NCBI GenBank assembly: GCA_022703745.1 | Contig: JAKLDB010000001.1 | Coordinates: 1-51,766 of the forward strand | Direction of reading: 5' to 3' | Length of the DNA stretch: 51,766 nt | Origin: Patescibacteria group bacterium | GTDB taxonomy: Bacteria; Patescibacteriota; Kazan-3B-28 | Shown: positions 1-51,766 of the stretch, one piece after another | How the letters are laid out: each line of letters begins with the position of its first letter | How positions within the stretch are numbered: the first letter of the stretch is position 1 | Position numbers and translations under genes: made by a program | The notes under the pieces: model-generated | Database searches by the model: none | The model's input: only the letters and a program-made list of their open reading frames with translations | What the model was told of the DNA's origin: nothing

Positions 1-261
1 AGAGGGGAGTTTAGAAGTGCGGTAATGGCACTGAAGTTGGCGGAAGCGGAGATACTGAAAAACAAGGTTGGCGAGTCACCAGTTTATTTGTTGGACGATA
101 TTTTTTCCGAGCTGGATGAGGAGCGCAGAAAGAAACTCTCAGGAGTGCTTAAAGACGAGCAGGTGTTTATTACTACTAGTAATGAAACGGTTGAGAAGTT
201 GTTTGATAGCCCGGCGGTCTTTATAGTTGAGGGCGGGAAAATCAGCGTACCTGTTACTTAA
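1..261 (+). CDS. recF: RecF, C-terminal fragment (5' end outside window)
   Basis: Frame 1 is open from nt 1 (RGEFRSAVMALKLAEAEIL...). PVYLLDDIFSELDEERR followed by FITTS matches the RecF signature and Walker B/D-loop region. Stop codon at 259-261. Confidence 0.8.
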   Translation, partial: RGEFRSAVMALKLAEAEILKNKVGESPVYLLDDIFSELDEERRKKLSGVLKDEQVFITTSNETVEKLFDSPAVFIVEGGKISVPVT

Positions 262-1191
262 TCAGTGCTGACACATAGGGCAGTAGTGGGTGCCCCTTCC
301 AGCGACGCGGATTTTTGTGATGATGCCCTTGCAACTACGACAGGGCTGACCTTCGCGCTCGTAGACGGCGAGGTAGTTTTGCATTTTGCCCATCGAGCCT
401 TCGGGAGTGCGGTGGGTATTGATGCTAGTGCCGGAATATTTAATGCCTTTCTCTAAGACCTTTTTGATGGCGGCATAGAGTTTGGTGACCTCTGGTTTGG
501 TGATGGATCTGCCGAGGCGGGTGGGTTTTAGGCGGGCATAGAATAACGCTTCGTCGGAATAAATATTGCCAATGCCGGTGATCAAGGATTGGTCGAGGAT
601 GATGGCTTTGATGTTGGCTTTGGGGTGGCGCTGAATAGCACTCCATAAAAAGGGGGGAGTGAATTTTTTGTCGAAGGGTTCTAGTCCGAGTTTGGCGAAA
701 AACTTATCTTTAAAAACATCTTGGGTGGGGGTGAGTTTCACCCAGCCGAAGCGACGCTGGTCGTTGAAATAGAGATTGCCTTTAGATAATTCGAACCAAA
801 CCCGGGTGTGTTTGGAGGGCATGGCCTGGGAAAAGTTCTTATCGGGATGGCCGTAGTTGAGGCGCTTGCCGCCAGTGGTTCGGCCAGGCTTTTTGTCTTT
901 GGGAATATAGATGAGCTGACCGGTCATTTTGAGATGAATCAAAATCGAGTAGCCTTTATCTAAATCAATAATGATGCCTTTGCCGCGACGAGAAATTTTT
1001 TTAATGGTGCGTCTCAGGATTTCCTGGGGTATGGGGTAGGCGGTTTTGCCGCCGACTTTTTTGGACTTGGTTAGTTTAGGATTCCATAGAAAACTTTTAG
1101 CCGAAAGAATTTCGACATGTTTAATTTTCTGCCCGACAATGTGTCGGGAGAGACCTCGGACGACTGTTTCGACTTCGGGGAGTTCAGGCAC
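262..1191 (-). CDS. mutM: Formamidopyrimidine-DNA glycosylase (Fpg/MutM)
   Basis: 309 aa. The N-terminus (M)PELPEVE carries the catalytic Pro/Glu. The C-terminus has a zinc finger, CRSCKG...x16...YCPMCQ. The start codon is GTG (1189-1191) and overlaps the polA TAG stop by 1 nt. Confidence 0.9.
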   Translation of the reverse strand: MPELPEVETVVRGLSRHIVGQKIKHVEILSAKSFLWNPKLTKSKKVGGKTAYPIPQEILRRTIKKISRRGKGIIIDLDKGYSILIHLKMTGQLIYIPKDKKPGRTTGGKRLNYGHPDKNFSQAMPSKHTRVWFELSKGNLYFNDQRRFGWVKLTPTQDVFKDKFFAKLGLEPFDKKFTPPFLWSAIQRHPKANIKAIILDQSLITGIGNIYSDEALFYARLKPTRLGRSITKPEVTKLYAAIKKVLEKGIKYSGTSINTHRTPEGSMGKMQNYLAVYEREGQPCRSCKGIITKIRVAGRGTHYCPMCQH

Positions 1192-3359
1192 TACTTTACA
1201 GATTTAGTATCACCCCAGTTGGGGCCAGATTCGATATCCACATGGATAGGGACATCTAGTTGATAGACATTTTCCATTTTGTCTTTGACGAGTTTGGCGA
1301 CTTTTTTAATATCTTTGGTCGGGACTTCCAGTACTAGTTCGTCGTGGACCTGCAGGAGTATTTGGCTCTTAGGGCTGACTTTGGGTAGCTCCTTGGCAAT
1401 GGAGAGCATAGCGGCCTTCAGGAGGTCTGCGGCAGTACCTTGAACAGGCATATTGATAGCGGCTCTGGCGGCACCAGCTCGGACGGCGGGAATGTGCGAT
1501 TTGATTTCAGGGATATACCGACGGCGACCAAACAAGCTTTCGACATAGCCATGCTGTTTTGCAAAAGCGGAAGTATCTTCCATATATTGTTTGATTTCGG
1601 GATGGAGCTCGAAATATTTGTGGATGTAGTTGGTTGCTTGGTTGATAGTCATATTAGTACGGGCGGCAAGCCCGTAAGGGGAGACGCCATAGATGATGCC
1701 GAAGTTAATAACCTTGGCGTTGCGTCGCATCTCTTTAGTAACATCTTTTTGTTTGACCCCATTTACTTCGGCAGCAACGGTGGTGTGAATATCCTCGCCT
1801 TTATTGAAGGTACGAATCATTCGTTCGTCATGGGCGAGGGAAGCAATGACACGAAGTTCTATTTGGGAATAGTCGGCGGAGATTAAGCGAAAGCCTTTTG
1901 GAGCGATAAAGGCTTTACGAATCTCAGCACCAAGCTCTGACCGAATAGGGATATTTTGGAGGTTGGGGTTTTTAGAAGAAAGCCTTCCTGTAGAGGTGTC
2001 TTGTGCGTAGGTGGTGTGGATACGATTATTCTTGTCCACCATTTTCGGTAAGGTGTCGAGGTAGGTATTTTGGAGTTTGGTAAGCTGGCGGTATTCCAGA
2101 ATGTGTTTGATGACAGGATGTTCGCGGTAGATTTTTTCAAGCTCAGCAACACCTGTGGAATAACCTTTTTTGGTTTTGCCAATATCTAGGGTGGAGAGTT
2201 TAAGGTCTTTGAAAAGGAAGTCTGCGAGCTGGGCAGGGGAGCCGATGTTAAACTCCTTTTTTGAATATTTGTAGATATTTTTTTGGAGCTTCTGGGTGCG
2301 CTCGGTGATTTGCTCGTTTAGCTTGTTTAGTAGTTTAATGTCTAGCCAAATACCCGCCCTCTCCATCTTGCGGAGAATGGGGTCGAGTTTTTTATCGAGG
2401 TCTTTGGCGAGCTTGTTGTTCCCAGCGACAGTTTTTATTTTCTGTGGCTGGGACTTATTAAAAAAAGTTGGTTGTCCTCCCGTGGTCAGAGTGCCATTAG
2501 GGATTTTTTCGTAGAGAGTTCTGAAACCCATTCGGCGGAAGAACTCGGCAACACGGAATTTGTCGAAAGTAATTGCCTCTGCCTTTTCTAAATCTAGTTT
2601 GATCGGAACGTTGGTGTGGATAGTGGCTAGCCCTTGGCTTTTAATAGCATTCTTCTCATTCTTCTTTAGTTTTTCGGCAATGGTTGGAGAAATTTTATCC
2701 AAATTTTTGTAGATAGTCTCAAGATTTTCAAACTCTTGCAGAAGCTTTAGAGCGGTAATTTCGCCAATACCAGCGACACCTGGGATATTATCCGAAGGGT
2801 CGCCGCGCAGTCCTTTGAAATCGATAACCTGTCCTGGTTTAATTCCTTTAACTTTGAAAACTTCTTCGGGAGTGTAGGTGGTGATGTCTGAGAAGCTCTT
2901 GCGGGGAGCGTAAACGAAGGTGTGGTTGTTTACAAGCTGAAGGGCGTCCATATCTCCAGTAGCGATGTAGGTATCAATTTCGGTTGGTGCTTGTTTGGCT
3001 AATGTGCCGATAATATCGTCTGCTTCAAAACCGTCTTTAAGAAAGATGGGAATGTTGAAACTTTCGAGTAGTGCTTGGACTTCGGGGATTTGGTCGTAGA
3101 GTTCCTGTGGAGCTTTGATGCGAGTGGCTTTGTATTCGACATACTCTTTGTGACGGAAGGTTGGTGCTTCGGTATCAAAAGCGACCGCAATGTAATCCGG
3201 TTTGAGTTTGGTATAGATGTTTATAAGCATCACAGCAAACCCATAAATAGCACCGGTAGGCTGTCCGCCAGGAGAAGTGAGCTCGGCACGAGAGAAGGCG
3301 TGAAATGCTCGATGCACAAGCGAATTGCCGTCTATTAATACCAATTTCTTTTTTGCCAT
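1191..3359 (-). CDS. polA: DNA polymerase I with 5'-nuclease and polymerase domains but no 3'-5' exonuclease domain
   Basis: 722 aa from ATG 3357-3359 (MAKKKLVLIDGNSLVHRAFHA). The ORF-track TTG start at 3404 lies beyond a terminator hairpin, so it is unlikely. The 5'-nuclease motif GDPSDNIPGVAGIG is present. Pol A motifs DYSQIELRV, RRNAKVINFGIIYG and QVHDEL are present. Confidence 0.9.
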   Translation of the reverse strand: MAKKKLVLIDGNSLVHRAFHAFSRAELTSPGGQPTGAIYGFAVMLINIYTKLKPDYIAVAFDTEAPTFRHKEYVEYKATRIKAPQELYDQIPEVQALLESFNIPIFLKDGFEADDIIGTLAKQAPTEIDTYIATGDMDALQLVNNHTFVYAPRKSFSDITTYTPEEVFKVKGIKPGQVIDFKGLRGDPSDNIPGVAGIGEITALKLLQEFENLETIYKNLDKISPTIAEKLKKNEKNAIKSQGLATIHTNVPIKLDLEKAEAITFDKFRVAEFFRRMGFRTLYEKIPNGTLTTGGQPTFFNKSQPQKIKTVAGNNKLAKDLDKKLDPILRKMERAGIWLDIKLLNKLNEQITERTQKLQKNIYKYSKKEFNIGSPAQLADFLFKDLKLSTLDIGKTKKGYSTGVAELEKIYREHPVIKHILEYRQLTKLQNTYLDTLPKMVDKNNRIHTTYAQDTSTGRLSSKNPNLQNIPIRSELGAEIRKAFIAPKGFRLISADYSQIELRVIASLAHDERMIRTFNKGEDIHTTVAAEVNGVKQKDVTKEMRRNAKVINFGIIYGVSPYGLAARTNMTINQATNYIHKYFELHPEIKQYMEDTSAFAKQHGYVESLFGRRRYIPEIKSHIPAVRAGAARAAINMPVQGTAADLLKAAMLSIAKELPKVSPKSQILLQVHDELVLEVPTKDIKKVAKLVKDKMENVYQLDVPIHVDIESGPNWGDTKSVK

Positions 3360-3370
3360 ATGTATATTAT

Positions 3371-3395
3371 AAACCCCGACGCGGGGTCGGGGTTT
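3371..3395 (-). terminator. Intrinsic terminator hairpin downstream of the SIMPL gene, with a -10 box for polA in its T-tail
   Basis: aaaccccgac (3371-3380) pairs with gtcggggttt (3386-3395) across the loop gcggg. On the minus strand the stem is followed by TTTATAATAT. Confidence 0.5.
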
Positions 3396-3416
3396 ATTTA
3401 TCAAGACTAGATTGGG

Positions 3417-4247
3417 TTAGCGGATTCGGTAGACCAGAGTGACATTCACTTGGATGGCGAGACTTCCAGATTGGGTGTTTGGGGCGCTATCTACCGCACC
3501 ACCTCTACCACCGTAGCCATATAATGGGCCAGGGGTTTGGTTGTATTCGTTGATAGAGATCAATCGACCGAGACGGAAACCACCATCCTCGGCCATTTGC
3601 CTAGCTTTATCCTTGGCTTTTTTAATTGCTTCTTTACGGGCTTCGGCAACCTTGTCGTCTTGATTTTCAACAGTAAAGAGGAGTTGCCCGACCTCATTTG
3701 CTCCAGCGGCAGTTACCACGCTTAATACCTCATCGGTCTTGTTTAAGTCACGAATGGTAACCTCAAGACTATGGCGACCGGTATATCCGGTTATACGAGT
3801 TCCAACTGTAGAGGAGTAAGTTTGATCTGGATAGATGTTGTAATCTACAGTTTTGATATCCGCTTCTTTCACGCCGGTTCCCAGAATAGCAGCCGTAATC
3901 TTGTCCGAAGCGCTGGATAGTTGGCTTTCTACTTCGGCAACAGTTTTACCGGTCTTCATTACACCCACATTAACTTTGGCAATGTCCGGTGTGGCATATA
4001 CAGTAGAGTCGGCATTGACAGTGAGTCCTTCCATCTGACCAGTAGTTACTGGGCGAGAACCGTAGGCAAATAGACCTGCAGCGGCAATAACGAGAATGAG
4101 TATGGCGAGGGTTAGTCCAACGTTTCGGTTGCCAGAAGGAAGAATAATGGACGGTTTGGGGGTGACTGGCGGTGCTGGAGGAGGAGTGAAGCTAGTCCCA
4201 GGTTGCTGGGGTTCGACTGGATTGAGATTTTGGTCAAATTCAATCAT
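3417..4247 (-). CDS. SIMPL/DUF541-family envelope protein with an N-terminal membrane anchor
   Basis: 276 aa. A Pro-rich N-terminus is followed by the TM helix VGLTLAILILVIAAAGLFAY. The C-terminal part (KVAEARKEAIKKAKDKARQMAEDGGFRLGRLISINE...LAIQVNVTLVYRI) reads like SIMPL/DUF541. Confidence 0.65.
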   Translation of the reverse strand: MIEFDQNLNPVEPQQPGTSFTPPPAPPVTPKPSIILPSGNRNVGLTLAILILVIAAAGLFAYGSRPVTTGQMEGLTVNADSTVYATPDIAKVNVGVMKTGKTVAEVESQLSSASDKITAAILGTGVKEADIKTVDYNIYPDQTYSSTVGTRITGYTGRHSLEVTIRDLNKTDEVLSVVTAAGANEVGQLLFTVENQDDKVAEARKEAIKKAKDKARQMAEDGGFRLGRLISINEYNQTPGPLYGYGGRGGAVDSAPNTQSGSLAIQVNVTLVYRIR

Positions 4248-4258
4248 AGGTAGTTTTC

Positions 4259-5602
4259 TTAAGTAGTATGTCTAACAATTGATTCTAGCAGATTTTGAGC
4301 AAACTGGCGCTCATTGTAGGGGATAAGACCTTTTTTGGTGGCCATTTTAGTCTGGGCTCCCATCGCTAGGAGCATAACGGTATCTTGGGACTTGGCTATC
4401 TGAAAGGCTTTTACTAGAGCATCTTTGCGGTTGGGCACGGTAAAGAGATTAACGCTTTCCCGGAAGTTGGGTGGAATACCTTTTTTGATCGATTCAATAA
4501 TATCTAAAGGGTTTTCGCTACCCGGATCCTCCTCGGTGAGGATGATGGTATCGCAGTACTTACTAGCTACTTCGCCCAAAAGAGGGCGCTTAAGTTTATC
4601 TCTATCACCAGCACTACCAAATACGGAAATTAATTTGCCTTTGGTAAATGTACGTGCGGTAGAGAGCGCTTGGGTGAAGCCGTCTGGGGTGTGGGCGTAA
4701 TCTACGATGACAGTAAAAGGTTGTTTTGCATCAATACGTTCCATTCTTCCCGGCACGGTAGTAACTTTTTCTAATCCCTGCTTTATATTGTCGAGGGTAA
4801 TACCTAGAGCTAGTGCTGCGCTAATGGCGGCAAGGGCGTTTTGCACATTGAAATTGCCTGGGAGATGAAGGTGAATCGTAATATCTCCGAGCGGTGTTGA
4901 TATATCAAAGACAGTCCCTGTTTCATCTTCGCTAACAATTTTTGCGGAGACGGTGTTGCTAGTGGTGGTAGTGCCTAAAAATTCATTTACCGAGTAGAGG
5001 TAGGTTTTGTCGGCGGCAATCTGAGTGAAGAATTGAGCAGAAGGATCGTCTGAGTTAATTACTGCTACCTTCGGTGTATTGGTTTTGCGACGAGAAAGGA
5101 AAAGCTTTTGAAAAAGTTTGAGCTTGGCATCTCTGTAGTCTTCAAAGGTAATGTGAAAGTCGAGGTGTTCTGGGGTTAGGTTGGTGAATACAGCCAAGTC
5201 GTAATCTACTCCAATGACTCGGTGTTGGGCGAGGGCGTGGGAGGAGGTTTCTAGGATGGCATAGCGACATTTTGCAGAAGCCATTTTGCGAAGGAGCTTT
5301 TGGAGCTGGAAGGGACTGAAGGTGGTCATTTTAGTTTCATTAATCCAGCGGTTTTTCCCCAACCAGAAGTTTACAGTAGTAGCGAGCCCTACTTTTTCTC
5401 CTGCTTCCTCTAAGATATTGGCAAGTAGATTGCAGGTCGTAGTTTTGCCGTTTGTTCCGGTGACGCCAATAACTACCATTTTTCGAGAGGGGAATCCAGC
5501 AAGAGCCGCTGCTCCTATCCCGCGTGTTTTATGGTAGGTTTCATACAGTGGAGAAGAGGGGGAGAAGGTTTTGCCGAGAATTTTTTTAATAAGTTTTTTC
5601 AT
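4259..5602 (-). CDS. Mur ligase family, MurE-like (UDP-MurNAc-L-Ala-D-Glu:diamino acid ligase)
   Basis: 447 aa from ATG 5600-5602 (MKKLIKKILG), placed directly after the upstream stop. P-loop VIGVTGTNGKTTT is present, as are Mur central and C-terminal domain motifs. The position of the DAP-specificity motif reads TEEDPGSENP instead of TxDNPRxExP. Confidence 0.75.
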   Translation of the reverse strand: MKKLIKKILGKTFSPSSPLYETYHKTRGIGAAALAGFPSRKMVVIGVTGTNGKTTTCNLLANILEEAGEKVGLATTVNFWLGKNRWINETKMTTFSPFQLQKLLRKMASAKCRYAILETSSHALAQHRVIGVDYDLAVFTNLTPEHLDFHITFEDYRDAKLKLFQKLFLSRRKTNTPKVAVINSDDPSAQFFTQIAADKTYLYSVNEFLGTTTTSNTVSAKIVSEDETGTVFDISTPLGDITIHLHLPGNFNVQNALAAISAALALGITLDNIKQGLEKVTTVPGRMERIDAKQPFTVIVDYAHTPDGFTQALSTARTFTKGKLISVFGSAGDRDKLKRPLLGEVASKYCDTIILTEEDPGSENPLDIIESIKKGIPPNFRESVNLFTVPNRKDALVKAFQIAKSQDTVMLLAMGAQTKMATKKGLIPYNERQFAQNLLESIVRHTT

Positions 5603-5603
5603 A

Positions 5604-6608
5604 TTATTTACTAAAAAGACGATATAGTTTGTATATAAAAGGATTGGTGGGAAGTTCAAGTGTTCCAAGGTACTCTATTTCTTCTCCGGCAAATCCACGT
5701 TTAAATCTAGTAAAACCGGCCCAAGGATGGGTGGGACTAGGATCTATTCCCCAGAAGTCGTAGTTGCTAAACCCACGTTCGCGAGCGTCTTTTATAGCGG
5801 TAAATTGGAGTAGGTGGGGAGCCATGAGTTCGCGGTAACGATTGTCCGAAGAACCGTGGACGTAGGTTGCAGATTTGCCAAAATAATTTACTAGAATTGC
5901 AGCCAATATTTCATTGTTACGACGAGCAACCCAGAGATCTTGCATACCGATAGGGTGCAATATGGAGTATTGGAGTTGGTAGTAGTGGTCGGAGTGAGGA
6001 GAAAACCCTTGGCGAGTAGATGTTTCGCGAGTGAGTTTTAGAAACGTCTGAAAGTCTTCGGGGTGGTCTGATTTATTTATGGTTATTTCATGACGTTCTG
6101 CCAAGTGGATATTGTACCGAGTTTTAGACTTCATCCGGTTCAAGAGTTGTTCGGGGCTAGGAGAGAGATCGAGAATGGATGAGTGGCGTGGTTGGATATT
6201 TTTACGGTTGTGTATAAATTTCTGAGAGGTATAAAAACGCTCTATAGCAATGTCTGTGATCTTAGCGGGCGGATCTATCCGGAAGAAAATAGTTTTTTCT
6301 TCTTTCGCAATCCTTTGTATTTCTGCAAGTAATATAGAGGCAGCTGTCTGAGCGATAGATAGGGGCTGACTTTTGTCTATAAGTTGTCCGCGAGGAGAGT
6401 AGAGGATAGATTGTCCGAATCCTAAGCTTAATTTGATTACTAGAAGTTCGGCCACTATATCGTTGTTGTCCTCAACTACTAGTCTCCATATTTTGTTGCC
6501 AAGTTTTTCTTGAAAATCTCCCCATGCCCAGCTTTGCAAAAAATGACCAGATGGGCTGCTGGTGAGATAGGAGTCCCAAACGGTAGGTGTGGCAACGGCT
6601 AACCTCAT
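5604..6608 (-). CDS. FemAB/FemX-family peptidoglycan interpeptide-bridge aminoacyltransferase
   Basis: 334 aa. FLQSWAWGDFQEKLG near the N-terminus and YDFWGI...GFTRFKRGFAG near the C-terminus are typical FemX-like blocks. Only one nt separates its stop from the murE-like start. Confidence 0.7.
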   Translation of the reverse strand: MRLAVATPTVWDSYLTSSPSGHFLQSWAWGDFQEKLGNKIWRLVVEDNNDIVAELLVIKLSLGFGQSILYSPRGQLIDKSQPLSIAQTAASILLAEIQRIAKEEKTIFFRIDPPAKITDIAIERFYTSQKFIHNRKNIQPRHSSILDLSPSPEQLLNRMKSKTRYNIHLAERHEITINKSDHPEDFQTFLKLTRETSTRQGFSPHSDHYYQLQYSILHPIGMQDLWVARRNNEILAAILVNYFGKSATYVHGSSDNRYRELMAPHLLQFTAIKDARERGFSNYDFWGIDPSPTHPWAGFTRFKRGFAGEEIEYLGTLELPTNPFIYKLYRLFSK

Positions 6609-6654
6609 ACCTAGGATTTTACCAAAAAATGCGCTTCAGGACTATTGTTTTTAG

Positions 6655-6663
6655 TGATATAAT
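6655..6663 (+). promoter_or_regulatory. Extended -10 element (TGaTATAAT) upstream of tsaD
   Basis: TATAAT at 6658-6663 is preceded by TG at 6655-6656. The tsaD ATG is only 10 nt downstream and has no Shine-Dalgarno sequence. Confidence 0.35.
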
Positions 6664-6673
6664 GCTCTGGTAA

Positions 6674-7657
6674 ATGAAAATTTTAGCTATTGAAACATCT
6701 TGTGATGATACTTCGGTGGCGGTACTGAAGGGTGGAGGCGAAAGGGCTTTAGTGCTAGCTAGTTTGGTTGCTTCGCAAGAAAAACTACATGCTCGTTTTG
6801 GCGGAGTAGTTCCCGAGGTTGCATCGAGAAGACATTTAGAGACTATTTATCCGCTAATCGAGTTGGCATTAAAAAAAGGCAAGCTCGCGGTGGTGAAAAT
6901 TGATGCTATTGCGGTAACGACCAACCCAGGACTGTTAGGCTCTTTGTTGGTTGGGGTGAGTGCGGCTAAGACCTTAGGGTATTTGTGGAACAAGCCGGTT
7001 ATTGGGGTTAACCATTTGCTGGGACATATCTATGCTGGTTGGCTGGGGGGAGAGAAGGTGGAATATCCCTTGGTTTCTTTGGTAACGAGTGGAGGACATT
7101 CGGAGATTATTTTAACAAAACATACTGGGGAATATATATATGTAGGCGGAACGAGGGATGATGCTGCTGGGGAAGCTTTTGACAAAGTAGCAAGAACTCT
7201 TGGCCTCGGTTATCCGGGTGGGCCGGCTGTATCTAAAATTGCTCAAACGGGAAAGAGGGGGAAGATAAAACTGCCACGTCCAATGATTGATGAAAACAAT
7301 TTTGATTTTAGTTTTTCGGGACTCAAAACAGCGGTAACTCGCTTGAATGGAAAACCTGCAGATATTGCTTATGAGTTCCAGGAAGCAGTGGCTGAGCTAC
7401 TAGCTAGTAAACTTTTTGCTGCGGTTGAAAAGTATAGGGCTAAGACGGTACTTATTGGCGGGGGAGTGGCGGCAAATAGAAGACTTAGAGATGAGGTGGC
7501 GGGATTGGCGGAAAAGAGGAAGGTAAAATTAATTATTCCAGAGTTTAAATATTGTACAGACAATGCGGCAATGATTGGGATGGCGGCTCTTTCCAGAACC
7601 TCTTCTCTAAAAGGAGAGAAATACAAGTGGTACAATGCCAATGTGGTAACAGATTAG
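6674..7657 (+). CDS. tsaD: tRNA N6-adenosine threonylcarbamoyltransferase TsaD
   Basis: 327 aa. MKILAIETSCDDTSVAV, VNHLLGHIY and SGGHSEI are the Kae1/TsaD metal-binding and ASKHA blocks. Confidence 0.9.
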   Translation: MKILAIETSCDDTSVAVLKGGGERALVLASLVASQEKLHARFGGVVPEVASRRHLETIYPLIELALKKGKLAVVKIDAIAVTTNPGLLGSLLVGVSAAKTLGYLWNKPVIGVNHLLGHIYAGWLGGEKVEYPLVSLVTSGGHSEIILTKHTGEYIYVGGTRDDAAGEAFDKVARTLGLGYPGGPAVSKIAQTGKRGKIKLPRPMIDENNFDFSFSGLKTAVTRLNGKPADIAYEFQEAVAELLASKLFAAVEKYRAKTVLIGGGVAANRRLRDEVAGLAEKRKVKLIIPEFKYCTDNAAMIGMAALSRTSSLKGEKYKWYNANVVTD

Positions 7658-7660
7658 AAT

Positions 7661-9787
7661 ATGGAAAAAAGCTTTAATTTTGTTGAACTAGAGCCAGAAA
7701 TTTATCGCCTGTGGGAAAAGGTGGGGGCTTTTACGCCCAAAATAGATCCAAAGAAAAAGCCATATGTGATTACAATGCCACCCCCGAATGCATATGACCA
7801 ATTGCATATTGGGCATGCGTTGTTTGTGGCGGTGGAAGACATTATGGTTCGCTACCACAGGCTTAAGGGGGAGCCCACGTTGTGGCTACCGGGAGCAGAT
7901 CATGCGGGGTTGGGGAGCCAAGTCTTTTTCGAAAAGCTATTGCAGAAGGAAAGAGGAATCAGCCGCTTTGAGTTGGGTAGAGAAAAATTTGTGGATGAAT
8001 TGCATAAGCATATGACAGCTACTCGTGAAGTAATGGAGAACCAATTGCGCAAGCTTGGTGCTAGCTGTGATTGGACTCGGAAGAAGTTTACCCTAGACCC
8101 AGATGTAAGTAAGGCGGTGTATTACACCTTCAAGAAAATGTATGACGAGGGATTGATTTACCGAGGGGAACGGATTGTAAATTGGTGTAGTAAGTGTGCG
8201 ACTGGACTCTCGGACTTGGAGGTAGATCACAGAGAGGTAGAAGGAACGCTTACTTATGTGAAGTACCCCTTTGTCGATGGTTCTGGGTTTATGGTAGTTG
8301 CAACAACTCGTCCAGAAACAATGTTTGGAGATACTGCAGTTGCGGTGAACCCAAGCGATAAAAGATATAAGGACCTGATTGGAAAAACTCTTAAGCTTCC
8401 TCTGACTGAAAGGGAGATACCAGTAATTGCGGATGAAGTGGTGGACAAAGATTTTGGTACTGGTGCGGTAAAAGTTACACCGGCACATGATCCAACTGAC
8501 TTTGAAATTGCGGGAAGACACAATCTTCCACAGATTTTGGTTATCGACGAGAGAGGGAAGATGGCGGAGATAGTTGGTTCACCTTACGCAGGGATGAAGG
8601 CAGCGGAAGCCAGGGAAAAAGTGTTGGCTGACTTAGAGAAGCTTGGATTAGTGGAAAAACAGGTGAAGCATATACATAGTGTAGGGCACTGCGAAAAGTG
8701 TGGAACAATGTTGGAGCCGTTTGTTTCAAGACAGTGGTTTGTAAAAATAGAGCCTTTAGCTAAGCCAGCTATTGAGGCGGTGAAGACGGGAAAGATCAAA
8801 TTTATTCCAGAACGTTTTGAAAAAATATATTTCAACTGGATGAATAATATTCGGGATTGGAATATTAGTAGACAAGTTTGGTGGGGACATCGGGTTCCGG
8901 TGTACTATCTAGTTTCGGACAAAGAAAAGTTTGTTGTAGCAGAGAGTGCGGAGGAGGCAAAGATTTCTTTAGGAGGGCCAGTGGAACAAGATCCCGATAC
9001 TCTAGACACATGGTTCTCTTCGGCATTGTGGCCATTTACTACTTTAGGTTGGCCAGAATCCACTCCTGACTTCAAATACTTTTATCCGACAACAGTGATG
9101 GAGACCGCATATGATATTATCTTTTTCTGGGTAGCGCGGATGATAATGATGGGCTTGTACTGTACTGGGAAAGTCCCTTTTAGTATGGTCTTTTTCAATG
9201 GATTAGTGAGAGATAGTCAGGGCCAGAAGATATCCAAGTCGAAGGGGAATATTGTGGACCCGCTGGTAATGGTTGAGAAATATGGGGCAGATGCCCTAAG
9301 GATGGGCCTTATTGTCGGGACAGCTGCAGGAAACGATACCAATGTTTCTGAAGACAAGATACGAGCATACCGAAACTTTGCCAATAAAATCTGGAATGCA
9401 GCACGGTTTGTGACACTTAAACAACCCAAGGGGGTGGCTATAGATAAAGTAGAACTAAATGAAAGAGACAAAGAGGTGCTGAAAGAATTTGGTGGGGTAG
9501 TGGGTACCCTTACCAAGCTGATGGAAGACTATCAGTTTGGTCAGGCAGGTGAACTTATTTATGAATATTTTTGGCACACGTTCTGCGACAAGATAATTGA
9601 GGAGTATAAGAATCAGCTGGATGATAACGCCAGAAGTAAAGCAGCCGGAGCAGTACTTCACCATATTCTAAAAAACTCTCTCATCTTATTACACCCATTC
9701 GTGCCGTTTGCTACAGAGGCGGTATGGCAAGAGCTTTATGACGGAGAGGTAATAACTGCGAATTGGCCAACTAGTCGACCAAATTGA
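7661..9787 (+). CDS. valS: Valine--tRNA ligase, short form without the C-terminal coiled-coil domain
   Basis: 708 aa. HIGH motif (QLHIGHAL), editing-domain blocks TTRPETMFGDTAVAVNP and GTGAVKVTPAHDPTDFEIAG, and KMSKS variant KISKSKGN are present. The protein ends right after LLHPFVPFATEAVWQEL...NWP. Confidence 0.9.
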   Translation: MEKSFNFVELEPEIYRLWEKVGAFTPKIDPKKKPYVITMPPPNAYDQLHIGHALFVAVEDIMVRYHRLKGEPTLWLPGADHAGLGSQVFFEKLLQKERGISRFELGREKFVDELHKHMTATREVMENQLRKLGASCDWTRKKFTLDPDVSKAVYYTFKKMYDEGLIYRGERIVNWCSKCATGLSDLEVDHREVEGTLTYVKYPFVDGSGFMVVATTRPETMFGDTAVAVNPSDKRYKDLIGKTLKLPLTEREIPVIADEVVDKDFGTGAVKVTPAHDPTDFEIAGRHNLPQILVIDERGKMAEIVGSPYAGMKAAEAREKVLADLEKLGLVEKQVKHIHSVGHCEKCGTMLEPFVSRQWFVKIEPLAKPAIEAVKTGKIKFIPERFEKIYFNWMNNIRDWNISRQVWWGHRVPVYYLVSDKEKFVVAESAEEAKISLGGPVEQDPDTLDTWFSSALWPFTTLGWPESTPDFKYFYPTTVMETAYDIIFFWVARMIMMGLYCTGKVPFSMVFFNGLVRDSQGQKISKSKGNIVDPLVMVEKYGADALRMGLIVGTAAGNDTNVSEDKIRAYRNFANKIWNAARFVTLKQPKGVAIDKVELNERDKEVLKEFGGVVGTLTKLMEDYQFGQAGELIYEYFWHTFCDKIIEEYKNQLDDNARSKAAGAVLHHILKNSLILLHPFVPFATEAVWQELYDGEVITANWPTSRPN

Positions 9788-10466
9788 GTAAGAAGTTGGG
9801 AAGAGAGGAAACAATACCACTACCGCCAGAGGCGGTGTATTGGGGTTTGTAGACTTTGACTATTCCTCCAGAAGGGAATTCCATTAGCACCCATTGGGTG
9901 GTTTCGGCAACAATTAATGCACGGTAGTTTTGCTGGTAGTTGGTGTAGGCCATTGAGTCACTGATTGGGGGATAGGCAAGACGATCTTGCATCCACATAG
10001 TCTCTGCTCCAGTTGCTTTGTTGAAGCTGTGGATACTTTCATTGGGGAAGATGACTAGGATATTACTACCTTGGCCATACCAGAATCTGCCTCCATCTTG
10101 GTAGGCGTAGTATAGGTCGCTGTTGATTGGAGGGAGGATACCAACAAGGCTGTCGTCGGGGGTTTCAGCTGGGGAGGTTGTCTGATTTGGTTGGGGACTT
10201 CCCATCATAGTCGAAGACATGATGGCATCTTTTTTGATTTGGTTTGGATCAAGTGGCCAAGTAATATCTAGAAATTTTCCAGTAAAAGTAGAAGATGAGC
10301 TATCTTCTGGCTTCTGTAAGATAGAGAGGATTGTGTTTTGTTCTTCTGCGGTAAGTTGGCGCTCAGACTGGGCGGGAGAGGAGAGTTTGGTTAGTACAGG
10401 AACAGCCTCGGCAACGATAAGGCCGAGAAAAATCATGGTTAGAAATAAGTGACGAAGCTTTGGCAT
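9771..10466 (-). CDS. Hypothetical secreted protein, last gene of the T4SS-like operon
   Basis: 231 aa with N-terminal signal/anchor LFLTMIFLGLIVAEAV. I recognised no family motif. It starts 54 nt downstream of the PilB-like gene and overlaps the valS 3' end convergently by 17 nt. Confidence 0.45.
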   Translation of the reverse strand: MPKLRHLFLTMIFLGLIVAEAVPVLTKLSSPAQSERQLTAEEQNTILSILQKPEDSSSSTFTGKFLDITWPLDPNQIKKDAIMSSTMMGSPQPNQTTSPAETPDDSLVGILPPINSDLYYAYQDGGRFWYGQGSNILVIFPNESIHSFNKATGAETMWMQDRLAYPPISDSMAYTNYQQNYRALIVAETTQWVLMEFPSGGIVKVYKPQYTASGGSGIVSSLPNFLLNLVD

Positions 10467-10520
10467 AAAAGAAAAGCGGTTGAGATTCCGCCCCTTTCAC
10501 CTCTGATTTCAGTATAGCAC

Positions 10521-12173
10521 TTAGTCGGTTTCGTTTCCTCCGACAACCCGAAGTAGCTCATCTAGAGAGGTTGTGCCTTCCAGTACTCGGGCTAATCCAT
10601 CTTGGGCGAGGGTAATCATTCCTTGAGAAATGGCTAATTGGGCAAGTTCGGTTGCACTCCCACCTCCATTAATCTTTTCTTTTATTTCCGGAGTGATCCG
10701 CAACACTTCGAAGATGCCAATGCGGCCATGGTATCCTGTTCCATTGCAAGCGTCGCATCCTTTGGGGCGGTAGATAGTTTTGGGGAGAGCAGAAGGAGAG
10801 ATGGATTTGATTTTTTCTAAATCCACACCTTCTGGTGAGTAGGCTTCTTTGCATTTGGGGCAGAGGCGACGAACTAGTCTCTGGGCGATAACGAGACGAA
10901 GAGCGTCGGAGAATAGCTTGGGTTGGGCACCGAGTTCTACTAGTCGGGGAATAGCGCCTGCAGCGTCATTGGTGTGCAGGGTGGAGAGGACGAGGTGTCC
11001 AGTTAGTGCGGCATCTACCGCAATATTGGCAGTTTCTTTGTCCCGGATTTCTCCGACTAGAATAATGTCTGGGTCTTGGCGGACGATAGAACGAAGGGCG
11101 TTGGCGAAGGTATAGTCTTCTTCTGCGTTGACTTGGGTTTGGGTAATTCCTTGGAGGCGGTATTCTACAGGGTCTTCTACGGTAATAATCTTTGAATCTG
11201 GTTTGTTGATAGTATTCAGGATTGCGTAAAGAGTGGTGGTTTTACCAGAACCGGTAGGGCCGGTGTTTAGGATAAGGCCATTGGGTTCGTGGATTGCAGA
11301 GTCTACCCATTGTTTTACTTCAGGTGAGAAACCGATCTCATCTAAGTTGATAAAGCTTCCTTCTTGGGGGAGCAGACGTAGAACAGCAGATTCTCCATAT
11401 TGTGTGGGGAGGATTGAAACGCGGATGTCGTAGGTTCCTTTGGGAGTGTGGATGGAGAAGCGTCCATCTTGGGCAGTTTCGGTGAGGTTGAGTTTTAGTT
11501 GGGCCAACATCTTAATGCGGTTGGTCAAAGCGTCTAACCGATCCAAGGGAAGGTTGGTAATGTCGTGGAGAACACCGTCTAGTCGGAAGCGTATACGGAC
11601 ACCTTCTTTGGTAGGTTCGATATGAATGTCTGAAGCACTCAGGCCAATAGCGCCAGCAAAAATAGTTTCAGTTAGCTCGCTGGTTGAGGCGGTAGTGAGA
11701 GCTGTTTGAAGTTCTTCTAAGTTGGTCAGTTTAGAGAATTTTTCCTGTAGTTTGGTGTCGATATTTATATCGTCAACTTTAGTTTGGGTAGGGGAAAAGG
11801 TGTCGTAGACTCCCAGTAGATATTTCATTGAGGAGGGGGACACCAGTACTGGCTTGAATTCAAATTCGTCTAGTGCAGAAAGCTTCTTTAGGGCATCTAT
11901 GGTCATGGGATCTTCTGGGTTTGAAAGTGCGAGGGAGATTTTAATCCCATCTTTTTCATAGGCAAAAATGTTGGCGGAATGGGCGAGGTCTTTGGGAACA
12001 ATGCTAACGGCAGATGGATTGGGTTGGAAGCCAACCATGTTTTGGTAAGTGAGGTTTAGTTCAGACGCCTTCTTCTGGGTATATTCCTCTTCCTTCTTTC
12101 GTTGAAGATTGGTTACAAACTGCTCCATTGGAGCGTTGTCTTCACTGTTAGAATGAGGGGTTTGGTCGGTCAT
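10521..12173 (-). CDS. GspE/PilB-family secretion/pilus-assembly ATPase
   Basis: 550 aa. A T2SSE_N-like N1 region (KISLALSNPEDPMTIDALKKL) is present. Walker A is GPTGSGKTTT (about nt 11238-11261). Asp/His boxes (VGEIRD, STLHTND) are present. The tetracysteine motif is CPKC...CDACNGTGYHGR. Confidence 0.85.
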   Translation of the reverse strand: MTDQTPHSNSEDNAPMEQFVTNLQRKKEEEYTQKKASELNLTYQNMVGFQPNPSAVSIVPKDLAHSANIFAYEKDGIKISLALSNPEDPMTIDALKKLSALDEFEFKPVLVSPSSMKYLLGVYDTFSPTQTKVDDINIDTKLQEKFSKLTNLEELQTALTTASTSELTETIFAGAIGLSASDIHIEPTKEGVRIRFRLDGVLHDITNLPLDRLDALTNRIKMLAQLKLNLTETAQDGRFSIHTPKGTYDIRVSILPTQYGESAVLRLLPQEGSFINLDEIGFSPEVKQWVDSAIHEPNGLILNTGPTGSGKTTTLYAILNTINKPDSKIITVEDPVEYRLQGITQTQVNAEEDYTFANALRSIVRQDPDIILVGEIRDKETANIAVDAALTGHLVLSTLHTNDAAGAIPRLVELGAQPKLFSDALRLVIAQRLVRRLCPKCKEAYSPEGVDLEKIKSISPSALPKTIYRPKGCDACNGTGYHGRIGIFEVLRITPEIKEKINGGGSATELAQLAISQGMITLAQDGLARVLEGTTSLDELLRVVGGNETD

Positions 12174-12174
12174 G

Positions 12175-13464
12175 TTATTTAGAGTTTATTTTTACAGTAG
12201 ATGTGTAAGATGTATTGTCCCAGCTGATTGCCTCGACGCTATTGGTTAGGGCGAAGGGGGCATCTGTTTCTACTGTAGCAGAAAAGTAGAGTTCAAATCG
12301 GTTAGTTTTCTGTTTAGGGGTGAGATTGTGGCCTGTTACCCAGGCGTCTGGGAGTGGTTGGGGAGTAGAGCGGTTATCATAGAAGATCTTGCCACTGCCA
12401 GAGACATATTTGAGGTTGGAGGGCAATATGTCTTTTACGGAGAAGGTCTTGGTTTCATTTTCAAGATTGGATGTTTCAATGGAGATATAGAAATCTAGTT
12501 GGGCATTTTTTGGCGCAAATATTCGAGTACCCCATGCTTCATCTTCGTTGGCACGACCGAGTAAGAAGAGGTTGCAAATAGTACAACTAGCTGGAGGCTG
12601 GGTAGCATCCATAGAGTCTTCTAGGGAGCTTTCAGGAGTAGTAGTGCGGATATATACTTTGTCAGATAGACCATCTAACTCATTTGGTTCGTAGATGCTG
12701 GCAATATTCTCCCAATTGCCAACGGCGGTAGCGGTAACCGAGAAGTTGATTTCCACAACAACTGTCTGGGTAGTGGGACTAACCTTTATTACATAGTGGC
12801 CAAGAGAACTTGCGGTTAGTCTAGATTCTTGTGAGTTATTTACTTGAATAGTCCCGGTAAAGTCGTGGAAAGAGTTGGGGATTTTATCCTCAAGGATTAG
12901 GGTATGACTTCCGCCCAAGTTTGTTGCTTCCGCTCTAATACGGAATTGAATAGTACTTTCTACGGGAAGAGTGACGAAGTGGACTGGTTGACCACCGATA
13001 ATGGCTGTCTTGGAGAGACGGGTAATAACAAGTTGGTTTGCGGTGGAACCTGGTGTGGTGGTTTCTGGTACTGGGGCAAGTCCGCCTTCTGTCGGATTGT
13101 TGGGATCTGTTCCACGCTCTTTTTCAATGCCATCTAATACTCCATCTCCATCTGTGTCGGGGTTGGTGGGGTCGATTCCTAGAGCGATTTCTCTATCATT
13201 AGTAAGACCGTCGTTGTCGTGATCAGACGAGCCAGTTGGGCGAATGCTGTTATTCCCACTAACATTTGATTGATAGTTCTTGCTATTGGCTAAGGCGAAG
13301 ATCGGGTCGAGGAGGTCTGTTTTGCGTTCTTCTGCTGTTCGGCTTCCCCAACGTTCTTCGATTCCGGTAGTTTCTCTTGTAAAAGTAACAGTCAGTACTG
13401 CGATTAGTGTTAGGATCCCAACTGTTCCCCAAAAGACAACACCGATTACGCTTACAGGACGCAT
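12175..13464 (-). CDS. Membrane-anchored surface protein with thrombospondin-type-3-like Ca-binding repeats and two DUF11-like beta-sandwich repeats
   Basis: 429 aa. The N-terminal TM helix is VIGVVFWGTVGILTLIAVLTV. Ca-binding-type repeats read DHDNDGLTNDRE...DPTNPDTDGDGVLDGIE...DPNNP. Two modules contain LEDKIPNSF... and VKDILPSNLKYVSGSG, a DUF11-like pattern. Confidence 0.55.
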   Translation of the reverse strand: MRPVSVIGVVFWGTVGILTLIAVLTVTFTRETTGIEERWGSRTAEERKTDLLDPIFALANSKNYQSNVSGNNSIRPTGSSDHDNDGLTNDREIALGIDPTNPDTDGDGVLDGIEKERGTDPNNPTEGGLAPVPETTTPGSTANQLVITRLSKTAIIGGQPVHFVTLPVESTIQFRIRAEATNLGGSHTLILEDKIPNSFHDFTGTIQVNNSQESRLTASSLGHYVIKVSPTTQTVVVEINFSVTATAVGNWENIASIYEPNELDGLSDKVYIRTTTPESSLEDSMDATQPPASCTICNLFLLGRANEDEAWGTRIFAPKNAQLDFYISIETSNLENETKTFSVKDILPSNLKYVSGSGKIFYDNRSTPQPLPDAWVTGHNLTPKQKTNRFELYFSATVETDAPFALTNSVEAISWDNTSYTSTVKINSK

Positions 13465-13466
13465 GA

Positions 13467-15257
13467 TTAACCTCCTGTGAGGTTACGGAGCTCTGCTAAC
13501 TGACTGGGGTCTGAAGTTACAATACGGTCTTCGATGTAGCTGGCGACTACTTTGATGGCAGCATGGTTGGTACCAGCGAAGAAGAGACCTTCTCCGACAT
13601 TTGATTCAAGTAGGAGGAATTTTTCTCCTTGAGTAAGATTGAAGGTTTCTGCAACTATGTCGATAGAGGCAGGGGATTGGCGAAGAAGCAACTGAAGCGA
13701 AGAGTTTGCCACAACTGCTTTGCCATATTTAGAGCCCAAGAAGTCTTCGATGTCCTGGGTGATTGTAGTAAGTCCGAGGTAGTATTTACGGGCACGTTTT
13801 GCGATGGAGTAAAGGAACTTGGCAGAGTCTTCATATTGCATAAGAATCCAGGCCTCGTCTATTACCAGCATTCGCTTCTTCATGTCGAAACGAATTTTAT
13901 TCCAAATGTAGTTTAGGACAACATACATGGCGATTGGTCGGAGAGTGTCTTCTAAGTCACGGATAGAAAAGACCATTAGGCCACGATCTAATTCAAAGTT
14001 GGTTGGTTGGTTGAAAACGCCAGCAAAGGTTCCTGTAGTATATTTTGTTAGACGCAAAGCTAGGCTTTCGGCTCCGGTCATATTGCCCAAAACGTTGTAT
14101 AAGTCTTCCATTGTTGGGGCAGGATTCTGGTGGGTCTTGATATCTCCGGTAATGTCTTTTAGGGCGTAGGTTTCCATTAGAGCTTTTTCCATTAAAGCTT
14201 CTTCTTCTGGGGTGAGCTTGCCGAGCATTAGGTTCATTAAACCCATTAGAGTAATAACAGAAGCGCGGAGAACTTTTTCCCCGTCAGCATTGGTGCCAAG
14301 ATTGGGTAAATCAAATGGGTTGATTCGTTTTTCACTATTCAAACTTACTGAAATATAGCTGCCTCCAACAGCATCTGCCAAAGCCTTATATTCGTTTTCG
14401 GGATCGATAACAATGACATCGGTATCGAACATCATGCTACGGAGAACCTCTAGTTTGATGGCATAGGATTTACCACCACCAGATTTGGCGAAGACTACCA
14501 TGTTGGCGTTTTCTAGTTCGAACCGATCGAAGAGGATGAGGGAATTGTTGTGGCGATTGATACCGTAAAGGACACCTTTCCCGGTGGTGAGATCGACTGA
14601 GGTGAAGGGGAAGGTAGTTCCTACTGAAGAGGTGGTCATGTTGCGGACAACATCTAGTTCGTCTAGGCCAAGAGGAAGACTGGAGTTGAAGCCCTGCTCC
14701 ATTTGTAGCAGTGCTTGTTTGGTGTAAACCAGTTGGCCACCAAGGGTAGTTTCAATGTGGCTGGTTACGCTATCTAACTCTTCTTCGGTGGAAGCGTATA
14801 TGGTGAAGTAGAGGGCATAGTGGAAGAACTTTTCGATACCTCTTTGAAGGCGATCACGCAACTCTTCCGCATCGTTGTAGGCGATTTCCAGTTCGGGGTC
14901 GCGGATGGCTCCCTTTTCCTCGTTGATACGAAGAGACGATTCCATTTCGCTTACTTTCCGACGCAAGACACGCATAATATTTGCGTTGTCTACGGGATAG
15001 ATGTGCATGGAAATATCTATATTGACGTCGTAGTTGATAAGGGGGGCGAGCCAATTGGTTTCGATGTATTGAGGGTAGGTTAGAACAAAGAAACTACGGA
15101 CAAACTTACCGTTTAGAAGTAGGCGATCGTTTTTGATCTCCATCGCGGCAGGGGCGATAAGATCACGGACAGAGATAAGGCCACTTTCAAAATTTTCCAC
15201 AGCTTTCTTAGCGGCTTGCTCTTCGGCAGTTTGAATTTTCTTTTTTCTTCCAAACAT
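13467..15257 (-). CDS. virB4: VirB4/TrbE/TraE-family type IV secretion ATPase (Gram-positive-type length)
   Basis: 596 aa. Walker A is VVFAKSGGGKSY (nt 14466-14495). Walker B is MLVIDEAWILM. GLTTITQDIEDF is also present. The start ATG overlaps the upstream stop as TAATG. Confidence 0.85.
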   Translation of the reverse strand: MFGRKKKIQTAEEQAAKKAVENFESGLISVRDLIAPAAMEIKNDRLLLNGKFVRSFFVLTYPQYIETNWLAPLINYDVNIDISMHIYPVDNANIMRVLRRKVSEMESSLRINEEKGAIRDPELEIAYNDAEELRDRLQRGIEKFFHYALYFTIYASTEEELDSVTSHIETTLGGQLVYTKQALLQMEQGFNSSLPLGLDELDVVRNMTTSSVGTTFPFTSVDLTTGKGVLYGINRHNNSLILFDRFELENANMVVFAKSGGGKSYAIKLEVLRSMMFDTDVIVIDPENEYKALADAVGGSYISVSLNSEKRINPFDLPNLGTNADGEKVLRASVITLMGLMNLMLGKLTPEEEALMEKALMETYALKDITGDIKTHQNPAPTMEDLYNVLGNMTGAESLALRLTKYTTGTFAGVFNQPTNFELDRGLMVFSIRDLEDTLRPIAMYVVLNYIWNKIRFDMKKRMLVIDEAWILMQYEDSAKFLYSIAKRARKYYLGLTTITQDIEDFLGSKYGKAVVANSSLQLLLRQSPASIDIVAETFNLTQGEKFLLLESNVGEGLFFAGTNHAAIKVVASYIEDRIVTSDPSQLAELRNLTGG

Positions 15258-15934
15258 TATTGGGCCTCCGCATCTTTTACATTACGGATAATAGAAGCAT
15301 CGACATTGCTGATGGAAAAGAGCTTTTGCCGACGAGCAGAATCACTGTTGTAGCTGGTATAGAAGAGCTCGATTAATTCTTGGGTATTGAGCTGAACATT
15401 GTTTAGGCCAAGACTAGCTAGGCCGTTTGAGATAAGGCTAGTTTTTTCGGCGATGGCATTTTTTATCTCTTCGAACTGACGACTAGGGGAGCTCTTCTTT
15501 TTTCCAAACAAGTGGAACCCACCGGCAAGTAGGGGTGTTTCATTGTGAGGGACGATTACATAAAAGGTTTTGCTCATAATATTAGCGACTCCAACAAGGT
15601 CGCGAACAAAAGTGGTGTATTCGTTTGTTTGGGTACGAAGCAAGTCGTTTGTCTGCTTGTTGGCTGCTTGTTCGAGACTGGTGAGATAGTCGGTCAGATC
15701 GAGTGTGCGAGATTGCATTACGATTTGGATAGGAAAAGAAAGGCCGTTGAGAAAGTTTTGGTAGCTTTCCAGTAGAGCTTGTTGTTCGTCTGCAGATTTC
15801 AGGCTGAAGTTGATGGCATTGACCATTAAGACGCTGCGGTAGCCACCGTCCTTCAAGACCACTATCCCATCACGAATTTCTTGGACGGGAAGGAACTGTT
15901 GGGTACTTTTGAATTTTGGTTGTTTGCGTGCCAT
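15257..15934 (-). CDS. Hypothetical protein resembling a VirB4 N-terminal domain, with no ATPase motifs
   Basis: 225 aa. FLPVQEIRDGIVVLKDGGYRSVLMVNAINFSLKS...FPIQIVMQSRTLD parallels LIAPAAMEIKNDRLLLNGKFVRSFFVLTYP...NIDISMHIYPVD at the start of the adjacent VirB4. No P-loop is present. Confidence 0.5.
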   Translation of the reverse strand: MARKQPKFKSTQQFLPVQEIRDGIVVLKDGGYRSVLMVNAINFSLKSADEQQALLESYQNFLNGLSFPIQIVMQSRTLDLTDYLTSLEQAANKQTNDLLRTQTNEYTTFVRDLVGVANIMSKTFYVIVPHNETPLLAGGFHLFGKKKSSPSRQFEEIKNAIAEKTSLISNGLASLGLNNVQLNTQELIELFYTSYNSDSARRQKLFSISNVDASIIRNVKDAEAQ

Positions 15935-15940
15935 ATTGGT

Positions 15941-16477
15941 TTAGAGTTGGTCAACATCTTTAAGTACGTCTTCGACATCGGTAGGTTCGACTGTAGTTTT
16001 CGGGGGAGTGATAGTGTTGATTGATGTGGCTGTAAATTCTGTTTGTTCATTGTTCATTGTACCACCCGTATCTAAGATATGGGCGAGCTGTTCGATCTGC
16101 ATTTTGATTTGTTTTCCAGACCGACGATCTGCAAGTTCTGTTTTGGTGTCTTTGATATCCGAAGCGCTAACTTTTATGTTTTTTACTTTAGCTCTGTGTT
16201 CTTTATGCCAAACCAAGTTCTTGGATGAACGGATAAAGTGAAGTAGGTTCATTAGGAATATGCCAAAGGGACGGCCGTTGATCTTTCCAAATGCAAGTAA
16301 GAGGGTTAGCCCACCAGCGATAAGGCTGACAACGATAAATATGAACCAGCTCATAGTGGATTGATAGGTGATAAAGATGATTGAGCCACCAGCAAGCAAA
16401 TAAAGGAACTGCTTTAGGGTAAGTGGACCAATCAGCTTATCTTCACGGGTAACGTCTTGTGGTATTTTTACTGCCAT
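15941..16477 (-). CDS. PrgI/VirB3-like small membrane protein
   Basis: 178 aa. The N-terminus KIPQDVTREDKLIGPLTLKQFLYLL is followed by two TM helices. Its position immediately upstream of VirB4 matches Gram-positive T4SS loci. A hydrophilic C-terminal tail is present. Confidence 0.55.
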   Translation of the reverse strand: MAVKIPQDVTREDKLIGPLTLKQFLYLLAGGSIIFITYQSTMSWFIFIVVSLIAGGLTLLLAFGKINGRPFGIFLMNLLHFIRSSKNLVWHKEHRAKVKNIKVSASDIKDTKTELADRRSGKQIKMQIEQLAHILDTGGTMNNEQTEFTATSINTITPPKTTVEPTDVEDVLKDVDQL

Positions 16478-16482
16478 AAGAA

Positions 16483-19077
16483 TTAAGTATTAAGTCCTTT
16501 ATTTATTTGAGTAAAGACATCCAATGCTTTATTAAATTCCATATCGGCAACACCTTTTCGGCTGTTTAGGTTGGCGCCGGGGTTCATTGTTGATACACCA
16601 GAGGTGTCGAAAAATCCAGAGAATTGATCCAGTAGGTCTGGGTCTAACATCTCGCCCAATTTAGCATTGGGGCTTGGATTGTTGGCAATGGCGGAACTTA
16701 TTCGATCTATTGCATCTTGAACAAACTTGGCGTCGTAGGATTTTCCATATTCAATATTTTTAATATTCTTCGCGATTTCTGCGTAAGCTTTTGTTACTGG
16801 GATGCTATCAATTTTCTGCTTAGCTTCGTCAAGTTTGGGTTGTAGCTCTCTTAGTTCAACTATGTTGCTGATCTGTCCCGTTGTAATATTGCTATTTTTT
16901 GATTCCATAGCCAGATTGCGAGTGAGGGCGAGGTCATCAAAACCGACTCCATTAGCAAGTGCGGTGGCGATACCCCTCATGGCAGGAGCGTTAACAAATA
17001 TATTGTTAATTTCAGTTTCTTTCTGTTCGGGAGAAAGGTCTGTACGGTTCATGATTTTTTCTAATTTTTCACGATTAAAGTCTGCCAACTCGAGATCGCC
17101 ATCTCTGGTGGTCGATAAAGCGTCACGGGTAGCTTCGTCCGAAATAGTTTTTAATACTTGTTCGCTAGCATTGCGGATGTTGATATTTATATTCCCCGTA
17201 GATTGTTTAAGTTGTTCAACTCTATTATTGAGAGTTGCTTGTTTGATATAGTCTTCGCTGGTAGGTTGATTAGGGGTTGTTCTGGCTGAGGCTGAATTAC
17301 GACCTGGTATTGGATTAAGATTTACTTTGTTATGGATACCGAGTTCGGAACGTATTTCGTTGTTTTCTAGTTCGTTATCTTTAATAACATCATTGAATGC
17401 CTTTATGGCTTCATATTTTCCGGCTCCACTACTTCTATTAGTTTCGCGTTTTAAGAGTATAAGCATAGCTGATAGTTTCATTTTTGCGTCGTTATCGTTC
17501 GGATTGCTTTTGATTTTTGCAATTATCTCCTCGATAGCTTTCTGTAGTTCGCCTGCATTACGGTCCTTCTTGGCTTCAGAATCAACTTCATCCATAATAG
17601 CGGCCATATATGCCTTATTGTCTGCATCAACGGCGAGTCCGAGATTAGTCTTTTCGGCCCTATCTTTAATTCTGTTTTTAGCAGCTTTGGCTGCTTCTGG
17701 ATCTGCAGCTAACCAAGCATCAAAGCCACCATGTTCCTTGGCTCCGGGTTCTTGTTCAAGTTGAATTTTAATATTACCTTCAAGTGTTTGATTGTTTTTG
17801 TTATAGCGACTAACAGCACGGTCTCGCGCAGCTTTGTTTGCAAAGGAAGCTCGTTGTTTGGCTTGATTTTCAACCTGTTGTTTGCGATCAGCAATTTTAC
17901 CAGCTGCCCAACGATAATCGGGTATATACCTACCTACCCGGAATCCTACATCCTTACCCCTAGCCTTAACGTCGTTCCAAATACCTTTACCAAAATCTCT
18001 ACCAGCCTTACCTACATAGTTGGGGAGCATATTGGTAAGAGCACTGACTGGGACTTTTAGCATTGCCGGTACAGAAGATGCAGCAATGAGAACTCCGAGA
18101 CCGATGATTAGAAGAAACAGTTGTCCAGTTCCAGTTAGTGTGCCTGGATCGGTTTGGGCTTGATGTAGAAACATATCAATAGTTGCAGCGCTGTTGGTTG
18201 GCATGATTAGACGGGCAATGCCGATAAGAATAAAGGAGAGGGGGAGGACTAGGACCCAACGCAAGACATCTCCAAACCAGTTTCCACCTAATCCCTGGAG
18301 TTCCTTTTGAGGTAGGACGCTAATTGCAGCTTGGATTGGTCCGAAGATAGCTAAGATTGCCAAACGGATAGCACGTTCGACTAAGACGAACATTAGGCGG
18401 AATAGAACGTAGGCGATAATAGCTTGTGCGGCCATTACTTCAAAAGCTATCCATACTTTATCCCAAGAATCTCCAGGGGTAGCTCCAAGACCCATAAAGT
18501 CTTTTGGCAGAACCAGACCATGTAGCCATTCATGCATTTGGGAAGTGTCTCCTCCCTGCATTCCAAAGGCGGGGATAAGGCTACTGAAGTTTCGTAAGGC
18601 ATCACCCATTTCGATTAATAACTGGACAATTACAAGGCTGAGGTTGGCTAGGGCGATAGCGGTAATAAGGGCGGTAACAGCTTTTTTGAAGTTGTAACTA
18701 GCGTTACGGGTGATGATGAAAATAGCGAAGATGAAGAGGGCGAGGAAGAAGATGATATTAGTAAGATCAAGCATGGCTCTCCATGCGGTGTGTAATTGTT
18801 CTCCAAAGATAAGGCTATTTTGGCCCGGCAAGATAACGTTGATAATCAGGCTAAGGAACAAAACAGATGCCCATTGGATAAGGTTGCCGAGAGAGGTGAA
18901 TAAACCAATCAATATAGAGCTTGTTAGTTCGGCACCTTTTTCCCCAAGCCAAGAAGCATAGGCGGGGAGGGCCATTAGAGTTGTAGCAGTAGTTGTGGTT
19001 ATCAAAAGGCCACCCAGAATAAGTTGTGGGCGTTTGATATTTCTAAGAGAGGTAATAAAACTAATGAAGCGCTTCAT
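16483..19077 (-). CDS. Large polytopic membrane protein, VirB6/TrbL-like by topology and position, with a hydrophilic C-terminal half of about 500 aa
   Basis: 864 aa from ATG 19075-19077 (MKRFISFITS). The ORF-track TTG start at 19134 sits inside the -35 box. The N-terminal roughly 380 aa contain about 7-8 hydrophobic helices. The rest is K/E/N/D-rich and helical. Confidence 0.5.
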   Translation of the reverse strand: MKRFISFITSLRNIKRPQLILGGLLITTTTATTLMALPAYASWLGEKGAELTSSILIGLFTSLGNLIQWASVLFLSLIINVILPGQNSLIFGEQLHTAWRAMLDLTNIIFFLALFIFAIFIITRNASYNFKKAVTALITAIALANLSLVIVQLLIEMGDALRNFSSLIPAFGMQGGDTSQMHEWLHGLVLPKDFMGLGATPGDSWDKVWIAFEVMAAQAIIAYVLFRLMFVLVERAIRLAILAIFGPIQAAISVLPQKELQGLGGNWFGDVLRWVLVLPLSFILIGIARLIMPTNSAATIDMFLHQAQTDPGTLTGTGQLFLLIIGLGVLIAASSVPAMLKVPVSALTNMLPNYVGKAGRDFGKGIWNDVKARGKDVGFRVGRYIPDYRWAAGKIADRKQQVENQAKQRASFANKAARDRAVSRYNKNNQTLEGNIKIQLEQEPGAKEHGGFDAWLAADPEAAKAAKNRIKDRAEKTNLGLAVDADNKAYMAAIMDEVDSEAKKDRNAGELQKAIEEIIAKIKSNPNDNDAKMKLSAMLILLKRETNRSSGAGKYEAIKAFNDVIKDNELENNEIRSELGIHNKVNLNPIPGRNSASARTTPNQPTSEDYIKQATLNNRVEQLKQSTGNININIRNASEQVLKTISDEATRDALSTTRDGDLELADFNREKLEKIMNRTDLSPEQKETEINNIFVNAPAMRGIATALANGVGFDDLALTRNLAMESKNSNITTGQISNIVELRELQPKLDEAKQKIDSIPVTKAYAEIAKNIKNIEYGKSYDAKFVQDAIDRISSAIANNPSPNAKLGEMLDPDLLDQFSGFFDTSGVSTMNPGANLNSRKGVADMEFNKALDVFTQINKGLNT

Positions 19078-19105
19078 CGGTTTTGTTTTTGATTTTTGTA
19101 CTTTT

Positions 19106-19134
19106 ATTCTAGCAAAAAAATCGTATTTTGTCAA
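19106..19134 (-). promoter_or_regulatory. Near-consensus sigma70-type promoter of the T4SS-like operon
   Basis: On the minus strand the sequence reads TTGACA (19129-19134), a 17-nt spacer, then TAGAAT (19106-19111). It lies about 28 nt upstream of ATG 19077. Confidence 0.55.
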
Positions 19135-19230
19135 CCCCTATTACGGATTGGGATACAGCTAGTAAGGGAAGTGGTGAGGTGGCATAATAGTCATAGTTTA
19201 CAAATACTCAAAAAAGTGTTGTAGGTTGGT

Positions 19231-20688
19231 ATGGCAGATGAGCAAATTAGCCAGTCTGGGGGCGAAAAAACGCCAGAACAACAATTAGCGGAATTATTGC
19301 GACAGAGCAAGGGAAAACCTGCTCCTACTAAAGGAGTGGGTATAAATCTGAATTTTTCTAACCGTGTTCCAAAAAAACAGACTCGAATTAATTGGCAGGC
19401 GATAGGAATCAGCTTGTTTGCTGCAGTTTTGGTCTTTGGGACGGGCTACTTTTTGCTATTAGGGCTGAAATTTAATGCGGGAGAACTGACTTTTGAACTA
19501 AACGAAGGGGCTGTTGGGTTAAAAATTGACAATAAGCCATATGGAACAATCGACACGGGATGTGTTGTAAAGCTTAAGGCAGGTAAACACACTCTTGGTC
19601 TAACAAAAGATGGGTTCTTGGAACTTGAAAAGACGATTGAGATTGCTCGAGGCGATAAAATTTTATTAAATCTACAGCTTCTGCCCATACCTAGTATAGA
19701 TAAACTAGTAGAAGGCAGTGTTGTTTATCCACGGTTGAATCGTAATGGTCTAGAAGTCGCATATTACGATCCAATAGACGGTAGCTTTAAGTCCTCGAGT
19801 ACTACAGAGGACAAAGTTGCTTCTATTTTTAGAGGAAGTTTTAGTGGGGTGGGGGATGTGACTTGGTCTCCTGTGACACAAGCAGCGTTAGTAAAGCTTT
19901 CTGGTCAGCCGAAACTGAAAAACATGCAAGATAACAGGCAGATTAGGGGGAGATATATTGTTTTGGGCGAACGACCAACTCAAGGAGCTTCTAAATATAT
20001 AGGGACTAGCACGTGGTTCTTTGACGACGGTCTAAAAACGTCTAGCGGATGGCAGCCAGTTGCGCTTAATGAAAGTATCAGGCAAGTAGCATACAGCAAT
20101 GATGGGGCGGAGATACTATATATCTACGATACTGCAGACGGGGAATACTCCCTTGTACGAGCACTCCCCAGTGGCGAAGAATGGGAGAGGGTAATTGTCG
20201 ATCTTCCTCAACTGAATAACCCCAAAATGATCTGGGGTGCAGATGACAGATATTTGCTGATAGAATCTTCGGGGAAATTGTTGCTGGCAGACTTAGTAGC
20301 GAAATCTATTTCCGAGATAGTTCAGGACAGAGTTGCCGGAAGTCAGTATGCCATTTCTTTGGATGGTGCGAAACTCGCATATGTCGTAGAAGTAGAGGGG
20401 AAGATGCAACTGAAAACATATGAGTTTGCAACGGCTGAGTCGGAGGTAGTTGAAAAAGGAGAGTTGGCATCAGCAAACACGGCCATTACTTGGTTGAGCG
20501 CAGACGACATTTTAATAGTGGCGCCAAACCAGACTTTTATTCGGATAAATACAAATAACGGAGATAGGACAATGATCCCATTTGTAGGTCAGGAAACTAA
20601 TTTGCAAATAAACTCGATGGAATACAGTTCGATCGGGAAAATACTAATGTTGGCTACAACAACGGGAATTTTTGTAATGAGAATCTAG
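19231..20688 (+). CDS. Membrane-anchored PEGA-domain and TolB-like beta-propeller protein
   Basis: 485 aa. The TM helix is ISLFAAVLVFGTGYFLLLGL. The PEGA-like block is VVKLKAGKHTLGLTKDGFLELEKTIEIARGDKILLNLQL. PD40-like repeats are VTWSP..., VAYSNDGAEILYIY and YAISLDGAKLAYVV. Confidence 0.55.
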   Translation: MADEQISQSGGEKTPEQQLAELLRQSKGKPAPTKGVGINLNFSNRVPKKQTRINWQAIGISLFAAVLVFGTGYFLLLGLKFNAGELTFELNEGAVGLKIDNKPYGTIDTGCVVKLKAGKHTLGLTKDGFLELEKTIEIARGDKILLNLQLLPIPSIDKLVEGSVVYPRLNRNGLEVAYYDPIDGSFKSSSTTEDKVASIFRGSFSGVGDVTWSPVTQAALVKLSGQPKLKNMQDNRQIRGRYIVLGERPTQGASKYIGTSTWFFDDGLKTSSGWQPVALNESIRQVAYSNDGAEILYIYDTADGEYSLVRALPSGEEWERVIVDLPQLNNPKMIWGADDRYLLIESSGKLLLADLVAKSISEIVQDRVAGSQYAISLDGAKLAYVVEVEGKMQLKTYEFATAESEVVEKGELASANTAITWLSADDILIVAPNQTFIRINTNNGDRTMIPFVGQETNLQINSMEYSSIGKILMLATTTGIFVMRI

Positions 20689-22716
20689 ATGGCTGAAGAA
20701 AAAAAGAAGTCGTTAAGGCAGAAGATTGCCCACCTGAAACAACGAGTCAAAGATTTGCTTTTGGCTAAGAATTTGTCCCAGAAAGTTGTGGATAAATTAT
20801 TGGAAGTGTTGGATGAAGTCGGTAAGCAGTGGGAAGAGGCATCTAGATACAGGGATGAGGGGAGTGATGACTTAGCAGAGAGCCTGGAACGTAAGGTGCG
20901 AAATAAATTGGACGATGTCGAAAGACAGCTAGATGAAGAACCAGAAGAAGAGGAGGAAGAAGAACAGCCAGAGGAAGAAGAGCCGAAGAAGAAAAAACAG
21001 AAGAAAAAGGGAGAAGAAGCGGATAAACAGTCTGGTCCCGAACGTGTCCAAGATGCTGCTAACAGAATAAGGCAGGCACAACAAAAAATTCGTCTTGCCC
21101 AGAAGAGGGCGCAGCAGGCTGAGAAAACGGCAGCAACAGCAAGGGCGACAGGGGTAGCCCTGAAGGCTGTAATGTCGAATCCATATTTTTGGATAGTAGT
21201 GCTGATCGCTCTTATCATTGTTATCGTAATAGCTTTGTTCTTCCAATTCGGCGGAGTAGCACATAAAGCTTTCAATGAAGGAGGTGGTTCTTTCCCAATA
21301 GAAATGGAATACGAAAATCCTGAACATCAAGTTCTGGCAGGAGAAGTAATGAGGTTAAAGAACAACGGGATATTAGTTTTTGAGGATGGATTGGAAAAAG
21401 ATATTGAATGGAGAGAGGCGGATGGGAGAATGACAATGAATCTGGACTGGCGGATCATGGCGACCCTGAAGTATTTGGGAGAAAAATGGGAAAAAAGAGA
21501 TGGAGTAATCGGAATAAAAATTAGCACTAGTAATGGTCCTTCTGCTACAAGGCGAAAGGCGGCGATAAAAATTGCCGGGATTGCACTGGCGGATCAAACA
21601 GAAGAACCCTTGGATGCGCAGAGTGCATATGAAGCCGGACAAGGGCTGGGGATTAGCCAAATTGGACGGATAAGTAATGGATTGGCGAAGACATGTTTTA
21701 AAGATAATGACGGGGATATGAAGAACAATGCTCCAGTTCAGGTAAGTTGGCAGGAGGTGGCGAGCCAACACATAATAAGACCAATTTATGAACAACTGCA
21801 GGTTGATAGCAAAGTAGTTTACGAAGGTGGTGCGGCATTGTTTGGTATCGCAAAACAGGCGGATAAGAGCGAAGTATATAGGAACCAAATGGAGGCACTT
21901 GTCGATGATCCCGAAACATGGTTTGGAAAGGTGGGTAATGCATTGGATCTGATGATAAACAACTTGGGTATCATGTTGACCCAAGGTTTGGACTCGGGGA
22001 TTCATGCGCAAACAGTAGTGTATGCAGAAGATGCGTTGGAGAAACTAAAGGCAGTTCGGGAGAAGACTCGCGGTAGGGTGCTTGAATGGAAGGATGAAGA
22101 ATTAATGCAGACCCTGCATGATGGATTGCAGATGACCTTCCGAATGATGCAAGTAGCAAACATGGTGGGGTGGCAAGGATCGAGGAAGAATAAATGTCGT
22201 TTGTGGAAGGCATATGAAGCACGACAGAATATTCGTCAACTGGTTCTGGATTTGGAGCGAATGCCAGCAGAATTAGCAACAGCACCAAATGATTGGAATT
22301 CAGACCTTATGGTAAGACAACTGATTGTCTACAGTCCCGAAGATGATTTGGATAATGGGGTGGCTGATTTAGATGTCTTTCCGAATGGAGCGGTGGCAGT
22401 GGCTGAAGGTGGAGTGGGTTTTGATGACACAGACAAAGACGGAGTAGTAGATGAAAAGGACTGGCATTTTATGGATCTGCCGATAGATAACGGGGTCTTT
22501 AGTAAGGCCGCTACTATATTTGTATATACCGATGATTCTTGGCTTGGTAGAGCGGGAGACATTCAACTCGATGTGGCATTAAATTCTGCTACACTAGGCG
22601 GATATGCCGTGTTAGATGGTATGCATGATATCTTTAGTGGAACGGGAATTTCTGTTTTGTCTGGAGAAAAGACAGAGAAGGTTACGTATAAGAACTTTGT
22701 ACACGTAGGGTTTTAG
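20689..22716 (+). CDS. Hypothetical bitopic membrane protein: charged coiled-coil N-terminus, one TM helix, and an extracytoplasmic domain of about 480 aa
   Basis: 675 aa. The ATG directly abuts the upstream TAG (20686-20691). An E/K-rich tract (EEPEEEEEEEQPEEEEPKKKKQKKKGEE) is followed by the TM helix YFWIVVLIALIIVIVIALFFQF. I recognised no family in the C-terminal domain. Confidence 0.5.
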   Translation: MAEEKKKSLRQKIAHLKQRVKDLLLAKNLSQKVVDKLLEVLDEVGKQWEEASRYRDEGSDDLAESLERKVRNKLDDVERQLDEEPEEEEEEEQPEEEEPKKKKQKKKGEEADKQSGPERVQDAANRIRQAQQKIRLAQKRAQQAEKTAATARATGVALKAVMSNPYFWIVVLIALIIVIVIALFFQFGGVAHKAFNEGGGSFPIEMEYENPEHQVLAGEVMRLKNNGILVFEDGLEKDIEWREADGRMTMNLDWRIMATLKYLGEKWEKRDGVIGIKISTSNGPSATRRKAAIKIAGIALADQTEEPLDAQSAYEAGQGLGISQIGRISNGLAKTCFKDNDGDMKNNAPVQVSWQEVASQHIIRPIYEQLQVDSKVVYEGGAALFGIAKQADKSEVYRNQMEALVDDPETWFGKVGNALDLMINNLGIMLTQGLDSGIHAQTVVYAEDALEKLKAVREKTRGRVLEWKDEELMQTLHDGLQMTFRMMQVANMVGWQGSRKNKCRLWKAYEARQNIRQLVLDLERMPAELATAPNDWNSDLMVRQLIVYSPEDDLDNGVADLDVFPNGAVAVAEGGVGFDDTDKDGVVDEKDWHFMDLPIDNGVFSKAATIFVYTDDSWLGRAGDIQLDVALNSATLGGYAVLDGMHDIFSGTGISVLSGEKTEKVTYKNFVHVGF

Positions 22717-22742
22717 GATAGAATAGGTGTTCTTTGGGAAAG

Positions 22743-22832
22743 GGAGGTGTGGCCGAGTGGTTTATGGCGCTAGTCTTGAAAACTAGTTAGGGCGCAAGCT
22801 CTTCACAGGTTCGAATCCTGTCGCCTCCGCCA
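22743..22832 (+). tRNA. tRNA-Ser (anticodon TGA), CCA encoded
   Basis: Acceptor stem GGAGGTG pairs with CGCCTCC. The anticodon loop is CTTGAAA. A long variable arm and the T-loop GGTTCGAATCC are present. The gene ends in GCCA. Confidence 0.9.
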
Positions 22833-22852
22833 GAAGGTATAATATAGATAGC

Positions 22853-23326
22853 ATGGACCAAGAGGATCAAAAAATTTTATACGAATGGGAAGCCCCCGAG
22901 TTTTCTGGGGGAAGTACAACTGGCTGGAGTGGCTGGACTTTGGCATTCTTGCTAATAGCTGCAATATGGACAGCATGGGTTGGGCAATGGGTGACATTGG
23001 CAGTGGTGGTAATGGTGGGACTGGTAATCTATCTTTTGCGAAGAACCCAACCAAGGACTTTTTGGCATCGCATTATGGAAACGGGTGTGGAGGTTGGTGG
23101 GAAGGTATATCCATATAACAAGCTGAAGTCCTTTTGGATTGTGTTGGGGCAGGAGGCGAGGGTTGTTAATTTATTACCAAATAGGAAGTTCGGATTATTG
23201 TTGACTTTACAAATAGGCGATGCGGACGTGGAGAAAATAAGGGAGACTTTAGGAAAGTTCTTGCCAGAGGATGCCAGTCGGGGAGAAGATACTGTGGATA
23301 GGATTGGCCGGTTCTTCAAGCTGTAG
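22853..23326 (+). CDS. Hypothetical two-TM membrane protein
   Basis: 157 aa. YEWEAPEF is followed by two hydrophobic helices and a soluble C-terminal domain. TATAAT at 22838-22843 lies 9 nt upstream of the ATG. Confidence 0.5.
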   Translation: MDQEDQKILYEWEAPEFSGGSTTGWSGWTLAFLLIAAIWTAWVGQWVTLAVVVMVGLVIYLLRRTQPRTFWHRIMETGVEVGGKVYPYNKLKSFWIVLGQEARVVNLLPNRKFGLLLTLQIGDADVEKIRETLGKFLPEDASRGEDTVDRIGRFFKL

Positions 23327-23337
23327 CCAGAAAAGAT

Positions 23338-23414
23338 GCGCCCGTAGCTCAGTGGATTAGAGCGTCTGGCTACGGACCAGAAGGTCGGGGGTTCGACTCC
23401 CTTCGGGCGCGCCA
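23338..23414 (+). tRNA. tRNA-Arg (anticodon ACG), CCA encoded
   Basis: Acceptor stem GCGCCCG pairs with CGGGCGC. The anticodon loop is CTACGGA. The T-loop is GGTTCGACTCC. Length is 77 nt. Confidence 0.9.
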
Positions 23415-23504
23415 GGAGAGGTGGCTGAGTGGTCGAAAGCGGCACACTGCTAACGTGTTATACCCGCAAGGGTATCGCGGGTTCGAATCCCGCCCTCTCC
23501 GCCA
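23415..23504 (+). tRNA. tRNA-Ser (anticodon GCT), CCA encoded
   Basis: Acceptor stem GGAGAGG pairs with CCTCTCC. The anticodon loop is CTGCTAA. A long variable arm is present. The gene starts on the nucleotide immediately after the CCA of tRNA-Arg. Confidence 0.85.
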
Positions 23505-23515
23505 ACTGGTATATA

Positions 23516-23977
23516 ATGGTGGATATTCATCTGCAATACTTTCAACTAGCCATCCGTGAAGCACGGAAGGCTTTAGTGAAGAAAGAAGTTCCTGTTGGTG
23601 CGGTGGTGGTGAATACAAAAGGTGAGGTCGTTGGTCGGGGATTCAACCAGACTCATACAAAAAAGGATGGATTGATGCATGCCGAATTGGTAGCTTTACG
23701 GCAAGCCCAGAAAAAAATCGGAGATTGGCGGATGGACGAGGTAAGTATGTATGTAACACTCGAACCATGTTTAATGTGTCTAGGTGCATTGGGTAATGCA
23801 AGAGTAAAGAATGTTTATTATTTACTAGCCGATCCATTATTTGGTTCGGTAGAAAGCAAGATGTCTAGGGCGCAACTGAAAAAACTTTTTCCCAAGTTGA
23901 ATTGTCAGAGAATGAAAGATGATGGTACGGTAGCGGAGCTGATGAAAGGGTTTTTCCGAGATCTTCGGAAGAGATAG
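23516..23977 (+). CDS. tadA: tRNA-specific adenosine deaminase TadA
   Basis: 153 aa from ATG 23516 (MVDIHLQYFQLAIREA). The longer ORF-track version runs through a tRNA gene. CDA zinc motifs HAELVAL and PCLMCLGAL are present. Confidence 0.85.
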   Translation: MVDIHLQYFQLAIREARKALVKKEVPVGAVVVNTKGEVVGRGFNQTHTKKDGLMHAELVALRQAQKKIGDWRMDEVSMYVTLEPCLMCLGALGNARVKNVYYLLADPLFGSVESKMSRAQLKKLFPKLNCQRMKDDGTVAELMKGFFRDLRKR

Positions 23978-23991
23978 ATTACAATGAATAC

Positions 23992-24081
23992 GGAGGCGTG
24001 GCCGAGCGGTTGATGGCGCTGGTCTCGAAAACCGGTTGGGGTTTAGGCCCCTCACAGGTTCGAATCCTGTCGCCTCCGCCA
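23992..24081 (+). tRNA. tRNA-Ser (anticodon CGA), CCA encoded
   Basis: Acceptor stem GGAGGCG pairs with CGCCTCC. The anticodon loop is CTCGAAA. A long variable arm is present. The T-arm is identical to that of tRNA-Ser(TGA). Confidence 0.9.
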
Positions 24082-24087
24082 AGAAAA

Positions 24088-24116
24088 GACCGCCCGAGAA
24101 GGGCGGCCTTTGTTTT
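24088..24116. terminator. Bidirectional intrinsic terminator between the tRNA/tadA unit and the convergent pilin-like gene
   Basis: ccgccc (24090-24095) pairs with gggcgg (24101-24106) across the loop gagaa. It is followed by cctttgtttt on the plus strand and preceded by an A-run, which forms the T-run on the minus strand. Confidence 0.6.
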
Positions 24117-24132
24117 ATAAGTAATGGATGTT

Positions 24133-24468
24133 TTAGCCCATGAGGCTCATTGCGGTGTTTACGATGACGTAGGATAACACGATGATGACAATACCAGTAA
24201 TGGCATTGATGATCATGTTTTTAGCCACATCAGTTTTTCCTCCTGGTGCAGTGATGTACAGGATGCCAGCATAGACCAAGTAGGCAACTGCCAGAACACC
24301 AGCAATCATAAGCATCCAGTTAATAACATTCTGGATAGCACTGATGATGGTTTCTATACCACCTCCCGCAAGCGGTTCAATTACAGGCGCACTCTGAGCA
24401 AAAGCTGGTCGGACCATAAAAATGGCGGAGGAGGCTAGTGCTGTTGTTGCGCGAAGCCAATTTTTCAT
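24133..24468 (-). CDS. VirB2/TrbC-like mini-pilin candidate with a signal peptide
   Basis: 111 aa. The signal peptide ends in AFA-QS. Two hydrophobic helices are joined by a short charged loop (TAPGGKTDVAKN). AAGGAG lies 8 nt upstream of the ATG. Confidence 0.5.
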   Translation of the reverse strand: MKNWLRATTALASSAIFMVRPAFAQSAPVIEPLAGGGIETIISAIQNVINWMLMIAGVLAVAYLVYAGILYITAPGGKTDVAKNMIINAITGIVIIVLSYVIVNTAMSLMG

Positions 24469-24545
24469 AAGATAACTCCTTTTAAAATATTAGTATGTGA
24501 ATATATTGCTTATTTATTGTATCAGAAATTGGAAGAAAAGGAGGC

Positions 24546-24785
24546 TTAGAAAAGATTTCTAGTTGAAACTACTATTACTACTGCAAGAAGGATGATAATG
24601 ATGCCGATAATAGCAGCGGTTAAAGTTTTTTTAGCGGCATCCTTCTGTCCCATGATGTATTGGATGCCTCCGATTATAATCATCAGTACAACAACGGAGT
24701 AGGCAACCTTAGAAACAGTGCTTTGAAGAAAAAAGATAAGGTCTTTAATGCTGTCGACTATTTGCCCAATAACACTTTGTCCCAT
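24546..24785 (-). CDS. VirB2/TrbC-like mini-pilin candidate, a paralogue without an obvious cleavable signal
   Basis: 79 aa. GGIQYIMGQKDAAKKTLTAAIIGIIIILLAVVIVVST aligns with AGILYITAPGGKTDVAKNMIINAITGIVIIVLSYVIVNT of the 111-aa neighbour. Its ATG abuts the SBP stop (TAAATG). Confidence 0.45.
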   Translation of the reverse strand: MGQSVIGQIVDSIKDLIFFLQSTVSKVAYSVVVLMIIIGGIQYIMGQKDAAKKTLTAAIIGIIIILLAVVIVVSTRNLF

Positions 24786-26135
24786 TTATAAAATGTTAAT
24801 GTCTCGAACTGCTGTATCTACTGCCACAGAAGACGAAAGTTTGTCGCGAACAACACTGTTTATCATGCGAACAAAGATGGATTCGATATCAGGAGTATTC
24901 TTTCGGTACCAAGTTTGAGAGTAAGGGATCTGGTTAGCTACGGCTGAATAGTAGCGGCGGCTGGCGGCAGTGTCACGCAGATCCTTGCGAGCAGATACGT
25001 ATCCAGCAGTACGGGTGAAAGTGCTTTGGTTGCTACGTTTTATCATGTAGTTGATAAAATCCCAGGCTTCGTTAGGATGTTGGCTATTTTTAGAAACTGT
25101 TTCTCCCCAGTAATTCGTAATGGTTACTGGGCTCTGGAGTTGACTTTGGGGTAGAACCGCTGTTTCGAATCGCAACTTAGGAGCGAATTTACGAATGTTC
25201 TTTATCTGGTAAGAATAGTTGACCATCATGGCGGCCTTTCCTTCCATGAACGCTTGGACATCCGAAGGGAAGAGACGGGTTCCAGCAGAATTTTTGGCAT
25301 CGGTATAGGTGTATACAGGAGAGGCAGGGTTGGCAAATTGAGCGTAATAGGCCAATGCTTCTTGTCCGCCCATTACCGGAGGATTGCTTCCTGGTACCGG
25401 CAGATTGAAAGTTGCAGTTTTGTGATCGGCAGATGTCATATCCACTCCGTATTGCATCATAAGGGCAGCCACAATATCTGCGGCTCTGGGAATGCCATCG
25501 GTTCCACCTAAGGGAATAGCTGAGCGGACTATATTACCTCTACTATCTTTTTCGGTTAGTTTGGGGATCAGTTCTACTAATTCTTGCAAAGTTTTTGGTG
25601 GAGTCTTTATTTTCTTTTCGCTGAAAATATCTGTGTTGTAGTAGAGGACAAGATTGTCGATGCCGTATGGGATACCATAAATTTTATCGTTATCTACAAA
25701 ATCTTGCTGGACGACTTCAGGGAAGATGTCTTTATAGTTTCTGAGGGTCATGGTGCCGACAGGCATGGGTGAGATCTGGTTGATTTGGTAGGGCAACCAA
25801 GTGTTGTGGATCATGAACATATCCGGACCAGCGCCATCGGCAATTGCTTTTATAACATCCCTTTGGTAGTTGTAGATATCATAACCAGGCTTTATCTCTA
25901 TTTTTTTTACTTCTATGGAAATATTAGGATGTTCGCTTTGGTAGCTTTTAATGTATTCATCAAAAATACTGCTGTCATCCCACAGCCGCCAGTATTCTAG
26001 GGTAATAGGTTCTTTGGTTATTGGAGTAGGGGTAGGATCGTTGGGGTTAGGAGTGAGTGGTGAACTGCAACGAGCGGCGCTTAACAGTAAGCCCCCCAGT
26101 AGTAGTACGGTAATGGAACGGAATAGTTTTTTCAT
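24786..26135 (-). CDS. Extracellular solute-binding protein (family 1, sugar-type), orphan
   Basis: 449 aa. An N-terminal signal/anchor with Cys (LLLSAARCSS) is followed by a Pro/Thr linker. Blocks such as GPDMFMIHNTW and IYGIPYGIDNLVLYYN are typical of SBP_bac_1. No permease or ATPase gene is nearby. Confidence 0.75.
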   Translation of the reverse strand: MKKLFRSITVLLLGGLLLSAARCSSPLTPNPNDPTPTPITKEPITLEYWRLWDDSSIFDEYIKSYQSEHPNISIEVKKIEIKPGYDIYNYQRDVIKAIADGAGPDMFMIHNTWLPYQINQISPMPVGTMTLRNYKDIFPEVVQQDFVDNDKIYGIPYGIDNLVLYYNTDIFSEKKIKTPPKTLQELVELIPKLTEKDSRGNIVRSAIPLGGTDGIPRAADIVAALMMQYGVDMTSADHKTATFNLPVPGSNPPVMGGQEALAYYAQFANPASPVYTYTDAKNSAGTRLFPSDVQAFMEGKAAMMVNYSYQIKNIRKFAPKLRFETAVLPQSQLQSPVTITNYWGETVSKNSQHPNEAWDFINYMIKRSNQSTFTRTAGYVSARKDLRDTAASRRYYSAVANQIPYSQTWYRKNTPDIESIFVRMINSVVRDKLSSSVAVDTAVRDINIL

Positions 26136-27007
26136 TTGCTACGTACCTTGTTAAGGATAATTTGCTTTAGTTCTGGTTGATCTAGGGCGTAGTCCAGTAG
26201 CGTATCTAGATAGGTAAGGGGATCTCCGGTGGTAAGCCATTTGCCATTTGTTACCTTGCAGGTGGCAACTCTGCCTTTAGTTGCCAGTATTTTGATACCA
26301 TCGACAATCCAGTATTCTCCTCCCTTGCCCTTCTTTATTTTAGATAGAGCATCGAAGATTTCCGAAGTGAAAAGATAGCGTCCGAATGATGCAAGGCGAG
26401 AAGGTGCTTTATCAGGAGATGGTTTTTCAATAATGTCTTCAAGGAAGGCAGTGTTGCCTGATAGCTTTACTATGCCATATTTTGAGATTTCTTTCTTGTC
26501 GACCTCCTGTACCCCGATTACACTACAGCCATATTTTTTGTAAGCATCAATAAGTTGTTTGGCGAAAGGAACCTTGGATTTAACCAAATCGTCACCGAAG
26601 GCGTAAATGAAAGGCTCGTTGCCAATAAGATCTTTGGCAGTAATAGCAGGTAGGGCATTACCATATCCCTCAATCTGTCGCATATAGCTAAAGCTAGCCA
26701 GTCGGCTTATTTTTTTCATTTTTGCTACAAGATCTTTTTTACCTTGGGCAAGAAGCATATTTTCTAATTCAAACGAGGGATCGAAGTGATCTTCAACAGA
26801 TTTTTTTTGCCAATTGGTTACCAGGATGATTTCTTCTATTCCCGCACCAGACAATTCTTCTGCGATGTATTGGACGATCGGTTTGTCTATGATTGGGAGC
26901 ATCTCTTTCGGAGAGGCTTTGGTCATTGGAAGAAAGCGGGTTCCAAAACCAGCGATGGCAATAACTGCTTTACGAACTTTCGGAAGTTTGTTCATTTTCT
27001 TATTCAT
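26132..27007 (-). CDS. galU: UTP--glucose-1-phosphate uridylyltransferase
   Basis: 291 aa. KAVIAIAGFGTRFLPMTKASPKEMLPIIDKPIVQYIAEE is the GalU N-terminal signature. It overlaps each neighbouring gene by 4 nt. Confidence 0.85.
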   Translation of the reverse strand: MNKKMNKLPKVRKAVIAIAGFGTRFLPMTKASPKEMLPIIDKPIVQYIAEELSGAGIEEIILVTNWQKKSVEDHFDPSFELENMLLAQGKKDLVAKMKKISRLASFSYMRQIEGYGNALPAITAKDLIGNEPFIYAFGDDLVKSKVPFAKQLIDAYKKYGCSVIGVQEVDKKEISKYGIVKLSGNTAFLEDIIEKPSPDKAPSRLASFGRYLFTSEIFDALSKIKKGKGGEYWIVDGIKILATKGRVATCKVTNGKWLTTGDPLTYLDTLLDYALDQPELKQIILNKVRSK

Positions 27008-27405
27008 GGTTTTTTGATACGGATAATTTTGGAGTGTTGAGGGTTTAGGATCGGCATGATGACGGTAAGAATGCCATTGTGGAGAGACGCTCTGGTATTG
27101 TCTGGGTTTACTGGCATAGGCAGATCAATGGAGCGGGATAATTCTCCCCAGTGACATTCTTCACTATATACCCGATCTGGTTCGTCTAAGAGGGTGGGGG
27201 AAACTGCTGCTTTATGAATAGTAAGTTGGTTTTGCCCCAGAGATACGCTTACTCGGCTAATATCTACTCCGACTATGGGTGTCCGGGCGATTAGCTTGTC
27301 TTTAACCCGAAGAAGATCTACCGGTAGTTCTAGCTCACCCGTTTCGGGTAAGGAGGTGTCTGTTTCCTTGGGATCTGATTTTGTGAAGAAGGTATCTCGT
27401 AACAT
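27004..27405 (-). CDS. Hsp20/alpha-crystallin small heat-shock protein
   Basis: 133 aa. The alpha-crystallin core ends with ASLHNGILTVIMP. Confidence 0.75.
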   Translation of the reverse strand: MLRDTFFTKSDPKETDTSLPETGELELPVDLLRVKDKLIARTPIVGVDISRVSVSLGQNQLTIHKAAVSPTLLDEPDRVYSEECHWGELSRSIDLPMPVNPDNTRASLHNGILTVIMPILNPQHSKIIRIKKP

Positions 27406-27491
27406 ATCTCTAATAGTATCGGATATCAGGGTGAGCCCAGCAAGAGGAGGAGAAAGAATGGAGATTGGGGTATAATAAAAAACGCTGATTT

Positions 27492-29789
27492 ATGAAAAAA
27501 CTGATTACCATTCTGGGGGTTTTTGTATTAATCGCGGGAGGGCCATTATCTCTCTCTCGTTTTGCATTGGCACAGGGGGCGGAACTTAGAGCACAACTGG
27601 TTTCGACTAATTCTCCGGTTACCGCAAAGGTTGGTACGGAGGTTCAGTTTACGGTAGAGGTGAAGAATACTGGGACTGCGACTTGGAGCAATAGCGGCAA
27701 CAATCCCCTGAACCTGGGGACAATTAGGCCAATAGATCACAAGAGTAGATTTTGGACACAAGGCTGGATTGGGGATAATCGACCGGCGACCATGCAAGAA
27801 ACAGCAATTGCGCCTGGTGAAACAGCTCATTTTGTTTTCTCTGCAGTAGCAACAGGGAAAGGCAAGGTGACGGATAACTTTGGATTGGTTATGGAAAGGG
27901 TGGCTTGGTTGAATCTTGTAATTCCTTTGACTATCAATGTACAACCAGCTGTTTTCAAGGGAGAGTTGGTGAGTCAGTCTACTTCGACAATAGAACTGAA
28001 AGCACAGGAAAGCGCAACTGTTACCGTTAATGTGAAGAATACGGGAGATATTGTTTGGGCTAATGGTGGGGCGGGAGCGATAAAGATAGGGACTAGTGCT
28101 CCGTATGATCGGACAAGTAACTTTTATCACTCAAGCTGGCTAAGTAAGAATCGGGTTGTATCGGCAGGTACGGCAATTCAGCCAGGGAGTAGTGGCGATT
28201 TTGTTTTTACAGTACAAGCCCCAAAGAAGACGGGAACATTCAGGGAAGAATTTAGTTTGGTGGCGGAAGGTACCGCATGGATACCGCTAAAGTTTTCACT
28301 AACCATGAAAGTGGTACCGGCTATTTGGTCTGCTGAACTGGTGAATCAATCTGCGGGAGATGTTTCTGTGGCACCGGGGGATACGGCTACGTTGTGGGTG
28401 GAAATTAAGAATACTGGTAATACGGTTTGGAAGAGCGATGGTCTCAATGCGGTGAAACTTGGAACAGCGCGAAGTTTGGATAGATCAAGTGTTTTCCAAG
28501 ATAGTTCGTGGTTGAGTAAGAACAGAGTAGTTACGGCAAGCTCAATAGAGGTTGCGCCAGGTGCAGTTGGACGTTTTGAATTTACAATTAAAGCTCCGAA
28601 CAAAATAGGGAAATATACAGAATACTTTCGTCCAGTTGCAGAAGGTATTACTTGGTTGAATGATAGTGGTCTGCATTGGAATTTTGCGGTTGAAGAAGAA
28701 CTAACAATTAAGGATCCAATTAGGGTTGGGATTACTTCAACAACCGACTCAATTACAGTGCAGGGAGATAGTTTTGTGATTCGGAGAGGAAGTGACAAAG
28801 GACTAGTCAAAAAAGTTTCTGGTAGCAGTATTACGGCAACTGCTTTCAATGGCGGATATAGTCTAAACACAGGCGAATCGGTGAATGATTGGCTACGTTT
28901 TATTCCTTTGAATAAGACGTTGTTGACAGTGAAGACGAGTGGCATTGGGAATAGTTACAATACATTCCGTGGAGTGATTGATGTGCGCAGATCAAGTTTG
29001 TCTGGAAATGTTTGGGTGGTGAACGTATTGGAATTTGAAGATTATATGAAGGGAATTGCAGAGGTTCCAGAAGGATGGCCGGTGGAAGCCCAGAAAGCTC
29101 AGATGGTAGCGGCTCGTACTTATGCCACCACCAAACTAACAGCACCTGTAGCTGATATTTTTGATATCTATGATGACACAAGAGACCAGGTATATTACGG
29201 TTACGACTACGAAGAATCTCGTCCCGGCTTGTGTGCAGCAGCGGAGGCTACCCGAGGGGTGATTATCAGATATAATGGTACTCCAATTTCCGCCTACTAT
29301 TTCTCAGATAGTGGAGGATATACCGAAAATGTAGAAAACGTTTGGACAAAAACAATTCCATATTTGCGAGCAGTTCCAGATCCATATGCCAAGCCGATCG
29401 AATGGACAGCAACTCTTACCCAGGACTATTTACAAACTCGGTTCAATGAAACGTTGAATATGGCTCCAGGTACGGATGTAATTACGGGAGTAGCGGTGAC
29501 AGAACGTTTTCCTTCATCCCGAGTGAAGACCGTGACTTTTACTTTGCAGAGTGGACGTACGGTTCCGGTATCTTCCAAAACATTCGACTACCTAACTAAT
29601 GGTAATGAAATTAAAAGTATGAAGTTTGATGTTGTCCCTTCGGGAACAGACTTTGTCTTTTCCGGGCAAGGATGGGGACATGGTGTTGGCATGGCTCAGT
29701 GGGGAGCAAAGAATATGGCTTTGCAAGGGAAGAGTTATCAGGAGATTTTGACTTACTATTACACTGGTGTTACTGTCAGTTCCAGATAA
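27492..29789 (+). CDS. SpoIID/LytB-domain peptidoglycan-remodelling protein with three N-terminal Ig-like (NBR1-like) repeats
   Basis: 765 aa with a signal peptide. The C-terminal blocks AQKAQMVAARTYA, YYFSDSGGYTENVENVW and GWGHGVGMAQWGA are SpoIID/LytB hallmarks. Confidence 0.8.
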   Translation: MKKLITILGVFVLIAGGPLSLSRFALAQGAELRAQLVSTNSPVTAKVGTEVQFTVEVKNTGTATWSNSGNNPLNLGTIRPIDHKSRFWTQGWIGDNRPATMQETAIAPGETAHFVFSAVATGKGKVTDNFGLVMERVAWLNLVIPLTINVQPAVFKGELVSQSTSTIELKAQESATVTVNVKNTGDIVWANGGAGAIKIGTSAPYDRTSNFYHSSWLSKNRVVSAGTAIQPGSSGDFVFTVQAPKKTGTFREEFSLVAEGTAWIPLKFSLTMKVVPAIWSAELVNQSAGDVSVAPGDTATLWVEIKNTGNTVWKSDGLNAVKLGTARSLDRSSVFQDSSWLSKNRVVTASSIEVAPGAVGRFEFTIKAPNKIGKYTEYFRPVAEGITWLNDSGLHWNFAVEEELTIKDPIRVGITSTTDSITVQGDSFVIRRGSDKGLVKKVSGSSITATAFNGGYSLNTGESVNDWLRFIPLNKTLLTVKTSGIGNSYNTFRGVIDVRRSSLSGNVWVVNVLEFEDYMKGIAEVPEGWPVEAQKAQMVAARTYATTKLTAPVADIFDIYDDTRDQVYYGYDYEESRPGLCAAAEATRGVIIRYNGTPISAYYFSDSGGYTENVENVWTKTIPYLRAVPDPYAKPIEWTATLTQDYLQTRFNETLNMAPGTDVITGVAVTERFPSSRVKTVTFTLQSGRTVPVSSKTFDYLTNGNEIKSMKFDVVPSGTDFVFSGQGWGHGVGMAQWGAKNMALQGKSYQEILTYYYTGVTVSSR
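27582..28691 (+). repeat. Three tandem protein-level repeats of about 122 aa inside the SpoIID-like gene
   Basis: The recurring pattern is V.V.(V/I)KNTG...W...G...(L/I/K).(L/I)GT...DR(S/T)S.F...SWLS.NR......I.PG....F.F...AP...G...E.F..VAEG..W(L/I), at about aa 31-152, 153-276 and 277-400. Confidence 0.6.
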
Positions 29790-30462
29790 ATTAGTTAGAT
29801 TTGTTCGAGATGCAATTGCACCAGCTTTTTGCGTAGGGTGTGGTGTAGTAGGTGGTTGGTTGTGTACGGACTGTGCCCAGAAAATCTCTGTGATGCGAGA
29901 ACAGGTGTGTTGTAGATGTGGTAGGGCTTCTATAAACGGAAGAACATGTGAGAAGTGCAAAAGATATCTGGATCTAGATGGTGTGATTGTGGCGGCAGGT
30001 TACGAAGGTGGGCCAATGCGAGAATTGGTTCACAAGTTTAAATACAATGGGTTAACCGATTTGGCTACAATTCTTTTCTGGGTTTTGTTCCAAGCAGTTA
30101 TGACTCAGGAATGGCAAGGATGGGTGGTTGTTCCCATGCCTTTGCATTCAAGTAAGTTTCATGAGAGGGGTTTTAACCAAACAGATCTTCTTGCAAGAAA
30201 ACTTGCTGGATATTTGGGAGCGGAATACAGGCCGAATTGGCTAAGACGGGTACGTGCGACTGTGACCCAGACGAGGCTTAGCCAACTCGAGCGACAGGCT
30301 AATGTGTACAAAGCATTTTCATCTTCTGTGGATTTACGGGGAGAGAAGATTTTGTTGGTAGATGATGTCATGACCACAGGAGCAACTCTTGGGGCGGCAG
30401 CACAAGCTCTCAAAGACGCTGGGGCTAAGGTGGTCTGGGGAGTCGTAGTGGCGAGGGGTTAG
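29767..30462 (+). CDS. comFC: ComF-family (ComFC-like) phosphoribosyltransferase-fold competence protein
   Basis: 231 aa. The N-terminus has 4-Cys clusters (CVGCG...CTDC, CCRCG...CEKC). The PRTase motif is ILLVDDVMTTGATL. GTG at 29767 is the only in-frame start candidate upstream of the Cys clusters. Confidence 0.7.
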   Translation: MLLSVPDKLVRFVRDAIAPAFCVGCGVVGGWLCTDCAQKISVMREQVCCRCGRASINGRTCEKCKRYLDLDGVIVAAGYEGGPMRELVHKFKYNGLTDLATILFWVLFQAVMTQEWQGWVVVPMPLHSSKFHERGFNQTDLLARKLAGYLGAEYRPNWLRRVRATVTQTRLSQLERQANVYKAFSSSVDLRGEKILLVDDVMTTGATLGAAAQALKDAGAKVVWGVVVARG

Positions 30463-30478
30463 AGTATAATGCGGGAGT

Positions 30479-31249
30479 ATGATTATTCGAGCAAAGGCAC
30501 CAATGAGGGTCTGTTTCGGGGGAGGACTACTAGATATATTCCCAATAAATGCAATTATCGGGGGGTATACCGTAAATGCTGCAATAGACAAATTCGTTAC
30601 TGTTGAAATTGAAGATGGCGAAGTTTTAAAGATTAATGCTAAAAACGAAGAACTTCCGAGACTTTTAGCCAACATTTATAATCTGAAAAATAAAACCATC
30701 ACAATTAGTGAAGATGTTTTTGGGTTTAGAGGATTTGCTCAAAGCGCTGCTTTGGGAGTGGCGTTGGGATTTGCAGCGACGGGAGATAGGGAAGTGGCGG
30801 CAATGATTTCTTACGAAGCGGAGAATAAGATTTTGGGAGTGCTTGGAGGATATCAGGATCAAATAGCGGCAAGCAGAGGAGGTTTCAATATTATTACTAA
30901 CCGAGCCGGTGTATATAGTGTGGAAACTTTGACTGATTTCAACCAAGATTTTCTGGATAAAATTAAAAAAGCAATTCCGTTCTATTCCAAAGCATATGCT
31001 CACAGCGGATTGAAAAACGAGGAAGTGGTGAATAAGGTCTTGGCGGGAGACGAAGAAGCAATCAATACCTTGAAAGAGCTTCGTAATTGTACCGAACATA
31101 TAGTACAGGCATTGAGGGAACAGAGTGCGGACGAGTTTATCAAATGGTGCTTAGAAGAAAGGCGTCATCACGATAAACTGCGCCAACGAGAAGGTGAGCA
31201 GTTGGTAGAATATAACTTCGAGTTTGAGGGAGTAAGAAAAATAGACTAA
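30479..31249 (+). CDS. GHMP-kinase-like protein, short, with a degenerate phosphate-binding loop
   Basis: 256 aa. RAKAPMRVCFGGGLLDIFP (motif I) and GGYQDQIAASRGGFN resemble HddA-type sugar kinases. The PxGSGLGSSSA loop reads FGFRGFAQSAAL. Confidence 0.45.
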   Translation: MIIRAKAPMRVCFGGGLLDIFPINAIIGGYTVNAAIDKFVTVEIEDGEVLKINAKNEELPRLLANIYNLKNKTITISEDVFGFRGFAQSAALGVALGFAATGDREVAAMISYEAENKILGVLGGYQDQIAASRGGFNIITNRAGVYSVETLTDFNQDFLDKIKKAIPFYSKAYAHSGLKNEEVVNKVLAGDEEAINTLKELRNCTEHIVQALREQSADEFIKWCLEERRHHDKLRQREGEQLVEYNFEFEGVRKID

Positions 31250-32235
31250 CTAACGAATCCGATTTTCTTTTTGGCTTCGGTAAGGGTGGAATTAGCGATA
31301 CGGGAAGCTTTGGTAGCTCCCGTTTTTAGAATCCGATCAAGAAGTCTGCGGTTTTTCATGTAGTAGTCGATTTTTTTCTGGATGGGGGCGAGAGAGGTAA
31401 CAACTAATTCAGCTAGCTCTTTTTTGAAATCGCCATATCCCTTACCTGCAAAATGTTTTTCGATTTGGGATTCAGTTTTACCTGAAAGCATTTGGTAGAT
31501 GGTGAGGAGGTTGAAGAGCCCTTCTCGCTTGGGATCGAATTTGATCGTACTGCCAGAATCGGTGACGGCTCGCATAATTTTTTTGCGGATTATCTCGGGA
31601 CTATCAGTTAGGGCAATGTAACTTCCAGCAGAGTCGCTCTTGCTCATTTTTCTGCTTGGATTATCCAGCGACATAATGCGGGCACCAGTTTTACCAATTA
31701 CGGGATTAGGAATAATAAAAGTTTTTCCGAACCGGTTGTTGAATCGTTCCGCTAAGTTGCGAGCTAATTCAACATGCTGTTTTTGATCTTCGCCAACAGG
31801 AACGATTCCTGCTTGGTATAAAAGAATGTCTGAAGCCATTAGTACGGGGTAATCGAATAACCCAACAGAAGTATTTTCAGCATTACCTTTTTGAGACTTA
31901 TCTTTAAACTGAGTCATACGAGAAAGTTCGCCCATATGAGCAATGGTGTTGAGAAGCCAAGCTAATTCAGCGTGAGCGGGAACTTGCGATTGAACAAAGA
32001 TGATAGATTTTTTGGGGTCTATTCCAGAAGCTAGATAGATTGCGGTAGTGAGGTAAGTGCTTTCGGTCAGTTCTTTGGGGTCTTGGGGAATAGTAATAGC
32101 GTGGAGATCAACTACGCAAAAGATGCTTTCATATTTATTCTGGATTCTCACCCAAGGGAGAATAGCTCCGAGGTAGTTGCCGAGGTGAATAACACCGCTG
32201 GGTTGAATGCCTGAAAAGGCTCTTTGTTTGGTCAT
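31246..32235 (-). CDS. trpS: Tryptophan--tRNA ligase
   Basis: 329 aa from ATG 32233-32235 (MTKQRAFSGIQPSGVIHLGNYLGA). The KMSKS motif (RKMSKSD) is present. The ORF-track N-terminal extension has no homology-like content. Confidence 0.9.
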   Translation of the reverse strand: MTKQRAFSGIQPSGVIHLGNYLGAILPWVRIQNKYESIFCVVDLHAITIPQDPKELTESTYLTTAIYLASGIDPKKSIIFVQSQVPAHAELAWLLNTIAHMGELSRMTQFKDKSQKGNAENTSVGLFDYPVLMASDILLYQAGIVPVGEDQKQHVELARNLAERFNNRFGKTFIIPNPVIGKTGARIMSLDNPSRKMSKSDSAGSYIALTDSPEIIRKKIMRAVTDSGSTIKFDPKREGLFNLLTIYQMLSGKTESQIEKHFAGKGYGDFKKELAELVVTSLAPIQKKIDYYMKNRRLLDRILKTGATKASRIANSTLTEAKKKIGFVS

Positions 32236-32276
32236 AGATTTGTTAGAGTTAGTATCTTCAAGATAACATAAAGGTA

Positions 32277-33200
32277 ATGGGCAAAAAACTGATGGGGGGT
32301 CAGATAAGGAAGCGATTGATACCCTTGGTGTTCTTCGGAGCTGATTACTCCAGCCGAGGACGGACTTTGACATTGCCTCAGCTTCGGCGTTATGGATGGC
32401 AAGAAGATTGGTCTTTTGAAGAGATAAAGGAGGCGATAAGGGAGCTGGATTTGCCTAGTATAGAGGGAACCTATTACTGGGGTGATCCGCGGAATAGACA
32501 AAGTGGCAACTTAGAGCTAGCAAAGAAGTTTTGGAACTTGGCACGGAGAAGGGTAGGTCTCTTTAGGTGGATTCCTTTTGTGAAATTAGTGGGAGTGATG
32601 AACAGTCTGGCTCACGATAATGTGGGGAAGGCCTCAGATATTGATTTCTTTGTGGTTGCCCGCCGGGGACGACTTTGGACGGTCCGAGCAATTACCTTGT
32701 GGTGGTTGAAGTTTCTGGGTTGGCGGGCTGGTCGAAAGAAGTATTTAAAAATCTCTCCCGATCTTTTCTTGAGTGAAGATGGAATGGATTTATCCCAGGC
32801 TGGTATTCCAAACGACTACTTGTTGGCATATTGGGCATGTGATTTTATCCCGATTTACCAAGCAGATTTCTTTAGAAAGTTCTGGCAGGCTAATTCGTGG
32901 TTAAAGAATGTGGTGCCTGTGGCATATAGGTCGCCACAGTACAGGCCAGAAATGGAAGTGAGGGGTGGGGCCTTTCGGATAACGATACTGTTGGAAAAAA
33001 TTCTGGGTGGGAGTTGGGGGGATAAGATTGAAGCGAGCCTAAAGAAAAAACAATTAGGTATTATTGATAAAAATGTGAAAAAATTTGGACAGAACCCATT
33101 GGTGTTAGTAAATGATCAGATAGTAAAGATTCATTTTGGCGATGACAAGAGATATCATCTTAGAGCAGTGGTGGAAGAATTCCTGGCCGAGGAAGATTGA
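32277..33200 (+). CDS. Hypothetical protein with a possible Pol-beta-type nucleotidyltransferase fold
   Basis: 307 aa. VGVMNSLAHDNVGKASDIDFFVV fits the hG(S)x9-13 DhD pattern. The exact start is uncertain. Confidence 0.35.
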   Translation: MGKKLMGGQIRKRLIPLVFFGADYSSRGRTLTLPQLRRYGWQEDWSFEEIKEAIRELDLPSIEGTYYWGDPRNRQSGNLELAKKFWNLARRRVGLFRWIPFVKLVGVMNSLAHDNVGKASDIDFFVVARRGRLWTVRAITLWWLKFLGWRAGRKKYLKISPDLFLSEDGMDLSQAGIPNDYLLAYWACDFIPIYQADFFRKFWQANSWLKNVVPVAYRSPQYRPEMEVRGGAFRITILLEKILGGSWGDKIEASLKKKQLGIIDKNVKKFGQNPLVLVNDQIVKIHFGDDKRYHLRAVVEEFLAEED

Positions 33201-34464
33201 AGCAATAGCTCTATGGCTTTCTTTGTTTATGTTGCCATGGCAGTTGCGGCATACTTTTTACTTTGCCAATCTTGGTGGGAATTATTTTGAATATACGTCC
33301 ATTCATTTGTATATCACCGACTTACTGATAGTTATCTTATTGATATTGTGGTTCATTCGTCGGCCCAAGGTTTCCTTGCCTAATCAATTAGTTTGGCGTC
33401 CATTACTTCTATGGCTGGTATGGATTACTGTTTCTAGTTGGTACGGGATGGATTGGGGGAATAGTTTGCAACAAGCAACCCATTATTGGCTAATGTTCGG
33501 GTGGCTGATTTATTTGTTTAATAATATACGGGATTGGCGTCAAGTTTTGTGGCCGCTAGTTCTGGGTGCAGTCTTACAGGCGGTTTGGGGGATTGGTCAG
33601 TTTCTGGCTAACCATGATTTAGGAATGCAGATTTTAGGTGAGTCTCCACTTAGCCCGGATCAAGGAGGGGTAGCGGTAGTTGGGGATGAAGTTCGCCGAC
33701 AGATCCGAGCGGAAGGGATGTTGCCACATCCAAATATGCTGGGTGGACTGATAGCGTTTGTCATAGCCCCACTAGTGGCGTTGTATAACGGTGCGACTAG
33801 AAAACAGAAAAGTTTTTTGATCTTGCTTGCAGTGATTGTCGGTATTGGCCTAGTCTTGTCTTTTTCGAGAACGAGTTGGGCGGTGGTTTTGGCAGTCTTG
33901 TTAACAATGGTAGTTATTGGTTTTTGGCGAACAAAGAGATGGATGTGGATACCCCTAGCTGGAATTATGCTTGGAATATTGGTGACGGCTGCTTGGCAAT
34001 GGCCCAATGTTACCGAAAGGTTTTCGACTCAATCACGGTTGGAGCAAAAGTCGGTGGAAGATAGGGTTGAGAGTATTGATGATTGGAAGCAAGTTGTTGC
34101 GGGTAATGAAATGTTTGGGGCTGGGATGGGTAACTATACTCAAGCACTGGTAAAAATAGAACCGAATCAGTTGGCTTGGGTGTATAAGCCGATACATAAC
34201 ATTTACTTACTGCTAATAGCCGAAGGCGGTGTGGTTGGGTTTGGTATTTGGATATGGTTTGTATTGGCGACGGTTTGGTTATGGATAAGAGTGATTAGGC
34301 GGAGTTCGAATGGATGGTGGGTTGGAATGCCATTAGTGGGTATTTTGGCTACTGGATTGGTTGATCATTGGGCGGTTTCTTTCCAGCAGGGTCGTCTCTT
34401 ATTCTTTTTGGCTCTGGCGTTGATTATTTTAGAATCTAGGGTATTATTGGAGCGACAGAAGTAA
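33142..34464 (+). CDS. O-antigen ligase/Wzy_C-like polytopic membrane protein
   Basis: About 440 aa with at least 10 hydrophobic helices. The SFSRTSWAV block is followed by a periplasmic-type loop. The start is uncertain: ATG at 33142, or TTG at 33136, or ATG at 33229. Confidence 0.55.
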   Translation: MTRDIILEQWWKNSWPRKIEAIALWLSLFMLPWQLRHTFYFANLGGNYFEYTSIHLYITDLLIVILLILWFIRRPKVSLPNQLVWRPLLLWLVWITVSSWYGMDWGNSLQQATHYWLMFGWLIYLFNNIRDWRQVLWPLVLGAVLQAVWGIGQFLANHDLGMQILGESPLSPDQGGVAVVGDEVRRQIRAEGMLPHPNMLGGLIAFVIAPLVALYNGATRKQKSFLILLAVIVGIGLVLSFSRTSWAVVLAVLLTMVVIGFWRTKRWMWIPLAGIMLGILVTAAWQWPNVTERFSTQSRLEQKSVEDRVESIDDWKQVVAGNEMFGAGMGNYTQALVKIEPNQLAWVYKPIHNIYLLLIAEGGVVGFGIWIWFVLATVWLWIRVIRRSSNGWWVGMPLVGILATGLVDHWAVSFQQGRLLFFLALALIILESRVLLERQK

Positions 34465-34476
34465 CTTCTCTATCCT

Positions 34477-34884
34477 ATGGAAGAACAAGAACCAATTAGA
34501 GAACATCAAGAGAGTCATCAGGTGACTCGTAGTTCGGGTCATTTGAGCGGAGAGGATAAGGTTTTTGCGGCGCTATCTTATATCTCGGTGATGTTCATTA
34601 TTCCGCTTATTTTACGTCATGACCAAGATGAGGTTTATTTCCATGCAAGGCAGGGGATGGTGTTGTTTGGTGCCGAGGTTGTTGTATGGTTTGTTCTCTT
34701 TATGCTCGAATCCTTCGTGGTCGCACTTATGCCTACAACTAGTTTTGGTCTAGTGTCTATTTTGGGAGCAGCAGCTTGGATATTGTTTGTAGTGCTGAGC
34801 ACAATTGGAATATATTTCATCTTCCGAAACAAAAAGTGGGAGATGCCAATACTGGGTAAGATTGCCAAGCGGATTGAAGTGTAG
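34477..34884 (+). CDS. Small membrane protein, DUF4870-like
   Basis: 135 aa. EDKVFAALSYISVMFIIPLIL...YFHARQGMVLF is the typical DUF4870 opening. Three to four TM helices are present. Confidence 0.45.
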   Translation: MEEQEPIREHQESHQVTRSSGHLSGEDKVFAALSYISVMFIIPLILRHDQDEVYFHARQGMVLFGAEVVVWFVLFMLESFVVALMPTTSFGLVSILGAAAWILFVVLSTIGIYFIFRNKKWEMPILGKIAKRIEV

Positions 34885-34947
34885 TTTAGTGTGAGGCTAG
34901 TTAGGGTATTGCTATGCCACTAGTTTGCCCTCTTTAGGTTGAATTAC

Positions 34948-35023
34948 GGGCCGTTGGCTCAGTTGGTAGAGCGCCTCCATGGCATGGAGGAGGTCACCGG
35001 TTCGAATCCGGTACGGTCCACCA
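34948..35023 (+). tRNA. tRNA-Ala (anticodon GGC), CCA encoded
   Basis: Acceptor stem GGGCCGT pairs with ACGGTCC and includes the G3:U70 Ala identity pair. The anticodon loop is ATGGCAT. The T-loop is GGTTCGAATCC. Confidence 0.9.
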
Positions 35024-35027
35024 AAAC

Positions 35028-35051
35028 AAAATTGCCCCGAAGGGCAATTTT
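35028..35051. terminator. Bidirectional intrinsic terminator
   Basis: aaaattgccc (35028-35037) pairs with gggcaatttt (35042-35051) across the loop cgaa. A/T runs flank both sides. It lies between tRNA-Ala and a convergent gene. Confidence 0.6.
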
Positions 35052-35076
35052 GTAAGTTCAACAATTTATTTGAGGC

Positions 35077-36168
35077 TTAGGTATTCTTCATGAGGTTAAT
35101 GGAGGTGTGAGCAGATTTGCTAATCCCACCGCTGGTAGCCTTGACGTAGATCGGTCCAGCCCATCCGACTCGGTTCGGATCCAGATTCATACTTAGGTTT
35201 AGATATGCACTGCCGTCTGTACGAATTCCTTGGGTCGTAGTTGGGTGTGCCCAACTTGGGATTCCAGATGTTGTCCAGGTGTAAGTAGCTGTTGTTTTGT
35301 TACCAGCTGAATCAAAGGCTTGGGCAGTGAAGGTATATGTTTTTCCGGAGAAGTAAGTACCCATTTTGGGTGTTATTACCACAGATTCCAAAGTCGGTTT
35401 GGCAATGACAGAGACAAATTGTGCTGCTGATACAGTAGTACCCCGGTAAGTAGCATCCATGAAGACAATGAAGTGTCCGCCCGATGGATTTGTAGGCCAA
35501 ATTTTTACCGATGGGCCGGTAGACTGAAGGTCGTGGAAGGCTGCAGTTGCCGTTCCGTTTTGGATCCTCCATTTGTATTGGACTTGAGCATTGTTCATTG
35601 CAACTGCTTTTTCGTCGAAAGATTTTGCGTTCAAAGTTAAGCTTTGACCGAATGCCATTTTGAAATAGTTGGAACTAGAAGTAATTTGGGCTGAAGCAAT
35701 TTTGCGAGGAGAAACTCGAATGGTAGTACCAAATTCTTTGGTAGTGTTCCCGAAGGTAGCAACAACCTTTAAAAGACTCCATCCACCATTATTTGGTGCG
35801 GAAACAGCTGTTACTCGAACTTGACCAGAAGAAGTGTTGCTGAGGGTTGTTTTTACTCCAACGCTAGTTCCGGGGGCATCGTTAATCCATCTGTAAGTTG
35901 GAGTTCCTGCAGAGGCGGAAAGACCTTTGACCGTAGCATTAACGTAAGTGCTTTGTCCTTCGGCAAGACTAATGCTGGTGGGATCAACTTGAAGTTCTTG
36001 TAGAGTGTTGCCAGTCAAAGTAGAAGCATCTGCTCCAGCAAAGATTCCTTGTTTTTGTGCATACCAACCCAAAAGGCCAACTACGACGATTACCGCAACT
36101 GGTAGAATCCAACCAAGGGATTTTTGTTTTTTCTGACGGTGACGACTCGAAGTTTTAGACTTTTTCAT
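35077..36168 (-). CDS. Membrane-anchored surface protein with bacterial Ig-like (Big_2-like) domains
   Basis: 363 aa. A basic N-terminus is followed by the TM helix LGWILPVAVIVVVGLLGWY. Repeated beta-rich modules follow (...VRVTAVS..., ...YTFTAQAFDSAGN...). Confidence 0.45.
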   Translation of the reverse strand: MKKSKTSSRHRQKKQKSLGWILPVAVIVVVGLLGWYAQKQGIFAGADASTLTGNTLQELQVDPTSISLAEGQSTYVNATVKGLSASAGTPTYRWINDAPGTSVGVKTTLSNTSSGQVRVTAVSAPNNGGWSLLKVVATFGNTTKEFGTTIRVSPRKIASAQITSSSNYFKMAFGQSLTLNAKSFDEKAVAMNNAQVQYKWRIQNGTATAAFHDLQSTGPSVKIWPTNPSGGHFIVFMDATYRGTTVSAAQFVSVIAKPTLESVVITPKMGTYFSGKTYTFTAQAFDSAGNKTTATYTWTTSGIPSWAHPTTTQGIRTDGSAYLNLSMNLDPNRVGWAGPIYVKATSGGISKSAHTSINLMKNT

Positions 36169-36300
36169 CTTGTTTAAAGTAAGGTTAGTGGATATATGAA
36201 AGTTAGGGATAAATACAAATAAAGTATCCTCTTTTTATCTCTAAATTACTATATATAGAGTAGGGAACGGCTTTGGGCTTGTTTTTGTTATGATATACCC

Positions 36301-38642
36301 ATGGCAGAAGAGAAATATGAGCACAAAGAGGTAGAGCTGAAATGGCAGAAGTACTGGGCATATAACCAGATTTTTAAGGCGATTGATCAAGACAAGCGGC
36401 CAAAGTTTTACGCAATGGACATGTTCGCATATCCATCAGGGGATGGTTTGCATACAGGGCATCCTCGTAGCTACACGGCTACAGATATTTTTGCTCGCTA
36501 TTACAGAATGAAGGGCTACAACGTAATGCGTCCAGTTGGCTGGGATGCATTTGGTTTGCCCGCAGAAAATTATGCTATCAAAAAGGGGGTTCATCCAAGT
36601 CAAACTACAAAAGATAATATTGCTAACTTTACTCGGCAGGTGAAGGCGTTTGGATTTGCATACGATTGGGATAGAGAGGTAAATACTTCTGATTCTAATT
36701 ACTACAAATGGACACAGTGGATCTTTAAAGTTCTGTATGACAACGGTTATGCGTATCAAAAGGAAGCATATGCCAATTGGTGTTCTGGTTGTCAGACGGT
36801 GTTAGCGAATGAACAGGTGAACGATGGTAAGTGTGATCGGTGTGGAACACAAGTGGAGCAGAAGAAACTTAAGCAGTGGTTTTTCCGGATACGGATTTTG
36901 CCGAAGAGTTGCTGGAAGGATTAGACAGACTCGATTGGCCAGAGTCTACTAAGACAGGACAACGTAATTGGATTGGAAAAAGTGAGGGAGCAATGTTGAG
37001 GTTCAAATCGGGCGATTTGGATATCGAGGTATTTACAACAAGACCAGATACATTATTCGGAGCTACATTTATGGTGTTGGCGCCAGAACACGAATTAGTG
37101 AGTCAGCTTACAACTCCCCAGCAGAAAATGGCGGTTGAGGAATATGTGGCTCAGACTAGATTAAAGACGAATTTGGATCGGATGATGGCAAAAGAAAAAA
37201 CGGGAGTGTTTACTGGAAGTTTTGCGGTGAATCCAGCAACTGGAAAAGAAATTCCAATTTGGATCGCTGATTACGTACTAACTGATTATGGAACGGGAGC
37301 GATTATGGCGGTTCCAGCGCATGACGAGCGGGATTTTGAATTTGCTCAAAAGTTTGATTTGTCAGTAGTTCAGGTTATTAAGTCTGGTGAAAAACTTTAT
37401 TCCGGACATGGGGAGCTGATGAATTCGGGTGAGTTTGATGGACAGGATTCAAAAAAGGCTGGACTAGAGATGGTAAAGAGGTTTGGTGGAGAGATGAAGG
37501 TACAGTACAAATTGCACGATTGGCTAATTTCTCGTCAAAGATATTGGGGGGCGCCAATCCCAATCGTTTATTTGAACGACGGAACGGTGAAAAGCTTGGA
37601 TGAAAAAGATTTGCCAGTGTTACTTCCTACAGATGTAGATTTTACCCCTAAAGGTGAATCGCCATTGGCTGGTTCGAAGACTTTCCAGGAAGAAATAGAA
37701 AAGTATGGTTCAGGAGTAAAGCGGGAACTAGATACTATGGATACGTTTGTATGTTCTTCGTGGTATTTTTTACGCTACTGTGATCCGAATAACGGAAAGG
37801 AATTTGCTAGCAAGGAACAGTTGAAGTATTGGATGCCGGTAGATTTATATATTGGTGGAGCGGAACATACTAATGGGCATTTGCTCTATGCAAGATTTAT
37901 TACAAAAGTATTAAAGAAACTTGGCTATCTATCTTTTGATGAACCATTTTTGAAGTTGAGGCATCAAGGATTGGTACTGGGAACAGATGGAGAGAAGATG
38001 AGCAAGAGCCGGGGAAATGTAATAAACCCTGATGATTTAATAGAGCAATTCGGAGCAGATACGGTACGAATGTACGAAATGTTTATGGGTCCGTTCGACC
38101 AATCTATTGCTTGGGATACGAATGGAGTGGTTGGGGTGAGAAAGTTCTTGGATCGAGTTTACCGAATAGTAAACAGTCGGTCGGGTAAGGTGAGTGGACA
38201 AAGCGATGCGATTCATATGCTGATTAAAAAAGTAACCGAGGATATCGAGGGGATGAAGTTTAATACAGCAGTTGCTGCTTTCATGGAATTCATCAATGAG
38301 GTATCTAAAGAAGATAGTAATAATTGGTTGGGGGATTTCGTGAAACTACTAAACCCGTTCGCACCACATTTGGCAGAAGAGTTGTGGCAGAAAGTGTTGG
38401 GCGAAAAAGAGAGCGTATCAGACGCACAGTGGCCCGTATTTGACCCTAAAAAAGCAAAGGCAACAACGGTTACAATTGTGGTTCAGGAGAAAGGGAAGTT
38501 ACGTGGCACGGTAAGTGTTCCTGCTGGATCAGACGAGCAAGTGGTGTTAGCTGCAGTTCATGAGAATGAAAAACTAGCAGCTTTGGCAGCTGGTTCGTCT
38601 AAGCATATTTTTGTTCAAGATAAGATTGTAAATTTTGTGTAA
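36301..38642 (+). pseudogene. leuS: Leucine--tRNA ligase interrupted by one frame change near 36885-36893 (a true frameshift or a 1-nt sequencing error)
   Basis: ORF 36301-36924 carries the N-terminus (PSGDGLHTGHPRSY HIGH region). ORF 36876-38642, in the -1 frame, carries the rest (TTRPDTLFGATFMVLAPEH, GTGAIMAVPAHDERDFEFA, KMSKSRGN). Joining them after ...QWFFRI gives QWFFRI|TDFAEELL, the conserved LeuRS block. Confidence 0.85.
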
Positions 38643-39265
38643 TGGACGAATTGCAAACAACTACTAAGGATACCGTTTCGGTTGAGGCGGAATGGAAAAG
38701 GGTGGAGCAGCTACTTGCCGCTAAGGATGATGCAAGTTGGGCGATGGCGGTGGTGGAGGCGGCGAAGATTTTTCGTCAGGTACTAGATGAGGTGAGTTTT
38801 GGTGAGAGTGTTGAGGAACGGATTCGTAATGCAGGAGAGTTGTTTCGAGATGTTAAAGCGTTACTTTCGGCAGAAAAAGTTTACCAACATATTCTAGGCC
38901 ATATTGGACATCGGGTAACAAAGACAGACGCTAGTAAAGCGAGCGCTGCTTTTTTACAGGGAATTCTAGACATGATAGGTAGAGATTGGAAAGAACGAGG
39001 ATGGTTCGAAAGATGGACTACGGGTTTGAACTATTTTTGGGGGACTCACCCGCGGATGCTTATAGGTTTTTTGACGGGGATTTTAATTTTTGTTTTATTG
39101 GTTTGGTTCCTGGCTAAAGTGGAGATTGGGAAATGGCTGGTTGGGTTAGCAGTGGGGTTTGCTGATTTTATGCTAGCTAGCCCTGTTTTGCTAGGAGGGT
39201 TGGGGTTAGCGCTAGTTATTTCCATCTTTTTAGGGATAGCATTTTCAGGTCGGCGTAGGGGGTAA
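38642..39265 (+). CDS. Hypothetical membrane protein
   Basis: 207 aa. A soluble helical N-terminal half is followed by 2-3 C-terminal TM helices. The ATG overlaps the leuS stop (TAATG). Confidence 0.45.
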   Translation: MDELQTTTKDTVSVEAEWKRVEQLLAAKDDASWAMAVVEAAKIFRQVLDEVSFGESVEERIRNAGELFRDVKALLSAEKVYQHILGHIGHRVTKTDASKASAAFLQGILDMIGRDWKERGWFERWTTGLNYFWGTHPRMLIGFLTGILIFVLLVWFLAKVEIGKWLVGLAVGFADFMLASPVLLGGLGLALVISIFLGIAFSGRRRG

Positions 39266-39356
39266 GGGGTTGCTTCTTGATTCCTGGGTCTGGGAGAAGG
39301 TGATAGAATTAGGGGTACCGTTTTATACCAACTTCTTGAAGATAGGGAGGTGAGGA

Positions 39357-42300
39357 GTGAAGTTTGTGCATCTGCATCTGCACAGCCATTACAGTCTGCT
39401 CGATGGTATGACGAAGATACCAGATTTGGTAAAGAAAATCGTAGAGCAGGGAAGCGAAGCGGCGGCGTTGACCGACCACGGGGTGATGTACGGTGCAATT
39501 GAATTTTACAAAGAATGTAAGTCGGCTGGTATTAAGCCGATTATTGGTAATGAGGTTTATGTTACAGCTGGGCAGATGTCAGATCGTGAGACTACTCGGG
39601 GAGAGCGGAATTATTTCCATTTAGTTTTACTTGCAAAAGATCTCGAAGGATACCGTAACTTAATGAAATTGACTACAGAGGCGCATCTGCGGGGATTTTA
39701 TTACAAACCGAGAATTGATCGTGAAGCATTAAAGAAATATTCTGGGGGGCTGGTGGCAATGTCGGGATGCTTGAAGGGGGAAGTAGCGCAGGCGATACTG
39801 GCCAACGACTTAGAAAAAGCTAGGTCGGTGGCAGTATGGCACAAGGAAGTTTTTGGAGGAGATTATTACCTAGAGCTACAGTACCATCCAAATATTCCCG
39901 AACAATCAAAAGTAAATGATACACTAATTTCACTTTCTCAAGAGTTAAATATTCCGTTAGTAGCGACGGCAGATTCTCATTACTTGTCTGCAGATGACGC
40001 AGAAGCACAGGATGTATTACTGTGTGTGCAGACGGCTACGCATTTGGCTGACACAAATAGGATGTCTATGCGCGGTGAAGAGTATCACGTAAGAGAACCA
40101 CAGGAGATTATCGAAGCGTTTAGGCATGTTCCTGAGGCGGTTGAAAATACCGTTAAAATTTCTGATAAATGTAATTTAGAGATCCCGATGGGGAAGTTGG
40201 TTTTCCCCAAATTTGTTCCCCCTGGTGGGAAAACTGTTGATGCATTCTTTCTAGAGCAGGTGGAAGCGGGGCTGAAGATGCGGTTTGGTGAAAAGATAAA
40301 TGACGTGATTCGCCAACGTTTGGATTACGAGATTGGGGTTATTGCTCAGATGGGATACAAGGGATATATGCTGACGGTGGCAGATTTTGTGAATTGGGCT
40401 AAAGATCAGGGCATTGTGGTCGGACCGGGGAGGGGAAGTGCCGCAGGCAGTTTGGTTTCATACGTCTTGCGTATTACCGAAGTAAATCCTCTAGAGCACG
40501 GATTACTTTTTGAACGTTTTCTTAATCCAGAACGTGTGAGTATGCCGGATATCGATTTGGATTTTGCGGATGATCGGAGGGCGGAAGTAATTGAATATGT
40601 TAGGCAAAAGTATGGGAATGATAAGGTAGCACAGATTATTACTTTTGGGACTATGGCTTCTCGAGCGGCGATTCGGGATGTCGGAAGAGTTCTCGGAGTA
40701 CCGTATGGCGAGGTGGACAAGATTGCCAAACTAATTCCGCCACCCCAGCAGGGGAAATTTACTCCCTTAAAAAAACATATTGAAAGTGTACAGGAGTTGA
40801 GGGCTATCTATGAAGGAAGTGAGATGGCTAAGAAGCTAATCGATCTTTCTATGAGGTTGGAGGGAACTATTCGGCATGCATCGGTGCACGCAGCAGGGGT
40901 GGTGATTGGAGACATAGATCTTACAAATTACACTCCCGTTCAATATTCTCCATCGGATGATAAGGTCTTGGTAACTCAATATTCAATGTATCCGTTGGAA
41001 TCCATTGGGCTTTTGAAAATGGATTTTTTGGGGCTAAAGAATCTTACGATTATCAAGAATGCTTTGAGAATCATTAGAAAGATTCATGAAAAAGAAATCA
41101 ACTTGAGCGAGCTACCTTTTGATGATAAAAAAACTTTTACTCTTCTTGCAGCAACTAATACGACGGGTGTCTTTCAGTTGGAAGGTGAGGGGATGAGGCG
41201 GTATTTGAAGGAACTAAGGCCGAGTGTCTTTGGAGACATTGCTGCTATGGTTGCGCTGTATAGGCCGGGTCCAATTGAGCTTATTCCAGATTTTATTGCT
41301 CGTAAGCACGGATTGAAAAAGATAGAATACTTGCATCCTAAACTGGAACCGATCTTGAAAGATACATATGGTATTGCAGTGTATCAGGAACAGGTTTTGC
41401 AGATCGCTCGGGATCTTTGTGGGTTTACATTAGGTGAAGCAGATGTTTTGAGAAGGGCGATTGGAAAGAAAAATGTAAAACTTTTAAATGAGCAGAAAGA
41501 GAAATTTATTGCTGGAGGTATTGCTAACGGGGTGAGAGCAGATATTGCCGAACAACTGTTTCATTTTGTCGAGCCATTTGCACTTTATGGTTTCAACCGA
41601 GCACATGCTGTGAGCTATGCGGTGATTGCTTACTGGACAGCGTATCTCAAGGCACATTTCCCCAATGCATTCATGGCCGCGCTAATGACATCTGACCAGC
41701 AGGACTTGGAAAGAATCGCCAAAGATATTGCCGAGTGTGAGCATATGAAGATACGGGTTTTGCCACCCTCGGTAAATAAAAGTTTTACTGATTTTGCCGT
41801 GGTGAAGGAAACTGGAGATATTGTTTTCGGGTTGAATGCTATAAAAAATGTAGGACAAAAAGTCTCTGACATTATTGTCGAAGAGCGGCAAAAGAATGGC
41901 TTGTACCAAAGCTTGGCGGACTTTATCAAACGTGTCGGCAAGGAAGTGGTAAATCGCAAAACTTTAGAGAGTTTAATTTTGGCGGGAGCATTGGATGACT
42001 TTGGAGAGAGGAACGCTTTGTTTAGTAATGTTGAATCAATTCTGAACTTTTCTTCTGAGCACCAAAGACATTTGAATTCAAACCAGCTGGGAATATTTGG
42101 CAAAGAGGAAGTGGCAACTCGGCAAACAATTCAGCTTGTTTCAGCGGATTCGGCTACTGATCAGCAAAAATTGATATGGGAAAAAGAATATCTAGGAACT
42201 TTTGTTTCCAAGCATCCCTTGAAGGAAATTATGCCACGGCTATCTGGCGTTGTGAGGTCTGCGGTTTCTCTTTCTGGAGCAGATGATGGCAGGACTGCAA

Positions 42301-42875
42301 AAGTAGCAGGGGTGGTGACTAGAGTGCAGAAAGTATTTACCAAAAACGGTGATGCAATGTTATTCGTCACGTTAGAAGATTTGGGAGGAACGATTGAGGC
42401 GATAGTTTTTCCACGGGTATTGGATGTTACCCGAAGTGTTTGGGAACGCGACAAAGTGGTATTGGTATCCGGTAAGGTAACGGTAAAAGAACGAGTGGAG
42501 AATCAGGGCGAAAGTATTGCAATACTTGCGGAACCCAAGATTTTAGTCGGTGAAGCATATGAAGTTACTAATGCGTATTTAAAGCAATTGGAAGAAGCGG
42601 TAGCGATGACTAGTAAAGCAGACAATCGATCTGGGGTGGTTCAGTCGATGGTTCAGAATTTTGAGTATACAGAAGAGGGGATGTTGATAAAATTACCTAA
42701 AGCCTTTACAAATGCCAAATTGACAATTTTAAAGCAGGTTCTGGGAAAATATCCGGGTGTGAATAAAGTGATGCTAGAGGTATTTAGTAATGGCCGATGG
42801 CAAAAAGTTCCCACTAATGCGCAAGCGGCGAAATCTTCGGAGTTAGAAAGGGAGCTTTCCCAAATTCTTAAGTAA
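39357..42875 (+). CDS. dnaE: DNA polymerase III alpha subunit
   Basis: 1172 aa. The GTG start is preceded by AGGGAGGTGAGG. The PHP domain opens (M)KFVHLHLHSHYSLLDG. Palm and fingers blocks (MPDIDLDF, KMDFLGLKNL) and a C-terminal OB fold are present. Confidence 0.9.
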   Translation: MKFVHLHLHSHYSLLDGMTKIPDLVKKIVEQGSEAAALTDHGVMYGAIEFYKECKSAGIKPIIGNEVYVTAGQMSDRETTRGERNYFHLVLLAKDLEGYRNLMKLTTEAHLRGFYYKPRIDREALKKYSGGLVAMSGCLKGEVAQAILANDLEKARSVAVWHKEVFGGDYYLELQYHPNIPEQSKVNDTLISLSQELNIPLVATADSHYLSADDAEAQDVLLCVQTATHLADTNRMSMRGEEYHVREPQEIIEAFRHVPEAVENTVKISDKCNLEIPMGKLVFPKFVPPGGKTVDAFFLEQVEAGLKMRFGEKINDVIRQRLDYEIGVIAQMGYKGYMLTVADFVNWAKDQGIVVGPGRGSAAGSLVSYVLRITEVNPLEHGLLFERFLNPERVSMPDIDLDFADDRRAEVIEYVRQKYGNDKVAQIITFGTMASRAAIRDVGRVLGVPYGEVDKIAKLIPPPQQGKFTPLKKHIESVQELRAIYEGSEMAKKLIDLSMRLEGTIRHASVHAAGVVIGDIDLTNYTPVQYSPSDDKVLVTQYSMYPLESIGLLKMDFLGLKNLTIIKNALRIIRKIHEKEINLSELPFDDKKTFTLLAATNTTGVFQLEGEGMRRYLKELRPSVFGDIAAMVALYRPGPIELIPDFIARKHGLKKIEYLHPKLEPILKDTYGIAVYQEQVLQIARDLCGFTLGEADVLRRAIGKKNVKLLNEQKEKFIAGGIANGVRADIAEQLFHFVEPFALYGFNRAHAVSYAVIAYWTAYLKAHFPNAFMAALMTSDQQDLERIAKDIAECEHMKIRVLPPSVNKSFTDFAVVKETGDIVFGLNAIKNVGQKVSDIIVEERQKNGLYQSLADFIKRVGKEVVNRKTLESLILAGALDDFGERNALFSNVESILNFSSEHQRHLNSNQLGIFGKEEVATRQTIQLVSADSATDQQKLIWEKEYLGTFVSKHPLKEIMPRLSGVVRSAVSLSGADDGRTAKVAGVVTRVQKVFTKNGDAMLFVTLEDLGGTIEAIVFPRVLDVTRSVWERDKVVLVSGKVTVKERVENQGESIAILAEPKILVGEAYEVTNAYLKQLEEAVAMTSKADNRSGVVQSMVQNFEYTEEGMLIKLPKAFTNAKLTILKQVLGKYPGVNKVMLEVFSNGRWQKVPTNAQAAKSSELERELSQILK

Positions 42876-42909
42876 GATTGTACTTTAATAAAAAAGGAGG
42901 TGGCCGCAA

Positions 42910-44862
42910 ATGCTGGCCAAACTGTTGTCTTGGAAAGCTGTGGGAGTGGCATTGCTTACTGCTACAGCGGTCTGGGCATCAGTTGGCCCAGACAGTTTGC
43001 TGCAAAACTCTATTGGAGACGATTTGCGGGCATGGAAGGCTAAGGGTCGTTGGGTTGAACTTAGCGACAGTCAGCCGTTGGGGAATCGGTATCCTGTTGT
43101 TCTCGTTCTTGGAATGAATGGGTCTGGGGAAATAGATGGCCCATCGGAGGACGATTTTCGCAGGATGACAAATTCCTTGCTTTCTAATTGCCAAGCGATC
43201 TACCTAGAAGAATGTGGGAAAGAATTGTATAACCAGACTAAATGGTATGGTTATTGGTACAATTCTGGTTTTGGCGATTCTAATATCGCAGGGTGGCTGG
43301 ATGCGAAGATCGAAAATGATCCCGACCTTACTAAAGCGGGACAGAAGCTTTCGTTAGTTTGCCATAGCAAGGGCGGAAATGTGGCTTACTGCTACTGGGT
43401 GCGAACTAGTGGCAGAAAAGTGGATCGAGTAATTACTCTTTCTACTCCGCATTTAGGGAGTTCTTTAGTGGATAAGGCGAAAGTAAAAAAAGCGGTTCAG
43501 AAACTTTTTCCATACTTTCATAAAGTGTGGTGGAAGTTTTTGGAGCCACGCCTGCCTCCCGATTCGGAAGGGACAAGGTGGTTGCGTACCGACTGCGCTG
43601 AGATGCGGGACTTGCATTCCAAACATTCGCTTACCAAAGACTGGCTTTTGGTCGGGAGTAAAATTCCATCATTGAGTCAGAGTTTAATGGGGCGGAACAT
43701 TGGAATTGCATTTCTGGCTAGTTCCAAGCTTCCTTTTGGGGCTAATCAAGATCGGCCGGTTTACACTTTAGGTGCTCGGCTAATCGAAGATTTAGTGTAC
43801 GAGGGAAGTGACGGGATGGTTCCATTGAGTTCGGCCTGGTGCGAAGGATATGCCGGAGATGCTAGTACTCTGCTGGTTGCAAATCACGACCATGCGGAGA
43901 TGTTGCAGGGGAATGGTAGTCTGGAAGTTCATCGTGCAGTTATCGATTGGCTGTTTCCAAGGATCTTGCAGAAAACTGAGCCAAAAATTGGCAGATTTGA
44001 TCTTTGGTTGCCAGATGTTCCTGTTACCAACATTCCTCAAACACAAGCTGATGGTCTGGATCAGGCGCGTTTGGCGTGGATTAATGAGGATGGTGGTATC
44101 TCTGTTGCAGATAGTCAGTTTGCTAACCCACGCAAACTCTATTTGCCAGAAGGTTTGTATTCCTGGCCACAGTGGATGGACGACAAATTACTTGCGACAT
44201 GGAACCATGCGGGTGGTTCGGACATTGTTCTGATTTCCGGTAACAAAGTCGTCCAGCTAACAAGGAACGGGAAGAGCTCTCTATCTTCTGTTGGAGAGGG
44301 ACTAATTGTCTTCGTTAGCGACGGGGACTTGGTCCTAAGAACAAACGGGGGTCTTTCTAGGGTGCTCGTTCGGGGTCCTATTTCAGTCCAATACCCGCCG
44401 GTGGTTTTGGGAGGCAAGGTCTATTTTTCTACAACTAATTCTTCCGGTGGTGATCTTAGGTGGGTGAGTCTGGAGGCAAATGGATGTTCTTTGACCAAAA
44501 CTAGATTAGTGGATACTAGGACGCTTTGTCCTATAAAGATCGGGTCAGTATTGCTGGCTATACGGGCAGAGGCGGATCAATCCACTGTTAGTGTTGTTAC
44601 TGGCCAGTGGGGGACTTTGCGGATGAGTCTAATGGCTGGTACTAAGGCACTGAACGAAGTGCTTTCCGACGGTCAAATCCCCATGCCTACCTTAGTAGGC
44701 ATGGACAGTCAGGAGAGTTGGCTGTATCTGGCTATAGGCGGAGATATCCGTCAGTTAGATCTGGCAGAGATAGTTTCCGCTATCGCCAGAGGTGACGAGT
44801 CCATTGACTTTGACCGGGCTGCTATCTGGCGGGCTAAAGGTACTCAGTTCGATGTAAAGTGA
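42910..44862 (+). CDS. Secreted alpha/beta-hydrolase (lipase/PGAP1-like) fused to a beta-rich, propeller-like C-terminal domain
   Basis: 650 aa. AAGGAGGTG lies upstream of the ATG. A signal peptide is present. The nucleophile elbow is LVCHSKGGN. Candidate acid and base residues are SDGMVPL and ANHDHAEML. Confidence 0.5.
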   Translation: MLAKLLSWKAVGVALLTATAVWASVGPDSLLQNSIGDDLRAWKAKGRWVELSDSQPLGNRYPVVLVLGMNGSGEIDGPSEDDFRRMTNSLLSNCQAIYLEECGKELYNQTKWYGYWYNSGFGDSNIAGWLDAKIENDPDLTKAGQKLSLVCHSKGGNVAYCYWVRTSGRKVDRVITLSTPHLGSSLVDKAKVKKAVQKLFPYFHKVWWKFLEPRLPPDSEGTRWLRTDCAEMRDLHSKHSLTKDWLLVGSKIPSLSQSLMGRNIGIAFLASSKLPFGANQDRPVYTLGARLIEDLVYEGSDGMVPLSSAWCEGYAGDASTLLVANHDHAEMLQGNGSLEVHRAVIDWLFPRILQKTEPKIGRFDLWLPDVPVTNIPQTQADGLDQARLAWINEDGGISVADSQFANPRKLYLPEGLYSWPQWMDDKLLATWNHAGGSDIVLISGNKVVQLTRNGKSSLSSVGEGLIVFVSDGDLVLRTNGGLSRVLVRGPISVQYPPVVLGGKVYFSTTNSSGGDLRWVSLEANGCSLTKTRLVDTRTLCPIKIGSVLLAIRAEADQSTVSVVTGQWGTLRMSLMAGTKALNEVLSDGQIPMPTLVGMDSQESWLYLAIGGDIRQLDLAEIVSAIARGDESIDFDRAAIWRAKGTQFDVK

Positions 44863-44872
44863 ACCTTTCTAA

Positions 44873-44906
44873 GTCCCCACTCCTGTATAAAAGGAGTGGG
44901 GACTTT
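44873..44906 (+). terminator. Intrinsic terminator
   Basis: gtccccactcc (44873-44883) pairs with ggagtggggac (44893-44903) and is followed by ttt. Confidence 0.6.
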
Positions 44907-44916
44907 GCGAAAAACC

Positions 44917-44945
44917 TTGCGCTGGAGACGGCCTTTTGGTAGGAT
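44917..44945 (+). promoter_or_regulatory. Sigma70-type promoter for rplS
   Basis: TTGCGC (44917-44922), a 17-nt spacer, then TAGGAT (44940-44945). The rplS ATG is 9 nt downstream and has no SD. Confidence 0.4.
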
Positions 44946-44954
44946 GTTCGGGTT

Positions 44955-45578
44955 ATGAACTCAATTGCTGAACCAATTTTGAAGCTGTTCCGTAAGTCCG
45001 ATGTGCCCAAGATAGAGGTTGGGGACGTGGTGCGTGTGCATCAAAAGATTCGTGAGGGTAATAAGGAGCGGATACAGGTTTTTGAAGGCATTGTAATTGC
45101 GACTAATCATGGTGTGAGCGCAAATGCTAGTTTTACTGTACGAAAGATTGCTTCTGGCATTGGAGTAGAAAAAGTTTTCTTGCTTCATTCTCCTAATGTG
45201 GTGAAGGTTGAATTCAAACAAAGCTCTGCCGCTAAAAGAGCGAAGTTGTATTTTCTTCGGGCTTTGACAGGTAAGGCATTGAAGATGAAGGAGAGTGGAC
45301 GTAAGAAAGAGGCATGGGCAGAGGCCTTGGGACAGGTAGAAGAAGTAAAGACAGAGGCTACTGAAGAAGATATTGCTGAGGCGGTAAAAGCGGAAGAAGA
45401 GAAAAAGGCGGAAGAGATTCAGGATCAGCCAATTCAGGAGGAAAGTGAATCTTTGGGATCCGATTCCCAGCCGGAGGTAAACGATGGAATCAAAGAGCAA
45501 AACCCGGGGGAAGAGCAATCAGTTGCTGACCAGTCCGACGCTGGAGCTGGAAACGACACTGAAGGCGGCCGGAGTTAA
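44955..45578 (+). CDS. rplS: Ribosomal protein bL19 with an acidic C-terminal extension of about 85 aa
   Basis: 207 aa. The bL19 core is VGDVVRVHQKIREGNKERIQVFEGIVIA...AKLYFLR. After ...GKALKMKE the sequence is E/D/A/Q-rich low complexity. Confidence 0.9.
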   Translation: MNSIAEPILKLFRKSDVPKIEVGDVVRVHQKIREGNKERIQVFEGIVIATNHGVSANASFTVRKIASGIGVEKVFLLHSPNVVKVEFKQSSAAKRAKLYFLRALTGKALKMKESGRKKEAWAEALGQVEEVKTEATEEDIAEAVKAEEEKKAEEIQDQPIQEESESLGSDSQPEVNDGIKEQNPGEEQSVADQSDAGAGNDTEGGRS

Positions 45579-46167
45579 GTTAGTTGCTGGAGTAGATGAA
45601 GCTGGTCGAGGCGCTTGGGCTGGACCGGTTGTTGCCGCTGCAGTTATTTTACCTTCCGAACTTCCAGAAAAAACAGGGATCAATGATTCGAAACAACTAA
45701 GTCCTGCGCAACGGGATGAGCTTTTGGTGAAGATAGAAAGGTTGGCCGTAGCTATTGGGGTCGGCGTGGTGGAAGTGGATGAAGTGGATAGGTTGGGGGT
45801 GGCACAAGCGACCTATGTTGCTATGGCGAAAGCGATTGAGGGACTAAAGAAGAAACCCGATTTTATTCTAGTGGATGGTTTTAAGGTAAATTTTTCTCAA
45901 GCCCCTAGTAGCGGGATTATTGATGGAGATAGGAAGTCAATGTCTATTGCGGCGGCCTCGATTGTAGCGAAGGTCTTAAGAGACCGACTTATGGTAGATT
46001 TGCACCAGAAGTACCCTAGATTCGGGTTTGCTATTCATAAAGGATATGGTACTGCCTTACATCAGGAGAGGATCGCCAAACATGGGATTTGCGGAGCACA
46101 TCGAAAGAGCTTCGCACCGGTGAAAGTGGTCTTAAGGAGTAAGTTTACTCAGTCTACTCTTGACTAG
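45484..46167 (+). CDS. rnhB: Ribonuclease HII (start uncertain: ATG 45484 or TTG 45523)
   Basis: AGVDEAGRGAWAGPVVAAAVIL is the RNase HII active-site block, and DGDRKSMSIAAASIVAKV is also present. Every possible start lies inside the rplS tail-coding region. Confidence 0.8.
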   Translation: MESKSKTRGKSNQLLTSPTLELETTLKAAGVKLVAGVDEAGRGAWAGPVVAAAVILPSELPEKTGINDSKQLSPAQRDELLVKIERLAVAIGVGVVEVDEVDRLGVAQATYVAMAKAIEGLKKKPDFILVDGFKVNFSQAPSSGIIDGDRKSMSIAAASIVAKVLRDRLMVDLHQKYPRFGFAIHKGYGTALHQERIAKHGICGAHRKSFAPVKVVLRSKFTQSTLD

Positions 46168-46188
46168 GGGAGTAGTTTTTTGTATAGT
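46160..46188 (+). promoter_or_regulatory. Sigma70-type promoter for nusA
   Basis: TTGACT (46160-46165), a 17-nt spacer, then TATAGT (46183-46188). It overlaps the rnhB stop. Confidence 0.45.
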
Positions 46189-46268
46189 GTGGGCGTTGTT
46201 ATGAGCAGGTTTGATACTCAAGCCTGCTGGTTTATGATAGGTATAGTAGTTAGATAAAGGATAGTCTT

Positions 46269-47405
46269 ATGGCATCTGAATTTATGGCAGCGATCATGCA
46301 GATCGCAGAAGAAAAAGGGATTTCGAGAGAGGCCGTTCTAGAAACGGTGGAAGCAGCGTTAGCAGCTGCATATCGAAAAGATTTTGGTCAGAAAGAGCAA
46401 TTGGTTGTTGCACAGATGGATCCCAAGAGTGAAAAAGCTCGTCTTTTTGTGGTGCATAAAATAGTGGAAGAAGTAGAGGATCCGGTAAAGGAAATTTCTC
46501 TAAAAGATGCTAAGAAGATGGATAAGAAAGCTGAAGTTGGCGGAGAGATTCGTGAAGAAGTTTTTCCTCCAGCGGAATATGGTCGGGTTGCAGCACAAAC
46601 TGCTAAGCAGGTTATTTTGCAAAGGTTGCGAGAAGCAGAACGAACAATGATATTCCAAGAGTATAAGGAAAAAGAAGGTCAGTTGATTAACGGAACTATT
46701 CAACGGGTAGAAGGGAATGTGGTAATGGTGGATATTGGAAAATCGACTGGTATCTTATTCCCATCCGAACAATCTCGAACTGATCATTATTACTCTGGTC
46801 AGAGAATGAAATTTTATATCGTAAAGGTTGATGATTCAGCTAAGGAACCACAAGTTCTTTTGTCTCGTTCCCATCCGCAGATGATAGCCCGTCTATTTGA
46901 AATGGAGGTTCCAGAAATTGCTGGTGGAACGGTAGAAATAAAAGGAGTGGCTAGAGAAGCGGGAGTGCGTTCAAAAGTTGCCGTTCACTCTTTGCAAGAA
47001 GCAGTGGATCCAGTGGGTTCTCTGGTGGGAAGACGGGGAGTTAGGGTCCAGGCAGTAATGGCGGAAATTGGAGAAGAAAAGATAGATATTGTTTTATGGG
47101 GTGAGGATCCTAAGCAGTATATAATCAACGCATTGTCTCCAGCTAAGATTAAGGAAGTGGTGTTGGATGAGGAAAATCATTCGGCGCTAATTAAAGTAGA
47201 AGAGGATCAGTTGTCGTTAGCGATTGGTAAGGCTGGTCAGAATGTAAGATTGGCAAGTAAGTTGACTGGATGGCAGATTGAGGTAGAAAAAGGTAGTCAC
47301 GCGCTTGGTCATTCCGAGGATGAAACAGAAGAGACAGAAGAAGTGTTGTCTACGGAAGAGGAGAAGCCGAGCGAAGAACCTACTGGTGAGGAACCAGAAG
47401 TCTAA
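46269..47405 (+). CDS. nusA: Transcription termination/antitermination factor NusA (no AR1/AR2 domains, short acidic tail)
   Basis: 378 aa with N-terminal, S1 and two KH domains (LLSRSHPQMIARLFEMEVPEI, GRRGVRVQAVMAEIGEEKIDIV, AIGKAGQNVRLASKLTGW). Confidence 0.9.
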   Translation: MASEFMAAIMQIAEEKGISREAVLETVEAALAAAYRKDFGQKEQLVVAQMDPKSEKARLFVVHKIVEEVEDPVKEISLKDAKKMDKKAEVGGEIREEVFPPAEYGRVAAQTAKQVILQRLREAERTMIFQEYKEKEGQLINGTIQRVEGNVVMVDIGKSTGILFPSEQSRTDHYYSGQRMKFYIVKVDDSAKEPQVLLSRSHPQMIARLFEMEVPEIAGGTVEIKGVAREAGVRSKVAVHSLQEAVDPVGSLVGRRGVRVQAVMAEIGEEKIDIVLWGEDPKQYIINALSPAKIKEVVLDEENHSALIKVEEDQLSLAIGKAGQNVRLASKLTGWQIEVEKGSHALGHSEDETEETEEVLSTEEEKPSEEPTGEEPEV

Positions 47406-47424
47406 ACGGGGTAAGGGGGAGATC

Positions 47425-49902
47425 ATGGATAATTATTTTTTAGACAAATTCACCACTAACGCCAAGAAGGTATTAACCAATGCCCAGAAATTGGCACGTG
47501 ATTTAGGTGATGCGCATTTAGGTAGTGAACATTTATTGCTTGCTATGTTGAATGTGCGGAGTGGTTCTGCTTACGAGGTGCTGAGTAGTTTGGGTGTAAG
47601 CGGAGAGCGAGTTGAAATGATGATGGGTCTGGTACAACGCGGTTCTGGACAGAGAGTTGGACTGACTGATAACGCAAAAAGATCCATTGAGGGAGCCGTG
47701 TTGGTGGCAGCTCAATATGGAAGTTTTTATATAGGAACAGAACATTTGTTGTTTGCAATGGCACAGAGTAGAGGAAGTCGTGCATATGCCATTTTATTGG
47801 AATTAGGTGTAGACCCAGGTGTAGTGGCAACTCAAGTTGCAGCACTCATGGAGGCTAATCGCGAACGTGAACCTCGGGTTCGAGTGGGAGCTACGGAAGG
47901 CAGCGGAGACAGCAAGAGTACTACCCCAATCCTTGATCAATTTAGTGTAGATATTACCAATATGGCAAGAGAAGGAAAGATTGATCCGGTAATAGGAAGG
48001 GATCAGGAAATAGCTCGGGTCATACAAATACTGAATCGTCGTACTAAGAACAACCCGGTACTATTGGGTGAGCCGGGAATTGGTAAAACTGCAATTGCAG
48101 AAGGTTTGGCACTTATGGTACGGGATGGTAATGTGCCTGAGAATTTGAAGAAGAAAAGAATCATGGCGATTAACCCATCTGCCATGGTGGCGGGAACTAA
48201 ATACAGGGGAGAGTTCGAAGACAGAATAAACCAAATGGTAGATGAGGTCAGCAAAGCAGCTGATGTAGTTTTATTCGTAGATGAACTTCATACATTAGTT
48301 GGTGCTGGAAGTGCAGAGGGAAGTCTAGATGCGGCTAATATATTGAAGCCAGCATTGGCTCGGGGAGCTTTGCAGATGATAGGGGCTACAACTTTGGATG
48401 AATATCGTAAGCATATTGAAAAAGATGCTGCTTTGGAAAGACGTTTCCAGCCAGTAATGGTCAGCGAACCGACAGCTGACGATACGATAAAAATCATCAA
48501 GGGTGTTCGGAAGAACTATGAAAGTTATCACAAAGTAAATATTACCGATAAGGCTATCGAAGCAGCTGTAAATCTGTCTGTGCGCTATATCAACGATCGT
48601 TTTTTGCCAGATAAAGCAATAGATCTAATAGATGAAGCGGCTTCGGCAGTAAGGATTTCTTCGGGAATAAGTGAGCCAGAGTTGGCGAATACCGAAAAAG
48701 AAGAGTTGGCTAAAACAACTGCTCAGAAAGAGGAAGCAATAGACAGGCAGGACTATGAAACAGCAGCTAAGTTGCGTGCGGCTGAGATCCGACTGAAGAA
48801 AAAAATAGAAGCCCTTTCAAAACAGCATCATGACGGGAAGAAGACTGGTTGGCCCAAAGTAGATGACAAAGACATTGCCAAGGTTGTTTCTCAGTGGACC
48901 AATATTCCAGTGGGTAATCTGGCAGCTGATGAGATTGAAAGGTTGCAGGATTTAGATAAGATTTTAAGGAATCGGATTATTGGACAAGATGAGGCGGTTG
49001 AGGCGGTGGCGTCTGCGATCAAGCGCTCAAGGGTGGATATCGGGAATCCTGATCGCCCAATGGGATCATTTCTGTTTTTGGGTCCAACCGGAGTCGGAAA
49101 GACTGAACTTGCCAAAGTGTTGGCCGAAGAAGTGTTTAGAGACAGAGATGCTTTGATAAAAATAGATATGAGCGAGTTTAGTGAGCGACATACTGTTTCT
49201 CGGTTGGTCGGTGCTCCTCCCGGATATGTGGGTTACGAAGAGGCGGGCAAACTTACTGAAGCAGTACGGCGCAAACCATATTCCGTAGTGCTGATGGATG
49301 AGGTAGAAAAGGCACATCCGGAAGTGATGAATATTTTATTGCAGATGCTTGAAGATGGATCCCTAACGGATGCTAAAGGCAGAAGAGTGAGCTTCAGAAA
49401 TACTATTGTTATCCTTACTTCTAATGTCGGAACAGAGGCGTTGAATCGGCATGCGGTTTTGGGATTTAGTCGAGGAACAGATGCAATGCAGGATTATGAC
49501 AAAATCAAAGACCAAGTTTTAGATGAAGTAAAGAAAAGGTTCCGTCCAGAACTTGTGAATCGATTTGATAAAGTTATTGTTTTCAAGGCGCTTGGTTCGA
49601 TAGAGATTGAGAAGATTGTCGAGTTGCAACTTAACGATTTAATGAAGAGACTAGATAGGCAGAAAATAAAGTTGGATGTAGGAGCTGGTGCTAGGAAATG
49701 GTTGGCAGAGCATGGTTTTGAGCCAGAACTTGGTGCGAGACCTGTTAGAAGACTGATTCAAACAATGATAGAAGATCGACTGGCAGAAGGAATTTTGGCA
49801 AAACAGTTTGCTAAGGGATCGACGGTAAAAGTTGAGCAAGTAGATGACAAGTTGGTTTTGAGCTCGGCTCGGCCAAGAGCACGAGTAAAAGCAGCGGTGT
49901 AG
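47425..49902 (+). CDS. clpC: ClpC-type AAA+ chaperone (Clp ATPase subunit)
   Basis: 825 aa from ATG 47425, with AAGGGGGAG upstream. Clp_N repeats are present. There are two P-loops ([16 protein letters not shown]). The short middle domain has the UVR-like motif [15 protein letters not shown]. Confidence 0.85.
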
Positions 49903-49949
49903 GGGGACTTATCTTTGGTTTTATTAGGATTTATCTAAACAATTAGTTT

Positions 49950-50921
49950 ATGATCTGGCAGATTCTTATTGGTGCGTTACTGCTATTCCTCGTAGTTTAT
50001 GTGGTGATAGCGAAGAAGATATCGATGATTCCATCGTCGGTGTTTGTAATGACGTTACTGGGGGTGATAGTGGGGCTTTCTATCGGGACGCTGGTTTCCT
50101 TACCTCTCGCTAAAATGTCAGGAGTGTGGGGGGTTTGGTTGCCACTACTGGTAAACATTTTTACGGTAGCTTTGACTACTACTTTTTTTTACAACCAAAG
50201 AGAAAAGATTGGGGCTTCTCTAACTCAATTTTTTTCGTTGATGGATACTTTGGTGAAGGAGACAAAAAAGTTACGGAGAGATACTCCGGGTGGATTGGTG
50301 GAGGGGGGAATAGTGCTTGATACTAGTGTGATTATTGATGGGAGAATAGCGGATTTGGTAAAAATCGGGTTTGTTTCGGGAAAGCTAATATTGCCCAGAT
50401 TTGTTTTGGATGAGTTGCAGCTGGTAGCAGACTCGGAAGAAGCTATTCGACGCAATAAAGGCAGAAGAGGATTGGAAGTTTTAGATGAACTTAGACACGA
50501 GCGTAATGTCCGATTGGATGTAGTGGATGACGATTTCATCACTGAACCAGATGTGGATTCGAAGATTATTCGGTTGAGCAAGAAATATCATGCTCGGTTG
50601 ATGACAGTGGACTACAATCTTAATCGGGTGGCAAGAATCCAGAACGTGGTCGTTTTGAATATCAACGAACTTAACAATGCTCTTCGTCCTGTGGTATTGC
50701 CTGGAGAAGCGATGAAGCTTAGGGTAATACAATCAGGGAAAGACGTTGGTCAGGGCGTAGGGTATCTAGATGACGGCACAATGGTGGTGGTGGAAGGGGG
50801 AGATCGGTCTATTGGGCAGGAAATTGAAGTGGTAGTGACCAGGGTGTTTCAGACCGTAGCTGGCAAAATGATTTTCACAATGCCAAAGGATAAGTACCAA
50901 GAGAGAAGAAGAGTGATATAA
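49950..50921 (+). CDS. Membrane-anchored PIN-TRAM protein (YacL-like)
   Basis: 323 aa. Three to four N-terminal TM helices are followed by a PIN block (IVLDTSVIIDGRI...LDELQ) and a C-terminal TRAM-like beta domain (LRVIQSGKDVGQGVGYLDDGTMVVVEGG). Confidence 0.7.
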   Translation: MIWQILIGALLLFLVVYVVIAKKISMIPSSVFVMTLLGVIVGLSIGTLVSLPLAKMSGVWGVWLPLLVNIFTVALTTTFFYNQREKIGASLTQFFSLMDTLVKETKKLRRDTPGGLVEGGIVLDTSVIIDGRIADLVKIGFVSGKLILPRFVLDELQLVADSEEAIRRNKGRRGLEVLDELRHERNVRLDVVDDDFITEPDVDSKIIRLSKKYHARLMTVDYNLNRVARIQNVVVLNINELNNALRPVVLPGEAMKLRVIQSGKDVGQGVGYLDDGTMVVVEGGDRSIGQEIEVVVTRVFQTVAGKMIFTMPKDKYQERRRVI

Positions 50922-50943
50922 ATTACGGTAGTTGACTAAGAGA

Positions 50944-50970
50944 CTGCTTTCTTGACTGAAAGCAGATTTT
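50944..50970 (+). terminator. Candidate intrinsic terminator after the yacL-like gene
   Basis: ctgctttc (50944-50951) pairs with gaaagcag (50958-50965) and is followed by atttt. The loop is the -35 box of the next promoter. Confidence 0.4.
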
Positions 50971-50980
50971 GTGGTATAAT
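50952..50980 (+). promoter_or_regulatory. Near-consensus sigma70 promoter with an extended -10
   Basis: TTGACT (50952-50957), a 17-nt spacer, then TGgTATAAT (50972-50980). It lies 30 nt upstream of ATG 51011. Confidence 0.55.
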
Positions 50981-51010
50981 GAACAATAAAATTAAAACAA
51001 AAACAGCTTG

Positions 51011-51766
51011 ATGAAAATCAGCTTCAATCGTCATAAATTATTGCAATGGCTAGAGCGCGAGTTGTGTGCTGTTTTGGCAGTTTTGGTTTTAGTGGGTGGC
51101 TTGGTATGGACTACTCAAGCAGGGACGACTGCCGATATAGAAGTGTCTATTAGCGTACTTCCTGCAGCTGGGACAATTCAGCTTAATGTACCTAACGGTG
51201 GTGAAAGCTGGGAGATTGGAACTTCACACAATATCGAATGGGTTGCGGGTGCGGGAATAACCGATGTCAAGTTGGAACTGCAACGAACTACTGGTGGAGC
51301 TTGGGAAACAATCGTAGAATCGGTAGCGGTTACCCCAGCTAGCTATCCATGGACAGTCACTGGAGCAGCTACTGCTACTGCAATTGTGAAAATTAGTGAT
51401 GCCACAAATCCCGCCATTACAGATGTCAGCAACGGGGTATTTGCTCTTACTGAAGCGGTAGTTCCGCCCGTAATACCAACTCCTGGTGGTGGCGGTGGTA
51501 GTGGTGCTTTTGTGCTTTCTCCCGCTCTTTCTAGCGTGGTCCCAAGTTCGTTTGTTAACACAACGGAAGTGACATTGGATGTATTTGGTTCTAACTTTGA
51601 ATACAATACAGTTTTTAAATTGGGCGATTCTAGTTTGAGAATGTTGTGGACGGGTAATCATTCACATGTTCGGCTAAAGGTGCCAAAAGGTTTTCGTCCA
51701 GGCGAATATGTCTTAGCTGTGTACAACAGCAACGGTACGTTAGCAACCTGGGATAAGAAGATAAAA
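51011..51766 (+). CDS. Secreted or anchored surface protein with Ig-like/IPT-like modules, 5' fragment (open to the window end, absent from the ORF track)
   Basis: I translated it by hand from ATG 51011: MKISFNRHKLLQWLERELCAVLAVLVLVGGLVWTTQAGTTADIEVSI...GESWEIGTSHNIEWVAG...PPVIPTPGGGGGSGAFV...EVTLDVFGSNFEYN...GEYVLAVYNSNG. There are 252 codons and no stop before nt 51766. Confidence 0.6.
   Translation, partial: MKISFNRHKLLQWLERELCAVLAVLVLVGGLVWTTQAGTTADIEVSISVLPAAGTIQLNVPNGGESWEIGTSHNIEWVAGAGITDVKLELQRTTGGAWETIVESVAVTPASYPWTVTGAATATAIVKISDATNPAITDVSNGVFALTEAVVPPVIPTPGGGGGSGAFVLSPALSSVVPSSFVNTTEVTLDVFGSNFEYNTVFKLGDSSLRMLWTGNHSHVRLKVPKGFRPGEYVLAVYNSNGTLATWDKKIK

Follow-up and report, generated by a model that had tools for sequence, protein, structure and literature searches.

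Seven tightly packed genes lie on the minus strand of the window (the whole stretch of DNA analyzed, 51.8 kb) behind one near-consensus promoter (Table 1). In order, they encode a VirB6-like polytopic protein, a PrgI/VirB3-like protein, a TrsD/TraC-like protein, a VirB4 ATPase, a surface protein with TSP3 repeats, a PilB/GspE-type ATPase (hereafter PilB) and a 231-aa protein (p231), with successive spacings of 5 nt, 6 nt, a 1-nt overlap, 2 nt, 1 nt and 54 nt. All coordinates, lengths and spacings in a first-pass annotation of this locus were reproduced. The DNA comes from a CPR bacterium belonging to the class Kazan-3B-28. The promoter was the top sigma-70-like site within 9.4-25 kb, with 11 of 12 positions matched, and two sites within one mismatch were observed in the 51.8 kb, versus 0.27 expected by chance. 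Every Kazan-type relative fetched has this gene order with spacings of at most 12 nt, indicating that the operon arrangement is not due to chance. We infer that all seven genes are read as a single transcript from this promoter.

Table 1. Features of the locus, with positions in the window.
Feature	Coordinates	Strand	Basis
Sigma-70-like promoter TTGACA-17-TAGAAT, TG extension	19106..19134	-	29 nt upstream of VirB6-like ATG; read directly
Extended VirB6-like polytopic protein, 864 aa	16483..19077	-	Topology, operon position, weak orthologue matches
PrgI/VirB3-like membrane protein, 178 aa	15941..16477	-	PF12666, 36.8 bits (cut-off 27)
TrsD/TraC-like protein, detached VirB4 N-terminal domain, 225 aa	15257..15934	-	VirB4 and TrsD models
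VirB4 ATPase, MPF-FATA/CD1110 type, 596 aa	13467..15257	-	NF045971, 390 bits (cut-off 325)
Membrane-anchored surface protein, Ca-binding TSP3 repeats and DUF11-like beta domains, 429 aa	12175..13464	-	TSP3_bac, 38.5 bits (cut-off 25)
PilB/GspE-type extension ATPase, CPR 'orphan' PilB subfamily, 550 aa	10521..12173	-	T2SSE (PF00437), 409 bits, and MshEN
Weak terminator-like hairpin in 54-nt gap between PilB and p231 genes	10472..10495	-	Consensus match only
Signal-anchored protein p231, 231 aa	9771..10466	-	Constant PilB partner in Kazan-type genomes
PEGA and beta-propeller membrane protein, 485 aa	19231..20688	+	PEGA, 24.7 bits; divergent; syntenic in all Kazan loci
Bitopic membrane protein, charged N-terminal region, 675 aa	20689..22716	+	Syntenic with T4SS in Kazan genomes
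Membrane protein, 157 aa	22853..23326	+	Syntenic with cluster in Kazan genomes
VirB2-like T4SS pilin, signal peptide and two hydrophobic helices, 111 aa	24133..24468	-	PF18895, 35.0 bits (cut-off 26.6)
Second VirB2-like T4SS pilin, two hydrophobic helices, 79 aa	24546..24785	-	PF18895, 24.8 bits, and TrbC/VirB2, 23.6 bits, both just under cut-off

Profile searches bore out the first-pass family assignments of PrgI and VirB4, both above cut-off, and of T2SSE, but gave no family match for the VirB6-like protein of the window. The VirB4 ATPase also matched P-loop_TraG (91 bits) and AAA_10 (39 bits). The 225-aa protein matched NCBIfam VirB4_plasma (E 1.4e-12) and TrsD (E 4.8e-6), scoring under the whole-protein cut-offs as expected of a fragment, and its orthologues bear PF26593 (TraC-like). 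It aligned to positions 2-123 of the CD1110 model, and the 596-aa protein covers positions 177-730 of the same VirB4 family model, indicating that VirB4 is split into two genes. VirB6 is the least secure of the family assignments. The open reading frame (16483-19134) encodes 883 aa when read from a TTG, or 864 aa when the ATG at 19077 is taken as the start. The protein has a signal/TM segment and about seven TM helices within its first 340 aa and ends in a hydrophilic tail of 520 aa. Two of its seven orthologues matched Pfam TrbL/VirB6 weakly (best E 2.4e-4). The L008 orthologue matched the MMCAP2_0566 conjugal transfer family (E 3e-4) and has a precomputed TrbL_3 match, and in many Patescibacteria loci a homologue precedes PrgI at the corresponding position. 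The core order recurs in L005 (pilins, VirB6, PrgI, TraC-like, VirB4, then cell-wall hydrolases), in L012, where the pilin-domain gene comes last, and on a Pontibacillus megaplasmid.

Pfam scans of all large open reading frames in the 51.8 kb detected no VirD4, relaxase, VirB11, VirB8/9/10, PilC or PilM, and no prepilin motif was found in the window. These results agree with the first-pass list of absent components. The first-pass annotation had missed the two VirB2-like pilins at 24133-24785. The 111-aa pilin also matched the Mbov_0395 pilin-like family (E 2e-4) and has orthologues in L007 and L009. The accessory genes at 19231-23326 had likewise been overlooked. One of them, the PEGA/beta-propeller protein, is probably a T4SS accessory component, and its L012 homologue (E about 1e-30) is encoded within the T4SS operon. 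The locus has the following features of a Patescibacteria-type T4SS: a VirB4 signature ATPase, an adjoining VirB3/PrgI membrane protein, a TrsD-like protein, VirB2-like pilin genes near virB4, and a chromosomal context free of relaxase and coupling protein genes. Genes 1-4 are the chromosomal, relaxase-free T4SS type already described for Patescibacteria (PMC7427843, PMC12102498), and the first-pass view of this part as T4SS-like, with neither relaxase nor coupling protein in the window, was correct. The annotators knew of no characterized example of the combination; given the published T4SS type, this premise is true for the PilB adjacency alone.

We then turned to PilB. Its MshEN N-domain scored 25.8 bits (cut-off 23.1), and its Walker A and B motifs, Asp and His boxes and tetracysteine Zn motif (CPKC...CDAC) are intact and kept in all orthologues. 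The MshEN/GSPII N-domain and the tetracysteine Zn motif separate PilB/GspE enzymes from PilT and VirB11. VirB11 proteins are about 330-350 aa long, without the MshEN N-domain and the Zn motif. Against solved structures, PilB scored about 380 bits with Geobacter and Myxococcus PilB, 339 with GspE and 126 with PilT, and the 18 matches at E<=1e-30 in a PDB sequence search were all PilB, PilF, GspE or PilT, with no VirB11 chain among them. VirB11-type models all scored under cut-off (TIGR02788, 58.7 vs 249.95; TrbB, 60.8 vs 304.55; DotB, 80.7 vs 463.3). The NCBIfam equivalog cut-offs were not reached either, for PilB (TIGR02538, 485 vs 675.65) or for GspE (TIGR02533, 495 vs 630.25), indicating a divergent subfamily member. 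Judged from its sequence, the protein is a canonical PilB/GspE enzyme with intact catalytic motifs and is not VirB11-like. T2SSF was not detected in the window, where the ATPase is the only member of the type IV pilus (T4P) set, and no PilC, PilM or prepilin gene was found within 10 kb of PilB in 16 Kazan-type loci.

The two genes flanking PilB behave differently among relatives. The first-pass description of a Ca-repeat/DUF11-like surface protein held for the TSP3 repeats, and the DUF11 repeat fell just under its cut-off (22.9 vs 24 bits). This protein has one N-terminal TM helix, its slot varies in sequence and length (293-489 aa), it is missing from L012, L011 and L177, and its AF2 single-sequence model is unusable (pLDDT 42). 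By contrast, p231 comes after PilB in all Kazan-type loci, and also in L010 and L012. Its 33 homologues, of which the named ones are all Kazan, were seen only in this lineage. The protein has a single TM helix, and AF2 gave it a confident C-terminal domain, which had no PDB fold match at E<0.001.

The order VirB4, one variable gene, PilB on one strand was present in 13 fetched loci of Kazan type, which, counting the window, represent about 12 distinct sequences. It was kept in all 12 distinct loci and is not unique to this genome, as the first-pass annotation had considered it might be. PilB diverged to about 50% identity across the Kazan class, yet the gaps between the VirB4, TSP3 and PilB genes stayed at 12 nt or less. 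The conserved, tight co-transcription across the class, with the single transcript itself predicted from this layout, is real and previously unreported. In the fetched flanks of other Patescibacteria T4SS loci, a PilB-like gene was found in 0 of 77, of which 38 had at least 5 kb fetched on both sides. In a neighbor-joining tree, the Kazan PilBs, L012, L011 and orphan CPR PilBs formed a clade (98% bootstrap) that excludes the PilBs of pilMNO-pilB-pilT-pilC loci. Its non-Kazan members lie beside polA/fpg, ruvB or valS-tsaD, and three close homologues outside the tree (L175, L176 and L177) beside tsaE, ruvB or valS-tsaD, in both cases never beside a T4SS or pilC. The earlier proposal that relatives might keep PilB next to pilC is thus inapplicable, as the subfamily is never beside pilC in the sampled lineages. 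In L012, a sister lineage, the T4SS core is inverted, and PilB with the p231 homologue still adjoins valS-tsaD. The evolutionary rate of PilB is that of the neighboring housekeeping genes and not that of VirB4. The lone housekeeping setting of the non-Kazan relatives and the L012 inversion indicate that the chromosomal position of PilB is older than its T4SS adjacency, which is derived. The first-pass hypothesis that a PilB hexamer replaces VirB11 found no comparative support: PilB scores are standard, none of the 77 non-Kazan T4SS loci has PilB, its relatives lack a T4SS or have an inverted core, and a monoderm T4SS contains no VirB11 that could be replaced (PMC12857230).

The explanation that we consider probable is a lineage-typical Kazan T4SS co-transcribed with a resident canonical PilB, that is, two host-contact machines under one promoter and not a physical hybrid. 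In this explanation, the T4SS derives from monoderm MPF-FATA conjugation machinery and has no relaxase or coupling protein nearby. Its core combines an extended VirB6-like channel protein with PrgI/VirB3 and the two VirB4 parts, the TrsD-like N-domain and the ATPase; the two pilin genes lie 5 kb upstream, and the PEGA/beta-propeller and bitopic proteins are transcribed divergently. If Southlakia is a guide, the Kazan system probably forms a pilus or channel of the VirB2 type directed at the host cell; a Patescibacteria T4SS is genetically essential in Southlakia, the only case for which pilus/channel building and a requirement in epibiotic growth are known (PMC10633639). In the Kazan lineage, the T4SS operon would have come to lie directly upstream of a PilB-p231 pair already resident beside valS-tsaD, and one promoter would now serve all seven genes, that of the variable TSP3-repeat protein included. 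PilB most likely still acts as an assembly motor of a type IV filament (pilus or pseudopilus), with its platform presumably encoded elsewhere in the genome. T4P machinery is near-universal in CPR (PMC6744442). The outcome would be co-expression of two machines with putative roles in host contact. Published descriptions of Patescibacteria T4SSs match this explanation (PMC12102498, PMC10633639, PMC7427843). Against it stand the class-wide spacing, which could reflect selection beyond co-expression, the survival of the T4SS adjacency of PilB through the L012 inversion, the lack of PilC, PilM or prepilin genes near PilB in the window and the 16 loci, and the divergence of PilB from the equivalog models.

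A reading as an ordinary integrated conjugative element, or as what is left of one, with relaxase, coupling protein and oriT just beyond the window, would agree with the membership of VirB4 in the conjugative CD1110/MPF-FATA family and with the location of its nearest non-CPR relatives on plasmids. However, no integrase, relaxase or coupling protein was found across the 51.8 kb, and the flanks are housekeeping genes (ValRS-like, TsaD, FemAB, Mur ligase, PolA and tRNAs) whose synteny extends to relatives with as little as 69% VirB4 identity, indicating that this is not such an element. VirB4 is very highly conserved, at 64-98% identity across the lineage, a sign of vertical inheritance, and in published surveys relaxases occur in only about 100 Patescibacteria genomes, rarely near virB4 (PMC12102498). 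The probability of this reading is negligible, and it is effectively refuted.

Two further readings give PilB a different role, and both are unlikely. In a true hybrid, a PilB hexamer would have been recruited as a second motor. It would dock on the inner-membrane complex of split VirB4, VirB3 and VirB6, function in the manner of VirB11/TrbB/DotB, and help to extract or polymerize VirB2-like pilins or power substrate transfer to or from the host in a monoderm T4SS. The class-wide co-operonic order with near-zero gaps would fit, as would the lack of PilC, PilM and prepilin genes near PilB in the 16 loci. Diderm pilus elaboration requires both VirB4 and VirB11. The VirB2-like pilins of Patescibacteria T4SSs set these apart from most monoderm systems, and the VirB4/VirD4 and T4P chimera model for PAPI-1 offers a precedent (PMC12857230). 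But the same T4SS with VirB2-like pilins occurs in other Patescibacteria classes with no PilB in the 77 loci. VirB11 is dispensed with by F-type systems, which still form VirB2 pili, and is never present in Gram-positive T4SSs (PMC12857230). PilB also retains every PilB-specific feature and nothing VirB11-like, its position predates the adjacency, and the L012 core is inverted relative to it. If the hybrid were real, PilB would work without a PilC platform and would supply a VirB11-like function for the first time in any monoderm T4SS. Slightly lower is the chance of a separate Kazan-specific module in which PilB, the TSP3 protein and p231 would form a pseudopilus-like or secretion device displaying an adhesin, independent of canonical T4P and of the T4SS and merely sharing the promoter. 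The PilB-p231 pairing, invariant in Kazan-type loci and kept through the L012 inversion, points this way, as do the confinement of the p231 family to this lineage and the distinctness of the PilB subfamily from T4P-locus PilBs (98% bootstrap). PilB-family motors, however, are known to work only via a polytopic platform of the PilC/GspF type and on pilin-like substrates, none of which is in the module; p231 is an orphan fold with a single TM helix, and L012, L011 and L177 have no TSP3 protein.

Like VirB11, TrbB and DotB of diderm T4SSs, PilB belongs to the secretion-ATPase superfamily and is encoded within a T4SS operon, but it scores only 58.7 bits on the VirB11 model (cut-off 250). It shares the MshEN-type N-domain, N2 and C-terminal ATPase domains and tetracysteine motif of PilB, PilF and GspE from Geobacter, Myxococcus, Thermus and Vibrio (339-380 bits). 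Unlike the type IVa pilus and T2SS ATPases, it belongs to a CPR-specific subfamily, is never beside pilC, pilM or pilT and is co-operonic with a T4SS. A link between a PilB-family ATPase and VirB4 is also seen in T4P-assisted conjugation (the IncI R64 thin pilus, and PAPI-1/ICE with VirB4, VirD4 and T4P), for which a chimera model has been proposed (PMC12857230). The R64 and PAPI-1 clusters encode a complete T4P apparatus (pilins, platform and peptidase) together with relaxase and coupling protein and transfer DNA, whereas the Kazan locus has the ATPase alone and no DNA-processing genes. With MPF-FATA T4SSs of Firmicutes and Mycoplasma ICEs (CD1110-type VirB4, Mbov_0395-0397, pGO1 TrsC/TrsD), it shares a VirB4 above cut-off and a TrsD-like N-domain protein, and with the Pontibacillus megaplasmid the order pilin-like, VirB6-like, VirB3-like, TrsD-like, VirB4. 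Unlike the conjugative members, it lies outside any mobile element, and its VirB4 has no adjoining relaxase, coupling protein or peptidoglycan hydrolase. Compared with other Patescibacteria T4SSs, the Kazan cluster is limited to two pilin genes, with about 5 kb of tRNAs and accessory genes lying between them and the core, has the TSP3-repeat protein, PilB and p231 downstream of VirB4 with no amidase or lytic transglycosylase, and is not beside dnaN/dnaA in the fetched loci. Similar to those systems (Southlakia epibionticum SEML1_0006-0019, Nanosynbacter TM7x and the survey in PMC12102498), it is chromosomal, vertically inherited and free of relaxase and coupling protein, its VirB4 is 52-66% identical to the non-Kazan members, and it is built on the common core of a putative VirB6-like protein, PrgI/VirB3, TrsD-like protein, VirB4 and VirB2-like pilins.

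The seven minus-strand ORFs that the first-pass annotation had assigned to one operon were all present, and their tight packing was borne out: in gene order, the first two junctions were gaps of 5 and 6 nt, the third was a 1-nt overlap, and the last three were gaps of 2, 1, and 54 nt. The most plausible start of the 864-aa VirB6-like protein was the ATG at 19077. The promoter proposed for the operon was also read, with a TG extension in addition. It was the top promoter-like site within 9.4-25 kb, and two sites this near consensus occurred in the window versus 0.27 expected by chance. The 54-nt gap between PilB and the p231 gene contained a weak terminator-like hairpin, identified by consensus match alone and abutting the p231 start codon, which we do not take as the sign of a separate transcript. 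GC skew was positive in all 2-kb bins of the window (0.05-0.32), independent of gene strand; its minimum at 16-18 kb, over the VirB6-like gene, coincided with the lowest GC content of the window (0.41).

Positions of the features discussed, in the window unless another locus is named
Feature	Position	Strand	Remarks
ValRS-like class I synthetase	7661-9787		separate from LeuRS
p231 gene	9771-10466	-	231 aa, signal-anchored
PilB gene	10521-12173	-	550 aa
TSP3-repeat protein gene	12175-13464	-	429 aa
VirB4 gene	13467-15257	-	596 aa
PrgI/VirB3 gene	15941-16477	-	
VirB6-like gene	16483-19077	-	864 aa
Promoter	19134-19106	-	TTGACA-17-TAGAAT
Four tRNA genes (Ser-tga, Arg-acg, Ser-gct, Ser-cga) and TadA-like deaminase gene	22743-24081		between T4SS accessory and pilin genes
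VirB2-like T4SS pilin genes (two)	24133-24468 and 24546-24785	-	not listed in the first-pass annotation
ComFC-like competence protein	29767-30462	+	double zinc ribbon and phosphoribosyltransferase domain; 17 kb from PilB gene
LeuRS, first ORF	36301-36924	+	207 aa
LeuRS, second ORF	36876-38642	+	588 aa
CPR-specific orphan PilB, L018	1895-4885		
CPR-specific orphan PilB, L175	10001-12551		
CPR-specific orphan PilB, L176	1366-3057		
CPR-specific orphan PilB, L021			
CPR-specific orphan PilB, L024			

Profile searches upheld the assignments of PrgI/VirB3 (PF12666, 36.8 bits; cut-off 27) and VirB4 (NF045971, 390 bits; cut-off 325). The 225-aa protein, described as VirB4-N-domain-like, matched positions 2-123 of the VirB4 model as well as TrsD, and the 596-aa protein covered positions 177-730; judged by these matches, the two are the parts of one split VirB4, the commonest arrangement in Patescibacteria (PMC12102498). 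The VirB6 assignment stood in part: the slot in the operon and the topology (about eight TM segments followed by a 520-aa hydrophilic tail) agreed with it, and family membership was weakly supported. The window protein had no direct Pfam or NCBIfam match; among its orthologues, two of seven matched TrbL, one matched MMCAP2_0566, and one had a precomputed TrbL_3 match. A profile of the seven orthologues gave only noise against PDB sequences, and PHROGs yielded no match for any uncharacterised protein of the locus.

The pilin genes lay 5 kb upstream of the VirB6-like gene, with orthologues at equal relative position in two relatives (L007 and L009). The tRNA cluster and three syntenic genes, encoding a PEGA/beta-propeller protein, a 675-aa bitopic protein, and a 157-aa membrane protein, intervened; a homologue of the PEGA/beta-propeller protein was found within the T4SS operon of the sister lineage (L010/L012). 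The flanking genes were of the housekeeping kind: Fpg, PolA, SIMPL, Mur ligase, FemAB, TsaD, ValRS-like aaRS, tRNAs, SBP, ComFC, DnaE, NusA, and ClpB. LeuRS was encoded as two ORFs overlapping by 49 nt in different frames, reflecting either a genuinely split enzyme or a frameshift. Small GIY-YIG homing-endonuclease-like genes were scattered in the syntenic region of L003, L004, L009, and L010/L012 and absent from the window. The window VirB4 shared 82% identity with its counterpart in 'candidate division Kazan bacterium RIFCSPHIGHO2_01_FULL_44_14' and 74-75% with those in other named Kazan genomes; this lineage is the GTDB class Kazan-3B-28 of Patescibacteria (PMC13293708; PMC12102498 supplement).

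The sixth gene indeed encodes a GspE/PilB ATPase, with an MshEN N-domain and a T2SSE match of 409 bits. Its Walker A/B, Asp box, His box, and CxxC...CxxC motifs were intact, and against solved structures it scored about 380 bits with PilB, 339 bits with GspE, and 126 bits with PilT. Models of VirB11, TrbB, and DotB scored far under their cut-offs. Because of this full PilB architecture, the PilB structure matches, and the low VirB11/TrbB/DotB scores, the enzyme is not VirB11-like, and the idea that it replaces VirB11 was not upheld; monoderm T4SSs have no VirB11 (PMC12857230). Among the best 120 PilB homologues (at least 491 bits), no second PilB came from the same long contigs.

We then compared loci gathered via VirB4, PilB, and p231 homologues, with flanks of up to 10 kb on each side. 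Thirteen Kazan-type loci (VirB4 identity 69-98%), amounting to about 12 distinct sequences with the window counted in, kept the order VirB4, one middle gene, PilB on a single strand. The middle gene was variable (293-489 aa), and the gaps between the three genes were at most 12 nt in the four loci with gene calls (L003, L007, L008, and L009). A further 77 T4SS loci from Patescibacteria (VirB4 identity 52-63%) had no PilB-like gene in the fetched flanks, which in 38 of them spanned at least 5 kb on each side. In L005 (VirB4 66%), amidase and SLT genes lay downstream in place of the PilB arrangement. In the sister lineage (VirB4 64%, PilB 46%), the T4SS core was inverted and divergently transcribed, and PilB with a p231 homologue still adjoined valS-tsaD-femAB-murF. 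PilB also adjoined valS-tsaD in L011 and L177, with no T4SS within 10 kb; L011 was rejected as a T4SS-linked case, its upstream 1786-aa gene not being homologous to the T4SS accessory proteins of L012. Across Kazan genomes VirB4 was far more conserved than its neighbours: identities in L003/L007/L008 were 82/76/70% for VirB4, 63/53/49% for PilB, 66/67/54% for ValRS-like aaRS, and 60/54/49% for TsaD, PilB divergence keeping pace with the adjoining housekeeping genes.

In an NJ tree of 87 PilBs, the PilBs of Kazan, L012, L011, and four CPR loci (L018, L020, L021, and L024) formed a clade, taken here as a distinct subfamily, in 98% of 200 bootstraps. PilBs from canonical CPR pilM-pilN-pilO-pilB-pilT-pilC loci (L028, L067, and L085) fell outside it. 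Members of the subfamily that belonged to neither the Kazan nor the L012 lineage adjoined polA/fpg, tsaE, ruvB, or valS-tsaD and never pilC, pilM, or a T4SS; in two lineages a second T2SSE ATPase domain was fused to the orphan PilB (996 aa and 850 aa). Given these neighbours, and polA/fpg lying 7 kb from PilB in the window, the location of PilB is ancestral and its adjacency to the T4SS a derived, Kazan-specific event.

The most economical reading, which we consider probable, is that a resident PilB/p231 pair and the T4SS operon became fused at the level of transcription, whereby two host-contact systems would be expressed together. A physical hybrid machine, with a PilB hexamer docked on the T4SS, is unlikely; in its favour are the tight coupling throughout the class, the survival of T4SS-PilB adjacency after inversion, and the lack of PilC near PilB (pilC was nearby in 51 of the other PilB loci versus none of the 16 Kazan-type loci).

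That PilB, p231, and the TSP3-repeat protein form a separate module is improbable. The p231 gene followed PilB in all Kazan-type loci, and its family comprised 33 proteins, known from the Kazan lineage only, without a Pfam, NCBIfam, PHROG, or PDB sequence match. From an alignment of 32 sequences AF2 modelled the C-terminal domain with confidence, and Foldseek against PDB returned nothing for it at E<0.001 (TM-scores at most 0.27); p231 bears no recognisable resemblance to PilN, PilO, or GspM. The 429-aa TSP3-repeat product, called a surface protein in the first-pass annotation too, is anchored in the membrane, lies at the surface, and probably binds Ca; its length differed among relatives, and its single-sequence AF2 model had a pLDDT of 42. 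An integrated conjugative element is refuted by synteny and gene content. Within the 51.8 kb there was no integrase and, as the first-pass annotation had reported, no coupling protein, relaxase, VirB11, VirB8/9/10, PilC, or PilM, and no ORF carried a prepilin motif.

Patescibacteria need contact with their hosts; in the sole genetically tractable species, two envelope machines have been shown to be essential, the T4SS and the type IV pilus. If the fusion brings co-regulation only, it would offer a handle on how attachment and transfer are coordinated in minimal cells; if PilB works on the T4SS, it would represent a new way of energising type IV secretion and a PilB needing no PilC.

The T4SS itself is the published Patescibacteria system, MPF-FATA-derived, with VirB2-like pilins and without relaxase or T4CP, which is essential in Southlakia (PMC7427843, PMC10633639, PMC12102498, PMC12857230); its presence here adds no novelty. 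The core gene order is the same in a Pontibacillus megaplasmid. Because text searches of PMC12102498, PMC10633639, PMC7427843, PMC9894109, and PMC12857230 turned up no PilB-family gene beside virB4 or in the T4SS cluster, the proposed fusion of the operon with PilB throughout Kazan and the orphan PilB subfamily embedded among housekeeping genes are modestly new. In TM7x, two pilB genes are located in pilus loci separate from the T4SS (PMC12206443).
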